DNA from: Terriglobia bacterium
GTDB taxonomy: Bacteria > Acidobacteriota > Terriglobia > 20CM-2-55-15
Assembly: GCA_963664115.2 (NCBI GenBank)
Contig: CAXWPJ010000011.1
Coordinates: forward strand, 1-64,000
Direction: 5' to 3'
DNA: 64,000 bases
The notes under the pieces are model-generated. The model had not been told where the DNA came from and did not search any database. It saw only the letters and a list, made by a program, of their open reading frames with translations. The position numbers and the translations under genes were made by a program. Each line of letters starts with the position of its first letter. Within the stretch, counting starts at the first letter, position 1. Below, piece by piece: positions 1 to 64,000 of this stretch.

Positions 1-891
1 ACCTGGATTCCGAAGATCACGTGTACCAGCCGCCCAACTCCCGCGGCTCTCAGGATCCCTACGATCTCGGCGCGCTGCTCCAGTCGGGGTTTGGAAGTCG
101 CGTCCGATCGCTCGAAGCCGGAACCGGGGGACCCGACCCGCTATTTCAGCCCGTGGGCGGCATGATGGAGATCCCTCTGGCGTTCCAGCGTGCTCTCGGC
201 GACCGGATCACACTGGAAGCCGAAGTGAAGACGATTCGCCAGACAGGCGATGGCGTTCGAGTAGTCTACCGAGAGACGAGAACCGGCACCGAGCGGGAGG
301 AGACCGCCGATTACTGCGTCTGCTGCCTGCCGATGGCCGTCATGAGAAGGAATCGACGCGAACCTGTCGGCCGAGATGACCCAAGCCGTGAATGACAGCC
401 GTCACAGTACGAGCGCCAAGATGGGATTGCAGATGAGGCGGCGCTTCTGGGAAGAGGACGAGGGGATCTTCGGTGGGCACCTTTGGACACGGAGTCTCCA
501 GCTCGGAGAGTTTTCCTACCCTTCGAACGACTTTTTTACCCAAAAGGGCGTTCTCCTCGGCTTTTACGGTAATGGCGAGATGGCGGATCTGGCGGACATG
601 CCTCTCGAGGCCCGAATTGATCACGTGCTTACCTATGCGGGCAAGGTGCATCCTCAGATGCGCGAAGAATTCGAGAGCGCATACTGTGTTTGGTGGGAAA
701 AAGTTCCGTACAGCCTGGGCGCCTACCACAGCACCCCGCGTGGAGCGCATCTGGAACAACTCAGCAAGGCCGATGGTCGGATCTATATGGGATGTGCGGG
801 CGCCAGTTCGCGTCCGGCGTGGCTCGAAGGCGCCATCCAAGCTGCCTGGAGGACGGTCGAAATGTTGCACGAGAGGGTAATGCAGGAATAG
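1..891 (+). pseudogene. Flavin monoamine oxidase / L-amino acid oxidase family, C-terminal part; 5' end outside window, frameshift near 345
   Basis: Two consecutive ORFs (QPVGGM...ADYCVCCLP, then AKMGLQ...AWLEGAIQAA) together form one amine oxidase C-terminus. Confidence 0.75.
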
Positions 892-1099
892 TCGCCACAG
901 TGTTCTTTCAGTTTTCGTAGAGCGTGCACTCTGGGCGCTCTGACGAGCCTACCTCCTCAGTTCGACTATCCGTTTTGGTTCGAATGCGACCTTCAACATT
1001 GCCGGATATACGCTGCGGGGCATAACTACAGTGATCTAGAACTCGATAGCAACGGAACATTCCGCAAATGCCAATTCTCAACGTCCGACAAGATGATCT

Positions 1100-1467
1100 A
1101 TGAAAGGGGATGTCAAGAGAAACAGCTCCCCGATGGCCGGCCAGGCGGACACTTTTGTCGTGACAGCCAGCCCCTCTACCGTTATGTGAAGCCCTGGTTC
1201 CGGCAATCCGCAGCGAAATCGTACATCTTTAAGACGGTCGATTCAGAAACTGAACAGCAGATGGGACGGCATGTGCCGACCATGGATCTATCTGAGCCTC
1301 GAAGGCTATCGCTGTTTCAGGTCGTGCGAGGGGGGATAGAGATTTAAAAGTGTCCTCTGGACGTATCCAGGGACCACATCTTGTGCAGATCCTCACCCTC
1401 GATCCTCAGTTGTTCCGACTCCGTCTAACGACTCAGTACGGCTCTACCGGTCACGGATCGAAACGGC
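1100..1467 (-). ncRNA. Predicted bridge/seek RNA in the downstream non-coding region of IS1111-A
   Basis: 370-bp non-coding region after the transposase; minus strand has ACAAGATG and TAAATC either side of a hairpin, matching the two target halves. Confidence 0.65.
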
Positions 1468-2532
1468 TTATGTTGTCATCCAGCTCAGTTTCTTTGGATC
1501 GAACGATTCTCCTTTCTTCCAAAGCGTCAGCACCAGCGCGGCGATCTTGCGGGCCAGAGTGACCCGCGCCATTTCCTCCCGCATCCCACGCATCTGGAGA
1601 CTCTCCAGATAAATCCGATACGGCTCGCTTTGTTTTCCCGATGCCGCGGCTGAGAAGAACACCGACTTCAATCGCCGGTTGCAGTTCGCATTCAATCCGC
1701 GCGTGGCCACCGGTTTCCTCCGTCGCACCACACGTCCACTCTGCATCTCATACTCCGCGCTCATGTGGGTCACCACACCCAGGCCACTGTAGCTCCAGAA
1801 CTGCGGTGTCGTGCGGAATCGGTACGGCGTGTCCACGATGGCGACGATCTGTGCCGCCCGAACCGGTCCCAGTTGTGGAATGGTCTCGAGCAGTTTCACC
1901 GCCTCATGGTGCCGGCCCTCCACTCGCACCGCTTTTCTGGATTGTTTCCGCAGCAACTGGACCTGGTCCAGTTCCGCATACAACCATCGGGCGCGCTGCC
2001 TCATCCCCGGCTCGGTCAGCTTCTCCAACCACTGTTCGCGCTGACTCGGCCGATAGACTCCGTCCTTCGGTGTCGGGATCCCCCGTCCCCGGTATATCGC
2101 TTTGATCCGCGACATCACCCGTTGCGTGTCCAACTGGAACGTGTCATAGGCCTGCACCAGTTGCTTCAATTCTCGCGTCGCTTCATGGCCGTGATACACC
2201 GAGCGCAACAGTCCCACCCGCAACAGCTCGGCCAGCTTCCGCGCATCCGGCTTATCCCCCTTCGACCCTTCTTGCATCCACTTGTTCTGTCGCGGATCGC
2301 ACACCACCACCTCGCTCACCCACGGCCGGATCACTTCCGATAACCAGCCCGCTTGCGTGGTCTCCTCCAACCCCACGTGCATCGGCCCACTCAATCCCTC
2401 CAGCAGCCGTGTGATACTCCCCGCCTCGGTTTCCACGATCGTTTCAAACACCAGTTTGCCGCTCCCGTCTCTCACCGCAACCACCGTCGTTGCCTGGTGC
2501 ACATCCATACCCATATACTTGTCTTGTTTCAT
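1468..2532 (-). CDS. IS110 family transposase/recombinase
   Basis: N-terminal GMDVH, E and DxxDA DEDD motifs; IPQLGP and YSGLG C-terminal motifs. Confidence 0.93.
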   Translation of the reverse strand: MKQDKYMGMDVHQATTVVAVRDGSGKLVFETIVETEAGSITRLLEGLSGPMHVGLEETTQAGWLSEVIRPWVSEVVVCDPRQNKWMQEGSKGDKPDARKLAELLRVGLLRSVYHGHEATRELKQLVQAYDTFQLDTQRVMSRIKAIYRGRGIPTPKDGVYRPSQREQWLEKLTEPGMRQRARWLYAELDQVQLLRKQSRKAVRVEGRHHEAVKLLETIPQLGPVRAAQIVAIVDTPYRFRTTPQFWSYSGLGVVTHMSAEYEMQSGRVVRRRKPVATRGLNANCNRRLKSVFFSAAASGKQSEPYRIYLESLQMRGMREEMARVTLARKIAALVLTLWKKGESFDPKKLSWMTT

Positions 2533-2804
2533 CTCGAACGCTCCTTTTCTGGGATCAACGCTGTATACGTTGATCAGGTTGTTGAGTGAGTCTTCTCTCA
2601 ACAACCCCCAGTCTAGGGGCGTCCTTTCATACTGCGATTTAACAGGACTTGAGAATGGATTTCGGAGATGGACAGGTCTGCCATCCGACTCTGTTGGGAT
2701 GGCATGATTCACGAGCCCATGCAGCGTTGACGTAGACAAAGATTGACATGCAGTACATTCTTCGTTTTCATGTGACCTACCTCAAGGGAATCGGAGGGAA
2801 AGAC

Positions 2805-3848
2805 ATGCTGGACCGAATTGCGACACGACGGAAACGGGTTAGAAGGAGGCTCCTCTTTGGTGGCCTTGCGATGGCTGGTGTCTTCTTTAGTTGGCCCGTC
2901 GTCGTGTCCGCTCACCATTCCGTTGCTGGTTACGTCGACGAAATCACTGAAGCGGTAGGCGAACTCGTGGCTTTAGAGTGGAGAAACCCACACATTAGGA
3001 TCGCTGTAAAAACGATGAATACCAACGGTGAGGAAGAGATTCGGATCATGCATGGAAATTCTATTTATAACTTGCAGCGCCAAGGTATAACCCAAGACTT
3101 GTTCACAATAGGCGAGCGTGTGAGGGTGGCCGGTAGGAGATCGAGTCGCGACGAGCTGGACTTTCTCGCCACCAACATTTTGTTTACAGATGGGCGTGAG
3201 GTATTGCTCTGGCCAACCCAGCCTCGATGGTCGGAAGAGATACTTGGCGGTCGAGATTTGTTGGCTGAACGTGGGCTGAACGGCGACGGTGAGGGAATTT
3301 TTCGCGTCTGGAGTGTTCCACGTGGACGTGCTCGTCGAGTAGTTACCCACCTGCCCTTTCAGGAATCCGCGATTGCTGCAAGGGAGTCATGGGACATGTT
3401 CGACAATTTCGCGATCCGTTGCGAACCGGAAGGCATGCCGAGAATCATGACCAATCCGCATCCTTTCGAGTTCATCGATCATCGGGATCAGATTACGCTG
3501 AGGACCGAGTTTTACGACATTGAGCGGACGATCCATCTGAATCGATCCGAGGCCCCTCCCAACGAACCCGCTTCAAGGCTGGGTTACTCGGTAGGAGAAT
3601 GGCAAGAGGGAACCCTGGTCGTTAGAACCAGTCGAATCAACTGGCCCTTCTTCGACACCATCGGTACGCCACAAAGCGAGGCAGTCGAAATCGTGGAACG
3701 GTTTACCGTGAGCAACGATCAGAGCCGCCTGGATTTCCAAATAACAGTAACTGACCCGCAAACCTTCACCGAACCCGCAACCATCGAGGGTTATTGGCTG
3801 GCTCTTGGAGATTCGATTCCGATCTACGATTGTCAAACGGATCAATGA
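2805..3848 (+). CDS. Secreted DUF6152-like protein
   Basis: Signal peptide then AHHS...WRNPH motif; long open ORF. Confidence 0.7.
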   Translation: MLDRIATRRKRVRRRLLFGGLAMAGVFFSWPVVVSAHHSVAGYVDEITEAVGELVALEWRNPHIRIAVKTMNTNGEEEIRIMHGNSIYNLQRQGITQDLFTIGERVRVAGRRSSRDELDFLATNILFTDGREVLLWPTQPRWSEEILGGRDLLAERGLNGDGEGIFRVWSVPRGRARRVVTHLPFQESAIAARESWDMFDNFAIRCEPEGMPRIMTNPHPFEFIDHRDQITLRTEFYDIERTIHLNRSEAPPNEPASRLGYSVGEWQEGTLVVRTSRINWPFFDTIGTPQSEAVEIVERFTVSNDQSRLDFQITVTDPQTFTEPATIEGYWLALGDSIPIYDCQTDQ

Positions 3849-3904
3849 TGGAGGTGGGCTGAGGTCACGGCTTCGTGAGGAGGGCCACTTAACCCCCTTT
3901 AGAA

Positions 3905-3944
3905 TTCTCAAGGTCCGAGAAGATGATTTATCAGGACTTGAAAA
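3905..3944. repeat. 40-bp palindromic repeat copy
   Basis: ttctcaaggtccgagaagatgatttatcaggacttgaaaa. Confidence 0.9.
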
Positions 3945-4028
3945 CAGATTTCAGGCTTTTGAGGGGATAGAACGCCGCTTCACGGCACCGGCAGTAGCGT
4001 GTCCGAAGGCTAGAGAATATCCGAAGCA

Positions 4029-5120
4029 TCAATCGGTCAGGAAGTGATACATGCCGAGGACGTTCTCGTCGACCCAATCGAAGTCCCCCCAGTGACTGTA
4101 CTCTTCCATCTTGATGTCTCGTTGCATGTCCTCCAGTGTCTGGCCCGAAGCGATGCCGGCGGCAACCTCGTCTCGGAGTGTTTCGAAGTACTCTCGCCAC
4201 GCTCTGACGTCTTCCCGGGTGCCCACCGGCCCGTGGCCTGTCGCAACGAACTCAAAGTCTGCCGCTAGCTCCTCCGTTTGACTGATAGCAGCCATCCACT
4301 CTTCGAACATCCCGAGTTCGTAGTCCATCTCCCTGTTCGGAAGCCGCCCGAACGAGACATAGTCGACGATCAACATCACGCTGTCGTCTGGAAAGGTGAT
4401 CATGCTCGAGTCCTTCGAGTGATTCATCTCGCCAACCCAGGTCAGGTTCACCCGTTTTCCGCCCAAGTTGATCTGAAACTCGTCTGTATAGGTGATATCA
4501 GGAGGACGCACAAAGCTAATTGGTCCGCGCACAACCTCCGCGCCGCTGAGCACGCCGTCCTCGTTCGCGTCGAATCCTTCGAACTGGCTCTGGCTCGAGC
4601 CGGCGAAGCGCTGGAGGTCCGCAGGTGTCTCACTTTCCTCAACCACTCCGTTGCCGTTGGTATCCAGCGCCGCCACGGGCTCGTACTGCCCAACGACTTG
4701 CGAGAGCGTGGTAGACGCTGGCGGCATCGCCAGGTACGAGAGCATGTTGGCATGACCCACAAACCGGGCCGTATCCGCGAAGACGTCCCCGCCGGAGGCA
4801 TGGTCCCAGTGGTAGTGGCTGTAGACGACGTATCTGACCGGGACCCCGAACCGAGCGGCGAACTCCTCCTTCAGCCACATCGAGAATTCAATGTTGATCG
4901 GATCCGCCAAGACGATGCCTTCCGGCGTGACCAGGAAGACGGTGCCGTGGTTGTTGCTCATAGCCCTGTAGACGCCGCCGGCGATGTGCTCAATCGTCCA
5001 TCGCGTTGCCTCGGTGGGCGACGAACGCCTCAACTCAGGCGTCTGGCCAAAGCCCCCTGACGCGAGCACCAGCGCTGCGACCAAAACCGCCAGAATCACG
5101 CTTGTCGTACTGCTACGCAT
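4029..5120 (-). CDS. Secreted metallo-beta-lactamase-fold hydrolase with inserted EF-hand-like loops
   Basis: SHYHWDH, HS and GHG motifs; DTNGNGVVEESE and DANEDGVLSGAE loops. Confidence 0.85.
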   Translation of the reverse strand: MRSSTTSVILAVLVAALVLASGGFGQTPELRRSSPTEATRWTIEHIAGGVYRAMSNNHGTVFLVTPEGIVLADPINIEFSMWLKEEFAARFGVPVRYVVYSHYHWDHASGGDVFADTARFVGHANMLSYLAMPPASTTLSQVVGQYEPVAALDTNGNGVVEESETPADLQRFAGSSQSQFEGFDANEDGVLSGAEVVRGPISFVRPPDITYTDEFQINLGGKRVNLTWVGEMNHSKDSSMITFPDDSVMLIVDYVSFGRLPNREMDYELGMFEEWMAAISQTEELAADFEFVATGHGPVGTREDVRAWREYFETLRDEVAAGIASGQTLEDMQRDIKMEEYSHWGDFDWVDENVLGMYHFLTD

Positions 5121-5445
5121 TCGCTTCTCCTTACTAGCATTTACTGGCCGCCTCGACTTCGGTTTGTTTATAGCGGAGAGTGACGGCAGTGAGGTACAGC
5201 CAGAACGTGAGGGCTAGAACGGCATACAGAGAATCCACATCGAGGCTTGTGAACGCACTTAGGAGCAGAGCTGCAACCCAAACAACGACTATGGCTTTAC
5301 GCATGCTTTCCACTGGCCACACCTCGGAGAAATCTTAGCACGCCTCACGCAACTCAACAGCGACTCCGCCCACCGCCTCGGTTCCAAGTTGTTGATTTTG
5401 GGGGATGACTCGGCAGGCTCGGTTGATGCCGGCCTAGGTTGTAAA

Positions 5446-5485
5446 AGTTCAACGTCCGAGAAGATGATTTCTCAGGACTTGACCA
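5446..5485. repeat. 40-bp palindromic repeat copy with mismatched outer arms
   Basis: ttcaacgtccgagaagatgatttctcaggacttgacc. Confidence 0.9.
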
Positions 5486-5494
5486 AGCAAATCT

Positions 5495-5905
5495 ACGACA
5501 CCGTCAGCGCTCTGATAGTTGTCAGACCCCGCTTGTTCCGCTTATCCGCTCAACATGGGCAAGTTCACCAACTGGCTGGACGCGGGGCGGGTCGTGCTGA
5601 ACACGTTCCGGCTGTACGCCGAGTTCAACGGCACGCTGACGCCCATCACCGACAACGAGGCGTTGCGGGTGGCAACCGACGAGTACAACGCCATCGTGCG
5701 GGCAAGGGCATGAACGGTCAGCCCATACGCCGGACCACACCTTCGATCAGCTCACCATCGTCTGCTTCGCAGCCCAGTGGGTGGCGATGACGTCTGTCTG
5801 CTGACTGACAGGAAGCACATGTGCACTCTGGTGAAAAAGTATCCTCGATCGATCAACTTGCCAATGCCAGCAGAAGCTATTGCGGGTCAAGGGACGCCGC
5901 GTAAG
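5495..5905. repeat. 411-bp segment duplicated in inverted orientation at 33479-33889
   Basis: Direct comparison; near-identical ORF translations at both sites. Confidence 0.9.
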
Positions 5906-6923
5906 CAACAAGGTACAGCAAGTCTTCCGTACTGAGATCGGCAACGACCGGCGTCATCAGCTCAGACCACAGTCCCTTACGCGTGCCCTGCTGCATGTCA
6001 TACAACGCCCGCATGAGGTAACTGGCAGACCGACCCGCGATTCCAGGCAAGGGGCCGAGACCCTTCAGACCTGGACCGTGACAGATACTGCACTGCCCGG
6101 CCTCGGCCAATGCCCTACCCTTCTCGACCGCACCAACCGGAACATAAGCGATCCAGCCGGACCTCGGATTACGGTGCACCTCTGCGTGCTCGATATTCTC
6201 CGGGGTTTCAACGATACGCAGCCCGATCGGTTCAGTGCCCGACGTAGCAGCAGTAGCCTGGCACTCCGTGAAGATGTCGATTTCACAGTCCACTGGGAGA
6301 TAAATGCCCCCCAGCGTGTAGCTCTCGAATACGGTGTCGGTCTCCACGACCCGGACCCATGGCCTCCAAGGCTGTGCGCCGAAGTACTCGGCAGCAGCAA
6401 CGATCTCCTCTTCGGTCATGTTCTTCGCGATTTGGGTCATCGTCCGAGCGTTGTTCTTTCTCGGTTCTGAGCTATTCCTCAGATCGTTGCGAAAATCGTC
6501 CATCTGCTGGATGAAATACGAAACCGGTAAGCCCGCGACGCCAGCGTTCTCCGGGCGCCCCTGCCCATTGGGGTAGTGACAAAGCGCACACGCCCGCACG
6601 ACAGCGCCCTCCTCTGCCGTCCGACCGTTCGCAACGATGTCAGGCATCGGCGTTGGATGGTCGTCGGGATACCAGTCGGCGGGAGAGCGACCGCGAATCT
6701 GGGTGGCCGTGAACGTCCGGTCAGTATCGGGCAAGCTGAAGACCGTCCCATCCTCTTCCGGACGGGGAGGACGCGGCCCCAATGGGATGCCATAGGCCCA
6801 ATCAGGTCGCTCAGTCTGCACCAATGCTTGGCCGTTAGCCGATTGCTCGCTCTGGGCGCTCAATACGCCAACAACAACCACGGGCATCGCCAACAAGACA
6901 ACGAAACCTAGAATTTTCTGCAT
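5877..6923 (-). CDS. Di-heme cytochrome c4-like protein
   Basis: CALCH and CSICH heme motifs; signal peptide. Confidence 0.88.
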   Translation of the reverse strand: MQKILGFVVLLAMPVVVVGVLSAQSEQSANGQALVQTERPDWAYGIPLGPRPPRPEEDGTVFSLPDTDRTFTATQIRGRSPADWYPDDHPTPMPDIVANGRTAEEGAVVRACALCHYPNGQGRPENAGVAGLPVSYFIQQMDDFRNDLRNSSEPRKNNARTMTQIAKNMTEEEIVAAAEYFGAQPWRPWVRVVETDTVFESYTLGGIYLPVDCEIDIFTECQATAATSGTEPIGLRIVETPENIEHAEVHRNPRSGWIAYVPVGAVEKGRALAEAGQCSICHGPGLKGLGPLPGIAGRSASYLMRALYDMQQGTRKGLWSELMTPVVADLSTEDLLYLVAYAASLDPQ

Positions 6924-7121
6924 GACGTCCCTCCCTCCTGCTACTCCTTGCTACACGGCACTCCGCAGAACCGCGACCGGCATTGACAGGTTGATCCTAG
7001 CACGGCCATCGAGTCCCGTCCGAAGTGTATCAGCCTCGTCCCGACCTTGCCGAGATCAGTCCCATGACCATGGCCCGTTCTCAACCCAAATTGCCTCGAT
7101 CGCATCAGGCACGGTCATCCA

Positions 7122-7385
7122 GGTACTGTCAACTTACGGGTCCAAAGGTCGAACCTGTGCCAGATCGGCGCCGCTCGATCAGCCTACCGAGACCGCATTC
7201 CAAGTCGCAAAGGAACGGGCCCGAAGCATCTGGTGGTGAACCGCTTTTAGTCTGTGCCTTCCCAACGGGAAAAGATTCAGAACGACACCGTGAACTGAGA
7301 GGAAGAGTTGCGCCTGCCGTGGCGACTTGAACCGTCGCATCTGTCGCTCCCGTTGTCGGGTCGGTTGGTGTGGCCGTGCGGGCAC
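7122..7385 (-). pseudogene. IS6-family remnant: transposase C-terminus plus terminal inverted repeat
   Basis: HQPTRQRERQMRRFKSPRQAQ motif; GGTACTGTCAACTT end at 7122-7135. Confidence 0.75.
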
Positions 7386-7504
7386 TTCAAATCTGAGGAT
7401 GTTGTGGACACTGTCCGGGGAGGTTGAGCGAGAAGCGTGAGGGTCCTGAGAACCCGTTGAAGCAGCAAACGAAAAGTCCGAGCGCCTTTAACAGCTCTTC
7501 GCGA

Positions 7505-7544
7505 AGGTCAATGTCCGAGAAGATGATTTATCAGGACTTTACCG
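7505..7544. repeat. 40-bp palindromic repeat copy (GGTCAA arm type), next to a kinase-tail repeat at about 7551-7600
   Basis: ggtcaatgtccgagaagatgatttatcaggactttacc. Confidence 0.85.
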
Positions 7545-7643
7545 CGAAAATCAGAGAATCGGCACCCGTTCTTTTAGTTCTTCAAACCAACGTCAGGCTG
7601 TTTTATACGTTCACGTTCGCAGCTCCAACGCTCACCTCGAAGA

Positions 7644-7865
7644 TTACGAATTCTTCTGGTATGGAGATACCTTCGCCGCACTGTAATCAGAGCGATGCCC
7701 GCATTCAGATTCGCTGCAGGTGAGAAACAGCTGTGCCAGCGGCTCGAACGGACCGCGTCCTTCGGTTCGATCCAGACCGAACAAAATCGGCGAGTGGCAT
7801 TTCGCACAAAGCACACTCAAGTACCATCGCTTCTCAGTCGATTTTGGAAATCGGGAAAACTGCAT
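7644..7865 (-). CDS. Small putative Zn-ribbon protein, paralog of 43743-43994
   Basis: RWYLxVLCxxCxSPILF...LTCxxxECG..DYS shared by both copies. Confidence 0.7.
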   Translation of the reverse strand: MQFSRFPKSTEKRWYLSVLCAKCHSPILFGLDRTEGRGPFEPLAQLFLTCSESECGHRSDYSAAKVSPYQKNS

Positions 7866-7890
7866 AAGCACACGGTTTTGGAGGATCGCG

Positions 7891-8142
7891 CAATTCTCAA
7901 CGTCCGACAAGATGATTTCTCAGGACTTGAGAATGATTTTCACCTCTTTTGCCGGCCCCGCCAGCTGCAGCGGCTTGTTAGGCCCCAAACGTGGACCTCG
8001 ACCACCCGTGGAGCCTGGAGCGCCAGCGGAAGGCCGTCCACTGCATCCCGTGTTAGGCAATATTATTTTGCCCAAACAAGTTCATTGAGAATCGATACTC
8101 TGAGTAGGGCATGGCTCCATCTGTCATATTCCGAGTATCCCC
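7891..8142 (-). pseudogene. Inverted duplicate of the GNAT unit 3' end (55272-55523), cut off by IS256
   Basis: 252 bp near-identical; one end at the repeat, the other at the IS256 inverted repeat. Confidence 0.88.
7894..7933. repeat. 40-bp palindromic repeat copy
   Basis: ttctcaacgtccgacaagatgatttctcaggacttgagaa. Confidence 0.92.
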
Positions 8143-9527
8143 GAGTTATAACCGAATCTGGTGTTTGAGGGATTGAATAAGAGCGGCGTATCTGGTTGAT
8201 TTGTTGTGACAAAACTTCAAAGCAACCATAGGAGATACGCCACTGTGAGCAAGAGTAACGTGAATGGACCGGAAGGTCGAGAAACGATTGAGGATCCAGT
8301 AACAGAACTACTACGAGTTGGGGCACAGCAACTGATCCAACGCGCAGTGGAAGCCGAATTGGCAGAGCTGCTATCCCAGCACGGTGGCCGGCGAACTGAG
8401 ACAGGAAACGCCGGGGTGGTACGCAACGGTTATCTGCCGGAACGCGAACTGCAGACGGGATTGGGTCCGGTAACAGTCCAAATCCCGAAGGTCCGTGCCA
8501 AGACGGGCGAAGCTGTGACGTTCCGATCGGCCCTGGTACCACCGTACATTCGGAAGACGAAGTCGCTGGAAGCAGCGGTGCCGTGGTTGTATTTGAAAGG
8601 CGTTTCCAGCGGCGAGATGGGTGAGGCCCTAAAAGTTCTTGTCGGTCCCCAGGCGCAGGGTCTGTCGGCGAGCACGGTATCGCGGTTGAAACAGGTTTGG
8701 GGCGAACAGTACCGCCTCGGATGCGAGGAGCGTTTGGATGCAGATCGCTGGGTCTATGTCTGGGCCGACGGCATCTACAGCGGACTTCGGGCGGAACAAA
8801 CCAAGTTGTGTGCATTGGTCGTGATCGGCGTGAATGAACGCGGAGAGAAGCGTTTCCTGGCGATCGAAGACGGTGTACGGGAATCGACACAGAGTTGGCG
8901 CGAGGTCTTGTTGAAGCTGAAGTCCCGTGGGATGAATGTTCCGAAGTTGGCCATCGGTGACGGTGCGATGGGGTTCTGGGCCGCACTGGAGGAAATCTAT
9001 CCCGAGACACGTCAACAACGTTGCTGGATGCACAAAGTCATGAACGTCCTCAACTGCCTGCCCAAGTCGGTCCAGGCGAAGGCGAAACAGGCCCTGCACT
9101 CGATCTGGCAGGCCGAGACGAAGGCAGACGCCGAGAAGGCATTCGACTTGTTCATTGAAACCTATGAACCGAAGTATCCGAAAGCCACACTCTGCCTGCA
9201 GAAAGACAGAGAGGAACTGCTGGCCTTTTACGACTTTCCGGCCAAGCACTGGCAGAGCATCAGAACGACGAATCCCATTGAGTCGACCTTTGCCACCATT
9301 CGACACCGAACGAAGCGATCCAGAGGTTGCCTGACACGGGATGGCATGCTGCACATGATGTTCAAACTGGGCCAGTGCGCTGAGAACAATTGGCGACGAT
9401 TACGAGGATTCGATGATCTGAGCAAGGTAATCATCGGAGTGAAATTCAACGATGGTGTCGAAGCGACACAAGTCGATCAGGCCGCCGCTTGAATCAATCT
9501 CCTAAACACCACTTTTGACAATAACTC
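8143..9527 (+). mobile_element. IS256 family copy 1 (transposase 8206-9492), no target duplication
   Basis: GAGTTAT... terminal inverted repeats; Mutator-type DDE motifs (WADG, IGDG, QRCWMH, TNPIES). Confidence 0.95.
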
Positions 9528-10134
9528 AAGCCTTTGTCCCAGGACTCTCTAAGTGGTTGGCATAAATCTCGCTGAGAGAGCGAAAGGGTCGACCTGTGAG
9601 TAATCCGTATCTGAGCCATAACATGTATCCAACGAGTGAGTACTTGTGGTAAATCATGACTCTTGCTATTCCCCCGGGGCGGAGTACACGGTAAATCTCA
9701 CCGAAAGCTTTTGGAGTATCAGGCGTGTGGTGCAGGACGCCCCACGAGTAGACCAGATCAAACGTGTCATCGTCGAACGGTAACTCTTCAGCATCCGCTA
9801 CTCTGACGTCGGATCTTAATCCATACACAGCCAATCGTTTCCCGGTGTGCGCCACAGCCCGTTCAGTAAAATCGATTCCCGAGAGCGTTTTGGGATCTGA
9901 TTTTGCCCATTCGACATGGTCTGCGCCCATGCCAACCCCAAGCTCTAAAACGTCTCTGTTGTTCCCTTCATAGAATCTTGCGAAATCGAAAATGTATGGC
10001 TCCAGCTCATATCTCGTTTTCGCATGTGAGTCGTAGTACTCCCTTTCAGATGGTCCAACGGCATATATTTCACCGCAGCTTATTTCGTTCCAGAACTCTC
10101 TTACCCTGGTTTTAAGTTTGGTTTCGGGAGTCAC
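9528..10134 (-). pseudogene. Class I SAM methyltransferase, 3'-truncated by IS256
   Basis: VLELGVGMG motif; DAEELPF; ORF stops at the IS end. Confidence 0.8.
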
Positions 10135-10148
10135 TCAAAATTCTCCTG

Positions 10149-11533
10149 GAGTTATTGTCAAATGTGGTGTTTAGGAGATTGATTCAAGCGGCGGCCTGAT
10201 CGACTTGTGTCGCTTCGACACCATCGTTGAATTTCACTCCGATGATTACCTTGCTCAGATCATCGAATCCTCGTAATCGTCGCCAATTGTTCTCAGCGCA
10301 CTGGCCCAGTTTGAACATCATGTGCAGCATGCCATCCCGTGTCAGGCAACCTCTGGATCGCTTCGTTCGGTGTCGAATGGTGGCAAAGGTCGACTCAATG
10401 GGATTCGTCGTTCTGATGCTCTGCCAGTGCTTGGCCGGAAAGTCGTAAAAGGCCAGCAGTTCCTCTCTGTCTTTCTGCAGGCAGAGTGTGGCTTTCGGAT
10501 ACTTCGGTTCATAGGTTTCAATGAACAAGTCGAATGCCTTCTCGGCGTCTGCCTTCGTCTCGGCCTGCCAGATCGAGTGCAGGGCCTGTTTCGCCTTCGC
10601 CTGGACCGACTTGGGCAGGCAGTTGAGGACGTTCATGACTTTGTGCATCCAGCAACGTTGTTGACGTGTCTCGGGATAGATTTCCTCCAGTGCGGCCCAG
10701 AACCCCATCGCACCGTCACCGATGGCCAACTTCGGAACATTCATCCCACGGGACTTCAGCTTCAACAAGACCTCGCGCCAACTCTGTGTCGATTCCCGTA
10801 CACCGTCTTCGATCGCCAGGAAACGCTTCTCTCCGCGTTCATTCACGCCGATCACGACCAATGCACACAACTTGGTTTGTTCCGCCCGAAGTCCGCTGTA
10901 GATGCCGTCGGCCCAGACATAGACCCAGCGATCTGCATCCAAACGCTCCTCGCATCCGAGGCGGTACTGTTCGCCCCAAACCTGTTTCAACCGCGATACC
11001 GTGCTCGCCGACAGACCCTGCGCCTGGGGACCGACAAGAACTTTTAGGGCCTCACCCATCTCGCCGCTGGAAACGCCTTTCAAATACAACCACGGCACCG
11101 CTGCTTCCAGCGACTTCGTCTTCCGAATGTACGGTGGTACCAGGGCCGATCGGAACGTCACAGCTTCGCCCGTCTTGGCACGGACCTTCGGGATTTGGAC
11201 TGTTACCGGACCCAATCCCGTCTGCAGTTCGCGTTCCGGCAGATAACCGTTGCGTACCACCCCGGCGTTTCCTGTCTCAGTTCGCCGGCCACCGTGCTGG
11301 GATAGCAGCTCTGCCAATTCGGCTTCCACTGCGCGTTGGATCAGTTGCTGTGCCCCAACTCGTAGTAGTTCTGTTACTGGATCCTCAATCGTTTCTCGAC
11401 CTTCCGGTCCATTCACGTTACTCTTGCTCACAGTGGCGTATCTCCTATGGTTGCTTTGAAGTTTTGTCACAACAAATCAACCAGATACGCCGCTCTTATT
11501 CAATCCCTCAAACACCAGATTCGTTTATAACTC
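10149..11533 (-). mobile_element. IS256 copy 2 with 9-bp target duplication ATTCTCCTG
   Basis: Identical transposase; duplication at 10140-10148 and 11534-11542. Confidence 0.95.
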
Positions 11534-11657
11534 ATTCTCCTGTCGGGGCATACTGCAAATAGGCGAAGGGGAAAACGGTTCTCACCCGCGAGATGTCTAT
11601 GAATCCGGGTGAACCTTCAGCTTCAGTGTCTTGATAGAAGGCACCCCGCGGTCCACG

Positions 11658-12254
11658 CTATTCGTCAGCGTTAACCGTGGCCCGTGCACCCAAATAGCCG
11701 CCGTGATGCCGACGCCCGAAATCGGCCGGAGTAAACTGCTTCAGCTCCATTAATACAAGCGCAATCGCATCACTAATCGCCAGCATCACGGCGATGCTCG
11801 CTGATGGCGTGAGGCCGTGCGGACATGGCTCGTCGATCAGTCCCATATCGACCACAATGTCGCTCAGGCTTCGCAACTCGGAATCGGCGTGAGAAGTGAC
11901 TCCAACAATCGTTTGAAGGCCAAGCTGCCGGCCGCGCCGAAGCATATCGAGCACTTCTCGGGTCTTACCGCTGGTCGAGAAAGCAACAATGCAGTCTTCC
12001 GGTTCAATCACACCCAGATCGCCATGTGCCGCTTCACCGGGATGCACATATGTGGCAGGCGTGCCGGTTGACGAGAGCGTCGAGGCAAACTTTCGAGCAA
12101 TGTGCCCAGCCTTGCCCATACCAGTGGTGACGATCTTGCCATGAGAGTCTCGCAACGCCAAAACGGTTTTTTCAAACTCCGGCGTGACACGGACAGATGC
12201 GATGGCCGCTGCCTCAGAGCTCAAAATCTCACCCATGCGAATTTGAATGTTCAT
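11658..12254 (-). CDS. SIS-domain sugar-phosphate isomerase (KpsF/GutQ-like, no CBS domains)
   Basis: TGMGKAGHIARK, HPGEAAHGDLG, STSGKT, HHGGYLG motifs. Confidence 0.88.
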   Translation of the reverse strand: MNIQIRMGEILSSEAAAIASVRVTPEFEKTVLALRDSHGKIVTTGMGKAGHIARKFASTLSSTGTPATYVHPGEAAHGDLGVIEPEDCIVAFSTSGKTREVLDMLRRGRQLGLQTIVGVTSHADSELRSLSDIVVDMGLIDEPCPHGLTPSASIAVMLAISDAIALVLMELKQFTPADFGRRHHGGYLGARATVNADE

Positions 12255-12461
12255 ACCAGGGCCGTCTCATTACAATTATCTAGAACTGGATATCACCAAA
12301 ACTCTGCAAGAAATAACAGTGCGTCCGCTGCGTCCGTGTTCGGACGCCCTTTTGTGTCGTTGACTTAGACCTAAAAGCGCCAACGATATTTTGCAACAAC
12401 TCACAGCCTATCGCCACCGTTATCTGGCCAGCCGGAAGACGGGCTGCTCTACTTGACGTAC

Positions 12462-13846
12462 GAGTTATTGTCAAAAGTGGTGTTTAGGAGATTGATTCAA
12501 GCGGCGGCCTGATCGACTTGTGTCGCTTCGACACCATCGTTGAATTTCACTCCGATGATTACCTTGCTCAGATCATCGAATCCTCGTAATCGTCGCCAAT
12601 TGTTCTCAGCGCACTGGCCCAGTTTGAACATCATGTGCAGCATGCCATCCCGTGTCAGGCAACCTCTGGATCGCTTCGTTCGGTGTCGAATGGTGGCAAA
12701 GGTCGACTCAATGGGATTCGTCGTTCTGATGCTCTGCCAGTGCTTGGCCGGAAAGTCGTAAAAGGCCAGCAGTTCCTCTCTGTCTTTCTGCAGGCAGAGT
12801 GTGGCTTTCGGATACTTCGGTTCATAGGTTTCAATGAACAAGTCGAATGCCTTCTCGGCGTCTGCCTTCGTCTCGGCCTGCCAGATCGAGTGCAGGGCCT
12901 GTTTCGCCTTCGCCTGGACCGACTTGGGCAGGCAGTTGAGGACGTTCATGACTTTGTGCATCCAGCAACGTTGTTGACGTGTCTCGGGATAGATTTCCTC
13001 CAGTGCGGCCCAGAACCCCATCGCACCGTCACCGATGGCCAACTTCGGAACATTCATCCCACGGGACTTCAGCTTCAACAAGACCTCGCGCCAACTCTGT
13101 GTCGATTCCCGTACACCGTCTTCGATCGCCAGGAAACGCTTCTCTCCGCGTTCATTCACGCCGATCACGACCAATGCACACAACTTGGTTTGTTCCGCCC
13201 GAAGTCCGCTGTAGATGCCGTCGGCCCAGACATAGACCCAGCGATCTGCATCCAAACGCTCCTCGCATCCGAGGCGGTACTGTTCGCCCCAAACCTGTTT
13301 CAACCGCGATACCGTGCTCGCCGACAGACCCTGCGCCTGGGGACCGACAAGAACTTTTAGGGCCTCACCCATCTCGCCGCTGGAAACGCCTTTCAAATAC
13401 AACCACGGCACCGCTGCTTCCAGCGACTTCGTCTTCCGAATGTACGGTGGTACCAGGGCCGATCGGAACGTCACAGCTTCGCCCGTCTTGGCACGGACCT
13501 TCGGGATTTGGACTGTTACCGGACCCAATCCCGTCTGCAGTTCGCGTTCCGGCAGATAACCGTTGCGTACCACCCCGGCGTTTCCTGTCTCAGTTCGCCG
13601 GCCACCGTGCTGGGATAGCAGCTCTGCCAATTCGGCTTCCACTGCGCGTTGGATCAGTTGCTGTGCCCCAACTCGTAGTAGTTCTGTTACTGGATCCTCA
13701 ATCGTTTCTCGACCTTCCGGTCCATTCACGTTACTCTTGCTCACAGTGGCGTATCTCCTATGGTTGCTTTGAAGTTTTGTCACAACAAATCAACCAGATA
13801 CGCCGCTCTTATTCAATCCCTCAAACACCAGATTCGGTTATAACTC
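12462..13846 (-). mobile_element. IS256 copy 3, no target duplication
   Basis: Identical transposase 12497-13783 and inverted repeats. Confidence 0.95.
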
Positions 13847-14029
13847 GAGGGGCGGAATCACAAAGTAGATGACGGTCAGCCCCGCTCCGACCAACCATAT
13901 GGTGCACGCGACTGCGACCGATTCACCACGGAAATACGCCAGCGATCCGGTCAGAATCGTAAACGCACCAAGCAGGATTCCAAATATCAGGAGGTCGCGG
14001 TGGTTCGGATTCCGATTGATCTTGATCAT
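13847..14029 (-). pseudogene. SxtJ-like membrane protein, truncated by IS256
   Basis: Hydrophobic ORF directly downstream of the carbamoyltransferase, a common pairing. Confidence 0.55.
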
Positions 14030-14058
14030 GAACTCTCTAACTTTCCTATCAAGAGCAA

Positions 14059-15883
14059 TCAGTCCAGCTCAAACTGGACTAGGTATTCAGACTGATCCAC
14101 TCGCTGGGACTCTGGCTGGCTTTCCTTCAGCAACAGGTAGTCACCGATTGCCAGCACGTCCATGTTCGTCCCCATGAAGCACCGATAAGCATCGGTTGGT
14201 GTGCAAACGATCGGCTCTCCACGAACATTGAAACTGGTATTAATGATGACGGGGCATCCGGTAATTTCCTTGAAAGCCTGAATCAGCCTGTAATATCTCG
14301 GATTTCTTGTTGCATCCACCGTGTGGAGGCGTGCCGAATAATCCACGTGTGTAATTGCCGGCACCTCTGAACGAACGGCATTGAGTTTATTGAGACCTTC
14401 TAGATCTTCCTGCCCGATCCGCCTCTTATCATCTCTTACTGGAGCGACCAGAAGCATGTATGGGCTGTCCTGGGAAGCCTCAATCTCGAAATACTCGGAC
14501 GTGTGTTCTTGCAGGACGGAAGGCGCGAACGGTCTGAACGATTCCCGGAATTTGATCTTCAGATTCATCTTCTTTCGCATTTCAGGATTGCGCGGATCCC
14601 CAACGATGCTCCGTGAACTGAGGGCGCGAGGGCCGAATTCCATTCCGCCCTGCATCCATCCGACGACTTTCCCTTCAGCCATGTAATGGGCAACTCGTTC
14701 GCAAAAACTCGCCTCGTCCGAACAGAATTCGTATACCGCTTCGGACTCATCCAGAAAGGCTCTGATCTCTTCGTTGTTGAACTCCGGACCCAGAAGCGAT
14801 CCACGCTGGCTGTCTGTTTCGACGGGTTCCCGCGGATTGTCAAGCAATTGGTGCCAGATAAACTGCGCGACACCCAGAGCTGCACCCGCGTCTCCTGCTG
14901 CGGGCTGGATCCAGATCCGATCGAACGGTCCTTCCCGCAGGATACGTCCGTTGGCGACACAATTCAGAGCTACCCCTCCAGCCAGACAGAGATTTTTCAT
15001 TCCAGTCTCACGGTGAACGTGTCCAGCGATCCGCAGCACGATATCCTCAGTCACACGCTGAATCGATGCTGCAATGTCCATGTCACTTTGGGTCAGCCGT
15101 GATCCGGGGTCCCGCGCCGGCCGTCCGAAGAGTTGATCCATTTTGCGGGAAGTCATGGTCAATCCCTGGCAGTAGTTGAAGTACGACAGGTCCATTCGAA
15201 ACGAACCGTCCTCTTTCAGATCAATCAGTTGATCCAGAATTAGATCGGCATATTTCGGCTCCCCGTACGGGGCCAAACCCATCAGCTTGTATTCGCCACT
15301 GTTTACCTTGAAGCCCGTGAAGTAGGTAAAGGCGGAATATAGCAAGCCCAGCGAATGCGGAAAGCGCAGTTGGTGTGTTAGAGAGATCCGGTTGCCCCGA
15401 CCGGATCCAAACGTCGCCGTCGCCCACTCCCCAACACCGTCGAGCGTCATGATGGCCGCCTCTTCGAACGGAGACGGGAAGAATGAACTGGCGGCGTGCG
15501 ACTCATGATGCTCGGTAAAGATGAACCGCTTCTCGTAACCTTCCAGTTGCTTACTGATGAGCCTAGACAGATGGAGCTTCTCGCCGAGCCACACCGGCAT
15601 GGCTTTGACAAATGACCGGTATCCGGAAGGAGCGAAAGACAGATAGGTTTCTAAAAGCCGTTCGAACTTGAGAAACGGTTTGTCGTAGAAGCCGACGTAG
15701 TCCAAATCAACAGGAATAAGTCCGGCGCGCTCCATGCAGAACCGGGCCGCGTGGTTAGGGAAGCCCGGATCGTGCTTCTTACGCGTGAATCGTTCTTCCT
15801 GGGCGGCTGCGACGATTTCACCGTCCAGGATCAGCGCCGCCGCCGAATCATGATAGAAGGCTGAAATCCCCAGGATGGCCGTC
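14059..15883 (-). CDS. NodU/CmcH-family carbamoyltransferase; start codon apparently damaged
   Basis: Frame continues upstream of 15735 as AILGISAFYHDSAA; HHESH, GEYKLMGLAPYG, NTSFN motifs. Confidence 0.88.
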
Positions 15884-15969
15884 GAACTGTCCCTCCAAGC
15901 CTCATTGCAATACGTATGTAAACCTCGTCAGGCAGCCGCTTTCGATTTGTTCGCGACCTTTGATACCAC

Positions 15970-17124
15970 TAGTGTACCCCGCTCGAAGTAATGTAATTAA
16001 AATAGCTTTCCAACGTCCAATAGAGAATGAGGAAAGCACCGACCATTGAATTGGATGACAAGCAGCGGATGGAGTTGGAGCGACTGAGTCGAAGCCGGAG
16101 TACATCGGTCCGGTTGGCGGAACGATCCCGAATTGTATTACTGGCCGCTGAAGGTCGGAACAATTATGAGATCGCCGCCCGCTTGGAGATCACGCGCCAG
16201 AAAGCGGGCCGCTGGCGCAATCGTTTTGTGGAACAGGGCTTGGCTGGGATCGAAAAGGATGCGCCGCGAAGCGGACGGATTCCCACGATCAGTCGCCGGA
16301 AGCGAGCCCGGATCGTCAAGAAGACACTGGAAGAGAAGCCCCCGAACGCGACGCACTGGAGTCGGGCCTCGATGGCGAAGGCCGTTGGCGTGAGCGAGTC
16401 CACGGTCGGGAAAATCTGGCGGGTCCATGGACTGAAGCCTCATCTGTCACGAACCTTCAAACTATCCAACGACAAACGATTCGCCGAAAAGCTGGAGGAT
16501 GTGGTCGGTCTGTATCTGAGCCCACCGGAAAACGCCATTGTCTTGTCCTGCGATGAGAAGAGCCAGATGCAGGCCCTGGACCGCACGCAACCCGGGTTAC
16601 CTCTGAAGAAGGGGCGGTGTGGCACCATGACCCACGATTACAAACGTAACGGGACAACCACGCTTTTCGCCGCGCTCAACATCCTGGACGGTTCGGTCAT
16701 CGGAACCTGCATGCCAAAGCATCGCCATCAGGAATGGATCCGGTTTCTGAATCAGATCAAACGCGCCATGCCGAAAGATAAGGAGATCCACATTATTTGC
16801 GACAACTATGCGACTCACAAACATCAGAAAGTCGTCAACTGGCTCAAGCGTAACAAGCGTTTTCATGTGCACTTCACGCCAACCAGTGCGTCGTGGCTCA
16901 ACATGGTCGAGCGCTTTTTCCGGGATCTGTCCGAGCAACGACTCCGGCGTGGCGTTTTCCGCTCGGTCCCCGAGTTGATCCAGGCCGTGGAGGACTACCT
17001 CGCTCGTCACAATGAAGACCCGAAACCCTTCATCTGGACTGCAACGGCTTCCGACATCCTTGCTAAAGTCCAGCGCGGCCGGCGAAATCTTGATAAGTTA
17101 CAGTCTGTTTAACGGGGACCACTA
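15970..17124 (+). mobile_element. IS630 family element (transposase 16027-17112)
   Basis: DEKS, DNYATHK, WLNMVERFF; imperfect inverted repeats bounded by TA. Confidence 0.93.
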
Positions 17125-17384
17125 GGTATTCCGGGAAAGAGTTCCCGAAGGTTCCGTCTTTTCTCGTGCGGGACTCCATCGAAGCGACCGTGGATGATCT
17201 CTGCGGTCTCGACCGCCCGTTGAAGGTCGCTCGAATAAATGGCCGTGGCTGGCAATGAACCCAATCTCTTGGCAGTCAACTGTGCTTGTTCCACTCCGCG
17301 CTCGGTCAGTCCCTTCAGCGGGCTGGGTTGGTCGTCCCAGTCGTACTCCCCATGTCGAACCAAATAGATTGTGCGGATTGCCAT
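17125..17384 (-). pseudogene. Histidine phosphatase family protein truncated by IS630
   Basis: LVRHGE and SSDLQRAVETA motifs. Confidence 0.85.
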
Positions 17385-17461
17385 AAACTACCTTGCGCCA
17401 CTGACTTGAAGGTGAGACGCGAAGATATCAGGCGATAGTCGATTCAATGAAGGAAGATCTT

Positions 17462-17501
17462 GGCTCAAGTCCTGAGAAATCATCTTGTCGGACGTTGAGA
17501 A
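17462..17501. repeat. 40-bp palindromic repeat copy
   Basis: ctcaagtcctgagaaatcatcttgtcggacgttgagaa. Confidence 0.92.
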
Positions 17502-17648
17502 ATGGTCGAAAGTCGGGCATCGACGCTTTTCTTGCGAACAACCCTCCCATGCAGATAGACTTACCAGAATTTCGCCGTTCTTTTTGGCGACGCACTAAAA
17601 CATGCAATCCGGCACACTACTTGGCCATTACGAAATGGGAGGACGCTC

Positions 17649-18704
17649 ATGGCAAATCGTAGAGACTTCTTAAGAACCGTCGGTTACGCGGGGGCTGGGA
17701 CCTTGCTGATGGGCGGCGCGTTCGGCGCACGGGCTCAGACCCCTCGCAAGGAAGTGTTTGTTGGCGGACGACGCACGACGGTCGTGGACATTCACGCTCA
17801 CTGTGCCTTTCATGACGAGCTCCGGGCTAGGCTTCCAAACGCGGCGCCTGAGGGACGCCGTGCCGTCCTGGGGCCAGACCGTTTGGAAGAGATGGACGCG
17901 CGCGGTATCGATATCCAGGCGCTCAGTATCAATCAATACTGGTGGTACGCGAGCGATCGTGGCCTCGCGGCCGAGATCGTCCGGATCCATGACGAGAGCC
18001 TCGCCGAATGGTGCTCCATGCACCCCGACAGGTTTGTCGCTCTCTCGTCCGTGGCGCTGCAGCATCCCGATCTCGCCGCGGAGCAGTTAGAGCACGCGAT
18101 CAACGAGTTGGGCCACCGTGGCGCGTCTGTGGGTGGAACGGTGCTCGGCGAGTCGAACGCCTTGGCCAAGTATGATCCGTTCTGGGCCAAAGCCGAGGAG
18201 CTCGGCGTGCCTGTGTTCATGCATCCAAACGACTCCTCCACCGTTCTCCGGGAAGGGGGGCTGCCGGCCGTCGGCAATCAGGGCAACATTATCGGCAATC
18301 CGCTCGAGACCACGGTATTCCTGACGAACCTGATCTTCGAGGGCGTGTTCGATCGCTTCCCGGGACTCAGAGTCTGCGGGGCGCACGGCGGTGGCTACCT
18401 GCCATCCTACTTCGGCCGCACCGAGGTCGCTTGCGCGCGGAACAACGCGAACTGCAAGAATCAGAAGCAGCCGAGTGCGTACCTGAGGGAGCAGATCATG
18501 GCCGACTCGATGGTCTTCTCGTCAGAGGCACTGCGACACCTGGTGGCCGAGATGGGCGTCAGCCAGGTCGTCTATGGATCCGATCAACCGTTCGCCTGGC
18601 CCGATACCGTGGATTTGATCGTAGATGCCGACTTCCTGAGCGATGCGGACAAAGAGGCGATCCTCGGCGGAAACCTGAGGCGGCTGTTGAAGATCGATTT
18701 GTAG
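17649..18704 (+). CDS. Tat-exported amidohydrolase (ACMSD-like)
   Basis: NRRDFL signal; DIHAH, FMHP, AHGGG, YGSD motifs. Confidence 0.88.
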   Translation: MANRRDFLRTVGYAGAGTLLMGGAFGARAQTPRKEVFVGGRRTTVVDIHAHCAFHDELRARLPNAAPEGRRAVLGPDRLEEMDARGIDIQALSINQYWWYASDRGLAAEIVRIHDESLAEWCSMHPDRFVALSSVALQHPDLAAEQLEHAINELGHRGASVGGTVLGESNALAKYDPFWAKAEELGVPVFMHPNDSSTVLREGGLPAVGNQGNIIGNPLETTVFLTNLIFEGVFDRFPGLRVCGAHGGGYLPSYFGRTEVACARNNANCKNQKQPSAYLREQIMADSMVFSSEALRHLVAEMGVSQVVYGSDQPFAWPDTVDLIVDADFLSDADKEAILGGNLRRLLKIDL

Positions 18705-18769
18705 ACTCGACAAAGCGCAGCAACTCCGAGCGCCCTTTGTGAGGGTACTGTCAACTTGGGCCACGACAA

Positions 18770-18826
18770 ATCAACGTCGTCCTGAACTGGTTTGAAGAAC
18801 TGAAGGAACGGGTGGCGGTTCCCTGA
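18770..18826 (+). repeat. Orphan kinase C-terminal tail (INVVLNWFEELKERVAVP*)
   Basis: Homologous to seven other copies; preceded by an isolated IS6-like end at 18744-18757. Confidence 0.8.
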
Positions 18827-18920
18827 GGCGTGTTTACGGCTCCTCTCCCATGAAAACGAAATCGGCTGTCACTAGTTACTACGCTGGTCATGGCGTTGAT
18901 CGCCGCGTTGCCGCCCCCGA

Positions 18921-19538
18921 ATGAAAGAACTGCTCGCCGTTGATGTTGCTCTGCTGCTACCAGAGGAAACAAACGAACTCTGCAAACGAATCAACACGGC
19001 TCTGGTGCAGGATGACCCCACAGGTTTTGCTTTTGACTCAACTCACTTTCCTCACGTTACGTTAGTTCAGCAGTTCGTCTTGAAATCGAACCTAGCCGCG
19101 CTATGCAGTGAAATAGAGAAAGTTTTGAAGGGCCGATCCCCGTTGCGACTACGGGCGTTAGAAACAGCTTTCGTCGGAACTCCAACGCTTCTCCGCATTG
19201 CGAAAACAAAAGCGTTAAGGCAGATTCACGACGATCTGGTGAACGCCTTAGCGGGGCTGTCCAAGTCGTGGGGTGACGGCAGTGCCTTCTTCTCACAAGG
19301 ACAGAGCGTTCAGGGCTGGGAGATCGAATACGTTACCGAATATCGGGAAGCCGCGAGCTTTGACAGGTATGACCCCCATGTCACCCTCGGCGTCGGTCGG
19401 AGCGAGATCCCAATGCAGCCGTTCTCCTTTACAGCCGATCTCGTCGGTTTGTACCAGCTGGGAAAATTCTGCACCTGTCGCCGACGGTTGCAGGAGTGGA
19501 GACTGAACTCTGCGACTCTCAACCCAGAATCGTCCTGA
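18921..19538 (+). CDS. 2H phosphoesterase (2'-5' RNA ligase family)
   Basis: Two HVTL motifs. Confidence 0.85.
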   Translation: MKELLAVDVALLLPEETNELCKRINTALVQDDPTGFAFDSTHFPHVTLVQQFVLKSNLAALCSEIEKVLKGRSPLRLRALETAFVGTPTLLRIAKTKALRQIHDDLVNALAGLSKSWGDGSAFFSQGQSVQGWEIEYVTEYREAASFDRYDPHVTLGVGRSEIPMQPFSFTADLVGLYQLGKFCTCRRRLQEWRLNSATLNPESS

Positions 19539-19683
19539 ACTGGTTTGAAGAACTGAAGGAACGTGTGCCGGTGCCGTAGTTTTCCTGGTCAAGTCCTGAG
19601 AAATCATCTTCTCGGACGTTGAGAACCCCCGTTTTTAGGCCTTTTCTCACTGTCCGAGAAGGTCCTTTATCAGGACCTGAGCT
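19529..19683. repeat. Kinase tail (19529-19579), repeat (19586-19625) and an inverted degenerate repeat (19644-19683)
   Basis: Direct sequence match to both repeat families. Confidence 0.85.
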
Positions 19684-19852
19684 TCTGATTGCCATCAAAC
19701 CCCGCCTCCGGTATCGTTTAGCGAGTTTTCAGCAGCTCGTCGCATAATAGTTCGAGATTCTTGAATACCACTACTCTCGGACGGCAGGCATCCAGATTGC
19801 CGTGGATGACCCTAGACGACTTCGTGATCACAGCGTGCCAAGGGGGCCAAGC

Positions 19853-20986
19853 ATGAACCGCAGGATTCCATTCGATTTCCTTCTGATCATTTTGGCGACA
19901 CTGGCCTGCGTCGGGTGCCAGGGGCCCCAGGAAACGGGGGTGGCCGTCGTCGACTCCGCATCACTGACGCCTCAAGTCCCAACGTTCCGGGTGGACCCGA
20001 ATTGGCCTCAGGTGCCTGCGCAGTGGAAGCTCGGTGACGTCTCGAGCATCGCGATCGATGCTGACGACAACGCATGGCTACTGCACCGCCCTCGAGTGCT
20101 TACGGGCGATGACGCCGCCATGGCCGCGCCGCCTGTGCTGGGGTTCGATCCCGAAGGCGTGTTCCTCAAGGCTTGGGGCGGGGCTGCGGCCGGTTATGAC
20201 TGGCCGCAGCGGGAGCACGGACTCCACATCGACCATCAAGGGTATGTCTGGCTCGGCGGCAACAACTGTGCTGCGCGGAACTTACCGGGACTTGAGCCGG
20301 TCGCCGACGATCAACTATTGAAATTTACGCTGGACGGCGAATTTGTCATGCAGATTGGCCAGAGCAACGCCAGCCGCGGGAACGCGGATACTCAAAATCT
20401 GCATGAGCCTGCGGATGCGTTCGTTCATCCAGCGACGAACGAGCTGTTCGTCGCCGACGGCTACGGTAACCACCGCGTCGCCGTCTTCGATGCCGAAACC
20501 GGCGCGTTCAAGCGTATGTGGGGTGCGTTTGGAAACGCACCGGAGGACGACGATCACTGTCCGAACATATCGCTCGATTCGGTGCCCGACGGACCCGGCC
20601 CGCAGCAGTTCAGCGTCGTCCATGCGCTTCGTGTGTCTAACGACGGCCTGGTGTATGTGGCGGATCGCGAGAACAGGCGCGTTCAGGTGTTCACGATCGA
20701 CGGCGAATATCTCGACCAGATCGTCTGGGGAGAAGCGCTATTCGCGCGTAACGTGGCCCTGTCGCCGGACCCGGAGCAGCAGTTCCTATACGTCGGAGGC
20801 GGGACGGGGATCATGGTGTTCGGGCGCCAGACGCTCGACCTGCTGACCACCATCGATGGAGAAGGCGTGATCGGCGCTGGCCACCAGATCCAGACTGACT
20901 CGCAGGGCAACCTGTATATTGCCGCAACGGGCGCCGGGTTTCAGCGGCTGATCTTCACGGGTATGTCACCAGGAGCAACCGAGTAG
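19853..20986 (+). CDS. NHL-repeat beta-propeller lipoprotein (peptidyl-alpha-hydroxyglycine lyase-like)
   Basis: FVADGYGNHRV and YVADRENRRVQVF repeats; lipobox-like signal. Confidence 0.82.
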   Translation: MNRRIPFDFLLIILATLACVGCQGPQETGVAVVDSASLTPQVPTFRVDPNWPQVPAQWKLGDVSSIAIDADDNAWLLHRPRVLTGDDAAMAAPPVLGFDPEGVFLKAWGGAAAGYDWPQREHGLHIDHQGYVWLGGNNCAARNLPGLEPVADDQLLKFTLDGEFVMQIGQSNASRGNADTQNLHEPADAFVHPATNELFVADGYGNHRVAVFDAETGAFKRMWGAFGNAPEDDDHCPNISLDSVPDGPGPQQFSVVHALRVSNDGLVYVADRENRRVQVFTIDGEYLDQIVWGEALFARNVALSPDPEQQFLYVGGGTGIMVFGRQTLDLLTTIDGEGVIGAGHQIQTDSQGNLYIAATGAGFQRLIFTGMSPGATE

Positions 20987-21071
20987 TGGAGTGGCTGTGA
21001 GGCGTCCATTTGATTGACGACGCAACGTGTGCCGGTTCTGTAAAGGTGGCCGTCCGTTCTTGCCTACCACC

Positions 21072-21088
21072 GAAATCCATTCTCAAGT
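21072..21088. repeat. Half repeat forming the 3' exon of the outer group II intron
   Basis: gaaatccattctcaagt is the reverse complement of acttgagaatggatttc (compare 2647-2663). Confidence 0.8.
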
Positions 21089-21119
21089 ATCGCGGTAGGG
21101 ATGCCGGTCACCCGGCACC

Positions 21120-23057
21120 ACCGGGTCGCCAGAGGCGGTCACCCGCCTCCGGCTCCCACAGAACGTAGCGTGCGGATTTCCCGCACTACGCTCTTCAGAA
21201 ACGGATTCACAACACAGCAAGAGACTGGAACTCCCGATACGGAAGCGCCAGCTTGGGCCGCTGCAACGGAAAGCGCGTCTTAATCCGGTTGAATACCTCC
21301 CACCGGACGTAACCAGCGCGACTCCGGCTGCTCAGCATCTTGCGCCAGTAACGCTCCACGACCCGAGCAACGTGCTGGAGGGCCCGGAAGTTTCCGGCGA
21401 TGCCGTAGTAGGCGTAGTGACCACGCAAGACCCGATTCAGATTCTGAACCTGCTCCCGGACCGGCAAGTGACGCATTCGTCTCATCAGATCGCGTAGATG
21501 GGCCAGACTGCGTTGAAGTCGAGACTTCTCAGTGCGCAATCCCACCCGGAAATTGCCTTTGCGATTCTGCGAGCAGTACAGGGTCATGCCCAGAAAGTAG
21601 ATCGTTTCTGGACGTTTTCTCCCGTGCTTGCCCGCATCCCGCTGAGCAAAGCGACCGAATTCAACGAGCTTTGTCTTTGTCGGTTCCAGAACCAGCCCAA
21701 ACTTTCCCAATCGCTTGCGCAGCACGTTCTGAAAACGAAGCGCATCGTCCCAATATTGGAAACACACCACAAAGTCGTCGATGTACCGCACCAGATAGGC
21801 TTCACCTTTCAGGTGTGGCCGGACCATCCGGTCAAACCACAGGTCGAGCACATAGTGCAGGTACAGATTGCTCAGCAGAACGCTGATCGACCCACCCTGT
21901 GGGGTTCCCTCATCGTTGGGATGCAATTCTCCGTCTTCGAACACCCCCGCCTTCAACCATCGTCGAATCAGGCTGATGATCCGCGGATCTCCGACTCGAT
22001 GCTCCACAAAGCGGAGTAGCCATCCATGGTCTAAACTCCCGAAAAAGTTCTTCAGGTCTGCCTCCAACACCCAACTCACCTTGCGCCCAGCAATCACCTC
22101 ATGCAGGGTTGCCAGTGCATAGTGCGCACCCAGCCCAGGCCGACCACCAAAAGAACAAGGCAAGAAGTCCTGTTCGTAGATGGCTGTCAGCACCTCGGCC
22201 ACGCTGCGCTGAAGGGCCCGATCTTGAACACAAGGCACGCCCAGGGGACGTTTCTCCTGTTTGCCGGGCTTGGGGATATACACTCGCCGAATCGGCGGTG
22301 CGCGATATCCCTTCCGGTGTACCGATTCGAGCATCGGCTCCACCCAGTCCCCGAATTCTTCCTTCGCCTCCGGCACTCTCTGGCCATCACATCCGGGAGC
22401 AGAGTTCCGTGGAATCGCACAAAGGCTCTTCCACACCCTCTCTCGGGTGACATGATGCGCCAGCGATGTGAACCGGAGCTTGGGTTCACTCCGAGCTTTC
22501 GCTGCTATTTGTTCCAGTTTCGTTTCCATGACTGGCAGTTCCTCTCGTTGTATAGAGGGCCGAATCCTCCCATTGAATGGAGCCCCTGTTTCCCTTGAAC
22601 AATTCCTCTTCCGCTGACCGCTTCCCCATGTGATCGGTTCTCCCGACCTCGGAGTACTATCAGTCAGTCTGACTTCCGCCAGGCCTTCGGGTTGTCCTCA
22701 CGTTGTGGGCTTGTCCAACCCTACAAGCTCCGCTTGAGCCTGACGGATCTCCCTTGTTCCCATGAAATCTCTCAGTTATATGCCGGCGGTACGAACCCCG
22801 GAAGCACCCCAGAACGCTTGCCATTGCACGCCCTGCGATTCCGCCTTCCCCATAGAGAGACAAGGTCGGCTACTTCAACCACGATCGATTTCGGGGCTAT
22901 CTTTCCGTTCACTTGCGTTCCGGCCTACTCCCTCCCTGTCTACGCTTCGCAGTGACCGTTACCGGCCCCCACGCAAGACTCGGTTCGTGGCTGCGGGCTA
23001 AGCTTTGCCACGGGCGCCATTTCAGGCGACTAGACTTCATGCGCTTTCAAGGCGCAA
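21120..23057 (-). mobile_element. Inner RT-encoding group II intron
   Basis: Starts TTGCG; D5 GAGCGTAGTGCGGGAAATCCGCACGCTACGTTC and D6 follow the ORF. Confidence 0.88.
21207..22529 (-). CDS. ltrA: Group II intron reverse transcriptase/maturase without an endonuclease domain
   Basis: RPLGVP, GTPQGG, RYIDDF, domain X (LRGHYAYY). Confidence 0.93.
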   Translation of the reverse strand: METKLEQIAAKARSEPKLRFTSLAHHVTRERVWKSLCAIPRNSAPGCDGQRVPEAKEEFGDWVEPMLESVHRKGYRAPPIRRVYIPKPGKQEKRPLGVPCVQDRALQRSVAEVLTAIYEQDFLPCSFGGRPGLGAHYALATLHEVIAGRKVSWVLEADLKNFFGSLDHGWLLRFVEHRVGDPRIISLIRRWLKAGVFEDGELHPNDEGTPQGGSISVLLSNLYLHYVLDLWFDRMVRPHLKGEAYLVRYIDDFVVCFQYWDDALRFQNVLRKRLGKFGLVLEPTKTKLVEFGRFAQRDAGKHGRKRPETIYFLGMTLYCSQNRKGNFRVGLRTEKSRLQRSLAHLRDLMRRMRHLPVREQVQNLNRVLRGHYAYYGIAGNFRALQHVARVVERYWRKMLSSRSRAGYVRWEVFNRIKTRFPLQRPKLALPYREFQSLAVL

Positions 23058-23516
23058 CCCCGCGCAGATCCGTACGTGCGGATACTGCATACGGCTCCTA
23101 CTTCGGATGAATAGCGGTACACACGACGTACCGCACACCGCACAACCCCTGCGTCACGAAGAGCCCGCTCTGAGTCGGGATCGTGGGGAATTCGAACGAT
23201 GTTCTCCTCGGTCCGCGGCCTTCCCTCCCCCTCCTCCGCCGAGTACGGGGCCTCTTTGTTCGGCCGGTTAAAAGGTACAACGACGCGGTCAGACTTCTCC
23301 CGGGCGTACACGTCCGTCGTGCGGACTTGGCCTTCACGGACCGGTCTGGATCGTGCGACCCAGACACCCAGGAGATCTCCCGGATCTCGCGCATGTTGTT
23401 TCTCAGCGTGCGCGTCGTGTTGCCTTCCCCTTATCACGAGAGAGTCGGCATCCTTAGCACGGGTCTTAGACTACCGAGGACCGACAGACCATTTGCGATT
23501 TAACGCAGCCTATGGA

Positions 23517-23918
23517 CTACTTGACAAAGATCTCCATGATGTCCACCGGGGACGCAAGGATGTTACGGAAGCCGTGTAGCGTGCCTGCGTTCATATAGTA
23601 CGGCTGCCAGGGTGGCACCTCTACGGACTGGCCGCCTTCGAGGTCCAGCGTCATCGGGCCCGTAATCGGTACGAAAAGGTGGAATTTTACGTCATCGTGG
23701 GAGTGAATCACCCGCGCCCCACCAGACTCTACTCTAACCCGGAGCGCACGAACTTCCGGTTGATCACGTAGCACTGCATTGCTCACGCCTACGTTCCCGG
23801 TACCGGTGAGCGGCAGGAGCGGAATCGTGCGGTTGCCCGTCACGACTGTGGTTTGTGCCGCCAGGGCGACCAGGGAAAGCGACACGAGGCCGATCAAGAG
23901 AACGGTGAATCGTCGCAT
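23517..23918 (-). CDS. Secreted cupin-domain protein
   Basis: HSH and GTLHGFRN cupin motifs; signal peptide. Confidence 0.75.
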   Translation of the reverse strand: MRRFTVLLIGLVSLSLVALAAQTTVVTGNRTIPLLPLTGTGNVGVSNAVLRDQPEVRALRVRVESGGARVIHSHDDVKFHLFVPITGPMTLDLEGGQSVEVPPWQPYYMNAGTLHGFRNILASPVDIMEIFVK

Positions 23919-24228
23919 GGAGTCCTCCATAAAGTAAGTTGCTGACTCACTGCAGGGAATTATATTGAGCAACGCGGATTGATACTTACAGCGTTAACCC
24001 GTCACCCTCGTAATATAAACGAGCGGAGAGCCAATACGAGGCATTTCCGATTAGTTTACACTCGCGTGAGGACCAAGGAACGCTTGTGCTTCTACCGGTA
24101 CCTAATTAAGACTGAGCACCACGAACTCGGCTGGTGTAGCCCGTCACAGCATTTCGTACAGAAACCACTAAACAACTAGGAGGCACTTTTCTAATCTGAA
24201 TGATCTCCAGGAGGACCGAAAGCCACAA

Positions 24229-24322
24229 GTCCTGAACTGGTTTGATGAACTGAAGGAACGGGTGCCGGTCCCCTGATTTTCGAGGTCAAGTCCTGAGAAA
24301 TTACCTTCTCGGACATTGAGAA
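24229..24322. repeat. Kinase tail (24229-24276) plus palindromic repeat (24283-24322)
   Basis: gtcctgaactggtttgatgaactg...ccctga then ggtcaagtcctgagaaattaccttctcggacattgagaa. Confidence 0.88.
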
Positions 24323-24826
24323 TGGAATCCACCACTTTCCGGTGAGCCGACTGTAGGTCAACCGGATGTCCTAGAAGGCTGCCTTTCGGTCGCTGAGGAC
24401 GGCAGGATCATCAGGGGACCGCTTTTCATCGCCTTCCGGGGAGTCTTGTGTTCTCGTGCCGGAGACTTGCATGATTATTCGACTCAAGGTGACAGGGCAG
24501 AATCTATCTGCTAAATCCGAGGCTCGCGGGCGACCTACGTTTCGAAAGTGCGAAAATCTGGACCGGGCAACCTGCGCGATTCTTCGTCTTGATTCCGGCA
24601 TTCTGCTCCCTGCAACATAACAGCCTAACTACGGCAGCTCCGAAGTGGGTGTTGCCACCCCCTGCTACGCGAACCCCGCTTGTATTACTTATTGGCACCC
24701 CTCGGTAGCGGAGGGTCAGTGATTCCGATGGAAAAGAAGGGGGCCTGACGTCGTTGACCCGTCGGACACATGAGGTAAGATAAAAGCGCACCGAACACCT
24801 ACTAAACTGATTACTGTGAGGCTCGC

Positions 24827-25924
24827 ATGACGTCGAGGATACAACTTGTATTTCTACTTTGCCTTGTTCTGATGCTGCCGACATCAGTGATTGCCCAGAT
24901 TGAGCGGGATGATCCCCGAGACCCGAGCAGGGACGAGGACCGATCGTCGATCAGGGACTCGACACCAGCTGGGATTCGAGGCCATATCGTTTCGGACACC
25001 CCGGGTCGACTCGTTCACCCCATTCCGGTTCGCCTGGAAAGCTACGGGGCGATCTTGGAGACAGTGTTCACCGACGGCGCCGGGAACTTCACGTTCGACA
25101 ACGTCCAAGGCGGAAATGTTTTCAATATCTTGATCGACGAAGCTGGATTTAAGCTTGTTCGGGAGCGGGTAGACTTCGGGGTGTACTCATCGATCCCAGG
25201 TGGCCTGCCTATCGTAATCTTGATGGAAGGTACAGAGGTCGCAGGCGATTCGATTGGCGATCCTGACGCTGTTGACTTGAACCAACTTACCTCGGACGTT
25301 CCTGAAGAGGCGGTCGAGGCATTCCAGAAGGCAGCGGACGAGTCCCGGGATGGCGATTATGAAAGAGTGGTCGAGTACCTGGAAGAGGCCGTAGAAATCG
25401 CGCCCGATTTTTACGAAGCGCAAAACGCATTGGGAGTCGAATACGAGAGATTGGAACGCCTGGATGAGGCGATCGGCCGTTTTGAAATCGCGATGGAACT
25501 GAACCCGAATGCTCCGGAGCCGGTCCTCAGTCTGGGCATTTTGTACCTTCAAGGCACCGATCGCCAGCTCGCCGAAAGCAAACCTGAAGAGGCTCAGGCA
25601 AGTTTTGAAAAATCCTTCGGGTACCTGGAAGAAGCCGTTGAACGGGACGCGACGTCCGCGATCGCACAGTATTATTTCGGTGTTGCCCTCTTCAAAACGG
25701 GACAGAACGAGCAAGCTCTGAACCGGCTCAATCGCGCGCTGGCACTCAACGAACAGTTGTATTCCGTACGGCTGATGTTGGCCAACGTCTATTTAGCCGA
25801 GCGCGATAGTGAGGCAGCGCTGGATCAACTCGAGACCTACATTTCGGAATACCCGGACAGCCCGCAACGCGAACCCGTCGAGCGGATGAAGGCAGAGCTT
25901 GAACAGCAGTTGTCCCAGCCCTGA
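24827..25924 (+). CDS. Secreted carboxypeptidase-regulatory-like domain plus TPR protein
   Basis: TDGAGNFTF beta domain followed by several TPR motifs. Confidence 0.85.
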   Translation: MTSRIQLVFLLCLVLMLPTSVIAQIERDDPRDPSRDEDRSSIRDSTPAGIRGHIVSDTPGRLVHPIPVRLESYGAILETVFTDGAGNFTFDNVQGGNVFNILIDEAGFKLVRERVDFGVYSSIPGGLPIVILMEGTEVAGDSIGDPDAVDLNQLTSDVPEEAVEAFQKAADESRDGDYERVVEYLEEAVEIAPDFYEAQNALGVEYERLERLDEAIGRFEIAMELNPNAPEPVLSLGILYLQGTDRQLAESKPEEAQASFEKSFGYLEEAVERDATSAIAQYYFGVALFKTGQNEQALNRLNRALALNEQLYSVRLMLANVYLAERDSEAALDQLETYISEYPDSPQREPVERMKAELEQQLSQP

Positions 25925-26049
25925 CAGTCTGGTTGTACTGACGGCAAGGGGAGCGTACTATCTCCCGGATAGATGTCTGGAATCTTCAATTTCGAACAAC
26001 ATGCGCGGTCTCCCCGCTGGGAAAAGGGAGCTCGCAGAAGGAGAGTCAA

Positions 26050-26502
26050 ATGTCCTGGAAAACTCTGGGAGTCGTGGTCGTAACGCTCGCGTTTTGCCCC
26101 AGCCTGATGGCCCAAAGCGAAGCGTTCCTCGGGATCTGGGAGATCAATCTTGAAAAGACCACCAACTATTTCCAACAAAGCCAAATGATGATTAACGTAC
26201 CGGCGCCAGGAGGCGGATTCATCAGCACACGCGCTCAAATCCGCCAGAACAATGAGTCGTCGAGCACCGAAATTCACCCGGTCGGTTTTGATGGACAGAC
26301 TTACGCGACCACAGGAGGCGATGTGCGGGAAATTTCCTACAAACTGATTGATTCGCGCACGATTGAAAGAACCCACTATCGAGACGGAAGAATCTCTGTC
26401 GATACGGAACAGGTCTCCGAGGACGGCTTGACGATGACGGTTACGCAGGCGGACCGGGTCCGAATCTACGATAAGAAATTCAATCTCATAGCGCCAGAGT
26501 AA
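26050..26502 (+). CDS. Secreted hypothetical beta-barrel-like protein
   Basis: GGAG ribosome site; signal peptide; FLGIW motif. Confidence 0.7.
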   Translation: MSWKTLGVVVVTLAFCPSLMAQSEAFLGIWEINLEKTTNYFQQSQMMINVPAPGGGFISTRAQIRQNNESSSTEIHPVGFDGQTYATTGGDVREISYKLIDSRTIERTHYRDGRISVDTEQVSEDGLTMTVTQADRVRIYDKKFNLIAPE

Positions 26503-26563
26503 TGCTCTGGGTGTGAGGGGCAGTACAGTATGAAATGCTCACTGGCCCGTCTACCGCATCCTT

Positions 26564-27481
26564 CTATGTTCGCTTCAAGATAGGAAACAGCCTTTGCAGC
26601 CCCAACGGTACTAATAAGAGCTTTAGATAGTTAGTCTCGTCAGTCAATCCGCCGGGATGCCCTATTCGTTCTGGTTGTTCGGGTTGACCATCCTTTTGGG
26701 GCAAATGGAAAGTTCCGAATATCAGATCCCAGACGACGAATCCCACGCCGTAATTGACTGAATATTTGTGCCCGGAGGGAACTATGGCAGAGTGATGCCA
26801 TCGATGGACCTCCGGCGTCACAAATATGTAGTTAAAGACCCCTCCCTTTACATCGCCGCCACAATGAGAAAAGGCTGCGGTTACTCTGATCGCACTGACC
26901 CCGATGAGAATTGCGAATGGATTAAAGCCGATGAGGCCCAGGAGAGTAAACACCAGAACATTTCGAAGGGCGTAATCGATGGGGTGCGAAACTAATAAAT
27001 TCGAGGCTTTCAGATCCGTTACGCCGTGGTGATAGGAGTGAAGCTCCCATAGAAACGGGACTTTGTGTTGCAGTCGATGCATCCAGTAACGAAAAAAACT
27101 GACCAACAACATAGTCACAGGAACCTGTAACCAGAACGGCCCGAGTTGCTCCGAGAAAGCAAAGAACAAATTGCGGCCGAAAAAGAACTCTGGGAAGAAC
27201 GCCAGCACAGGTAAGAAGATCAACCCGGCCACGGCACCGGTGACATAAAGATTCACCAGCGTGGAGGAAATATCCCTGACCAGAACAGACCGCTGAGAAA
27301 CTGCGTATCTATATTTATAGAGTCGTTCCAAAATGATCATCGTGCCGATGATTGCCAAGGTAAACCATTTCGTTTGGCTCAGTGCGTTACCGTCCGTTAG
27401 AACGCGAATCGCGTAAAAAAGCACAAACAACGCAGGCAGAATCAACACACTACTGAGATAGGCGATGTTCCTAGCTGGCAT
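26564..27481 (-). CDS. Sterol desaturase / fatty acid hydroxylase family
   Basis: His boxes HRLQH, HSYHH, HRWHH. Confidence 0.9.
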   Translation of the reverse strand: MPARNIAYLSSVLILPALFVLFYAIRVLTDGNALSQTKWFTLAIIGTMIILERLYKYRYAVSQRSVLVRDISSTLVNLYVTGAVAGLIFLPVLAFFPEFFFGRNLFFAFSEQLGPFWLQVPVTMLLVSFFRYWMHRLQHKVPFLWELHSYHHGVTDLKASNLLVSHPIDYALRNVLVFTLLGLIGFNPFAILIGVSAIRVTAAFSHCGGDVKGGVFNYIFVTPEVHRWHHSAIVPSGHKYSVNYGVGFVVWDLIFGTFHLPQKDGQPEQPERIGHPGGLTDETNYLKLLLVPLGLQRLFPILKRT

Positions 27482-27607
27482 GGGTGAGCTCCTCCCAAGG
27501 CATCGAGGCGATCGAACTCAGGGTAAGCCCTTTTACTCAAAAAATCCCTAAGAATCATCATCACTGGCCCGGTTAAGAATACGACCGACGAGACTCCGTC
27601 ACACACG

Positions 27608-27664
27608 ATCAACATCGTCCTGAAGTGGTATGAAGAACTGAAGGAAAGCGTGCCGGTCCGGTGA
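27608..27664 (+). repeat. Orphan kinase tail, followed by a degenerate repeat arm (ttttcaagtc)
   Basis: atcaacatcgtcctgaagtggtatgaagaactgaaggaa...gtga. Confidence 0.75.
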
Positions 27665-27784
27665 AGGTCGTTTTCAAGTCGCGTGAAACCGTGCCAGCCG
27701 CGCCCATTACAGGCGGGATAGATACGGCGCTGGAGGATATTGTTTGTGGAGGGTGGGGTTCGAGAAGTTACGGTTCGATCGAAC

Positions 27785-28798
27785 TCAATTTTCACCTGTC
27801 TCTGCGGCTTTCCGTTCTTCTGCTCGGGCTCCCCCCAATATGCCTGACATCGCGTAGTTGCCCTCATGGCACGCGAACTCAAACAGCGGATTTTCGGCCG
27901 TCGTCATGGGAACCACTGCCGTCCAGGGTCTCGTCCAGGTTGTCGGATCTTCAGCCGTGAATTCGTAGAGGAGTCTATCGGCGTCTACGCGCGTGAAGCG
28001 TTCGACCAGGCGCAAGTTTGTGCTGGATCCTCTGAAATTCCTCTCGGGCCGGAAATCGGACGATTCAACGACCAGCGTCTCGCCCTCCCAGTAACCACGC
28101 GATGCCCCCGCCCACTGACGGATACCCTGTGGAAGGTGTGGGCGCCCATCCAGCCGGACGATGCGGGCGTTATGGATCATCTCGTTGACAATCACGACGT
28201 ATTCAGGATTCTGCAAAATCTGGACATTGTTGTTGTAGGCACCCGGAACCATCGGCGGTCCGCCGTTGTTCGCCATGAGGCAACGTACCTGTGGGTTGAT
28301 GTCCAACCAGGAATCAGCGGGATGCTCACTCTGGTACGCCCGTCTCGCCTCTTCCCGCCGCTCGGCCTCCGCTGTCAAGGGAGGGATTTTCCCGTCCGGT
28401 GGATCCACGATCAACGACGTGCGCCTGTCCTCTGTAAGCTGGTTTCCCCGATCGTACCAAAACTCGTTGTAGGCAACGACACCACCCTCTGACTCCGGTG
28501 GATAGCCAGCACCGCCCACCTTGGGATCGACGAGATCCCTGTTCAGCCGCCGATTCTCCGCCTCCTCAAAGGCCGCCGCTTCTTCGGGGGACAGCACCGG
28601 CCTCCCCTCCAGCGCACTGGGACGCTCCAAGGGGGTGATCGTGCTGAATGTCCAAATGCCCTGCAGGTCTGGCTGGCCGTCGGGCGTCCGGAGCGGCGCT
28701 TGCTCGATCGCCTGTCCCACCGCGGAGTCCGCAGTCAGGCAGAGGATCGCAATCACAGTGGCGAAACAAAAGGTCCAAGCGAGATGTAGATCCCTCAT
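27785..28798 (-). CDS. Secreted hypothetical protein (PDLQGIW...FEFACHEGN family)
   Basis: Signal peptide; C-terminus resembles that of 2805-3848. Confidence 0.75.
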   Translation of the reverse strand: MRDLHLAWTFCFATVIAILCLTADSAVGQAIEQAPLRTPDGQPDLQGIWTFSTITPLERPSALEGRPVLSPEEAAAFEEAENRRLNRDLVDPKVGGAGYPPESEGGVVAYNEFWYDRGNQLTEDRRTSLIVDPPDGKIPPLTAEAERREEARRAYQSEHPADSWLDINPQVRCLMANNGGPPMVPGAYNNNVQILQNPEYVVIVNEMIHNARIVRLDGRPHLPQGIRQWAGASRGYWEGETLVVESSDFRPERNFRGSSTNLRLVERFTRVDADRLLYEFTAEDPTTWTRPWTAVVPMTTAENPLFEFACHEGNYAMSGILGGARAEERKAAETGEN

Positions 28799-28968
28799 AG
28801 GAAAATCTCCTGTGTGGTGCTCGTTACGTGCGCGAGTTCTTCGGAGCGAATCTATAACTGTTGTGGACCGATTTCAAGGAGTTTTGACCCAGCCCCCGCA
28901 GGGTGTTTAAACAGCCGAAGGTGTTGGTACCCTGTAAATCGGCAATTCTCAACGTCCGACAAGATGAT

Positions 28969-30509
28969 CTATGAAAGGGGATGTCAAGAGAAACAGCTCC
29001 CCGATGGCCGGCCAGACGGACACTTTTGTCGTGACAGCCAGCCCCTCTACCGTTATGTGAAGCCCTGGTTCCGGCAATCCGCAGCGAAATCGTACATCTT
29101 TAAGACGGTCGATTCAGAAACTGAACAGCATATGGGACGGCATGTGCCGACCATGGATCTATCTGAGCCTCGAAGGCTATCGCTGTTTCAGGTCGTGCGA
29201 GGGGGGATAGAGATTTAAAAGTGTCCTCTGGACGTATCCAGGGACCACATCTTGTGCAGATCCTCACCCTCGATCCTCAGTTGTTCCGACTCCGTCTAAC
29301 GACTCAGTACGGCTCTACCGGTCACGGATCGAAACGGCTTATGTTGTCATCCAGCTCAGTTTCTTTGGATCGAACGATTCTCCTTTCTTCCAAAGCGTCA
29401 GCACCAGTGCGGCGATCTTACGGGCCAGAGTGACCCGCGCCATTTCCTCCCGCATCCCACGCATCTGGAGACTCTCCAGATAAATCCGATACGGCTCGCT
29501 TTGTTTTCCCGATGCCGCGGCTGAGAAGAACACCGACTTCAATCGCCGGTTGCAGTTCGCATTCAATCCGCGTGTGGCCACCGGTTTCCTCCGTCGCACC
29601 ACACGTCCACTCTGCATCTCATACTCCGCGCTCATGTGGGTCACCACACCCAGGCCACTGTAGCTCCAGAACTGCGGTGTCGTGCGGAATCGGTACGGCG
29701 TGTCCACGATGGCGACGATCTGTGCCGCCCGAACCGGTCCCAGTTGTGGAATGGTCTCGAGCAGTTTCACCGCCTCATGGTGCCGGCCCTCCACTCGCAC
29801 CGCTTTTCTGGATTGTTTCCGCAGCAACTGGACCTGGTCCAGTTCCGCATACAACCATCGGGCGCGCTGCCTCATCCCCGGCTCGGTCAGCTTCTCCAAC
29901 CACTGTTCGCGCTGACTCGGCCGATAGACTCCGTCCTTCGGTGTCGGGATCCCCCGTCCCCGGTATATCGCTTTGATCCGCGACATCACCCGTTGCGTGT
30001 CCAACTGGAACGTGTCATAGGCCTGCACCAGTTGCTTCAATTCTCGCGTCGCTTCATGGCCGTGATACACCGAGCGCAACAGTCCCACCCGCAACAGCTC
30101 GGCCAGCTTCCGCGCATCCGGCTTATCCCCCTTCGACCCTTCTTGCATCCACTTGTTCTGTCGCGGATCGCACACCACCACCTCGCTCACCCACGGCCGG
30201 ATCACTTCCGATAACCAGCCCGCTTGCGTGGTCTCCTCCAACCCCACGTGCATCGGCCCACTCAATCCCTCCAGCAGCCGTGTGATACTCCCCGCCTCGG
30301 TTTCCACGATCGTTTCAAACACCAGTTTGCCGCTCCCGTCTCTCACCGCAACCACCGTCGTTGCCTGGTGCACATCCATACCCATATACTTGTCTTGTTT
30401 CATCTCGAACGCTCCTTTTCTGGGATCAACGCTGTATACGTTGATCAGGTTGTTGAGTGAGTCTTCTCTCAACAACCCCCAGTCTAGGGGCGTCCTTTCA
30501 TACTGCGAT
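28969..30509 (-). mobile_element. IS1111-A copy 2 (transposase 29339-30403), in a repeat split into 28946-28968 and 30510-30526
   Basis: Same ends, core and insertion position as copy 1. Confidence 0.93.
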
Positions 30510-30532
30510 TTATCAGGACTTGACCTCGTAAA

Positions 30533-30900
30533 TCAGGGCACCGGCACCCGTTCCTTCAGTTCTTCAAACCAATTCAGAACGACGTTGATCCTCGGAGTAT
30601 CACCATCCAAACTTGCTCCTTCTATCGGGTCGACAAACAAGAATCGCTCTCCGTCGGGAGTCCGAGTCAAGTCGTAGGGCAGGAATATCGCGGGTTCGAT
30701 GCCTACTCCCAATCCCGCCACGGAAACAGTTGGGCCTGCTCTCCACGGCTAAACCCGGAACTCGTCTGGACTGAAACCGCATCAATGAAGAAACCCTGAA
30801 CATACAAGAAGTATATTTCGTCCTGTTCAACGGACCAGATCGGCGCGAAACCTAAATCATCCGACACGGACCTGAGCGTATCGCCGGTCAAGGGATACTC
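30533..30900 (-). pseudogene. Decayed C-terminus of a Ser/Thr kinase with TolB-like repeats
   Basis: GFAPIWS..EIYF and YDL..DGERFLFV...INVVLNWFEELKERVPVP, frameshifted. Confidence 0.65.
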
Positions 30901-31001
30901 GGCGCACAAATATCTATCGGCACACGGACAAATATTCTTGACGACAGCCATCCGTGCCGTCATTCTCGGGGCTCAGAAAACCATTCACCACAGAGGACAC
31001 A

Positions 31002-32156
31002 ATGCGAAAGACTATTCTCGCTGTACTGCTCGTCGTGCTCGCGGGTCCGGCCGGGCTCGGTGCCCAGGCCCTGGAATCCGCCGAGCCCTTCAAGGTCGGA
31101 ACGTTCCAGATCGACGGAACGGTAACCGTAGCCCTCGTGCTGCGGGATGCCCTGATCGTCGACATCCGCGCGGCGAACACCGAACTGGAGCTGGATTCCA
31201 CCTACCCCCGCCTCGCCATGCCGGCCGACATGCTCGAGCTAATCGGCCAGTACGAGTACGGCCTCAAGTACCGGCTCTACGAGATCGTCAACGACCTCGT
31301 CGCCGGGAACCGGCTCTCGGCAGGCGCGCGGGCGGACTACGTCCACGGCGTCGAAGACGTCAAGATCCTTCCGCCGGTCATGTATCCCAGCAAGGTCATG
31401 AATGCGGCAGTCAACTTTTACACGCACGCGTGTGAGGGCTGCAGCGAGGATGAACTGCAGGCGCAGACTCTGGAGCGGCAGCAGAACCGGGGCGTACCCT
31501 ATCTGTTCCTCAAGCCCACGCGCGGCACGGTCATCGGCAGCGGCGATGACATCGTGATGCCCTACGGCCGTGACGAGATCGAATGGGAAGTCGAAATGGC
31601 TATCGTATTCGGACGCGCGGGCAAGTACATCTCCGCGAGCCGTGCATACGACCACGTGTTCGGCTACATGGTTGCCATGGATATATCCGATCGTGGCGGG
31701 CGTCCTCCGGGCGGGGTGACTTTCGGCAGTGACTGGTTCGTCGGTAAGGGCCATGACACGTTCGCGCCCCACGGGCCGTGGATCGTTCCAAAAGAGTTTT
31801 ACGGCGATCCGATGGAGCGCCTGCACCAGAGCCTGGTCATTGACGGCGTGACCGTCCAAGATGCTAGGGCAGGAGACATGATCCACAACATCCCCGAGCT
31901 GATCGAGTACGCGTCGTCCCTCATGACTGTATTCCCTGGCGACGTTCTGCAAAGCGGAACGTCGGGCGGAACCGGCGCCGGTCGCGTCGAGCGCGCGACA
32001 GGCTCGGGGTTCCTGCAGGCGGGCGAGACGATCAGCGCCAGCATCGAAGGAATCGGCACGCTGACCCACAGGGTCGTCGCCGAGGAGAGCGTACCGGCCG
32101 ACCTGTCCGGCGCGCAGCTTCCGCCGGTCGAGTCGTATCGCGGACGGGGTCGCTGA
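31002..32156 (+). CDS. Secreted fumarylacetoacetate hydrolase family protein
   Basis: LFLKP, EWEVE, DISDR, GKGHDTFAPHGP, GDVLQSGT. Confidence 0.9.
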   Translation: MRKTILAVLLVVLAGPAGLGAQALESAEPFKVGTFQIDGTVTVALVLRDALIVDIRAANTELELDSTYPRLAMPADMLELIGQYEYGLKYRLYEIVNDLVAGNRLSAGARADYVHGVEDVKILPPVMYPSKVMNAAVNFYTHACEGCSEDELQAQTLERQQNRGVPYLFLKPTRGTVIGSGDDIVMPYGRDEIEWEVEMAIVFGRAGKYISASRAYDHVFGYMVAMDISDRGGRPPGGVTFGSDWFVGKGHDTFAPHGPWIVPKEFYGDPMERLHQSLVIDGVTVQDARAGDMIHNIPELIEYASSLMTVFPGDVLQSGTSGGTGAGRVERATGSGFLQAGETISASIEGIGTLTHRVVAEESVPADLSGAQLPPVESYRGRGR

Positions 32157-32498
32157 CAGGGCGATCGGCCCGGCAGCCGACCGTAAAGACCACCAGGTGC
32201 GGACAGACACGCCGCCCGGTTGACCCGGGCAGTGTTGTCAAATGCACTCAAACTGCAATCAGGGACATGTGGGCTCAGCATTCTTCCTGAATGCCGCTGA
32301 CAGATCCAATGTTCTGGATTGCCGTAGAGACCTACGTGATGCCCAAACACCAGGCGAATTTTCGCGACTAATCTGCCATGAACTGGTTCCGGGCACCTTT
32401 CCGGTTAGGGGACCATACAGGACTTGGAATCAATACCGCCCTATCCAGGAAGCATCGTGTGGAATTGCTGGGGTTGAAGAGCCTGTCTTTAGCGACCG

Positions 32499-32555
32499 CT
32501 ACGGAACCGGGACCCGTTCCTTCAGTTCTTCAAACCAGTTGAGGACGATGTTGAT
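32499..32555 (-). repeat. Orphan kinase tail
   Basis: Reverse complement encodes INIVLNWFEELKERVPVP*. Confidence 0.82.
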
Positions 32556-32779
32556 TCTTGGGCGCAAGGTTTCTTCCAAGTCGGCACGCTACTCGGGAGT
32601 TGGCACGACGATTCAGTAAACATTACGGCGTGAGTCATAGGCTCGATGTCTTGATCGTCGATTACTCCACAATGAATCGCTTGCAGTTGCCGGACTAACG
32701 GGCGAGACTAAAAACACACGAGCGTCGGCAGACAACCTGGCGTTCTCGCCTGCTTAACAAATCATCGGAGGAAAGTATC

Positions 32780-33262
32780 ATGCGCGGAGCAATGCTGTTT
32801 GCGGCCGGACTCTTCGTTGGGTTGGCCGTAAGTGTGGGGATGGCGCAAAACGCCAACAGTAATGTCGTGATGATGAATCACGTGGGCATCAACGTGCCGG
32901 ACATCCCGGATGCGATGACATACTACACCGAGACAATGGGCTACCGGGAAGCGTTCCGTCTCAACGACGACAACGGGCAGCCGAGGCTGGTCTACATGCA
33001 CATCAGCGAAAACACGTTCCTTGAGCTCGGGCAGGCGAACGCGCAACGGCCTGCAGGTTTCACCCATTATGGGCTGCACGTCGAGAACGTGGCAGCCGCC
33101 GTCGCACGGTTCAGAAGGGACGGCGCAACTGTCAGTGATACCCGCACCAGCGATACCAAAGCGATCCTCGCCAACATCACTGATCCGTACATGGGCCGCA
33201 TCGAGTTGGCCGAACTCCCTCCAGAGTCCCTGCATTACAAGGCCATTCAGAGCTGGAATTGA
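32780..33262 (+). CDS. VOC/glyoxalase family protein with signal peptide
   Basis: NHVGI, LEL, HYGL, DPYMGRIEL. Confidence 0.85.
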   Translation: MRGAMLFAAGLFVGLAVSVGMAQNANSNVVMMNHVGINVPDIPDAMTYYTETMGYREAFRLNDDNGQPRLVYMHISENTFLELGQANAQRPAGFTHYGLHVENVAAAVARFRRDGATVSDTRTSDTKAILANITDPYMGRIELAELPPESLHYKAIQSWN

Positions 33263-33301
33263 GAAGGAGCATTGACATGAAAGAGGGACGGACGACCTGC
33301 T

Positions 33302-33364
33302 TCACGGCACCGGCACCGGCACCGGCACCCGAAGTTCTTCAAACCACTTCAGGACGATGTTAAT
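33302..33364 (-). repeat. Orphan kinase tail with an internal deletion and a GCACCG tandem expansion
   Basis: tcacggcaccggcaccggcaccggcaccc gaagttcttcaaaccacttcaggacgatgttaat. Confidence 0.75.
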
Positions 33365-33896
33365 CCTCAGGAGTATTCACTCAACTACGCCTCGACAATG
33401 TCGTCTTTCAGGCTCAACACAAATGTGACTAATTCATCACATTCTTGCTTTGGAATCTGTAGGGCTTCCATCGTCGCACTTACGCGGCGTCCCTTGACCC
33501 GCAATAGCTTCTGCTGGCATTGGCAAGTTGATCGATCGAGGATACTTTTTCACCAGAGTGCACATGTGCTTCCTGTCAGTCAGCAGACAGACGTCATCGC
33601 CACCCACTGGGCTGCGAAGTAGACGATGGTGAGCTGATCGAAGGCGTGGTCCGGCGTATGGGCTGACCGTTCATGCCCTTGCCCGCACGATGGCGTTGTA
33701 CTCGTCGGTTGCCACCCGCAACGCCTCGTTGTCGGTGATGGGCGTCAGCGTGCCGTTGAACTCGGCGTACAGCCGGAACGTGTTCAGCACGACCCGCCCC
33801 GCGCCCATCCAGTTGGTGAACTTGCCCATGTTGAGCGGATAAGCGGAACAAGCGGGGTCTGACAACTATCAGAGCGCTGACGGTGTCGTCGTATGG

Positions 33897-34307
33897 GTGT
33901 TATGTCAATCCGCGCGCGGCCGCAGGCCGTCGCGCGAAGGTCGTGGGACCATCACGCAGGGTACAACACTCTATGCCCAGCGCTGCGCAATGTGCCATGG
34001 TCCGAACGGCGAAGGGACGGATACCCCGGCAGGTGTCGGACCGCTTTTAGTGGCGCCGAATCAACAAGGTACCAGGGGGATCCGGGGATATCGCTTTTCG
34101 ACCACCTTATTCAGCTTCGTCTACCGCGCCATGCCGATGCATCAGGAAAGGACACTCAGTGCCGATGAGGCTTATGCCCTGTCCGCACTTTTGTTATACC
34201 GCAACGGCATCATCAGGGAGAATGAGGAAATGAACTCAACGACCTTGCCCCGGGTCATCATGCCAAACCGGGACGAATGGAGTCCTCCACCGGAAACTTC
34301 AGGATAA
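33897..34307 (+). pseudogene. SoxD-like cytochrome c, probably 5'-truncated
   Basis: CAMCHG and TTLFSFVYRAMP; similar to 39079-39570; no signal peptide. Confidence 0.65.
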
Positions 34308-34360
34308 CCATCGATCATTAACTTGGTGTACAGCCCCAAAATCCGGGTATTTCCATAACT

Positions 34361-37300
34361 CACTAGTCCCTGAACAAGCGTGATTGACGAGGAAATGATA
34401 GTGCAATAAGAGCGGAAGTACCCGAAATGCCCCCTCTCCGTGCGAAAAAAACCTTGAACAGATTCTTCGGAAAAGGAGGCATTTCAGATGAACGATTATA
34501 CGCGCAAGAACATGAGGAACCGCAAGCGGCGAATCGAACGTCGGCTTGGGGACCGGCATTGGACGGATCAGGTAGAGCCGATGTTTTCGGCGAGCAACAT
34601 TCAGTACGAGATGGGAGAGCGGACGCGGGGCACATCGGTTGGTGGTATCGGGACGATGCAACTGGTGGCGCGGCGGACCGGGCTGATCGAAGCCATCGAC
34701 AAGGGCGTGCATGTGTTGAAGCGGCACCTGCCGTATCACGAGTCGGATCACGTGCTGAACATCGCCTACAACGCCTTGAGCGGAGGAACGTGCCTGGAAG
34801 ACATCGAACTGCGGCGCAACGATGCGGTGTATCTGGATGCGCTGGGAGCGCAACGGATTCCGGATCCGACGACGGCGGGAGACTTCTGCCGGAGATTCGA
34901 GGCCGACGACGTGGAGTGTCTGATGGAGGCAACCAATCAAGTCCGGCTCGGAGTCTGGCGACAGCAACCGGCGGCGTTTTTCGAAGAAGCGGTGTTGGAC
35001 GCGGACGGGACACTGGCCGAAACCACGGGGGAATGCAAGCAAGGGATGGACGTGGCCTACGACGGGACGTGGGGATATCACCCGCTGATGATCTCGCTGG
35101 CCAACACCGCCGAACCGCTGTATCTGGTCAATCGTAGCGGCAACCGGCCGTCGCATGAAGGAGCCGCGGTCCGGTTCGACCAAGCCATCGCATTGTGCCG
35201 GCATGCGGGGTTTCGCCAGATCCTGCTGCGCGGGGACACGGACTTCAGCCAGACCCGGCATCTGGACGGATGGGACGACCAGCAGGTGGGTTTCATATTC
35301 GGGATTGACGCGATGGCGAACCTGAAGGCCCGGGCCGATGAACTGGAGCCGCGCCAGTGGAAGCGCCTGGAACGGCCCGCGAAATACGACGTGGCGACCG
35401 AACCGCGCCAACGTCCCGACAACGTGAAGGAAGAGATCGTTCGGCAGCGCGGTTTCGACAATATCCGCTTGCAGGGTGAGGATGTGGCCGAGTTTCGGTA
35501 TCGACCCGGAGCCTGCGATCGGGACTACCGTGTCGTCGTGGTGCGGAAGAATCTGTCGGTGGCCAAAGGAGAGCAGGTGTTGTTTGACGACATCCGGTAC
35601 TTCTTCTACATTACCAACCGTTCGGATCCGGCCGACCAGATTGTGATGCGTGCCAATCAACGGTGCAATCAGGAGAATCTCATTGAGCAGTTGAAGAACG
35701 GCGTTCAGGCGTTGCGGATGCCGGTCGGAGATCAGACCAGCAACTGGGCCTACATGGTGATCGCGTCACTGGCCTGGACACTGAAAGCGTGGTTTGCATT
35801 GCTGCTTCCCGAAACCGGACGTTGGGGCCAAAAATATCAGGCTGAGAAGCAAACCGTGCTGCGCATGGAGTTCAAAACCTTCTTGAACGCTTTCATGCTT
35901 GTGCCGTGCCAACTCGTGCGCACCGGGCGGCGCATTCTGTTCCGGATCCTGGCCTGGAACCGGTGGTTGCCGGTCTTGTTCCGCGGGGTGGATGTGTTGC
36001 GTCAGCCTCTGCGATGTTGACCCGATCATGACTCTGAGCCCGGGCGATCGAGGTCCCGGTTTCTGTCAACCGTCCAACACCAGCGAGGCTGAACTGAAAC
36101 AGATTCAACAGAAACTCGATACCTGGAACAGGCCATCCGGGAACGGGATTCTATGCCTCGAATTCTATCGGCGCGAACTGGGCCTCGGCGGACTGGTTAT
36201 GCGCTTGTTTTGGGCCTAGTATCCGGAACACGGCGCGAAAGCCCGCGGCAAGTTACAGATCAACAATGAGTTGAATGGCATTCTTGGATTTTTCGATTTC
36301 AGCCTTCCGATTGCGCTTTCGCGGTAATCCAGTGATAGGGGGTGATACCAATGGCGTATGAACTCAGGCCAAACCGTCTTCTCACAAGTCATGGATTACG
36401 CACCCCGATACGAATTTCAGAAGTGTGTCGCCCGCTATCGTGGCGACTACCAGCTGCAAGGTTTTTCGTGCCGGGATCAGTTCCTTGCAATGGCATTCGC
36501 CCAGCTGACCTATCGTGAAAGCCTCCGCGATATCGAGGCCTGTTTACGCGCCCTCGGCAGCAAGCGTTACCATATGGGATTTCGAAGCAAGGTGGCGCGG
36601 ACGACACTGGCCGACGCCAACGAGCGGCGCGACTGGCGGATCTATGCGGATTTCGCACAGGTCCTGATCGGCGTGGCGCGGCCGTTATATGCCAAAGATC
36701 CCATCGGTGTCGAACTGGCTCAGGGGCTGTACGCCCTGGACTCGACGACCATTGACCTTTGTCTTTCATTATTCCCATGGGCCCGGTTTCGCCGGCACAA
36801 AGCCGCCGTCAAGATGCATACACTGCTGGATCTTCACGGAAACATTCCCGCGTTTATCCGCGTCACAGACGGGAAAGTTCATGACGTCAACATTCTCGAT
36901 GAAATCGCACCCGAAGCAGGGGCCTTCTACGTCATGGATCGCGCGTATATCGATTTCGAGCGGCTCTTTCTCTTCACGCTCTGTTCCGCATTCTTTGTTG
37001 TGCGTGCCAAGAAGAACGCCGTCTTGCAGCGCCGGTACTCCCGTCCGGTGGACAAGACCACAGGGTTGCGATCCGACCAGACGGTCATTCTCACCACGAT
37101 CAAGTCCGCCAAAGCCTATCCCGATCCGTTGCGGTGCATCAGCTACTTCGACGCCGAGACGAACAAGCGGTTGAAGTTCCTGACCAACAACTTCGCGTTG
37201 CCCGCGCTCACCATCACTCAGATCTACAAGTCGCGATGGCAAGTTGAACTCTTCTTCAAATGGATCAAACAACATCTTCGGATCAAGTCCTTCTATGGCA

Positions 37301-37540
37301 CGAGCGAGAATGCAGTCAAGACCCAGATCTGGATTGCCGTTTCCGTTTATGTCCTCGTCGCCATCATCCGCAAGCGCCTCGACATCGATAGGAGTCTTTA
37401 CCAAATCCTACAGATTCTCAGCATTACCATTCTCGAAAAACAGCCCATTTTGCAGGCCTTTTGCGCGCCGAACTCCCAATTCGATGGGCTCGACGATCCT
37501 AACCAACTGGTTCTATTCGACTTCTAACCGGACACTAGTG
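34361..37540 (+). mobile_element. IS4-family element (transposase 36358-37527) with 9-bp duplication TCCATAACT; left inverted repeat split by IS1380
   Basis: CACTAGT(A/G)TCCGG inverted repeats; LDSTTI, MDRAY, YKSRWQVELFFK. Confidence 0.88.
34367..36215 (+). mobile_element. IS1380 family element (transposase 34488-36020) flanked by CTAG
   Basis: LDADGT, GYHPL, LRGDTDF, RCNQENLI; imperfect inverted repeats ccctgaacaagcg/cgcttgttttggg. Confidence 0.9.
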
Positions 37541-37655
37541 TCCATAACTATTGATATTTTTTGGGAATGAATTGACTCTGTTATTTGTCACCCCTAGACT
37601 AATCTGATCTCAAGCAGTTTTTCCGCAGGACTGGGCAATATTTGGGGAGGTTAGT

Positions 37656-39020
37656 ATGGCGCAAAAAAAACTGACAAGCCGTAGGCGATTTCTAAAGAGC
37701 AGTGCAGCGCTGGGATTGACCGCAGGTGTGGCACCTGCATTTGGCCAGATACTTCATCCCAATGTCATCGCCGTGACCGAGACCCGTGCCCGTGGCCTGT
37801 TGTCAAAGTATGAAGATACGGAGCGCATCAGGTTCCGGCGGAACAGGAATCCCAATGCCACGGCCCTGACACCATTACAGGACCTGAACGGCATCATCAC
37901 ACCCTCTGAACTGCATTTCGTGGTTGATCATGAAAACGGTGTATTGCTGGATATCAATCCCGCGGAATACCGCCTGCGGGTCACCGGTATGGTGGACCGT
38001 CCACTAGAATTTACTCTAGATGAATTGAAGCGCATGCCGTCGGTATCATCTACCAATGTCCTCACCTGTGGTGCCAACGGCGGGGATGCATTCAGTGAAG
38101 GGGCATTGACGGTCCAACAGACCCACGGCAGGACCAGTACCAGTGAATGGAGCGGCGTGTCATTTAAAACCCTGCTCGAGGAAGCAGGGGTGCAAGCAAA
38201 TGCCAAGTGGGTGATCGCCATGGCCGCTGATCCCAGCGACCACGTGGCCAGTTTCCCAATGGAGAAGGCGATGGACGGGGTGACCATGGCCGCTTATGCC
38301 CAGAACGGCGAATCCGTCCGCATCGACCAGGGTTACCCGGTCCGTGTTGTCGCGCCCGGCTACACTGGCCGCTGGCTGGTCAAGTGGTTGACCCAACTGT
38401 ATGTCACCGATGACACCCATGTGACCCGTCAGGACGGGATGAACATGGAGGACCGCATGCCGGACGGTAGTGGATTCCTGTTGGCAACGGACCTGACCCG
38501 TTATTACCGGCTTGAGACTACGCCAAGATCGGTCATTACTTTTCCTTCTGGCGGGCAGAGATTACCGGGTCCCGGTTTCTATGAGATACGTGGCCTGGCC
38601 TGGACTGCTGGGACCGTCAAGCGGGTGGAAATCTCTACCGATGGCGGCGAGAGCTGGAAGGATGCCACGCTGCAGGAACCGGTGTTGCCCTATTGTCATA
38701 CCCGCTTTCGTATGGACTGGGAATGGGACGGTCGGGAACGTATCATCCAGTCCCGCTGCACCGATGAGAAGGGGTACGTCCAGCCTGCACCAAACGAAGT
38801 CTCCTCGACCTGGGGCGTGGATTCCAGCCAGGAATGTTTTGATGTGATGGGTGAGCTCTGCAACCAGGTGCCAAGGGACACCCATAACTCTTTTATCATG
38901 AGCTGGAAGATCGCCGCGAACGGGGAAATCACTAACCCGATGCGGGAACTGTATCCCGAGGGACGGCCGGAAAGCCTTGGCCATTATTATTCCGGTGGAC
39001 ATGCCTTCTTCGAGGATTGA
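37656..39020 (+). CDS. Tat-exported molybdopterin sulfite oxidase family protein (SoxC-like)
   Basis: SRRRFLK signal; TPLQDLNGIITPS; Mo-ligand Cys in TCGANG. Confidence 0.88.
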   Translation: MAQKKLTSRRRFLKSSAALGLTAGVAPAFGQILHPNVIAVTETRARGLLSKYEDTERIRFRRNRNPNATALTPLQDLNGIITPSELHFVVDHENGVLLDINPAEYRLRVTGMVDRPLEFTLDELKRMPSVSSTNVLTCGANGGDAFSEGALTVQQTHGRTSTSEWSGVSFKTLLEEAGVQANAKWVIAMAADPSDHVASFPMEKAMDGVTMAAYAQNGESVRIDQGYPVRVVAPGYTGRWLVKWLTQLYVTDDTHVTRQDGMNMEDRMPDGSGFLLATDLTRYYRLETTPRSVITFPSGGQRLPGPGFYEIRGLAWTAGTVKRVEISTDGGESWKDATLQEPVLPYCHTRFRMDWEWDGRERIIQSRCTDEKGYVQPAPNEVSSTWGVDSSQECFDVMGELCNQVPRDTHNSFIMSWKIAANGEITNPMRELYPEGRPESLGHYYSGGHAFFED

Positions 39021-39078
39021 CCATTAAATCTTTTTTCATCAGTCAATACGAATTGATCAGCGAGAATAGGAAAAGCGT

Positions 39079-39570
39079 GTGAGAACATCATCGGGACATT
39101 GGTTGGGCTTGGTATTACTCGTGTTCTGTCATTCGGCCCTGTCACAGACCCCCGGCCAGGGATTGGGGCGGACCATGAGTGAAAGGGATCTGTCGGAGCT
39201 GATGTACACGGTGGGACCTAAGGGCAAAGAGCTGCCGCCGGGGCAGGGTAGCGCCAGGGAAGGCGTCTTGATCTACGAGGCCAGTTGCGTTTCCTGTCAT
39301 GGCATAGAAGGCCTGAACGGAGGACAAAATACCCTCAAAGGAAGTCCGCTTTTACCTTTCCCCACCACCTTATGGGACTATATCCACCGGGCGATGCCAA
39401 GGAGTCAGGCCAATGTCGGGGTACAGGAAAGACAGCTGAGTAATGATGAAACCTATGCCCTCACTGCGTATATCCTCTACATCAACGGAATAATCGGACT
39501 GGATGAAGTGATGAACGCCGAGAGTTTAGTCAAGGTGGAAATTCCCATCGAAAAGAAAGCGCAAGAATAG
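39079..39570 (+). CDS. Monoheme cytochrome c (SoxD-like)
   Basis: CVSCHG; TLWDYIHRAMP. Confidence 0.85.
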   Translation: MRTSSGHWLGLVLLVFCHSALSQTPGQGLGRTMSERDLSELMYTVGPKGKELPPGQGSAREGVLIYEASCVSCHGIEGLNGGQNTLKGSPLLPFPTTLWDYIHRAMPRSQANVGVQERQLSNDETYALTAYILYINGIIGLDEVMNAESLVKVEIPIEKKAQE

Positions 39571-39779
39571 ATCCTTCCCGCCTTGGGGAGTGATTCGCAA
39601 ACGCCGCCCAGCAGGCTGACCGGAATCAGGGCACACATAGTCTAGTCGTTGTAACTTAAAATTAACCTCTCTGGCATCATATCAATGCGAGGCGGATAAG
39701 CGGTATAAGCAGGGTCTGACGACTATGGTAGCGCTGACAGTGTCGTAGATTTGCTTGGTCAAGTCCTGTATCTGGACTC

Positions 39780-40076
39780 CTCTGTCAAGTAGGCGCAGCT
39801 CTCCCGTCAGCTTTCTTCGGCAAAATGCATTCAGCAGGACTGACTAGAAGTTACGAGGTGAGTAGCTAGTCGACTGCACCCGTATCTTCGGCCTCAAAAG
39901 TGGAACTGTATTGTTCCGGGCCATGATGGAAATTTGCGCGCGGGGAGCCAACCGATAAAATAACGGCCTCTAAGGGCCAAAGGACTTGTCGGCGTTGCCC
40001 CGCGCCGGTCTGACCGGTACGCCATCATCTCGAACCTCATCGCAGCTCGCTGAAAAGATATTCCGACTGTTCCGGG
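39780..40076 (-). ncRNA. Predicted bridge/seek RNA of IS1111-B
   Basis: Internal loop at 39952-39992 carries CAAGTCCT and TTTAT, matching the two target halves. Confidence 0.68.
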
Positions 40077-41121
40077 TCAGGCCGCCTGATACCGGGCCTG
40101 ATGGTCACAGTCACGGTTCCAAACCGCCCACACGCGACGCGCCAACTTGTTGGCCAGTGCAACGATTGCCTTGTTGTGTCCGCGGAACTCGTGTTTCTGG
40201 AGACCCCATTGCTGGAGAGGTGTCGGTGTGGCGCCCTCTCGATGGGCACTCCACAACAGGGAACGGCCCCCATGAACCAACAGCATCCGGAGGTAACGAT
40301 CGCCTTGCTTACTGATCCGGCCCATGCGTCGCTGGTTGCCACTGGAATGTTCCCGGGGTGTGAGTCCCAGATAACTGGCAAAATGGCGGGACGTTCGGAA
40401 TCGTTTGATGTTTCCAACAAACCCCACCATTGCCGTTGCCGTTAACAGGCCGATGCCGGGAATCGACGTCAGACGCGCGACCTCAGGCATCTGCCGAGCC
40501 AGCGTCTTCAACTCTTGTTCCACCGATCGTAAGCGAGATTCCAATTCACGGATCTCGCCACACACCTGGTGAAACATCTCCCGAACGACACTGGGGATGA
40601 CGACATCTGCATCTTCGATCAGCTCCATTACCCCCGGCACCAGATGATCCGCTCCGGTCGGGATCACGTAGCCAAACTCCCGTAACAACCCCCGCACCGT
40701 ATTGATCCGTGCGGTTCGGGTTCGCATCCACGCCGAACGGATTCGATGCAATGAGGTCAGTTGCTGTTGGGCCAGGGTTTTGACCGGCACTGGATGAATA
40801 TCGCTGTCACGATAGGCTTCCAACAATCCTTTCACATCCGTACGGTCGGTCTTGTTGCGCCTGACGTAGGGCGTCACATACTGCGGCGAGATCAGAACGA
40901 CCGTGTGTCCCAGTTCCCGGATCTTCCGACCCCAGTAATGGGCGGATCCGCAGGCTTCCATCACCACGGTCGCCAGCTCCTGGTTCGCAAAGAACCCCAG
41001 AAACTTTGCCCGACTTAAACGATAGGTTTTCTCTACATGTTTTCTCTACACCGGGGCGATCTGAAACACCAATTTGGAAAACATTCTTTGCCAGATCCAC
41101 TGCTATCGTTCTATTCTTCAT
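40077..41121 (-). pseudogene. IS110 transposase frameshifted by a short tandem duplication
   Basis: VDLAKNVFQ in one frame, MEACG...KTDRTD...SSG in another; gttttctctaca duplicated at about 41026-41050. Confidence 0.85.
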
Positions 41122-41369
41122 CTCGGACTCCTTTTTGTTCACACTCACGTGTTTCGCCCGCTTTATTGCGAGGCTCAAAATGACTGTGGCACTTCGATGC
41201 CGACTCAGTCATCAAAGAGGAGTCCATACCATCAATAAACGACATTGTCGGACAGTGAGAATTGGCGAGCTGAGCGTGTCGCCACATTCCATTGAAACAG
41301 CATGGGATATGGCCAATTGGAGGCCATTCGAGGAACGGCAGGCGAGAGGAGAGTTTCCGTTCGGTGAAA

Positions 41370-41409
41370 TTCTCAATGTCCGAAAAGATGATTTATCAGG
41401 CGTTGAGAA
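41370..41409. repeat. 40-bp palindromic repeat copy
   Basis: ttctcaatgtccgaaaagatgatttatcaggcgttgagaa. Confidence 0.88.
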
Positions 41410-41597
41410 TGGATTTCAGCGGTGGTGTGAGACGAACGTGGCGGGACTGATCTCTCGGTTGCGACACCCCAAAAGTATCCATTTTTTTCGAGGAAGTTCC
41501 TCGTCCGTCAAGAAACCTGGACCATAACGGGCGCGCTGATATAGCATGTTTGCATTCCGAACAGCCAGACAATCAGTAAGTTTTTGGAGGCTCAACT

Positions 41598-42254
41598 ATG
41601 AGGACTATTCCACTCCTCGTGACGACATTAGTTCTGTTTATTTCGGCGCCCTCCTTCGCGCAGCAATGGTACGAGCTGGATTGGAGAGAGTATGAGAATA
41701 GTATAGATTCCTTCGGTGTGAGTTTTCCGGGTGAACCTACATTGGAAGACATCCAGTTCATCACGAGTTATCAGGACACCCTGCCGGGGCGTGTCTACAG
41801 CTATGAGGTTGGCCCGAACGGCTACTCGGTCACGGTAGTCGATTACACGGGACTCGAAGAACTAGAGGCAAGGCGGGTCGCGAATTGCCAAGAGGCCGGG
41901 CGTGATGGGGACTCGTGCCAGAACCACTACATGCATGCTATCCGGGGAGCGGTCATCTATGCGATCTGGAATGTCATGAACAGGGGTGGCGAGGTTACGT
42001 ATCTCTCATTCTCGAGGACGGACCTGGTTGAAGGACAGGAGATGTACGTCAGCAACGACGACGGGTCCCGGACCATCGCCGCGAGCTATATGCACGAAGA
42101 TCTCCTTTATATCCTGGAGGCGACCGTGCCCGGCGACTCCCCACCGCCGACTCTGTTCTACAAAAGCTTGCGATTCCTCGACGAGAACCAACAACGGATT
42201 CGCTATCGAACTAATTATGCCAACGGAATTACAAACCCGGATCGTAGCCGTTGA
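41598..42254 (+). CDS. Secreted hypothetical protein
   Basis: GGAGG ribosome site; signal peptide. Confidence 0.7.
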   Translation: MRTIPLLVTTLVLFISAPSFAQQWYELDWREYENSIDSFGVSFPGEPTLEDIQFITSYQDTLPGRVYSYEVGPNGYSVTVVDYTGLEELEARRVANCQEAGRDGDSCQNHYMHAIRGAVIYAIWNVMNRGGEVTYLSFSRTDLVEGQEMYVSNDDGSRTIAASYMHEDLLYILEATVPGDSPPPTLFYKSLRFLDENQQRIRYRTNYANGITNPDRSR

Positions 42255-42320
42255 CCGTCCCCCGGGCGAGCCGAGAACGATCGCGCTGAAACCGCTTCTT
42301 CTGCTATCAGGAGGTTAAAC

Positions 42321-42713
42321 ATGCAGTTTAGATACTTGGGCCTCGCAGCCATTTGTGCCGTTCTTTTGGCCTTACCGGCTTGGGCGCACCATTCCCATAG
42401 CAACTATGACCTGACGGAGTGGGTAGAGTTTGAGGGCACTCTCAGGCAAATGCACTATCTCAACCCGCATTCCTTTCTCTTCGTCGAAATCGAAGATGAG
42501 GCCGGCGACTCCGCCGTGTGGACACTGGAAGCCACCGGTCCAATGGGCATTGAACAGAACGGAGCCAAGCGCGAGGACGTCAGGCCGGGCGACACGATCG
42601 GAGTGCGATGCCATCTTCTCGTTGACGGCTCCAAGGGCTGTCTCCTTGGTTTTGTGACTCCGTTGCACGGTGATCCGGAGCGAGGCCACGGGGTCGCGAT
42701 AGAGTGGGACTAG
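42321..42713 (+). CDS. DUF6152-like secreted protein
   Basis: AHHS...NPH...W motif. Confidence 0.75.
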   Translation: MQFRYLGLAAICAVLLALPAWAHHSHSNYDLTEWVEFEGTLRQMHYLNPHSFLFVEIEDEAGDSAVWTLEATGPMGIEQNGAKREDVRPGDTIGVRCHLLVDGSKGCLLGFVTPLHGDPERGHGVAIEWD

Positions 42714-43005
42714 CAGCCCGTCGCAGCTTTTCGTTACTAGGACCGACTGGCGTCAGACTACGATCGCCGATGGTCTTCTTACCTCGACGCCAGAGTGGGG
42801 GAGACGCGCGAGAGACCTGAACCGCACTCTGGCCAAAGCGTACTCGACGTCGGATGTGGAACGGGCATCCTGCTCAAGCGGATAAGCGGTAAAACAGGCG
42901 CCGACGGCTAGCAATTCGCTTGACCTCTAGCCTCTCGCCCATATTGCTGCGCATAATCCAGAAATAGGATTTTGGTATCGATGAAAAAAATAGGGGTGTA
43001 AGAAC

Positions 43006-43479
43006 ATGTGGAACAAGATCATTATTGCTTTGGTGCTCACATTATTGTCGTCGAACGCCGTAATGGCGCAGTCTGCGTTTTTCGATCGCAAGCAATTGAC
43101 GACGGATGCGGCCAGAAAAATCGTCGACACTTGTCTCGCCTTTGCGGCCGAGCGCAATGCCGTGGTCGGCGTGGCTGTCGTCGATATGTCCGGTGTTTTG
43201 ATGGATTTCCACGTCATGCAGGCTGGTGGCGCAACAACTGCGGAAACCGCGATCCTCAAAGCGAAGACGGCGGCGCATTGGGGCCGTCCGACCTCCGTAC
43301 TTGAAGAAACGGTCATGAGCGGCGGCAATCAGGCCTCCGTTTGGATCAATGATTTTCCCAAGGGTGGCGGGATACCGATCGTGGTGGACGGTAAGGTTGC
43401 TGGTGCCGTCGGCGTTGGTGGACCGCGATTCCAAGATGAATGCGCGCAGGCCGGTATCGACGCGGTTCTTAACCAGTAG
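43006..43479 (+). CDS. GlcG/HbpS-family heme-binding protein
   Basis: AVVD, KAKTAA, GGGIPI, GAVGVGG. Confidence 0.88.
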   Translation: MWNKIIIALVLTLLSSNAVMAQSAFFDRKQLTTDAARKIVDTCLAFAAERNAVVGVAVVDMSGVLMDFHVMQAGGATTAETAILKAKTAAHWGRPTSVLEETVMSGGNQASVWINDFPKGGGIPIVVDGKVAGAVGVGGPRFQDECAQAGIDAVLNQ

Positions 43480-43742
43480 ATTGGTTTCATCGCCGCTTAG
43501 CCTGTCCCAAAATATAGTTGAGATTGTTTCAGGCTTTGGTTGATTTCTTTCGAGCCGGGCGGGAAGGTTTGGGTCGGCAACGGAGGTGATACCACTTCCC
43601 TTTGCTCTCCAAACGCTCTTCGTTGGGAGCAATGCGTATGCAGCAGCGATCACACCAAACTTTCAGATCGGCTGCAGGCTTCTCTTTGGCAGGTTTCATA
43701 GCATAGTTGACCTCGGCGATGTTTACCTGGCCTTGGCCATCC

Positions 43743-43994
43743 TTACTTGGCCTCGGCGATGGGGTCTTCCCCGTCCTCGCCTTTCCGATAGCGCGACACC
43801 GTGGCGCCGCTGTAATCGCCCCGCCCCCCGCATTCAGCTTTCGTGCAGGTCAACACGAGTTTCACAGACCGGCTCACCGGGCTATTCCCTTCGCTCCGAT
43901 CCAGGCTGAACAATATTGGTGAGGCACAGTGCTCGCAGAGCACACCAAGGTACCACCTGTCGTCCTTTGTGCGAGAGGTTCGCCAAGCTTGCAT
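43743..43994 (-). CDS. Small putative Zn-ribbon protein, paralog of 7644-7865
   Basis: CEHC...CTKAEC. Confidence 0.7.
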   Translation of the reverse strand: MQAWRTSRTKDDRWYLGVLCEHCASPILFSLDRSEGNSPVSRSVKLVLTCTKAECGGRGDYSGATVSRYRKGEDGEDPIAEAK

Positions 43995-44541
43995 ATTGAT
44001 AGAAATTCAACCTTTGAGATCGAGGTTTCTCTTATCCATATCGGAGCAGAAGATTCCCATCGATCATCTGTACAAAGAATCCGACAACAACAGTCACTAT
44101 AACTATGGAAGGCCTGTCCCGGGCCGCAGCGGCGACACCCCTGAAGATTCCGCTTGCCTTGCGATTTCGCTCGAGAGCGCCGTGGCCATCTGTCTAAACA
44201 AGCTGGTCAAATCGTCCGGGGTGGTTTCGAGCGACAGGCTCGCTGCATGTAGTTTTGACGTCAAGAACGGGCCTCGGGAAATGGCGCTTGTCTGTAGGGC
44301 CCTTCGAGAACCTCGCGGGAAAGATTGAGATCGGCAGCGGGAAACCGAGTACTTTCCGGAAAGGGACACGTGGCTCCGAAACAGGAGTCCGACACTAATC
44401 CGCTACCTGAACGATACTCTTTGGCGGGTACAGGGTCAACGGTCATCACGGCAAGCATCGGGACAATCCGCCACGAAACGACAGCCGACGATCCTTTCCA
44501 AGTCGTCTTCGCGGAAGAATCTGTGGAGCAGACCACCGGCT

Positions 44542-45957
44542 CTAGTCGCTGGCGACGAGCCTGCGGATGGTACCGTCGTGCTTGTTCAAAACGAACAACT
44601 GCCCCCCAGGTCCTCTACCAAAACGCAGATCCACCCGCGTCGCGGGATCCTTGCCCTGTTCGCGATTCTTGTCCTGAATCAGTTCGAGCAGCGTCCTGGC
44701 TTCGCCGTCGTCGTTGAGCAAAACCCTGCGGATGGCATCCTGTCCGCCATCAGGAAGGTCGTTCGCGTCGAGGTGAAAGATTTCTCCACTGGGCAGGTCG
44801 CCGAACAGGATGCGGTTCTGCAATTGAGGAATCGCGTTGTCACGGTAAACCACCAGACCGATGGACGCGGATTGAGGCTGGAGCAGCGGATCCAGTTGCC
44901 CGTACTCCGCAATCGGATAGGTCACATCGGGATCGCTCCGTGGGCTTTCCGTGCTCACCGCCTGGCGGCTGATGAAGCCGAAGCTTCCTTCCCAGGTGTT
45001 CCAGCCAAGATTCGCTCCTGCGGTAACCTGACTGATTTCCTCGACGATGTTCTGGCCGATGTCGGTAGAGAACATGTTTCCGTTCTGAGAGTCCCAGGCG
45101 AAGTTCTGGGGATTGCGGACGCCGTAAGCGTAGATCTCTGCCAGTGTCCGATCGTCACCATCGTTGAAGGGATTGTCGGCGGGAATTCCGTACTTTCCGT
45201 TGGCGCTGTTTGAACCGAGAGGGTCGATGCGGAAGATCTTTCCGAAACCCGAATCAAGTTTCTGCGCGTTGAAGAGCGGATCACCGCCGCTACCGCCGTC
45301 GGCGATCCCCACGTACATCAGGCCAAAATCCGCGTCACCCGCCCCGGCAAGAGGGTTGAATCCGATCTGGCCACCATTGTGGTTACGAAAGGGCTGCTCA
45401 AAGCGGAACAATTCCCTCGGAGCGCCGCCATCGTAAGTGGCGGCATCGGGCGTCCTGGCCGTCCACTCCAGCAGAACGGTGTCGTGGGTGTTGCCTCCAC
45501 CACCGGGCACGAAGTCGGGCGCCGGTTCCGTGTCAGTAACGTCACTCCAGGTATAGAACTTGCCAAAACCCGGCGTGCCGGCCTGGCCGAACTGAGGGTG
45601 GAAGGCAAAGCTCTGCATGCCCCGTTCCCTGCCAGTCGAATTGATGCTGAAGCCCCAGTTGTCGGCGTTGGCATCGACGTACTCGGTGACCGTCTCCCCG
45701 TCGTAACTGACGCTGAAAATCGGGCCAAGCATATCGTTGACGAACAGGCGGCCGGTGCCGGACTCATTGATCAATATCATCGGACGCACCGCTTCTCCAT
45801 CGCGATCCGGAAGAGAGGCAAACTCGACGAAGTCGACATTGATGATGCCTTCGAGAGCTTCGATGGGCTGGGGAAAGGGATCGTCCGTCCTCTGAGCGAG
45901 CGCGGGAGACACCATCATCGCCGCGGCCACAATCAATTGAGTCACGTATTTAGTCAT
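44542..45957 (-). CDS. Glucose/sorbosone dehydrogenase-like beta-propeller protein
   Basis: NHNGG, DGGSGGDP, GKIFRID, AYGVRNP, NLGW. Confidence 0.9.
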   Translation of the reverse strand: MTKYVTQLIVAAAMMVSPALAQRTDDPFPQPIEALEGIINVDFVEFASLPDRDGEAVRPMILINESGTGRLFVNDMLGPIFSVSYDGETVTEYVDANADNWGFSINSTGRERGMQSFAFHPQFGQAGTPGFGKFYTWSDVTDTEPAPDFVPGGGGNTHDTVLLEWTARTPDAATYDGGAPRELFRFEQPFRNHNGGQIGFNPLAGAGDADFGLMYVGIADGGSGGDPLFNAQKLDSGFGKIFRIDPLGSNSANGKYGIPADNPFNDGDDRTLAEIYAYGVRNPQNFAWDSQNGNMFSTDIGQNIVEEISQVTAGANLGWNTWEGSFGFISRQAVSTESPRSDPDVTYPIAEYGQLDPLLQPQSASIGLVVYRDNAIPQLQNRILFGDLPSGEIFHLDANDLPDGGQDAIRRVLLNDDGEARTLLELIQDKNREQGKDPATRVDLRFGRGPGGQLFVLNKHDGTIRRLVASD

Positions 45958-46155
45958 TCTGATTCCTTCCTTAGTTCTCCCTGCTCAGCTGCAGATTGTG
46001 AGAAATCCTAACATTTGCTCGCAAAAAGTTGTGTAAGAATTCCTGGTGCCTTGGTATCTCTCACTTTCCGGATCGACACCGGACTGTCGCATTGTAGGTC
46101 TGCTGGTCCGCATGGTGTAGCATTCCCGTAGTGTTTGCGTTTATTGGGAGGAACG

Positions 46156-46614
46156 ATGAAGAAACGAATGACGGTCGCAGGCTTATGTTTGCTGGGTGCG
46201 GTTCTGGCCGGGACGGTTCCGGCGCAGGCCGCGCAAGATGCACCTCTGGAGCCTTGCGGCCCGAATCTGGGAACCGATATCAAGAACGTGAGCGGCCACT
46301 CGCGCTGCTTCGAGCTCAGGACGTATACGGTCGGAGAGGGCAGCACGATCGATCAATTGCACACACGCTTTCGCGAGCGAACGACGGCTCTTTTCCGAAA
46401 GCACGGTATGACGATCGTCGGCTACTGGCAGCCGACCACGCAGCCCAACACCTTGATCTACGTGCTGGCATACGCGGATCGCGCTGCGCGGGACGCTGCA
46501 TGGGACGCGTTTAGAAGCGATCCGGACTGGATCGAGACGCGCGAGGAAATGCCCGTCAATGTCCAAGTCGAGAACGTCTTCATGAGCGCGACCGACTACT
46601 CACCCATTAAATAG
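46156..46614 (+). CDS. NIPSNAP family protein
   Basis: FELRTY, AWDAFRSDPDW, TDYSP. Confidence 0.88.
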   Translation: MKKRMTVAGLCLLGAVLAGTVPAQAAQDAPLEPCGPNLGTDIKNVSGHSRCFELRTYTVGEGSTIDQLHTRFRERTTALFRKHGMTIVGYWQPTTQPNTLIYVLAYADRAARDAAWDAFRSDPDWIETREEMPVNVQVENVFMSATDYSPIK

Positions 46615-46822
46615 CTGCCTCAGCCCTCCGGGGCGGTGGGACCGCCCCGGAGGAATCACCTGTAAAAGGAACGGACACTTCAGCCGCAACGCACTCGCCA
46701 GGCCACAATGTCGCATGAAGTGTCCGTCCCCTTTCCCCGCATGCAAACATGACGCTTATACGCGTACGGAGCGTATGTGTTGAAATACCGGTTGAAAGCG
46801 TCGTCGACCCATCAAACCATCT

Positions 46823-48061
46823 ATGAACGGACACAAATCACAACCGGGCTTCGGAGAGTTCGTCGCCCTGATGGCGATGATGATGTCACTCGCGGCGCTG
46901 TCGATCGACATGATGCTCCCCGCGCTGCCTGAGATCGGGCGTGATCTCGGTGTCCAGGGCCCCAACGACACCCAGTTGGTCATATCGCTTCTTTTCCTCG
47001 GCTTCGCAGTGGGCCAGATATTCTACGGCCCGCTATCGGACAACACAGGCCGCAAATCTACTGTGTATTTGGGGTTCGGACTGGTTGTTGTCGGCTCCGT
47101 TTGCGCGTTGTTCGCTCCAAGCTTTCCCATAATGCTTTTGGGACGATTCCTTCAAGGCCTTGGCGTGGCGGGCCCGCGCACGATCGTACTGGCCCTGGTC
47201 CGAGACCGCTACGAGGGCCGGACGATGGCCCGGGTCATGTCCTTCGTGATGGCTGTGTTCATTATGGCGCCCGTCGTCGCACCGGCCATGGGACAGGCCA
47301 TCATGGTTCTGGCGGGGTGGCGGGCGATTTTTGGCTTCTATCTCGGCCTGGTGCTTGTCGTTTCCCTCTGGTTTGGACTGCGACAGCCGGAAACACTGGC
47401 CACGGACCGTCGAATCCCGTTCCGGAGGGAGCGAATCGTGCGTGCCGTGCGCGAAGTCCTGGGCAACAGGATTTCCTTTGGGTACACCCTCGCAGCCGGA
47501 CTTATTTTTGGTTCGTTCATCGGTTACCTGAACTCGTCGCAACAGATCTTCCAGGAACAATACGGTCTGGGCCCGTTGTTTCCCTTGTACTTCGGCATTG
47601 GTGCGCTCTCGCTAGGTTGCGCGTCATTCCTGAACGCGACGCTCGTGATGCGTCACGGGATGCGGCCGCTGGTTCTCCGCGCACTGAAATCCATGTCGGG
47701 TATTTCCGTTGTATTTCTGGCCATCGCCTATGCCCTGGCCGGTCACCCACCGTTGTGGCTGTTTATGGGCTACATGCTGATCGTTTTTTTCTGTTCGGGT
47801 ATTCTCTTCGGAAACCTGAACGCTCTTGCGATGGCGCCCATGGGGCACATCGCCGGAACGGCGGCCGCAGTGATCGGATCGCTCTCCACCTTCCTTTCGC
47901 TCGTGCTCGGCACGGCCGTCGGTCAGGCGTACAACGGAACGGTTCTGCCTCTGGTCCTCGGGTTTGCGCTTTTCGGTGTGGCGTCACTCGCCGTCGTGCA
48001 CTGGATCGAACGTGAAACTTCAGAACCTGAAAGCACCGAAACAGTTTCGATCGAAGACTGA
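46823..48061 (+). CDS. Bcr/CflA-family MFS efflux transporter
   Basis: SIDMMLPALP, GPLSDxxGRK, multiple transmembrane helices. Confidence 0.92.
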   Translation: MNGHKSQPGFGEFVALMAMMMSLAALSIDMMLPALPEIGRDLGVQGPNDTQLVISLLFLGFAVGQIFYGPLSDNTGRKSTVYLGFGLVVVGSVCALFAPSFPIMLLGRFLQGLGVAGPRTIVLALVRDRYEGRTMARVMSFVMAVFIMAPVVAPAMGQAIMVLAGWRAIFGFYLGLVLVVSLWFGLRQPETLATDRRIPFRRERIVRAVREVLGNRISFGYTLAAGLIFGSFIGYLNSSQQIFQEQYGLGPLFPLYFGIGALSLGCASFLNATLVMRHGMRPLVLRALKSMSGISVVFLAIAYALAGHPPLWLFMGYMLIVFFCSGILFGNLNALAMAPMGHIAGTAAAVIGSLSTFLSLVLGTAVGQAYNGTVLPLVLGFALFGVASLAVVHWIERETSEPESTETVSIED

Positions 48062-48086
48062 TAAACTAAAGCGCGTTCGGGTTGCA

Positions 48087-49628
48087 ATGCGGAGCTTCCC
48101 GATCCCAGCAATGAAGCACGACCGATCGCATCGCCGGTTCGTCATCCCAGTGGCCCTTACCGCCCTGCTGGGCTTGGGACTCCTGGCCTCAGAAATCCCC
48201 GCTCTGCTTCAGACAAGCGCACCTCTACCTTTTGTTGTCTACTTCGACGACGGCCCCTTCCCCACGACCAGATCCATCCGCGATGACGCCACGTTTGTAG
48301 AACTGACAGGTCTCATACGACGCATGGGACTTCCATACACCGATGCGACCGCTGCGGGAACGTTTACGATTCGCGGTCCGGCCGGCACATTGGTCGCGAC
48401 GCGCAATGAAGAAACTCTGACGATAGACGGACGGTCACTGCAACTGGAGCGCGCGCCATACACCGACGGTGCCCGCTGGTACGTGCCCCTGGATTTCCTT
48501 ACAGGGGCTCTGGAACAGATCACCGGTGTGAACTTCCGGTATGAACCCGGCGCGCCGCGCATGCTGGCCGGCACTCTCACCGCCACGCGACTCGACATCA
48601 GCGCCGTCGGAAACGAAGGCGAGACACGGCTGACAATACGCTCCGACGTCAGCGTAAATATTCGAGTGCAACAGATTCCCGAGGAAAATCGAGTGATCCT
48701 GGCAATCGATCACGCACCCATCAGACCGTCCGCGGAAACGCTGGAGTACCGCGATGGTTCTATACGATCCGTGCGGTTTGACGATGCCGACGGGCGTTCT
48801 AAGATCCTCGTCGAAACGACGCCGCAGGTCGCGAGCGTCCGACTGACACCCACGGAGGAGAACCGCACCTTTTTTGTGGATTTCGTTCCCGAAAGCGCCC
48901 CGGCCGAAACAGTGGCGACACCACCGGCGCCGGAGCGGGATGGACTGGCCGGGGCCGGTGGCGTGCGGGTGATCGTCATCGATCCGGGCCACGGTGGCCT
49001 GGATGCCGGCGCCGGGGCATCGGGCACGCTTGAAAAAGATCTGACTCTCGCGCTGGCGCGGCGTATCCGCACCCGACTGCAAACCGGGCTCGATACCACC
49101 GTCATTCTCACCCGGGACTCGGATATCGAATTAAGCGGGGAGACACGATCCGCGATCGCCAACAACAACGCAGCCGATCTGCTGATCAGCCTGCACATCG
49201 GTTTTTCTCGAGACCCCAGCGAGACCGGCGCATCGCTGTTTGTCATGAAGGCAATGCCCTCCCCTGGAATCGAAGCCACCGACGGTATTAACGATGCCGC
49301 GTCCGGGCGAGCGCTGTTCCAGCCCTGGTACTGGACCTATGAGTCCCATCTGGCACGCAGCCGGGTCCTGGGAGAAATCTTTCAACGAAGGTTGGCGGCG
49401 GCGATTCCCGGTTGGGAGTTTTCGCTCCGGGAAGCTCCAATCGGTGTCCTCAGGAGCGCAGCCATGCCCGCGATACTCGTCGAGCTGGGTAACGCGAACA
49501 ATCGGGCGAACCTCAAGGCACTCACAAGCCCGGCGCTCCAGGACCGTCTGATCGAGGCGATCGTGCGGTCGGTCACCGAGTTTGGCGCCATTGGAGCCAG
49601 CGAAGCCCTTGACGATGGAGGTGCTTGA
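48087..49628 (+). CDS. N-acetylmuramoyl-L-alanine amidase (Amidase_3)
   Basis: IDPGHGG, EKD, ISLH, ILVELG. Confidence 0.9.
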   Translation: MRSFPIPAMKHDRSHRRFVIPVALTALLGLGLLASEIPALLQTSAPLPFVVYFDDGPFPTTRSIRDDATFVELTGLIRRMGLPYTDATAAGTFTIRGPAGTLVATRNEETLTIDGRSLQLERAPYTDGARWYVPLDFLTGALEQITGVNFRYEPGAPRMLAGTLTATRLDISAVGNEGETRLTIRSDVSVNIRVQQIPEENRVILAIDHAPIRPSAETLEYRDGSIRSVRFDDADGRSKILVETTPQVASVRLTPTEENRTFFVDFVPESAPAETVATPPAPERDGLAGAGGVRVIVIDPGHGGLDAGAGASGTLEKDLTLALARRIRTRLQTGLDTTVILTRDSDIELSGETRSAIANNNAADLLISLHIGFSRDPSETGASLFVMKAMPSPGIEATDGINDAASGRALFQPWYWTYESHLARSRVLGEIFQRRLAAAIPGWEFSLREAPIGVLRSAAMPAILVELGNANNRANLKALTSPALQDRLIEAIVRSVTEFGAIGASEALDDGGA

Positions 49629-50288
49629 GTGACACGCAAGCTCTCTATCAGCCTCCTGTTGATGGTCGCCGTCGCCGCTCTGTCCGCGCTTTACTTCTTA
49701 ATTGTAGCGGGAGGCGTGGGACAGAATCCGGAACCGGAAAATGACCCGGTATTCGAGGAAACCGTCGCACCCCTCTTCGCGCCCACCGACCCGGCAATCG
49801 AGGCAAGGTTGTTCTTCCCGGGTAACAACAACGACGTGCTATTGCGGACCCGGGACGTAACGATCTTCGCTTCGGTGGAGATAGAAAACCGCGTCCGCCA
49901 GATCGTAGATCAATTAATCCGGGGTGGGGACGACCCGGATCTATTCTACAGACTGCCCTCAGACACTCGACTTAACGAAGTGTTCGTAGCTGATAGTGGC
50001 GTCGTGTATCTGGACTTCAACAGCGCGATCTCGGACAACCATCCCGGGGGTGTGCTTCCTGAGCAGGCGACGATATATTCCATCGTCAACTCGCTCACGT
50101 ACAACCTTGATGCAATCGATCGCGTGAAGATTCTGATCGGTGGCACCGAAAAGGAGACGCTGGCCGGACACTGCCTGCTTCTGTTACCGTTGGAAATGGA
50201 TCTTTCGATCAGCGATATGGCACCCCCAGCGGCACTCTCCACGACCCCCCAGACGGAACGACCTCGCGGGAACGCCAATGAGAATTGA
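49629..50288 (+). CDS. GerMN-domain protein
   Basis: [17 protein letters not shown]; typical position after the amidase. Confidence 0.85.
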
Positions 50289-51006
50289 CGGCCGAAACAC
50301 TGACGATCTGCGTCCTGTTCAGCTGACGCCGGACTTCATTCCACACGCGGAGGGTTCCGTGTTGATCGAAGTCGGCCGGACCCGTGTCATCTGTACGGCG
50401 AGCGTTGAGGAGTCCGTGCCCCTCTTTATGCGCGGTAGTAACAAAGGATGGATTACCGCGGAATACTCGATGTTGCCACGCGCGACCGAGAGCCGGACGC
50501 CAAGAGAGGCGTCGCTCGGCCGCAAGTCAGGCCGGACCCAGGAGATCCAGCGCCTCATCGGCAGGTCACTTCGGACCGCCGCCAACCTGGATTTGTTGGG
50601 GGAGCGGACGATCTGGGTCGATTGTGATGTCATCGAGGCCGACGGAGGAACGCGGACAGCTTCGATAACGGGCGCTTTCGTCGCCATGGTCCAGGCCATG
50701 GACAAGCTGGTCGACAAGGGTGCATTGAACACCGTGCCCATCCGGTCCAGTATCGCCGCGGTCAGCGTGGGCATCGTTGATGGTGTTCCGATGCTGGACC
50801 TGAACTACGAAGAAGACGCCAACGCCGAAGTAGACTTCAACGTTGTGATGACCGATCAGCGGGAGTTTGTGGAACTGCAGGGAACCGCGGAACGGCAACC
50901 TTTCTCCAAAACACGCCTGGACGCGCTCCTCGATCTGGCAGAGTCCGGAATAGCACAACTGATTGACACGCAACAACAGGCGCTGGGAGCGATGCGCAAA
51001 CGGTGA
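50278..51006 (+). CDS. rph: Ribonuclease PH
   Basis: [25 protein letters not shown]. Confidence 0.97.
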
Positions 51007-51596
51007 GGTCCCTGGTCGTTGCCAGTAAGAATCCCGGCAAGGCACACGAGATCGCGACCGTTCTCAGTTCCCTTCATGACTGGAAAGTTGAATCGCTGCC
51101 TGAGGGCATCCCCGACATAGACGAAACTGGAACCACGTTCGTCGAAAATGCGGTTTTGAAAGCGGAGCACTACAGTCGCTCAATCGAGGGCTTGTGTGTG
51201 GCCGACGATTCCGGACTGATCGTGGACGCACTCGGGGGCCGGCCCGGTATCTATTCGGCTCGATACGCGCCGACCGATGACGCGCGTAATCAAAGGCTGC
51301 TCGAAGAATTGGAGCGTATCCCTCCAGGCAGGCGTGACGCCCGCTTTGTCTGCGCCCTGGCGTTGGCCCGAAAGGGACGATCGATCTGGACGGTCGAGGA
51401 ACGTGTCGAAGGACAAATCGCTCCCGCACTTGCCGGAGAATTCGGTTTTGGCTATGACCCACTGTTCTGGGTCCCGGAATTCGAGCAGACGACGGGCCAA
51501 CTGAAACCTGAGATAAAGAACCAGATCAGCCACCGCGGGGTGGCGCTGCGCCGGCTTCAGGAGTACCTCGAAGCCTATCTCGAGACCCGGGAGTGA
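51003..51596 (+). CDS. rdgB: Non-canonical purine NTP pyrophosphatase
   Basis: ADDSGL, PGIYSAR, FGYDP, SHRG. Confidence 0.95.
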
Positions 51597-51710
51597 TTAT
51601 TTTACATCCTCGAAAACGATCAATTGCTAACGTAGTAGGGGACGGACCGTTCTAAAGAGAGTGGTCGAAGAATCGCGATTAAGTTTTAGCATACCTTCAG
51701 GAGGTCGACG

Positions 51711-52349
51711 ATGGTGACTTCAGTGTTGATGCTATTGACGCTTCTGGGTCCGATGGAACAGGGACCCAGAGAACTCACGGTCCCGGATGAGTCGCAGATC
51801 AAACCACCACTGGTCGTATCCGAAGGTACCGTCATCCCGGTGAGCCTGATTAACGAGATTTCAACCAAGAACGCCGAAGCCGGCAACGGAGTCTATGCTC
51901 AGACGATTTTTCCGGTCACGGTAAACAACGAAATCGTGATTCCCGTAGGCAGCTACGCCCGCGGCCGAATCGTAAACGCAACGCGTCCCGGACGCGTGAC
52001 GGGAAAAGCCGAGCTGACGATCAACTTCCATACGATTATCCTGCCCAGCGGTTTGACGCTGCCGGTCTTCGGAAGCCTGGGTGGCGTCGGTGGTGTCGCC
52101 GAAAGACAGGGAGAAGCGACGGTCAGTGGTGACTCCACGAAAGGCAAAGACGTGGGTACCGTCGCCACAACCGCAGGCACGGGCGCGGTCATCGGGGCGA
52201 TCAGCGGTGGCGGCAAAGGCGTGGCCATTGGAGCCGGGGCCGGCGCGGCGGCTGGAATCGCTCAAGTTCTTCTGAGCCGCGGAGAGGATCTTACCCTGCC
52301 CCGCGGTACGACAATCGAGGTGGTACTCGACCGTCCGCTGGAGCCCTGA
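51711..52349 (+). CDS. TrbI/VirB10-like domain protein with glycine zipper
   Basis: GTVIPVSL, IPVGS, Gly/Ala-rich helices. Confidence 0.65.
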   Translation: MVTSVLMLLTLLGPMEQGPRELTVPDESQIKPPLVVSEGTVIPVSLINEISTKNAEAGNGVYAQTIFPVTVNNEIVIPVGSYARGRIVNATRPGRVTGKAELTINFHTIILPSGLTLPVFGSLGGVGGVAERQGEATVSGDSTKGKDVGTVATTAGTGAVIGAISGGGKGVAIGAGAGAAAGIAQVLLSRGEDLTLPRGTTIEVVLDRPLEP

Positions 52350-52413
52350 ACAGATTTGCAACCCCCCGCTCTTTCCATTACCTTTAATTGACAGGGCCCA
52401 TGGAGGGCCGTCA

Positions 52414-52488
52414 CGGGGCGTAGCGTAGTCCGGTCAGCGCGCCTGCTTTGGGAGCAGGAGGCCGGGAGTTCGAATCTCCCCGCCCCGA
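52414..52488 (+). tRNA. tRNA-Pro(TGG), CCA not encoded
   Basis: Acceptor stem CGGGGCG/CGCCCCG; anticodon loop TTTGGGA; GTTCGAATC T-loop. Confidence 0.93.
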
Positions 52489-52801
52489 TTGAACTTAGCG
52501 AAACAATGAGGCCACGAAAAACGACAGAATTAACGACCTGATTAACAAATCGAGGTTGCTAGGAAGCGCACGTGATTACATTATTGACGGGAGTCAGAAC
52601 GCTCATCTACACGGCCAGAGTGACGAGCCAGGGCGTGATCAGGTCGGTATACATGCATCAGCTGCTTAACACAGGCGGGTGATCGTTTCTGCTGACGGCC
52701 GCAGCAAGCCGGAATCACCGCAGCGCTTCCTGAAGGCCAAAAAGTGGCAACCTATGGCAACCGGATGGGTAGTGCCTAAGATTAGGTGGGCCTTAGATTG
52801 T

Positions 52802-53328
52802 TCAACGGCAGTCATCGAACCAGTCGGGTTTCAATCGAATATATGAGTTCACAACGGATGCGAGTTGAGCGCCCACAGCGACCGAAACAGCGTATACCTT
52901 TTTATTGTTAAGTCGCACTGCTTCTACCGCAGGCGTGAAGTCCCCATCCGCAGACAGCAGGTAGGCAGCATCGAACTCATCCCGCTCGGCCATGACCACC
53001 ATATCGACTGCAACCATCACGTCTACAGCTTTTTCAACCATTGCGGTTGTTTTGTGATGAGTACGGGCGAGCCGGCCGAGATCGTGATAGACCTGTTGGT
53101 CAATTCGCGTCGGGAGATTAGCGAGATACGCTGCTAGTTCCTTAGCCAGCGGATTATCGACTGGTCGCTGCTCAAGGCGACCGAGGTGAGTCGAAATCTT
53201 AGGATCAGTCGCACCGAGCGACGCCAAGAAGCGACGCTGGGCGGCGTAAAGATTGTTCGCTCCAGTCTGCGGTACTCTCCCGATATAGTATCGGGTTCCA
53301 ACCCAGCTAAACAGACTGTAACTTATAG
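52802..53328 (-). pseudogene. NYN-domain (LabA/DUF88) nuclease, 5'-truncated by IS256
   Basis: EKAVDV..AVD and LLSADGDF motifs. Confidence 0.82.
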
Positions 53329-54772
53329 GAGTTATTGTCAAAAGTGGTGTTTAGGAGATTGATTCAAGCGGCGGCCTGATCGACTTGTGTCGCTTCGACA
53401 CCATCGTTGAATTTCACTCCGATGATTACCTTGCTCAGATCATCGAATCCTCGTAATCGTCGCCAATTGTTCTCAGCGCACTGGCCCAGTTTGAACATCA
53501 TGTGCAGCATGCCATCCCGTGCCCAGTTTGAACATCATGTGCAGCATGCCATCAGCCGTCGCGTTCGGGGGCTTCTCTTCCAGTGCAACCTCTGGATCGC
53601 TTCGTTCGGTGTCGAATGGTGGCAAAGGTCGACTCAATGGGATTCGTCGTTCTGATGCTCTGCCAGTGCTTGGCCGGAAAGTCGTAAAAGGCCAGCAGTT
53701 CCTCTCTGTCTTTCTGCAGGCAGAGTGTGGCTTTCGGATACTTCGGTTCATAGGTTTCAATGAACAAGTCGAATGCCTTCTCGGCGTCTGCCTTCGTCTC
53801 GGCCTGCCAGATCGAGTGCAGGGCCTGTTTCGCCTTCGCCTGGACCGACTTGGGCAGGCAGTTGAGGACGTTCATGACTTTGTGCATCCAGCAACGTTGT
53901 TGACGTGTCTCGGGATAGATTTCCTCCAGTGCGGCCCAGAACCCCATCGCACCGTCACCGATGGCCAACTTCGGAACATTCATCCCACGGGACTTCAGCT
54001 TCAACAAGACCTCGCGCCAACTCTGTGTCGATTCCCGTACACCGTCTTCGATCGCCAGGAAACGCTTCTCTCCGCGTTCATTCACGCCGATCACGACCAA
54101 TGCACACAACTTGGTTTGTTCCGCCCGAAGTCCGCTGTAGATGCCGTCGGCCCAGACATAGACCCAGCGATCTGCATCCAAACGCTCCTCGCATCCGAGG
54201 CGGTACTGTTCGCCCCAAACCTGTTTCAACCGCGATACCGTGCTCGCCGACAGACCCTGCGCCTGGGGACCGACAAGAACTTTTAGGGCCTCACCCATCT
54301 CGCCGCTGGAAACGCCTTTCAAATACAACCACGGCACCGCTGCTTCCAGCGACTTCGTCTTCCGAATGTACGGTGGTACCAGGGCCGATCGGAACGTCAC
54401 AGCTTCGCCCGTCTTGGCACGGACCTTCGGGATTTGGACTGTTACCGGACCCAATCCCGTCTGCAGTTCGCGTTCCGGCAGATAACCGTTGCGTACCACC
54501 CCGGCGTTTCCTGTCTCAGTTCGCCGGCCACCGTGCTGGGATAGCAGCTCTGCCAATTCGGCTTCCACTGCGCGTTGGATCAGTTGCTGTGCCCCAACTC
54601 GTAGTAGTTCTGTTACTGGATCCTCAATCGTTTCTCGACCTTCCGGTCCATTCACGTTACTCTTGCTCACAGTGGCGTATCTCCTATGGTTGCTTTGAAG
54701 TTTTGTCACAACAAATCAACCAGATACGCCGCTCTTATTCAATCCCTCAAACACCAGATTCGGTTATAACTC
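53329..54772 (-). mobile_element. IS256 copy 4, disrupted by a net 59-bp composite insertion
   Basis: 1444 bp versus 1385 bp; ORF diverges after KRSRGC. Confidence 0.92.
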
Positions 54773-54806
54773 AGTCCTGAGAAATCATCTTGTCGGAAGT
54801 TGAGAA
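54773..54806. repeat. Palindromic repeat copy clipped by IS256
   Basis: agtcctgagaaatcatcttgtcggaagttgagaa. Confidence 0.88.
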
Positions 54807-54857
54807 AAAAGAAGGGAAAATTTCTTATCGAGTTCCAGATAATCGTAGTTAGGCCAG

Positions 54858-55361
54858 ATGAACTGCGAAACGATCAGACGAGCGTACAACTCTGATTCCC
54901 CACGGATAATTTCGCTCATAGCCGACGTCTATCGAGAGTACGGCGACGAGATCTATCTAGAAGGAGCGGACAAGGATCTAGTTGATATTGAAGGATATTA
55001 CCGACAGGTAAGCGGGGATTTTGTCATATTGGAAAGGAATGACGAAATCGCAGGAACGCACGCCGTACTCCCGCTTGACCTAGCGAACCGCGTCATAACC
55101 TTCAGACGGCTGTACCTTCGGCAGGAGTTGCGTGGGTCGGGTTGCGGAAAGCGGTTGATGAAATGGGCAATCGATTGGTCGATGCGCGAAGGCTATCACT
55201 CAGTAGAGTTTTGGTCTGACATACGATTCCAACGGGCACACAGGTTCTTTCAGCAATTAGGTTTCACGAAAGGGGATACTCGGAATATGACAGATGGAGC
55301 CATGCCCTACTCAGAGTATCGATTCTCAATGAACTTGTTTGGGCAAAATAATATTGCCTAA
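54858..55361 (+). CDS. GNAT N-acetyltransferase
   Basis: RRLYL..ELRGSGCGK motif A; AHRFF..LGF. Confidence 0.88.
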   Translation: MNCETIRRAYNSDSPRIISLIADVYREYGDEIYLEGADKDLVDIEGYYRQVSGDFVILERNDEIAGTHAVLPLDLANRVITFRRLYLRQELRGSGCGKRLMKWAIDWSMREGYHSVEFWSDIRFQRAHRFFQQLGFTKGDTRNMTDGAMPYSEYRFSMNLFGQNNIA

Positions 55362-55480
55362 CACGGGATGCAGTGGACGGCCTTCCGCTGGCGCTCCAGG
55401 CTCCACGGGTGGTCGAGGTCCACGTTTGGGGCCTAACAAGCCGCTGCAGCTGGCGGGGCCGGCAAAAGAGGTGAAAATGA

Positions 55481-55520
55481 TTCTCAAGTCCTGAGAAATC
55501 ATCTTCTCGGACGTTGAGAA
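55481..55520. repeat. 40-bp palindromic repeat, consensus copy
   Basis: ttctcaagtcctgagaaatcatcttctcggacgttgagaa. Confidence 0.95.
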
Positions 55521-55567
55521 TTGGATTTCACCACTTTTCGGGACCAATCACCACAGCTAGTGACCAT

Positions 55568-55930
55568 ATGAGCCTATCCAGCGCGACCCCTATTCTTAGA
55601 ATCTTCGACGAAGCAAAAGCGAAGGAATTCTATGGCTCTTACTTGGGGTTTTCCGTGGACTGGGAGCATCGGTTTGGTGATGAGTTCCCTCTGTACATGC
55701 AACTGTCCAAAGATAACTGCGTCCTTCATCTTTCCGAACACCACGGCGACGGGACGCCAGGGAGCGCGATTCGCATCGAAACTGATGACGTTGGTGCTTT
55801 GAATCAAGAACTACTGGACAAGGCCTATCGATACGTGAAGCCAAGCGTCGAAGAGAAACCGTGGAACACAAAAGAGATGACGATCACCGATCCGTTTGGC
55901 AATCGATTGATCTTTTTCGAGAACGAATAG
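55568..55930 (+). CDS. Glyoxalase/bleomycin-resistance superfamily protein
   Basis: EFY..YLGF.VDWEHRF, HLSEHHGD, DPFGNRL. Confidence 0.88.
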   Translation: MSLSSATPILRIFDEAKAKEFYGSYLGFSVDWEHRFGDEFPLYMQLSKDNCVLHLSEHHGDGTPGSAIRIETDDVGALNQELLDKAYRYVKPSVEEKPWNTKEMTITDPFGNRLIFFENE

Positions 55931-55942
55931 CCCTGAAATCCG

Positions 55943-55982
55943 TTCTCAAGTCCTGAGAAATCATCTTCTCGGACGTTGAACT
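55943..55982. repeat. 40-bp palindromic repeat copy
   Basis: ttctcaagtcctgagaaatcatcttctcggacgttgaa. Confidence 0.93.
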
Positions 55983-56005
55983 CCAGACTGGTACTCTCTT
56001 CAGTA

Positions 56006-56917
56006 ATGCCTACCGGTAAACCTTGGCTACCTGAGCATATCGTGATGCCAGATGCGGCCGTTCGTCTGATCGAAAGCCAATTCCCGGAGCTTCGACCTGC
56101 GCATATCCAACTTCTAGGTGAGGGTTGGGACAATACGGCCTACGTAGTGAACAGGACTTGGGTTTTCCGGTTTCCTCGCCGAGAGATAGCGGTGGAACTG
56201 CTGCAGACGGAAACTCGCGTCCTTCCTCGAATTGCAGCTCAGTTGCCTTTCCCTATCCCAGTACCAAGATGGGTTGGTAAGCCAACACAAGAGTATGATT
56301 GGCCGTTTGCGGGCTATCGCTTTCTTCCAGGCACCACGGCACTGAGTGTTGGATTGACGCGAGAGCAGAGGAAGGAACTTGCTGCTCCCTTAGCGAATTT
56401 CTTAGCAACTCTACATGCCATTGATCCGGGAGATCTGGAAATTCCGGGAGATAAATTTGGCCGAGCTGACATGGGAAAACGTATTCCACAGTTGCTCTCA
56501 AGTCTTCTGACGATTCGAGGAAAGGGATTGGTTGCTGACGTTTCACCTTGGGAACGGATCGTTGAACAGATGTCATCGGACTTTCAACCGCGGTTGAACA
56601 CATTGTCACACGACGATTTTTCAGCGGAGCATATCCTTGTGGACAACTTTGGACTGCCAAGCGGCGTGATTGACTGGGGCGACATCCACCTAGGAAGCCC
56701 CAGTATGGATTTGGCTATTGCGTTCGGTTTTCTGCCACCCGAGGGTCGCGAAGTATTTTGGGATAGCTATGGAGCCGTCGAAAAGCCGATCCAAATCATG
56801 GCGCGATTTCGTGCTCTCCACGCCGCCGTCATTGGTGTCCTATATGGCGATGATATTGGCGACACTGCTCTCCTGCGCGAGAGCTTATTGGGGATGGACT
56901 TCGCGATAGAGTCGTGA
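56006..56917 (+). CDS. Aminoglycoside phosphotransferase (APH) family kinase
   Basis: GEGWDN, VFRFPR, HDDFSAEHIL, IDWGD. Confidence 0.88.
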   Translation: MPTGKPWLPEHIVMPDAAVRLIESQFPELRPAHIQLLGEGWDNTAYVVNRTWVFRFPRREIAVELLQTETRVLPRIAAQLPFPIPVPRWVGKPTQEYDWPFAGYRFLPGTTALSVGLTREQRKELAAPLANFLATLHAIDPGDLEIPGDKFGRADMGKRIPQLLSSLLTIRGKGLVADVSPWERIVEQMSSDFQPRLNTLSHDDFSAEHILVDNFGLPSGVIDWGDIHLGSPSMDLAIAFGFLPPEGREVFWDSYGAVEKPIQIMARFRALHAAVIGVLYGDDIGDTALLRESLLGMDFAIES

Positions 56918-56959
56918 CCGAGACAATTCCTAGAACTAGACTACGGGAAGTCAGTCCGC

Positions 56960-58344
56960 GAGTTATTGTCAAAAGTGGTGTTTAGGAGATTGATTCAAGC
57001 GGCGGCCTGATCGACTTGTGTCGCTTCGACACCATCGTTGAATTTCACTCCGATGATTACCTTGCTCAGATCATCGAATCCTCGTAATCGTCGCCAATTG
57101 TTCTCAGCGCACTGGCCCAGTTTGAACATCATGTGCAGCATGCCATCCCGTGTCAGGCAACCTCTGGATCGCTTCGTTCGGTGTCGAATGGTGGCAAAGG
57201 TCGACTCAATGGGATTCGTCGTTCTGATGCTCTGCCAGTGCTTGGCCGGAAAGTCGTAAAAGGCCAGCAGTTCCTCTCTGTCTTTCTGCAGGCAGAGTGT
57301 GGCTTTCGGATACTTCGGTTCATAGGTTTCAATGAACAAGTCGAATGCCTTCTCGGCGTCTGCCTTCGTCTCGGCCTGCCAGATCGAGTGCAGGGCCTGT
57401 TTCGCCTTCGCCTGGACCGACTTGGGCAGGCAGTTGAGGACGTTCATGACTTTGTGCATCCAGCAACGTTGTTGACGTGTCTCGGGATAGATTTCCTCCA
57501 GTGCGGCCCAGAACCCCATCGCACCGTCACCGATGGCCAACTTCGGAACATTCATCCCACGGGACTTCAGCTTCAACAAGACCTCGCGCCAACTCTGTGT
57601 CGATTCCCGTACACCGTCTTCGATCGCCAGGAAACGCTTCTCTCCGCGTTCATTCACGCCGATCACGACCAATGCACACAACTTGGTTTGTTCCGCCCGA
57701 AGTCCGCTGTAGATGCCGTCGGCCCAGACATAGACCCAGCGATCTGCATCCAAACGCTCCTCGCATCCGAGGCGGTACTGTTCGCCCCAAACCTGTTTCA
57801 ACCGCGATACCGTGCTCGCCGACAGACCCTGCGCCTGGGGACCGACAAGAACTTTTAGGGCCTCACCCATCTCGCCGCTGGAAACGCCTTTCAAATACAA
57901 CCACGGCACCGCTGCTTCCAGCGACTTCGTCTTCCGAATGTACGGTGGTACCAGGGCCGATCGGAACGTCACAGCTTCGCCCGTCTTGGCACGGACCTTC
58001 GGGATTTGGACTGTTACCGGACCCAATCCCGTCTGCAGTTCGCGTTCCGGCAGATAACCGTTGCGTACCACCCCGGCGTTTCCTGTCTCAGTTCGCCGGC
58101 CACCGTGCTGGGATAGCAGCTCTGCCAATTCGGCTTCCACTGCGCGTTGGATCAGTTGCTGTGCCCCAACTCGTAGTAGTTCTGTTACTGGATCCTCAAT
58201 CGTTTCTCGACCTTCCGGTCCATTCACGTTACTCTTGCTCACAGTGGCGTATCTCCTATGGTTGCTTTGAAGTTTTGTCACAACAAATCAACCAGATACG
58301 CCGCTCTTATTCAATCCCTCAAACACCAGATTCGGTTATAACTC
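56960..58344 (-). mobile_element. IS256 copy 5 with 9-bp target duplication TCAGTCCGC
   Basis: Duplication at 56951-56959 and 58345-58353. Confidence 0.95.
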
Positions 58345-58370
58345 TCAGTCCGCACGGTAGATGATCTAAC

Positions 58371-58410
58371 CGCTCAAGTCCTGAGAAATCATCTTCTCGG
58401 ACGTTGAGAA
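58371..58410. repeat. 40-bp palindromic repeat copy
   Basis: ctcaagtcctgagaaatcatcttctcggacgttgagaa. Confidence 0.93.
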
Positions 58411-58572
58411 TTGGCAGCGCCGGGCAGAAACAACCGAGTCCGTCGAGTCATCCCCTAAAACCAACAACTTAGAGCCGAGGCGGTGGGGCGAGTCGCTATC
58501 GAGGCGGACGAGGTGTGTGGCTCGGTTGCGTCGGTGGTTTCACCAGCCTGTGGCACGTCCCCATCGCGGCCA

Positions 58573-58995
58573 TTACTCTTCCTGATAGACCCACGCACCA
58601 ACCAACGATGCAACTGGTATTTCAACGACAGTCCAGATCCAGTGCACCAGCACACCGCCGATAGGAATCAGGTCGAACCTGAGCAAAGCGGCATAAGGCA
58701 CAAGGTCGATCGAGATCCAGTAGAACATTCCGCCAAGGATGGCCGTCGTTGAGCCCGCGCCGAATCGAGGACGGAGCGCTGCGTATAGCCAGACGATCAA
58801 TATGCCCAGTGCTGCGGAGTAGACCGCCAAGAAAACGAGCCCCTCCGTCTGGCCAAGGCCCTGTAGACCATGGCTCTCAATAAATCCAACGATCTGTTCT
58901 CTCAGCACTAGAATCCGTGCAGCCGTGCTAACGAATACGATCACACCGGCCAGTAATCCCCCCAGCACAACACGTCCTGTTTTGATGGAACTCAT
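58573..58995 (-). CDS. Four-helix membrane hypothetical protein
   Basis: Hydrophobic segments; WLYAALRPRFGAG; GAGG ribosome site. Confidence 0.75.
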   Translation of the reverse strand: MSSIKTGRVVLGGLLAGVIVFVSTAARILVLREQIVGFIESHGLQGLGQTEGLVFLAVYSAALGILIVWLYAALRPRFGAGSTTAILGGMFYWISIDLVPYAALLRFDLIPIGGVLVHWIWTVVEIPVASLVGAWVYQEE

Positions 58996-59276
58996 GTCGT
59001 GGCCCTCCTCGACGGCGGTTGGTAAATTGTGGCTACGTTACCCGATCTTTGCGTTGGGGCATAATCATTTGCACTAGTCGGATCGGCAGGCGCGAGAGGG
59101 TGCCCCAGACGCCCTAGTTGACCCAGCATTTCCACTCCATTCTATATTTACTTACAGAACTTCACCGGGATAGAGATTGTTAGGGCAACTGGGTCACTTG
59201 AGGCAGATCGGGTGTGCCCTATGGTTCAGGCTGGCTGGGCTCTGCTAGCATGACGGTCAGAGTCTGAGAAGGGCAC

Positions 59277-60014
59277 GTGTCAATGAAGAGAACGAACCGC
59301 GACTACTGGAACGCCACAAGCGATGGCTACCAAGATGCTCATGGGGACAGTCTCTCCGCAACAGCGTTGGCTTGGGGTGTGTGGCGAATCCCTGAATCTG
59401 AACTGGGGATTCTTGGAGCCGTCAAAGGGGTCGATATTCTTGAACTTGGTTGCGGAGCTGCTCAGTGGTCGATTGCTCTTGATGAAGTCGGTGCACAAGT
59501 TGTAGGGATCGACTTTTCGGAGCGACAGCTGAAACATGCCCGAAAGAGTTCGGAGGTTATTCCCCTAGTGCAAGGTAGTGCCGAGTCTCTGCCTTTTAAC
59601 GCTGAATCATTCGTCATTGTCTTCTGTGATCACGGCGCGACAACTTTTTCGCCGCCCGAACTGACAGTTGCAGAGGCGTCGCGGGTGCTCAGGCCCAGTG
59701 GTATTTTCGCGTTTAGCATGTCGAGTCCGATTCGCGACATTTGTTGGGACGCGAACGAGGACAGAGTTTCGTCACAACTCGCTGCTGATTACTTTGGTCT
59801 GCACGCCATAGAGGATGGTGACCAAACGTGCTACCAGCTGCCCTACGGTGGGTGGATTCGACTGTTTCGTCAACACGCCCTTCAGGTTGAGGATCTTGTC
59901 GAACTACGAGCACCGAATAATGCCGAAACTACCTATTCGGATTTTGTGCCGAGGTCGTGGGCCGAGCGGTGGCCTGCTGAAAACATCTGGAAGCTCAGGA
60001 AGCTCGCCATCTGA
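59277..60014 (+). CDS. Class I SAM methyltransferase
   Basis: ILELGCGAA, AESLPF, RVLRP. Confidence 0.88.
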   Translation: MSMKRTNRDYWNATSDGYQDAHGDSLSATALAWGVWRIPESELGILGAVKGVDILELGCGAAQWSIALDEVGAQVVGIDFSERQLKHARKSSEVIPLVQGSAESLPFNAESFVIVFCDHGATTFSPPELTVAEASRVLRPSGIFAFSMSSPIRDICWDANEDRVSSQLAADYFGLHAIEDGDQTCYQLPYGGWIRLFRQHALQVEDLVELRAPNNAETTYSDFVPRSWAERWPAENIWKLRKLAI

Positions 60015-60116
60015 AGCATGCCCCTCCAGATCTACGTCGATGCCTACGCAGGCTACCGAGCCAACGAGCGGCCCAAGCAGATTACGCTCGACGACGAAAT
60101 CCATGAAAATCGATCT

Positions 60117-61103
60117 TCACATAATCGTCTTGTGTGCTCTTGAACCCCTCTTCAACTCGCCGAAAGGAACTGAGAATACCCCCTCTTCGCCAAGCAATCG
60201 ACGCCTGAGGCGAAGAAAATCGACGAGTGGAATCTCTCCCGACAGAATCACCATCAAGTCATGTCCGCTCATGGCGAAGAAGGTAGCCTGTTTTCCACGG
60301 ACGATGGCCTGTGAAGCATCTTGGCTCATTCCATTCAGTGCGATGAGCAGTCCCCGAGTGTACGCGGACTTACCTTCAATCTTTCCTCTGAAAACTAGGA
60401 GTTCTGACTCTGGCACCGGTTGTTGTACCCATTTTGCCTCAAGCAAGTAGACTTCGTGATCCAATTCAAATGAGCCATCTATCTGCTCACCGAGGACCCG
60501 AAAAGGCTTGCGTGGTGCGAGGTCAGATGCTTCAAAAAGCTTGTTGAGCAATCGTTCTAACTCGAAACCTGCAGCATTTCTATCGACCATCGTGCAGAGT
60601 TCTAAGAGTTGGTTCTTCAGCTGTTCAAGCTCTTCGTTTCGCCGATCTCGCACAGTTGCTTGGGTTTTCTCCCGGCGAATCGCTTCCTCAAACAATTCCT
60701 TAGCTCGATCACCAGAGTCATATGACAGCGAGACGAGGAGATCGGGATCCCAAAGCTCTGGGAACTTGAATCCAACTTCGAGGATTAGTCCGTTTAGTGA
60801 CTTAATTTCCTCTGATCTAACCGGATTGCCCTTTTTTTGCCGATAGGCAATGCCTTGATTGACAATTTCTAGGATGAGCCGCTGGAAGTAACCTCGATCA
60901 TTTTCGAGCGTACGTCTAATCAAAGTAGCGATTGCCGCGGTCTTGCTTCCACCGGGCCAGTTGTCTCCAACTCCAGCCTTGGCTGCAACGGAGGCAAACG
61001 TGACGTGATTCTTCCATTTGCGATTGCCGGAGCCAGGCAGAAAGTCATACAGCAATTCCGCCATGGCAGCGAGAGCGACCGATTCTTTGGGTGTTAGGGG
61101 CAC
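60117..61103 (-). CDS. Mrr-like PD-(D/E)xK restriction endonuclease domain protein
   Basis: GFELE...EQIDG...LLEAKW; start codon uncertain. Confidence 0.78.
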   Translation of the reverse strand: MPLTPKESVALAAMAELLYDFLPGSGNRKWKNHVTFASVAAKAGVGDNWPGGSKTAAIATLIRRTLENDRGYFQRLILEIVNQGIAYRQKKGNPVRSEEIKSLNGLILEVGFKFPELWDPDLLVSLSYDSGDRAKELFEEAIRREKTQATVRDRRNEELEQLKNQLLELCTMVDRNAAGFELERLLNKLFEASDLAPRKPFRVLGEQIDGSFELDHEVYLLEAKWVQQPVPESELLVFRGKIEGKSAYTRGLLIALNGMSQDASQAIVRGKQATFFAMSGHDLMVILSGEIPLVDFLRLRRRLLGEEGVFSVPFGELKRGSRAHKTIM

Positions 61104-61149
61104 ACTCCACCTCAGACCCGGCTGCACGCACGGGCGACGTACGCCGAGG

Positions 61150-61354
61150 CATGCCTGCGAAGCGTTGCAGACAGATAACAAACATTCTGTCGGACAGGTG
61201 GACAAGTCAGGGGATTTCGCCGGCATTACTTGTGGTGAGCAGCGTGAAGCCGCCGTGTCCGAGAGCACAGGATGGTCGCGTCATTCGGCGGATCTTGATC
61301 GACCGGCAGGATCTGGATGCGTTTATTGACCGGAACAACGAGACAATGGGTTGA
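61150..61354 (+). pseudogene. Possible excisionase/helix-turn-helix remnant
   Basis: C-terminal RRILIDRQDLDAFI motif only. Confidence 0.4.
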
Positions 61355-61515
61355 GCTTTAGACAAGAGGCGTAGTCTGCGTCACGTTCACGCCACCGCTC
61401 CGTGATACCCTGCCAGCAAGGATTCCCGCCGAAAATACGTCTTCTTTGGAGAGTGCGTTGGGGAACGCTCTTAATTTGGAGGGGGACGTGCGTCAAAAAG
61501 ATATTCTGAACAGTC

Positions 61516-62150
61516 GTGAATAAGGTGATGAAAGTCAAAGTGGACCGAATATGGCCAACTGCCATTTCATTTGTGTTGATCTGGCATTTGTCGATCACAC
61601 CTGCATTGGCAGCTCAGACTCAATATCCATTACTGAACGAGTCACGTCAGATCGCAGCAGGGACGTTTGTAGAGCTTAACTTTGAGGTTGGCTCAGATGT
61701 CGGAGCGAGACTCGTGGGTAGCGTCAGTGCACAGGGAGGCGCAGGTAACGACATTCGCCTGTGGGTCCTTTCTGAAGATGAACGAGCCCAGTGGGCACCG
61801 GGGCGACCAGTGCTTGCCCCTACCTATTATTCTGGCCAACTAAGTGTGATCAATCTCGACGTACCACTAGAAGAAGGCCAGTATTATGTCCTTCTCGACA
61901 ATACCTTTTCGATTTTTTCCACGAAAACTGTAGCCGCGAATCTGGCAGTTCTTGTAGGCCCTCCATCAATTGCGAGTGTGACAACAGCTTTCAAGAAGAC
62001 ACGACGGCCGGTGAGCCATGCGAGACGGCTCTGGTGCTCTCCATCGGCGATCTGAAAGGCTTGGCTCATATTGGTGTAATTCAGGCGTTGAAGGATCGGG
62101 GAATCGAGATCAACTGCATCTTCGGGAACAGCATGGGTTCGTTGGTCGGC
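61516..62150 (+). pseudogene. Secreted protein continuing by frameshift into a patatin-like domain, truncated by IS256
   Basis: ALVLSIGDLKGLAHIGV and GNSMG in the shifted frame. Confidence 0.7.
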
Positions 62151-63535
62151 GAGTTATTGTCAAAAGTGGTGTTTAGGAGATTGATTCAAGCGGCGGCCTG
62201 ATCGACTTGTGTCGCTTCGACACCATCGTTGAATTTCACTCCGATGATTACCTTGCTCAGATCATCGAATCCTCGTAATCGTCGCCAATTGTTCTCAGCG
62301 CACTGGCCCAGTTTGAACATCATGTGCAGCATGCCATCCCGTGTCAGGCAACCTCTGGATCGCTTCGTTCGGTGTCGAATGGTGGCAAAGGTCGACTCAA
62401 TGGGATTCGTCGTTCTGATGCTCTGCCAGTGCTTGGCCGGAAAGTCGTAAAAGGCCAGCAGTTCCTCTCTGTCTTTCTGCAGGCAGAGTGTGGCTTTCGG
62501 ATACTTCGGTTCATAGGTTTCAATGAACAAGTCGAATGCCTTCTCGGCGTCTGCCTTCGTCTCGGCCTGCCAGATCGAGTGCAGGGCCTGTTTCGCCTTC
62601 GCCTGGACCGACTTGGGCAGGCAGTTGAGGACGTTCATGACTTTGTGCATCCAGCAACGTTGTTGACGTGTCTCGGGATAGATTTCCTCCAGTGCGGCCC
62701 AGAACCCCATCGCACCGTCACCGATGGCCAACTTCGGAACATTCATCCCACGGGACTTCAGCTTCAACAAGACCTCGCGCCAACTCTGTGTCGATTCCCG
62801 TACACCGTCTTCGATCGCCAGGAAACGCTTCTCTCCGCGTTCATTCACGCCGATCACGACCAATGCACACAACTTGGTTTGTTCCGCCCGAAGTCCGCTG
62901 TAGATGCCGTCGGCCCAGACATAGACCCAGCGATCTGCATCCAAACGCTCCTCGCATCCGAGGCGGTACTGTTCGCCCCAAACCTGTTTCAACCGCGATA
63001 CCGTGCTCGCCGACAGACCCTGCGCCTGGGGACCGACAAGAACTTTTAGGGCCTCACCCATCTCGCCGCTGGAAACGCCTTTCAAATACAACCACGGCAC
63101 CGCTGCTTCCAGCGACTTCGTCTTCCGAATGTACGGTGGTACCAGGGCCGATCGGAACGTCACAGCTTCGCCCGTCTTGGCACGGACCTTCGGGATTTGG
63201 ACTGTTACCGGACCCAATCCCGTCTGCAGTTCGCGTTCCGGCAGATAACCGTTGCGTACCACCCCGGCGTTTCCTGTCTCAGTTCGCCGGCCACCGTGCT
63301 GGGATAGCAGCTCTGCCAATTCGGCTTCCACTGCGCGTTGGATCAGTTGCTGTGCCCCAACTCGTAGTAGTTCTGTTACTGGATCCTCAATCGTTTCTCG
63401 ACCTTCCGGTCCATTCACGTTACTCTTGCTCACAGTGGCGTATCTCCTATGGTTGCTTTGAAGTTTTGTCACAACAAATCAACCAGATACGCCGCTCTTA
63501 TTCAATCCCTCAAACACCAGATTCGGTTATAACTC
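62151..63535 (-). mobile_element. IS256 copy 6, no target duplication
   Basis: Identical transposase 62186-63472 and inverted repeats. Confidence 0.95.
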
Positions 63536-63945
63536 ATCTCTCTCAGCCTTTCGGTTTCAAACTCGTTCAGATCGTAATCTGTGAAATCGGGATCTCGATA
63601 CATCATGTACGCTTGCAAGAATCGGGAGGCGGAGGCGCGATAGGGTCTGCCGTTTTTTCCTTTGACGAACCCCAAGAGTTGCGTGATGAACCAAGTATTC
63701 CATCGATTCCGAAACGGATGCTTCTTAGCTTCCTTGAGGTGGTTGAGAACGTAATCGCCGTAGCCGTCCAGAAGATCAGGAAGAAAATCAAACAGCCGTG
63801 GATCAATCTCGACTTTGTCCCTTTGACCAGCGGCTTTGTATTCCAATCGAACAGGTCGCTCGTCTCCAGTGTTTGCGTCCCTTGCCATGTGCTTGAGGAA
63901 CACTTGAGGAATGACCAGTGCAGGAGTCGCGTTAAGCTCACGCAT
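63536..63945 (-). pseudogene. Hypothetical ORF truncated by IS256; may start outside the window
   Basis: Open frame runs into the IS end. Confidence 0.4.
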
Positions 63946-64000
63946 CTCCTCAACGACTTCCCGTATGCGCTTGACGGCCCCTTTGGTCTCACCGATCTCT

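Follow-up and report, generated by a model that had tools for sequence, protein, structure and literature searches.

Each attC site of an integron carries RYYYAAC and GTTRRRY cores and is about 57 bp or longer, while REPINs are inverted doublets of REP sequences, associated with RAYT and carrying a foot of the GTAG/GGAG type. Insertion sequences of the IS1111 group that are guided by a seekRNA (ISEc11, ISPa11, ISKpn4 and ISPst6) have a DEDD transposase of 330-350 aa, 11-13-bp repeats with 7/3 extensions and a 3' non-coding region, insert without target duplication, and include a natural case of reprogramming, from ISEc11 to ISXne4 (PMC11187229; Siddiquee et al. 2024). In the bridge RNA of IS621, two guides flank a hairpin within an internal loop (Durrant et al. 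2024, PMC11208160). IS1111-attC elements and group IIC-attC introns converge on the junction of integron cassettes (PMC11187229, PMC3001079). The dif modules (pdif sites) of Acinetobacter have a 6-bp spacer flanked by unequal arms, undergo exchange where spacers are alike, bracket genes with inverted sites and form multi-module arrays, and they draw in insertion sequences such as the IS1202-family dif hunters (PMC13141974, PMC10132070, bioRxiv 2022.12.17.520857, PMC12907356). Comparisons with all of these papers refer to the portions of their text available to us.

The window (the whole stretch of 64,000 nucleotides that was analysed; features in Table 1) contains element B, which is a further member of the well-described IS1111 family: transposase type and length, ends, 3' non-coding region, guide order, fixed insertion and lack of a target duplication all agree with the seekRNA elements above. 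An earlier note on this DNA had placed here, at 39756-41261, an IS1111 element with different ends and a divergent transposase from those of a first one, element A. This was confirmed, the transposase of B being 23% identical to that of A (of which the genome has seven genes), and the larger span being that of B together with its split target. The inverted repeats of B match between the ends at 11 of 12 positions, a TTGACA hexamer lies by the right end, at 39783-39788, and the transposase residues D9, E52, D89, D92 and S257 are present. Five of the seven copies compared encode the full 344 aa; the copy on C3 stops at 267 aa, and the window copy alone carries a 10-nt duplication (near 41040-41050) that shifts the frame. 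Since intact copies exist, one of them at C10:234727-236184, the frameshift repair that had been proposed is unnecessary. The B transposase is also a distant match to those of IS621 and ISCro4 (E about 3e-11), and its loop likewise places two guides around a hairpin; compared with the accessible description of IS621 (PMC11208160), however, B has its RNA in the right end, long subterminal repeats, a reversed guide order and no core common to ends and target. What distinguishes B from the described seekRNA elements is a new target and retargeting both in single-base steps and between arms, with a guide RNA that is here a predicted one.

Table 1. Features of the window and their positions (contig names C2, C6 and C10 refer to the genome, G000)
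Feature	Position	Strand	Remarks
Element A, IS1111-type, second copy	1097..2637	-	matching empty site at G000 C6:45056
Site-to-site cassette, about 1255 bp	2654..3907	-	also at C2:264335-265589 with other neighbours
Four head-to-tail S1 sites (3908, 5449, 7508, 7897)	3908..7930	-	
Site-to-site cassette, 355 bp	7542..7896	-	also at C10:252510-252864 with other neighbours
S1 sites 17465, 19589, 24286 (+); inverted S2 site 19647 (-)	17465..24319	+	
Element A, IS1111-type	28968..30508	-	inserted in site spacer; own guide loop near 29200-29271
First 10 nt of X arm of split target (B right flank in element orientation)	39759..39768	+	
Element B, IS1111-type insertion sequence	39769..41234	-	1466 bp here; 1458 bp in intact copies
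B right end	39769..39783	-	12-bp subterminal inverted repeat (39772-39783) and 3-nt extension
B 3' non-coding region, predicted seek/bridge RNA	39784..40076	-	293 bp
Predicted donor-matching stretches	39882..39929	-	
Predicted target-binding loop	39952..39993	-	first guide 39980-39988, inner hairpin 39964-39978, second guide 39955-39960
B DEDD transposase gene	40077..41121	-	PF01548 and PF02371; frameshifted in window copy
B left end	41216..41234	-	7-nt extension (41228-41234) and 12-bp subterminal inverted repeat
Remainder of B-split site	41235..41258	+	last 4 nt of X arm, S2 spacer ACGACA 41239-41244, Y arm 41245-41258
Intact S1 site, inverted, 114 bp beyond B-split S2 site	41373..41406	-	recurring S2-S1 pair
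Four head-to-tail S1 sites (54770, 55484, 55946, 58374)	54770..58407	+	

The target of B is a 34-bp site in which a 6-bp spacer separates two 14-bp arms, X and Y, with AA-N6-TT at its centre. Genome-wide, B enters between CAAGTCC(T/C)G and ATAAA in all ten right ends at X arms and all seven intact left ends, at one position and in one orientation, which bears out the previously proposed insertion at the ATAAA bond about 5 nt from the site used by A. The flanks of B rejoin to the consensus site, with no target duplication. The ATAA variant of the site was found at 7 of 7 left junctions and at 38 of 174 free sites (p about 2e-5), and no empty allele was found for the six B copies for which one was sought. 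In the window copy the flanks are mosaic, the left one occurring elsewhere at S1 sites (2 of 2) and the right one at S2 sites (3 of 3), which suggests flank exchange across it. By analogy with known IS1111 biology, B would excise as a circle whose joined ends drive transcription, and its insertion would make no duplication. A promoter across the joined ends was considered and found unconvincing (TTGACA 12 bp from TATGAT and 17 bp from TGGTAT), and no end-to-end joint was seen in the assembled contigs of four public runs; joints in these contigs have fewer than 35 letters per side and possibly come from other copies. Apart from these copies, the X arm up to the B bond, followed by TAT (the 3-nt extension of B) and then by unrelated sequence, occurs at 32426 (minus strand) of the window and at C1:108667, C2:751245, C6:137763, C9:908937 and C12:163474; such stubs are possible footprints of one-sided or imprecise B events.

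The predicted target-binding loop of B lies on the minus strand as the earlier note had written, running from stem through an 11-nt strand, a hairpin and a second strand to the closing stem (CCG/CGG). The pairing with the flanks was refined: the first guide is complementary to the right flank at 8 of 9 positions, and the second guide, TTTTAT followed by CG, agrees with the left flank (ATTTAT in element orientation) at 5 of 6, a stronger match than had been stated. The expected partner of the first guide is the top strand at the right flank, and that of the second is the bottom strand at the left flank; this order, the top-strand complement lying 5' of the bottom-strand match, is that of IS1111 seekRNAs in the accessible part of PMC11187229. 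A 96-nt region around the loop folds at -37.2 kcal/mol (z -2.1), and the folding of the whole 307-nt non-coding region is unremarkable (z -0.36). Among aligned relatives, two-sided changes were present in 9 of 23 pairs of the inner hairpin and long-range stems; the CCG/CGG closing stem was not recovered from them by RNAalifold. Two stretches are predicted to match the donor: CCATCAT (39923-39929), the complement of the joined B ends, would pair with 40021-40028, and AGATA, near 39883-39887, would correspond to the right end.

Homologs of B and their flanks, the collection of which had been proposed as a check, were gathered from metagenomes and from genomes of the family. Seventy loci entered the guide test and 59 of them, in 26 guide groups, had a parsed loop and flank (the other 11 were dropped), while the use of 80 genome loci with 37-49% identity, and of most of the 76 from metagenomes, was confined to end anatomy and the tree. 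Guides covary with targets across the 59 loci: first guides agreed with their own target at 7.15 of 9 positions as against 4.39 after permutation (maximum 5.5 in 5000), where the score accepted either register because that of the first guide shifts by one base between subgroups, and second guides agreed at 4.05 of 5 as against 2.14 (maximum 3.2 in 5000). The guide groups are related to each other, so these permutations give no formal probability. A stricter loop parser led to the same result; poor fits were L197 (3 of 9), L086 (4 of 9) and L182 (5 of 9), and L230 was mis-parsed. Moreover, second guide and flank switch together by single bases, from TTTTAT with ATTTAT to TTTTCT with ATTTCT (L193, L202) and ATTTAA with ATTTAA (L183). 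Elements with the first guide of B were found in four related genomes and three metagenome contigs, where they occupy the bond of the repeat that B itself uses, and insertion of same-loop homologs into unrelated sequences, which the earlier note had named as a refutation, was not seen. Relatives with other guides sit elsewhere, at sequences that match their own guides: for example, guide CAACGTCCG occurs in 11 copies in one relative (G024), all at the mirror bond of the Y arm, where a fragment (B') at C10:272093 is found too. Thus the guides match their own bond, which supports a predicted target-binding loop that would steer B. We are highly confident that B is an IS1111-type element occupying a single, fixed bond in a multicopy site of 34 bp, with guides predicted to steer its DEDD transposase.

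In the tree, two supported groups of X-arm elements arise from an unresolved fork, and Y-arm elements occur in two other places. Relatives at 49-55% identity flank cores of the GTTRRRY type and have guides that start with TAAC; descent of B from this attC-targeting clade was considered but is not supported, as the attC-flanked relatives form a sister clade to that of B and not its parent. Other palindromes are also entered by this family. Four relatives at 78% in G019 (L185, L194, L209, L213) have entered another palindrome, which combines a CGGAC arm with an S2-like centre and in one case adjoins an IS30 end; it perhaps represents a sister family of sites. Distant metagenome IS1111 relatives (L108, L111, L114, L118, L123, L127) insert in a palindrome with GTCCGC...GCGGAC arms.

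The site itself occurs 174 times in the genome (G000) at up to five arm mismatches, compared with none in a block-shuffled genome (one at six mismatches). Two spacer classes account for most copies, S1 (ATCATC; 130) and S2 (ACGACA or ACGACC; 20); a third spacer, ATCCGG, was observed in relatives (G023 C16:290201 and C14:135632; G026 C41:218327; L240). The earlier note had called the motif abundant and conserved. Abundance holds here, as it does for 75 copies in G024 (fixed-spacer search) and 57 in G025, but the other six of the eight relatives that have the site hold 1-12 copies (12 in G026, then 5, 2, 2, 1 and 1; free-spacer search, as for G025). Conservation holds within the family but not beyond it, the site being present in 0 of 400 genomes of the phylum outside the family and in 0 viral contigs. 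A literature search found no description of the site; supplements, which may list further IS1111 targets, and subscription journals were outside its scope. Among public data, three runs of one study labelled sponge metagenome contain 62-65% of the words of the window; RNA runs contain a small share of them and show no expression, and missing coverage of a cassette (3942-5448) in one public run carries no evidential weight.

Neighbouring sites follow an orientation rule: at distances below 8 kb in the genome and in stretches of its relatives, S1-S1 neighbours were direct in 145 of 148 cases, while S1-S2 neighbours were inverted in 51 of 51. Every S1-S1 cassette starts with Y and ends with X, and genes in short cassettes are mostly co-oriented (54 versus 16). 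Replication-strand bias accounts for orientation only poorly, the association with local GC skew being weak (25 of 37 clusters). Cassettes also travel: besides the two in Table 1, a 681-bp cassette was found site-to-site on C12, again on C2, and in G026 (90%). A common kinase-end upstream flank precedes 54 of 180 sites and is followed by many different downstream flanks, 45 of 58 site pairs have only one flank in common, and the spacer was the same in all 21 one-flank pairs. Low-copy duplications have 21 of 174 ends at sites, and sites make up 0.2% of the genome (a genome-wide share). Several whole-cassette matches inside C6/C11 and contig-end duplications may be strain or assembly overlaps; long duplications at 99.8-99.9%, often at contig ends, are C6:1-46165 (versus the window), C2:1-14093, C5:1-11221 and C9:1-14285. 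We attempted to place the crossover by arm variants (X 10 and Y 12 differences in upstream-shared pairs, X 13 and Y 13 in downstream-shared ones), which failed because variants do not track the flank on their own side; a crossover inside the spacer thus receives no support from them.

An X arm follows 94 of 122 kinase C-terminal motifs and a site precedes 24 of 53 N-terminal motifs; S2 often lies reversed ~80-90 bp before a gene for a Ser/Thr kinase with a beta-propeller, and S1 ~10 bp after its stop codon, most sites in general lying just after stop codons. Such a gene, bracketed by an inverted S2 and an S1, would be exchanged as a module.

Elements other than A and B also enter the site, and the convergence of unrelated elements on it is wider than these two: i) A cuts the spacer in 8 of 8 left ends, 5 nt from the B bond, in the opposite orientation and with the 7/3 end rule, and among A relatives the loop covaries with the target likewise; ii) relatives of B use the Y arm; iii) an IS30-like element (HTH_38 and rve) has 22 of 30 ends adjoining an arm, with a 2-bp duplication at the spacer centre; iv) ORF-less group II introns (Rfam) lie in 3 of 3 cases at the Y-arm bond used by the G024 elements; v) elements combining an integrase with an IS91-type (Y2) transposase have a site or half-site at the integrase-side end, within about 60 bp by eye, in 8 of 8 cases, two of which end exactly at the spacer edge. 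The ends of these IS91-like elements look like hybrid recombination sites. The claim of independent convergence was therefore borne out. Each insertion, on the other hand, breaks an arm or the spacer, and the site behaves like a rearrangement junction; the proposed "safe site" was not supported. Invaders would gain intergenic landing sites that multiply by themselves, while breaking the one they enter. The introns (~690 nt) are at C12:17035, 20172 and 564490 (minus strand; L167), and the IS91-like elements (with an integron-like integrase, PF13495 and PF00589) at C1:92986, C1:108535, C2:196511, C12:36210, C12:159058, C12:487047, C12:570110 and C3:3008. In relatives, sites with two invaders were observed (L216, L271, L084), and a B relative in G025 (L198/L206) sits in sequence that is empty at the end of an IS91-like element in G016 (L283).

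Evidence pointing to a tyrosine recombinase comes from the layout of the site, its two classes of spacer, the orientation rule and the fact that cassettes travel. The site resembles dif modules in having AA...TT inner ends around a 6-bp spacer between unequal arms, in genes bracketed by inverted sites, in multi-module arrays, in the insertion sequences drawn in and possibly in like-spacer exchange. It differs from pdif, as far as the accessible text of those papers describes it (PMC13141974, PMC10132070, bioRxiv 2022.12.17.520857, PMC12907356), in its 14-bp arms far from the host XerD arm, in its 170 chromosomal copies, in neighbours that are mostly direct and not alternating (alternation holds for S1-S2 only), and in invaders that cut inside the site and not 5 bp outside. 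Like the sites of an integron or CALIN array, its direct repeats delimit mostly co-oriented genes that recur in other arrays; unlike attC, it is 34-45 bp long and resembles one attC core but not the other, and its arrays have no integron integrase beside them. The site likely works in the manner of dif modules or integron cassettes as a member of neither, nor of REP/REPIN.

Arms X and Y would thereby bind recombinase subunits, and circles with one S1 site would integrate at other S1 sites to give head-to-tail arrays. The first candidate enzyme would be the host XerC/XerD, the only pair of tyrosine recombinases found in all four same-genus relatives, and the second the integrase of the IS91-like elements. 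The host dif (C2:108118-108145) lies near the GC-skew maximum of C2, with a single copy in 10 of 35 family genomes; the Y arm agrees with its C-side arm at 6.9 of 11 positions and the X arm with the XerD arm at 5.1 of 11, while the XerD arm is nearly invariant in pdif sites, according to the parts of two papers at hand (PMC10132070, PMC13141974). No dedicated recombinase could be tied to the site in the genome and its relatives. A tyrosine recombinase at C5:52189-53139 was rejected as cognate enzyme, being present in 9 of 35 family genomes and not found in G024 or G025, as was the integron integrase, which is 196 kb from the nearest site. The latter is a true integron integrase (C9:714608-715549; L157) with attC-like sequences of its own, by eye, apart from the repeat arrays. 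The gene of the rejected tyrosine recombinase (316 aa) is flanked, within C5:52062-53267 (L160), by a pair of identical S2 sites in inverted orientation, with the kinase-upstream flanks duplicated; the segment could be invertible. Recombination by a tyrosine recombinase is weakened as an explanation by the arm variants that ignore their own flank, by a search in which no dedicated enzyme emerged and by the poor match of X to dif. On balance we lean slightly towards the view that a tyrosine recombinase runs a gene-cassette system with this site as its recombination junction. Taken jointly, B guided to its fixed bond and the site as such a junction are, to our judgement, probable by a modest measure. 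The fullest account goes further, to an undescribed chromosomal cassette system with two non-interchangeable spacer classes, arrays without integron integrase and a kinase beta-propeller family multiplied to more than 100 gene ends, with three neighbouring bonds settled by RNA-guided IS1111 lineages, at least three of them and each programmed separately, as well as by IS30, group II intron and IS91-like elements; this we offer tentatively, as just short of an even proposition.

The site could instead be a REP/REPIN-like hairpin repeat spread by an HUH transposase of the RAYT type, neutral as a landing site in the sense of the proposed "safe site", with arrays reshuffled by homologous recombination. 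It is, like REP/REPIN, a family-restricted imperfect palindrome of ~35-45 bp, intergenic and hit by IS110/IS1111, with short inverted pairs (58 and 148 bp spacing) that resemble REPIN doublets; an S1 site can fold into a hairpin as DNA (-12.8 kcal/mol), and a preference for hairpins is known from group II introns and from IS1111 elements (ISPa11, in the accessible part of PMC11187229). Homologous recombination between 34-45-bp repeats could yield the same break points, and it agrees with a crossover that could not be placed in the spacer. However, changes at the variable stem pair are not compensated (p 0.56), an S1-like hairpin is absent from the S2 example, and the loop falls in two fixed classes with a strict orientation rule. 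Copies are mostly single and head-to-tail over tens of kb, delimiting shared genes, with the weak link to GC skew noted above. Of two Y1 transposase genes at C10:490-493 kb, one has a degenerate site about 260 bp upstream, but neither is bracketed by the repeat as a RAYT gene would be. Overall this origin appears unlikely, though it deserves serious weight. The lack of stem compensation, the near-palindromic arms and the free position would also fit a double-stranded binding site, namely an operator for a dimeric protein tied to the kinase family and copied with kinase gene ends, its abundance then exploited by invaders. The tight linkage to kinase gene starts and ends speaks for it, but the position of most sites just past stop codons, the breaks in homology at sites and the movement of unrelated genes from site to site make an operator very improbable.

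The S1-S1 cassettes, running from Y to X with arms that are near mirror images, could also be gene modules with the arms as terminal repeats and the 6-bp spacer as a target duplication, moved in trans by a site-specific DDE or rolling-circle transposase with the IS91-like element and its integrase as autonomous partner. The site or half-site at the integrase-side end of all eight such elements, and their presence within about 500 bp of the lone sites of G016 and G018, agree with this. On the other hand, half-sites retain the AA before the spacer, as arms would, the integrase was not found in G025 (57 sites; genome 95% complete), and G026 has 20 IS91-like elements but 12 sites. We regard terminal repeats as improbable. 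As regards B alone, the match of its loop could be incidental and the target found by structure or protein contacts. RNA-run contigs do cover B patchily, but covariation over 26 guide groups, the single-base switches and the like pattern in A relatives leave this hardly credible.

The relatives of B provide a natural series for single-base guide reprogramming. If a recombinase does act on the site, its arrays would join integrons and dif modules as a third kind of cassette array, one that follows a simple, testable rule (direct for like spacers, inverted for unlike ones) and is tied to a large expansion of eukaryote-like kinases in an uncultured bacterium. The meeting of an IS1111 element and a group II intron at a cassette junction would parallel the attC targets of IS1111-attC elements and group IIC-attC introns (PMC11187229, PMC3001079, in the parts accessible to us), but at a site that has neither attC cores nor attC length. 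This would extend the pattern of attC and pdif, in which RNA- and protein-guided elements converge on the recombination junctions of others, and by virtue of such convergence guide loops would be usable to find further cassette systems.

The window holds two further features. A near-identical 1385-bp element with a 428-aa transposase, which we take to be IS256-like, occurs in about 50 copies genome-wide and here at 8143-9527, 10149-11533, 12462-13846, 53329-54772, 56960-58344 and 62151-63535; its identity with element A was considered and rejected, as it has its own 428-aa transposase. Just upstream of the B site, at 37656-39570, lies a gene pair for a molybdopterin oxidoreductase and a cytochrome c.

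Follow-up and report, generated by a model that had tools for sequence, protein, structure and literature searches.

Gene units apparently exchanged at a 34-bp, dif-like repeat in a Terriglobia bacterium

What kind of element places three small genes, each in the same orientation, between same-strand copies of one short repeat, and what moves such units? The GNAT, glyoxalase and APH genes involved are by themselves ordinary; the question concerns the repeat. The window, by which we mean the whole analysed stretch of 64,000 nucleotides, covers positions 1 to 64,000 of contig CAXWPJ010000011.1 in assembly GCA_963664115.2 of a Terriglobia bacterium (source genome, G000). The original prediction, made from the letters alone, saw here a promoter-poor cassette array, with cargo typical of integrons, within a tRNA-associated island. 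The features of the window are as follows, A and B being classes of the repeat distinguished by their spacers.

3908..7930, minus strand: second run of four class A sites (3908, 5449, 7508, 7897)
19523..19680, plus strand: kinase tail, class A site (19589-19622), 24-bp linker and inverted class B site (19647-19680)
52414..52488, plus strand: tRNA-Pro(TGG), neighbour of the array
53329..54772, minus strand: damaged IS256 abutting site copy 1, outside the cassette system
54770..54803, plus strand: site copy 1, class A, spacer ATCATC, first 3 bases replaced by the IS256 end
54858..55361, plus strand: GNAT acetyltransferase gene, 167 aa (Pfam family)
55484..55517, plus strand: site copy 2, class A, consensus
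55568..55930, plus strand: Glyoxalase_7 (VOC) gene, 120 aa (Pfam family)
55946..55979, plus strand: site copy 3, class A, consensus
56006..56917, plus strand: APH-family phosphotransferase gene, 303 aa (Pfam family)
56925..56951, no strand assigned: decayed second-type symmetric 11-6-11 site, one base short
56960..58344, minus strand: IS256 of 1385 bp within the APH unit, with a 9-bp target duplication (56951-56959 / 58345-58353)
58374..58407, plus strand: site copy 4, class A, consensus

The four same-orientation repeats are real, with 0 matches in shuffled or reversed control sequence, and the three genes were confirmed as co-oriented and as matching the named Pfam families, the APH-family protein scoring far under the curated cut-offs for named resistance enzymes. 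The predicted spacings of 47, 12 and 23 bp hold if the repeat is taken as 40 bp and become 50, 15 and 26 bp with the 34-bp core, the glyoxalase unit measuring 462 bp from site to site; the description of one gene per interval with little spacer fails for the third interval, in which the opposite-strand IS256 lies between APH and the last repeat. The IS256 that cut site copy 1 has no matching target duplication, and this site is intact in the copy of the GNAT unit on contig C6. The decayed 11-6-11 site resembles sites adjoining a recombinase gene in genome G030, discussed below. Elsewhere in the window, the run at 3908..7930 terminates in a second GNAT 3′ end, and the arrangement at 19523..19680 is a recurring junction. 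A promoter consensus scan at the array returned 2 hits against 4.1 expected, which is chance level and does not bear out the promoter-poor character predicted, and public RNA runs contain 0.07-0.14 of the locus words.

The proposed association with a tRNA gene did not survive. Rather than lying directly behind tRNA-Pro, the array is separated from it by a 2.3-kb gap with an NYN-domain gene and an IS256, an interval that holds no PF00589 gene. Because the sites of G000 are spread over 9 of its 12 contigs, as 40 clusters or singletons, and the tRNA-Pro region of three congeners (G001, G002, G003) has no listed site adjoining it, the array is not a feature of a tRNA island.

The site itself consists of a 14-bp arm, a 6-bp spacer and a second 14-bp arm, and 171 copies (161 distinct contexts) are clustered along the G000 chromosome, their clusters spanning ~10% of it; four congeners (G001-G004) carry 10-115 copies, with 115 in G002 and 65 in G003. 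The arms are unequal (9/14 positions symmetric), and an exact arm match is found at 89 of 171 sites in G000 versus 39 of the 107 G002 sites compared. Across four genomes most positions are 88-98% invariant, with variation at positions 12, 23, 24, 29 and 30, as compared to ~50% in the flanks, and conservation extends 3 bases past 11-bp arms on both sides. With the arms conserved, the spacers fall into classes: ATCATC (132 of 171 in G000), an ACGAC type (21 sites) and ATCCGG, seen in G001 and G004. Neighbouring A-A pairs are direct in 85 of 90 cases, and all 29 A-B pairs are inverted. The tail of a Ser/Thr kinase gene precedes 77 of 150 class A sites (0 of 300 random positions), and the starts of these kinases are up to 95-100% identical while the full proteins share 40-48%. 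The units reach several kb, in either orientation, and the longest open reading frame is co-oriented in 33 of 46.

Second, do the units move as units? The three genes are no fixed operon, because each of them is also present at other loci, framed by the same sites and beside different neighbours, and the cassette-like reading of the array is thereby upheld. The GNAT unit is present in G001 at ~97% identity among different neighbours; site copy 2 is the breakpoint of a block common to the window and contig C6; the APH unit on contig C12 lacks the insertion sequence and lies downstream of another neighbour; and one public contig lacks exactly the glyoxalase unit, GNAT being joined to APH, although with 37 shared letters this joint could also be produced by assembly or reverse-transcriptase switching. 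Complete units are common to different species, and modules recur in other contexts with their boundaries at sites, as dif modules do. Shared low-copy DNA ends at a site in both genomes in 32 of 308 cases, versus 6.8 expected for one genome alone. Taken with the 16 pairs of sites that share one 150-bp flank only, these observations make it very probable that units are exchanged at the site. Since contigs C6 and C11 overlap like two haplotypes, some of the swaps may be strain-to-strain. No excision circle was seen; the public runs comprise contigs only, which break at repeats, and joints with sides of <=30 letters were discarded as repeat artefacts. A vehicle search gave no match among plasmids and one among viral contigs, inside coding sequence and taken as chance.

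Third, the enzyme must be considered. The repeats are likely cut-and-join points for a tyrosine recombinase, and as such they would make up an integron-like gene-shuffling system without integron parts. Among 27 PF00589 matches, only the gene for a 316-aa recombinase on contig C5 (52189-53139) is bracketed by two sites. The protein matches a XerA/Cre-like fold, and the catalytic residues are invariant. At three metagenome homologue loci the upstream arm is 13/14 identical to a variant of the G000 arm, one 15-member homologue clade has its own 14-6-14 sites in fixed places on both sides, and a homologue faces a kinase start in G030 and G007, across a symmetric site in G030. Of 19 genomic homologues, 5 have an 11-6-11 palindrome within 300 bp (3 of 17 if G000 and G030 are left out); XerC/XerD flanks gave 0 of 42, and random windows 22 of 500. 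Counting against this candidate, no member of the family was found in G002, G003 or G004 and the one in G001 is broken, yet G002 and G003 carry their many sites all the same; the mismatch of arms and flanks described below also speaks against it; and the G000 site matrix, applied to the flanks of 80 metagenome homologues, showed no enrichment (mean best scores 4.0 and 4.9, versus 5.1 inside the gene). We regard the 316-aa recombinase as the leading candidate for the enzyme acting on the sites, with the balance of probability still somewhat against it. Cre/lox-type arm-less systems share the 34-bp site, a recombinase gene beside putative sites and heterospecific spacers, and differ from the present case in its unequal arms, 6-bp spacer and very high copy number; the recombinase activity here is a prediction.

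A possible mechanism would run as follows. A small arm-less tyrosine recombinase, most likely of the 316-aa family, would excise, insert and swap units at the sites. In the presumed ancestral layout, a kinase module, its gene set between a class B and then a class A site, the two inverted, would have alternated with a cargo or linker module, much as C and D modules do in Acinetobacter. If the inner site, along with most of the kinase, was then lost or replaced, this may have left units with direct class A sites at each end, which a single recombination could remove as a circle and reinsert at any class A site. New cargo would probably enter the kinase module via ordinary or illegitimate recombination. 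The broader proposal joining these steps, which we put forward tentatively, is of a platform independent of integrons and XerCD: a mobile arm-less tyrosine recombinase family would work on 14-6-14 sites whose several spacer classes are non-compatible, a Ser/Thr kinase-propeller gene would be the blank cassette, foreign genes taking the place of its interior, and arrays of this kind would make up about a tenth of the chromosome, with IS110 and IS91-like elements that target the site now living on them as parasites. PMC4889954 calls the mechanism by which integron cassettes are first made unknown; here, a single genome shows a candidate blank in the form of the kinase module, along with many stages of partial replacement. 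Should the 316-aa enzyme prove cognate, it would bring natural non-compatible site classes, which are wanted by builders of recombinase tools. Non-integron cassette systems are documented mainly on Acinetobacter plasmids, whereas here a dif-like site organises clusters over ~10% of an acidobacterial chromosome, its units crossing species. A literature search, with subscription papers and bioRxiv supplements outside its reach, found nothing on this site or cassette system.

Alternatively, the same cassette system may be served by host XerC, with XerD or alone with replication or repair resolving the junction, the C5 recombinase then being cargo. XerC and XerD are the sole PF00589 proteins common (79-92%) to the three site-rich genomes. 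The right arm agrees with the genome's own XerC arm at 7.0/11 and with the XerC arms of other genomes in the class at 8.9/11 on average (published dif arms from PMC3025954, supplement 2); the left arm, however, agrees with the own XerD arm at 5.0/11 only. In 8 of the 16 one-flank pairs, which are not independent, the arm on the shared side differs, a mismatch not explained by a crossover confined to the spacer, and resolution outside the spacer would account for arms that do not travel with their flank. The model for this alternative is host XerC acting on pdif sites in Acinetobacter, whose dif modules, including chromosomal dif-module islands, are described with pdif sites and XerC/XerD in PMC13141974, PMC12907356 and PMC11705084. 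Common to both systems are a two-armed site with a 6-bp spacer, one arm with some likeness to XerC's, spacer classes, inverted neighbour sites of different spacer around a module, a change of neighbours at the site, a majority of modules without an adjoining recombinase, and insertion sequences that target the site. By contrast, the present site has no XerD-type arm, its conserved arms are 14 bp, there are ~160 chromosomal copies in another phylum, direct repeats are the rule (fused CD modules being exceptional in Acinetobacter), and one type of module consists of a Ser/Thr kinase gene, the ends of which have persisted. The alternating inverted sites that define C and D modules in PMC13141974 are found here for the 29 A-B pairs and not overall. 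Nor is the repeat a single canonical site at the terminus: the true dif is such a site, at C2:108118 near a skew peak, separate from the repeats and lacking the 3 extra conserved bases beyond the 11-bp arms, and an alignment of XerC/XerD revealed nothing particular to the genus in the helix that precedes the catalytic motif. We consider the host recombinases somewhat unlikely as the agents.

A further alternative, which we rate as rather doubtful, holds that no dedicated enzyme is now active, the site and the near-identical kinase ends offering 50-400 bp of homology to RecA-type recombination and the sites being relics kept alike by gene conversion. The frequent kinase tails, the kinase starts far more alike than the full proteins, the arms unlinked from their flanks and the candidate enzyme missing from three congeners are all in line with it. 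However, the array's own units are free of kinase tails, their swaps taking place within a shared stretch of ~50 bp, the contrast between invariant site positions and flanks is that expected for a protein-read site, and each spacer class obeys strict orientation rules.

It is far less probable that the repeat acts as a REP-like hairpin of single-stranded DNA, which an HUH enzyme (RAYT or IS91-type) moves or cuts. REP/REPIN elements with RAYT are short imperfect palindromes in many intergenic copies with inverted doublets, which the site resembles, its inverted A-B pairs with short linkers included; when folded, the repeat shows two bulges, with z at -3.9 in copy 2 and between -1.3 and -1.7 in copies 3 and 4, and all five congeners share a conserved RAYT-like gene. 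Unlike REP/REPIN, the site is confined to islands, marks unit boundaries and lacks stem covariation (pairing at positions 12:23 is seen in 49 of 128, versus 54.5 expected); a site lies near 1 of 10 RAYT-like loci, where it is degenerate, and no RAYT gene flanked by its repeats was found. A search of G003 for an IS91-type transposase found none; moreover, an inserted hairpin would not change unit neighbours. The RAYT-like genes, conserved and not flanked by the site, were rejected as the enzyme, as were the IS91-linked recombinases, none being found in G003, which look like parasites of the site.

That the array is an integron without integrase (CALIN), its repeat an unusual attC served by the genome's IntI, is scarcely credible: direct repeats do surround small co-oriented genes, G000 does encode an IntI and GNAT has what we take to be integron-cassette ends, but R boxes of the attC consensus enclose 0 of 171 sites, the nearest site copy is at least about 195 kb from IntI, G003 has no integron integrase among 12 PF00589 matches, and halves of true attC lie next to the site as cargo. 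The repeat was accordingly rejected as attC or hairpin, having neither stem covariation nor R boxes, and an Rfam search with it returned no family. In common with integrons and CALINs, as PMC4889954 presents them, are small genes lined up between direct repeats, mostly in one orientation and remote from a recombinase, same-strand sites lying two or more within 4 kb, and cargo of GNAT, VOC and phosphotransferase type; different are a site without R boxes or hairpin covariation, spacer classes with inverted partners, multi-kb units in either direction and many loci rather than one platform.

Of the integron reading, then, what stands concerns GNAT and not the repeat. A heptamer at 54848..54854 (plus strand), 4 bp upstream of the GNAT start, is presumably integron core-like and may be a sign of integron-cassette origin. 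At 55356..55466 (plus strand) lie what we take, from the box consensus, to be two truncated attC-like left halves (starts 55356 and 55431) without right halves.

The GNAT, glyoxalase and APH-family genes lie among four copies, located by sequence search, of a 34-bp site whose core reads TCAAGTCCTGAGAA ATCATC TTCTCGGACGTTGA, with 14-bp arms flanking a 6-bp centre, the spacer; the DNA between two sites is called a unit here.

54770, start of site copy 1 (copies 1 to 4 all on one strand)
54858-55361, + strand, GNAT gene
55484, start of site copy 2
55568-55930, + strand, glyoxalase gene
55946, start of site copy 3
56006-56917, + strand, APH-family gene
58374, start of site copy 4

The four same-strand repeats and the co-oriented genes between them are as the original prediction had them, while its one gene per interval does not survive the IS256 (target duplication 9 bp) found between APH and the fourth repeat; its association with tRNA-Pro, which lies 2.3 kb from the array, is not supported. 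Repeat 1 is truncated, its first three bases having been lost to another IS256. With a score of 71 bits where the nearest named resistance family has a cut-off of 600, the APH protein therefore carries a family label only and no resistance-enzyme assignment. Directly 3′ of APH is a decayed symmetric 11-6-11 site of a type also present in G030, one of the further genomes compared. A group II intron with reverse transcriptase (window 21120-23022) also lies within the island.

The source genome (G000), whose contig C11 supplies the window as its positions 1-64000, holds 171 site copies at up to 9 mismatches, shuffled or reversed controls giving 0; 161 contexts are distinct, 10 of the 171 being duplicates via overlapping contigs, and in some 25 more the site is interrupted by an insertion or its spacer is shorter. 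Another site lies within 10 kb of 151 of the 171 (86 expected), and 10.5% of the assembly falls within multi-site clusters. A spacer-free pattern at 3 mismatches gives 115 copies in G002, 65 in G003, and 18 and 10 in the other two of the four congeners (G001-G004), against 2, 1 and 0 in a sister genus; a stricter pattern found no site in 34 of 40 relatives. Elsewhere in the phylum, 2 of 400 genomes gave one weak match. Five records of the genome collection match exactly, all labelled Terriglobia bacterium, and two runs that bear the label sponge metagenome contain near-identical pieces of each of the three genes. Spacers fall into class A (ATCATC, 132/171) and class B (ACGAC-type, 21/171), with ATCCGG in G001 and G004; among neighbouring sites, 85 of 90 A-A pairs are in direct orientation and all 29 A-B pairs are inverted. 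A related site with spacer GTCGGC adjoins some class A sites. At a distance of 20-55 bp from class A sites there are further classes whose spacer is GTCGGC or GTCACC, in G002 and G004 too.

GTCGGC/GTCACC-class sites in G000: C2:258699, 322773, 332370, 755313, 93821; C5:206429; C12:429565, 544097

We regard as real a genus-wide cassette-like system on a dif-like site, its enzyme being a candidate only. Units with other neighbours elsewhere between the same sites, the check proposed for the array, were found for the GNAT, glyoxalase and APH units alike. The GNAT unit is followed by glyoxalase here but by a 355-bp unit on contig C6 and at window 7897, and the glyoxalase unit on C6 has a different upstream neighbour. 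C11:1-83160 and C6:1-46165 overlap at both ends in an alternative-haplotype pattern; together with five other duplicated contig ends, this indicates that the assembly holds strain variants, so the two exchanges could reflect variation between strains. This caveat does not touch the APH unit, which recurs on C12 without IS256 and behind a different neighbour. In G001 the GNAT unit recurs at 97% identity among different neighbours, and G000 and G001 have a 681-bp unit in common over its full length. Of the A-site pairs alike on one flank only, 10 match over the 150 bp downstream and 6 over the 150 bp upstream. When G000 was set against 60 fetched island regions of relatives, not whole genomes, 32 of 308 ends of shared low-copy DNA fell at a site in both genomes, with 6.8 expected near a site counting the relative alone. 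Finally, in a 295-nt contig from an RNA run the end of GNAT continues into the start of APH with 0 mismatches, leaving out exactly the 462-bp glyoxalase unit, but 37 letters are common at this joint, which may therefore have arisen as an artefact of assembly or cDNA.

Which enzyme acts on the site? By sequence the site looks like that of a tyrosine recombinase: over four genomes, invariance reaches 88-98% at most positions, five positions are free to vary, and the flanks drop to ~50%. PF00589 has 27 matches in G000, including XerC, XerD and one IntI distant from every site. We rank first, and only narrowly, an arm-less 316-aa recombinase on C5 as the candidate. It is flanked by two B sites in inverted orientation, and the kinase starts there point away from it. 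In G030 and G007 the homologue likewise faces a kinase start, in G030 with a symmetric 11-6-11 site (one of four there) in between. Kinase matches occur at 7/22 homologue loci versus 2/81 control loci, the controls at a stricter cut-off, and palindromes adjoin 5/19 genomic homologues (3/17 without G000 and G030), 0/42 XerC/XerD flanks and 22/500 random windows. Three of 80 metagenome homologues have an arm 13/14 identical to a variant of the G000 arm; site-matrix scores in the flanks of the 80 overall equal controls. A search of the congeners found no member of the family in G002, G003 or G004 and a broken one in G001. One metagenome clade is flanked left and right by 14-6-14 sites of its own. 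In its 15 members (L231-L281) gene-facing arms and spacers are conserved and outer arms variable at both ends, which resembles a self-mobile module whose two sites differ.

Narrowly behind comes host XerC acting on the sites. XerC and XerD are the only PF00589 proteins common to G000, G002 and G003 at orthologue level, and the right arm, read towards the centre, is one base off the acidobacterial XerC arms of PMC3025954, supplement 2. The left arm scores 5.0 of 11 against this genome's XerD arm, and the true dif is a separate canonical site near a GC-skew peak (C2:108118); canonical dif occurs about once per genome in 30/41 genomes. Degenerate dif copies lie at C2:111514 and C9:952936, and extra dif-like copies in G002 and G017. 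Also below the 316-aa recombinase is a shuffling of units by plain homologous recombination. In 8/16 one-flank pairs the two arms next to the shared flank are unlike, which counts against the simple picture and means that crossovers also fall outside the spacer or that arms were converted.

A single strand of the site can fold, with two bulges. An attC identity (integron or CALIN) is very unlikely: stem positions do not covary across site copies, and R boxes, by the usual consensus, are present in 0 copies of G000. A CALIN array looks alike and is defined by attC, which fails here. Dif modules form a site-based array that works alike, but their defining tests fail here, with no XerD arm and sites mostly direct. 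The GNAT gene of the array retains integron-cassette ends, which indicates that integron DNA has entered as cargo. Comparisons drew on PMC3025954, PMC12907356, PMC13141974, PMC4889954, PMC11705084, 10.1101/2022.12.17.520857 and 10.1101/542381; a literature search, subscription journals and bioRxiv supplements being outside its reach, found no description of the site-based system.

The tail of a Ser/Thr kinase plus PD40 propeller gene precedes 77/150 A sites (random windows 0/300), usually with 10 bp from kinase stop to site, while class B sites are mostly inverted, ~80 bp ahead of a kinase start; of 123 kinase-like stretches, 93 have a site no more than 5 kb away. The 4 full-length copies are 40-48% identical overall with both ends nearly identical. 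The near-identical stretch covers the first 70-150 and last 20 residues, a pattern that suggests homogenised ends or swapped bodies. Kinase modules may originally have alternated with cargo or linker modules, and replacement of the inner site and kinase body would have produced direct A-to-A units. In Acinetobacter, D and C modules alternate and fused CD modules are rare, according to PMC13141974; by analogy, kinase and cargo or linker modules might correspond to D and C, and direct A-to-A units to fused CD modules. The longest ORF is co-oriented in 33/46 units of G000 (units <2.7 kb), 16/28 of G002 and 17/22 of G003, with ORFs called mechanically and IS genes counted among them. The cargo is diverse, some of it of housekeeping type.

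Full kinase-propeller genes in G000: C5:8562, C9:945145, C10:248476, C12:20624
L345:2972-4510, 513-aa S1-domain protein
L343:15095-15931, HemD
L343:510-1106, YaeQ
L352:2128-2973, ModA-like binding protein

A RAYT-like gene is conserved across the five congeners (62-92%); no repeats flank it, and the G004 copy contains a stop. Mobile elements also use the site. One and the same point inside the 6-bp spacer has received an IS110-family element and at least three others whose ends differ; these are site-targeting insertion sequences. Elements with a tyrosine recombinase and an IS91-type transposase start, in most copies, 2-3 bases past the spacer of a half-site (class A, class B or NNCCGG spacer), and their right ends carry XerC-arm-like sequence.

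RAYT-like gene: G000 C10:490081, 492691; L069, L071, L074, L079
Spacer-inserted IS110-family element: window 1075-2652, 28946-30523; similar insertions on other contigs
Recombinase plus IS91-type elements: G000 C1:92884, C1:108637, C2:196409, C3:2883, C10:411530, C12:36312, 159160, 486945, 570248; L141:8962
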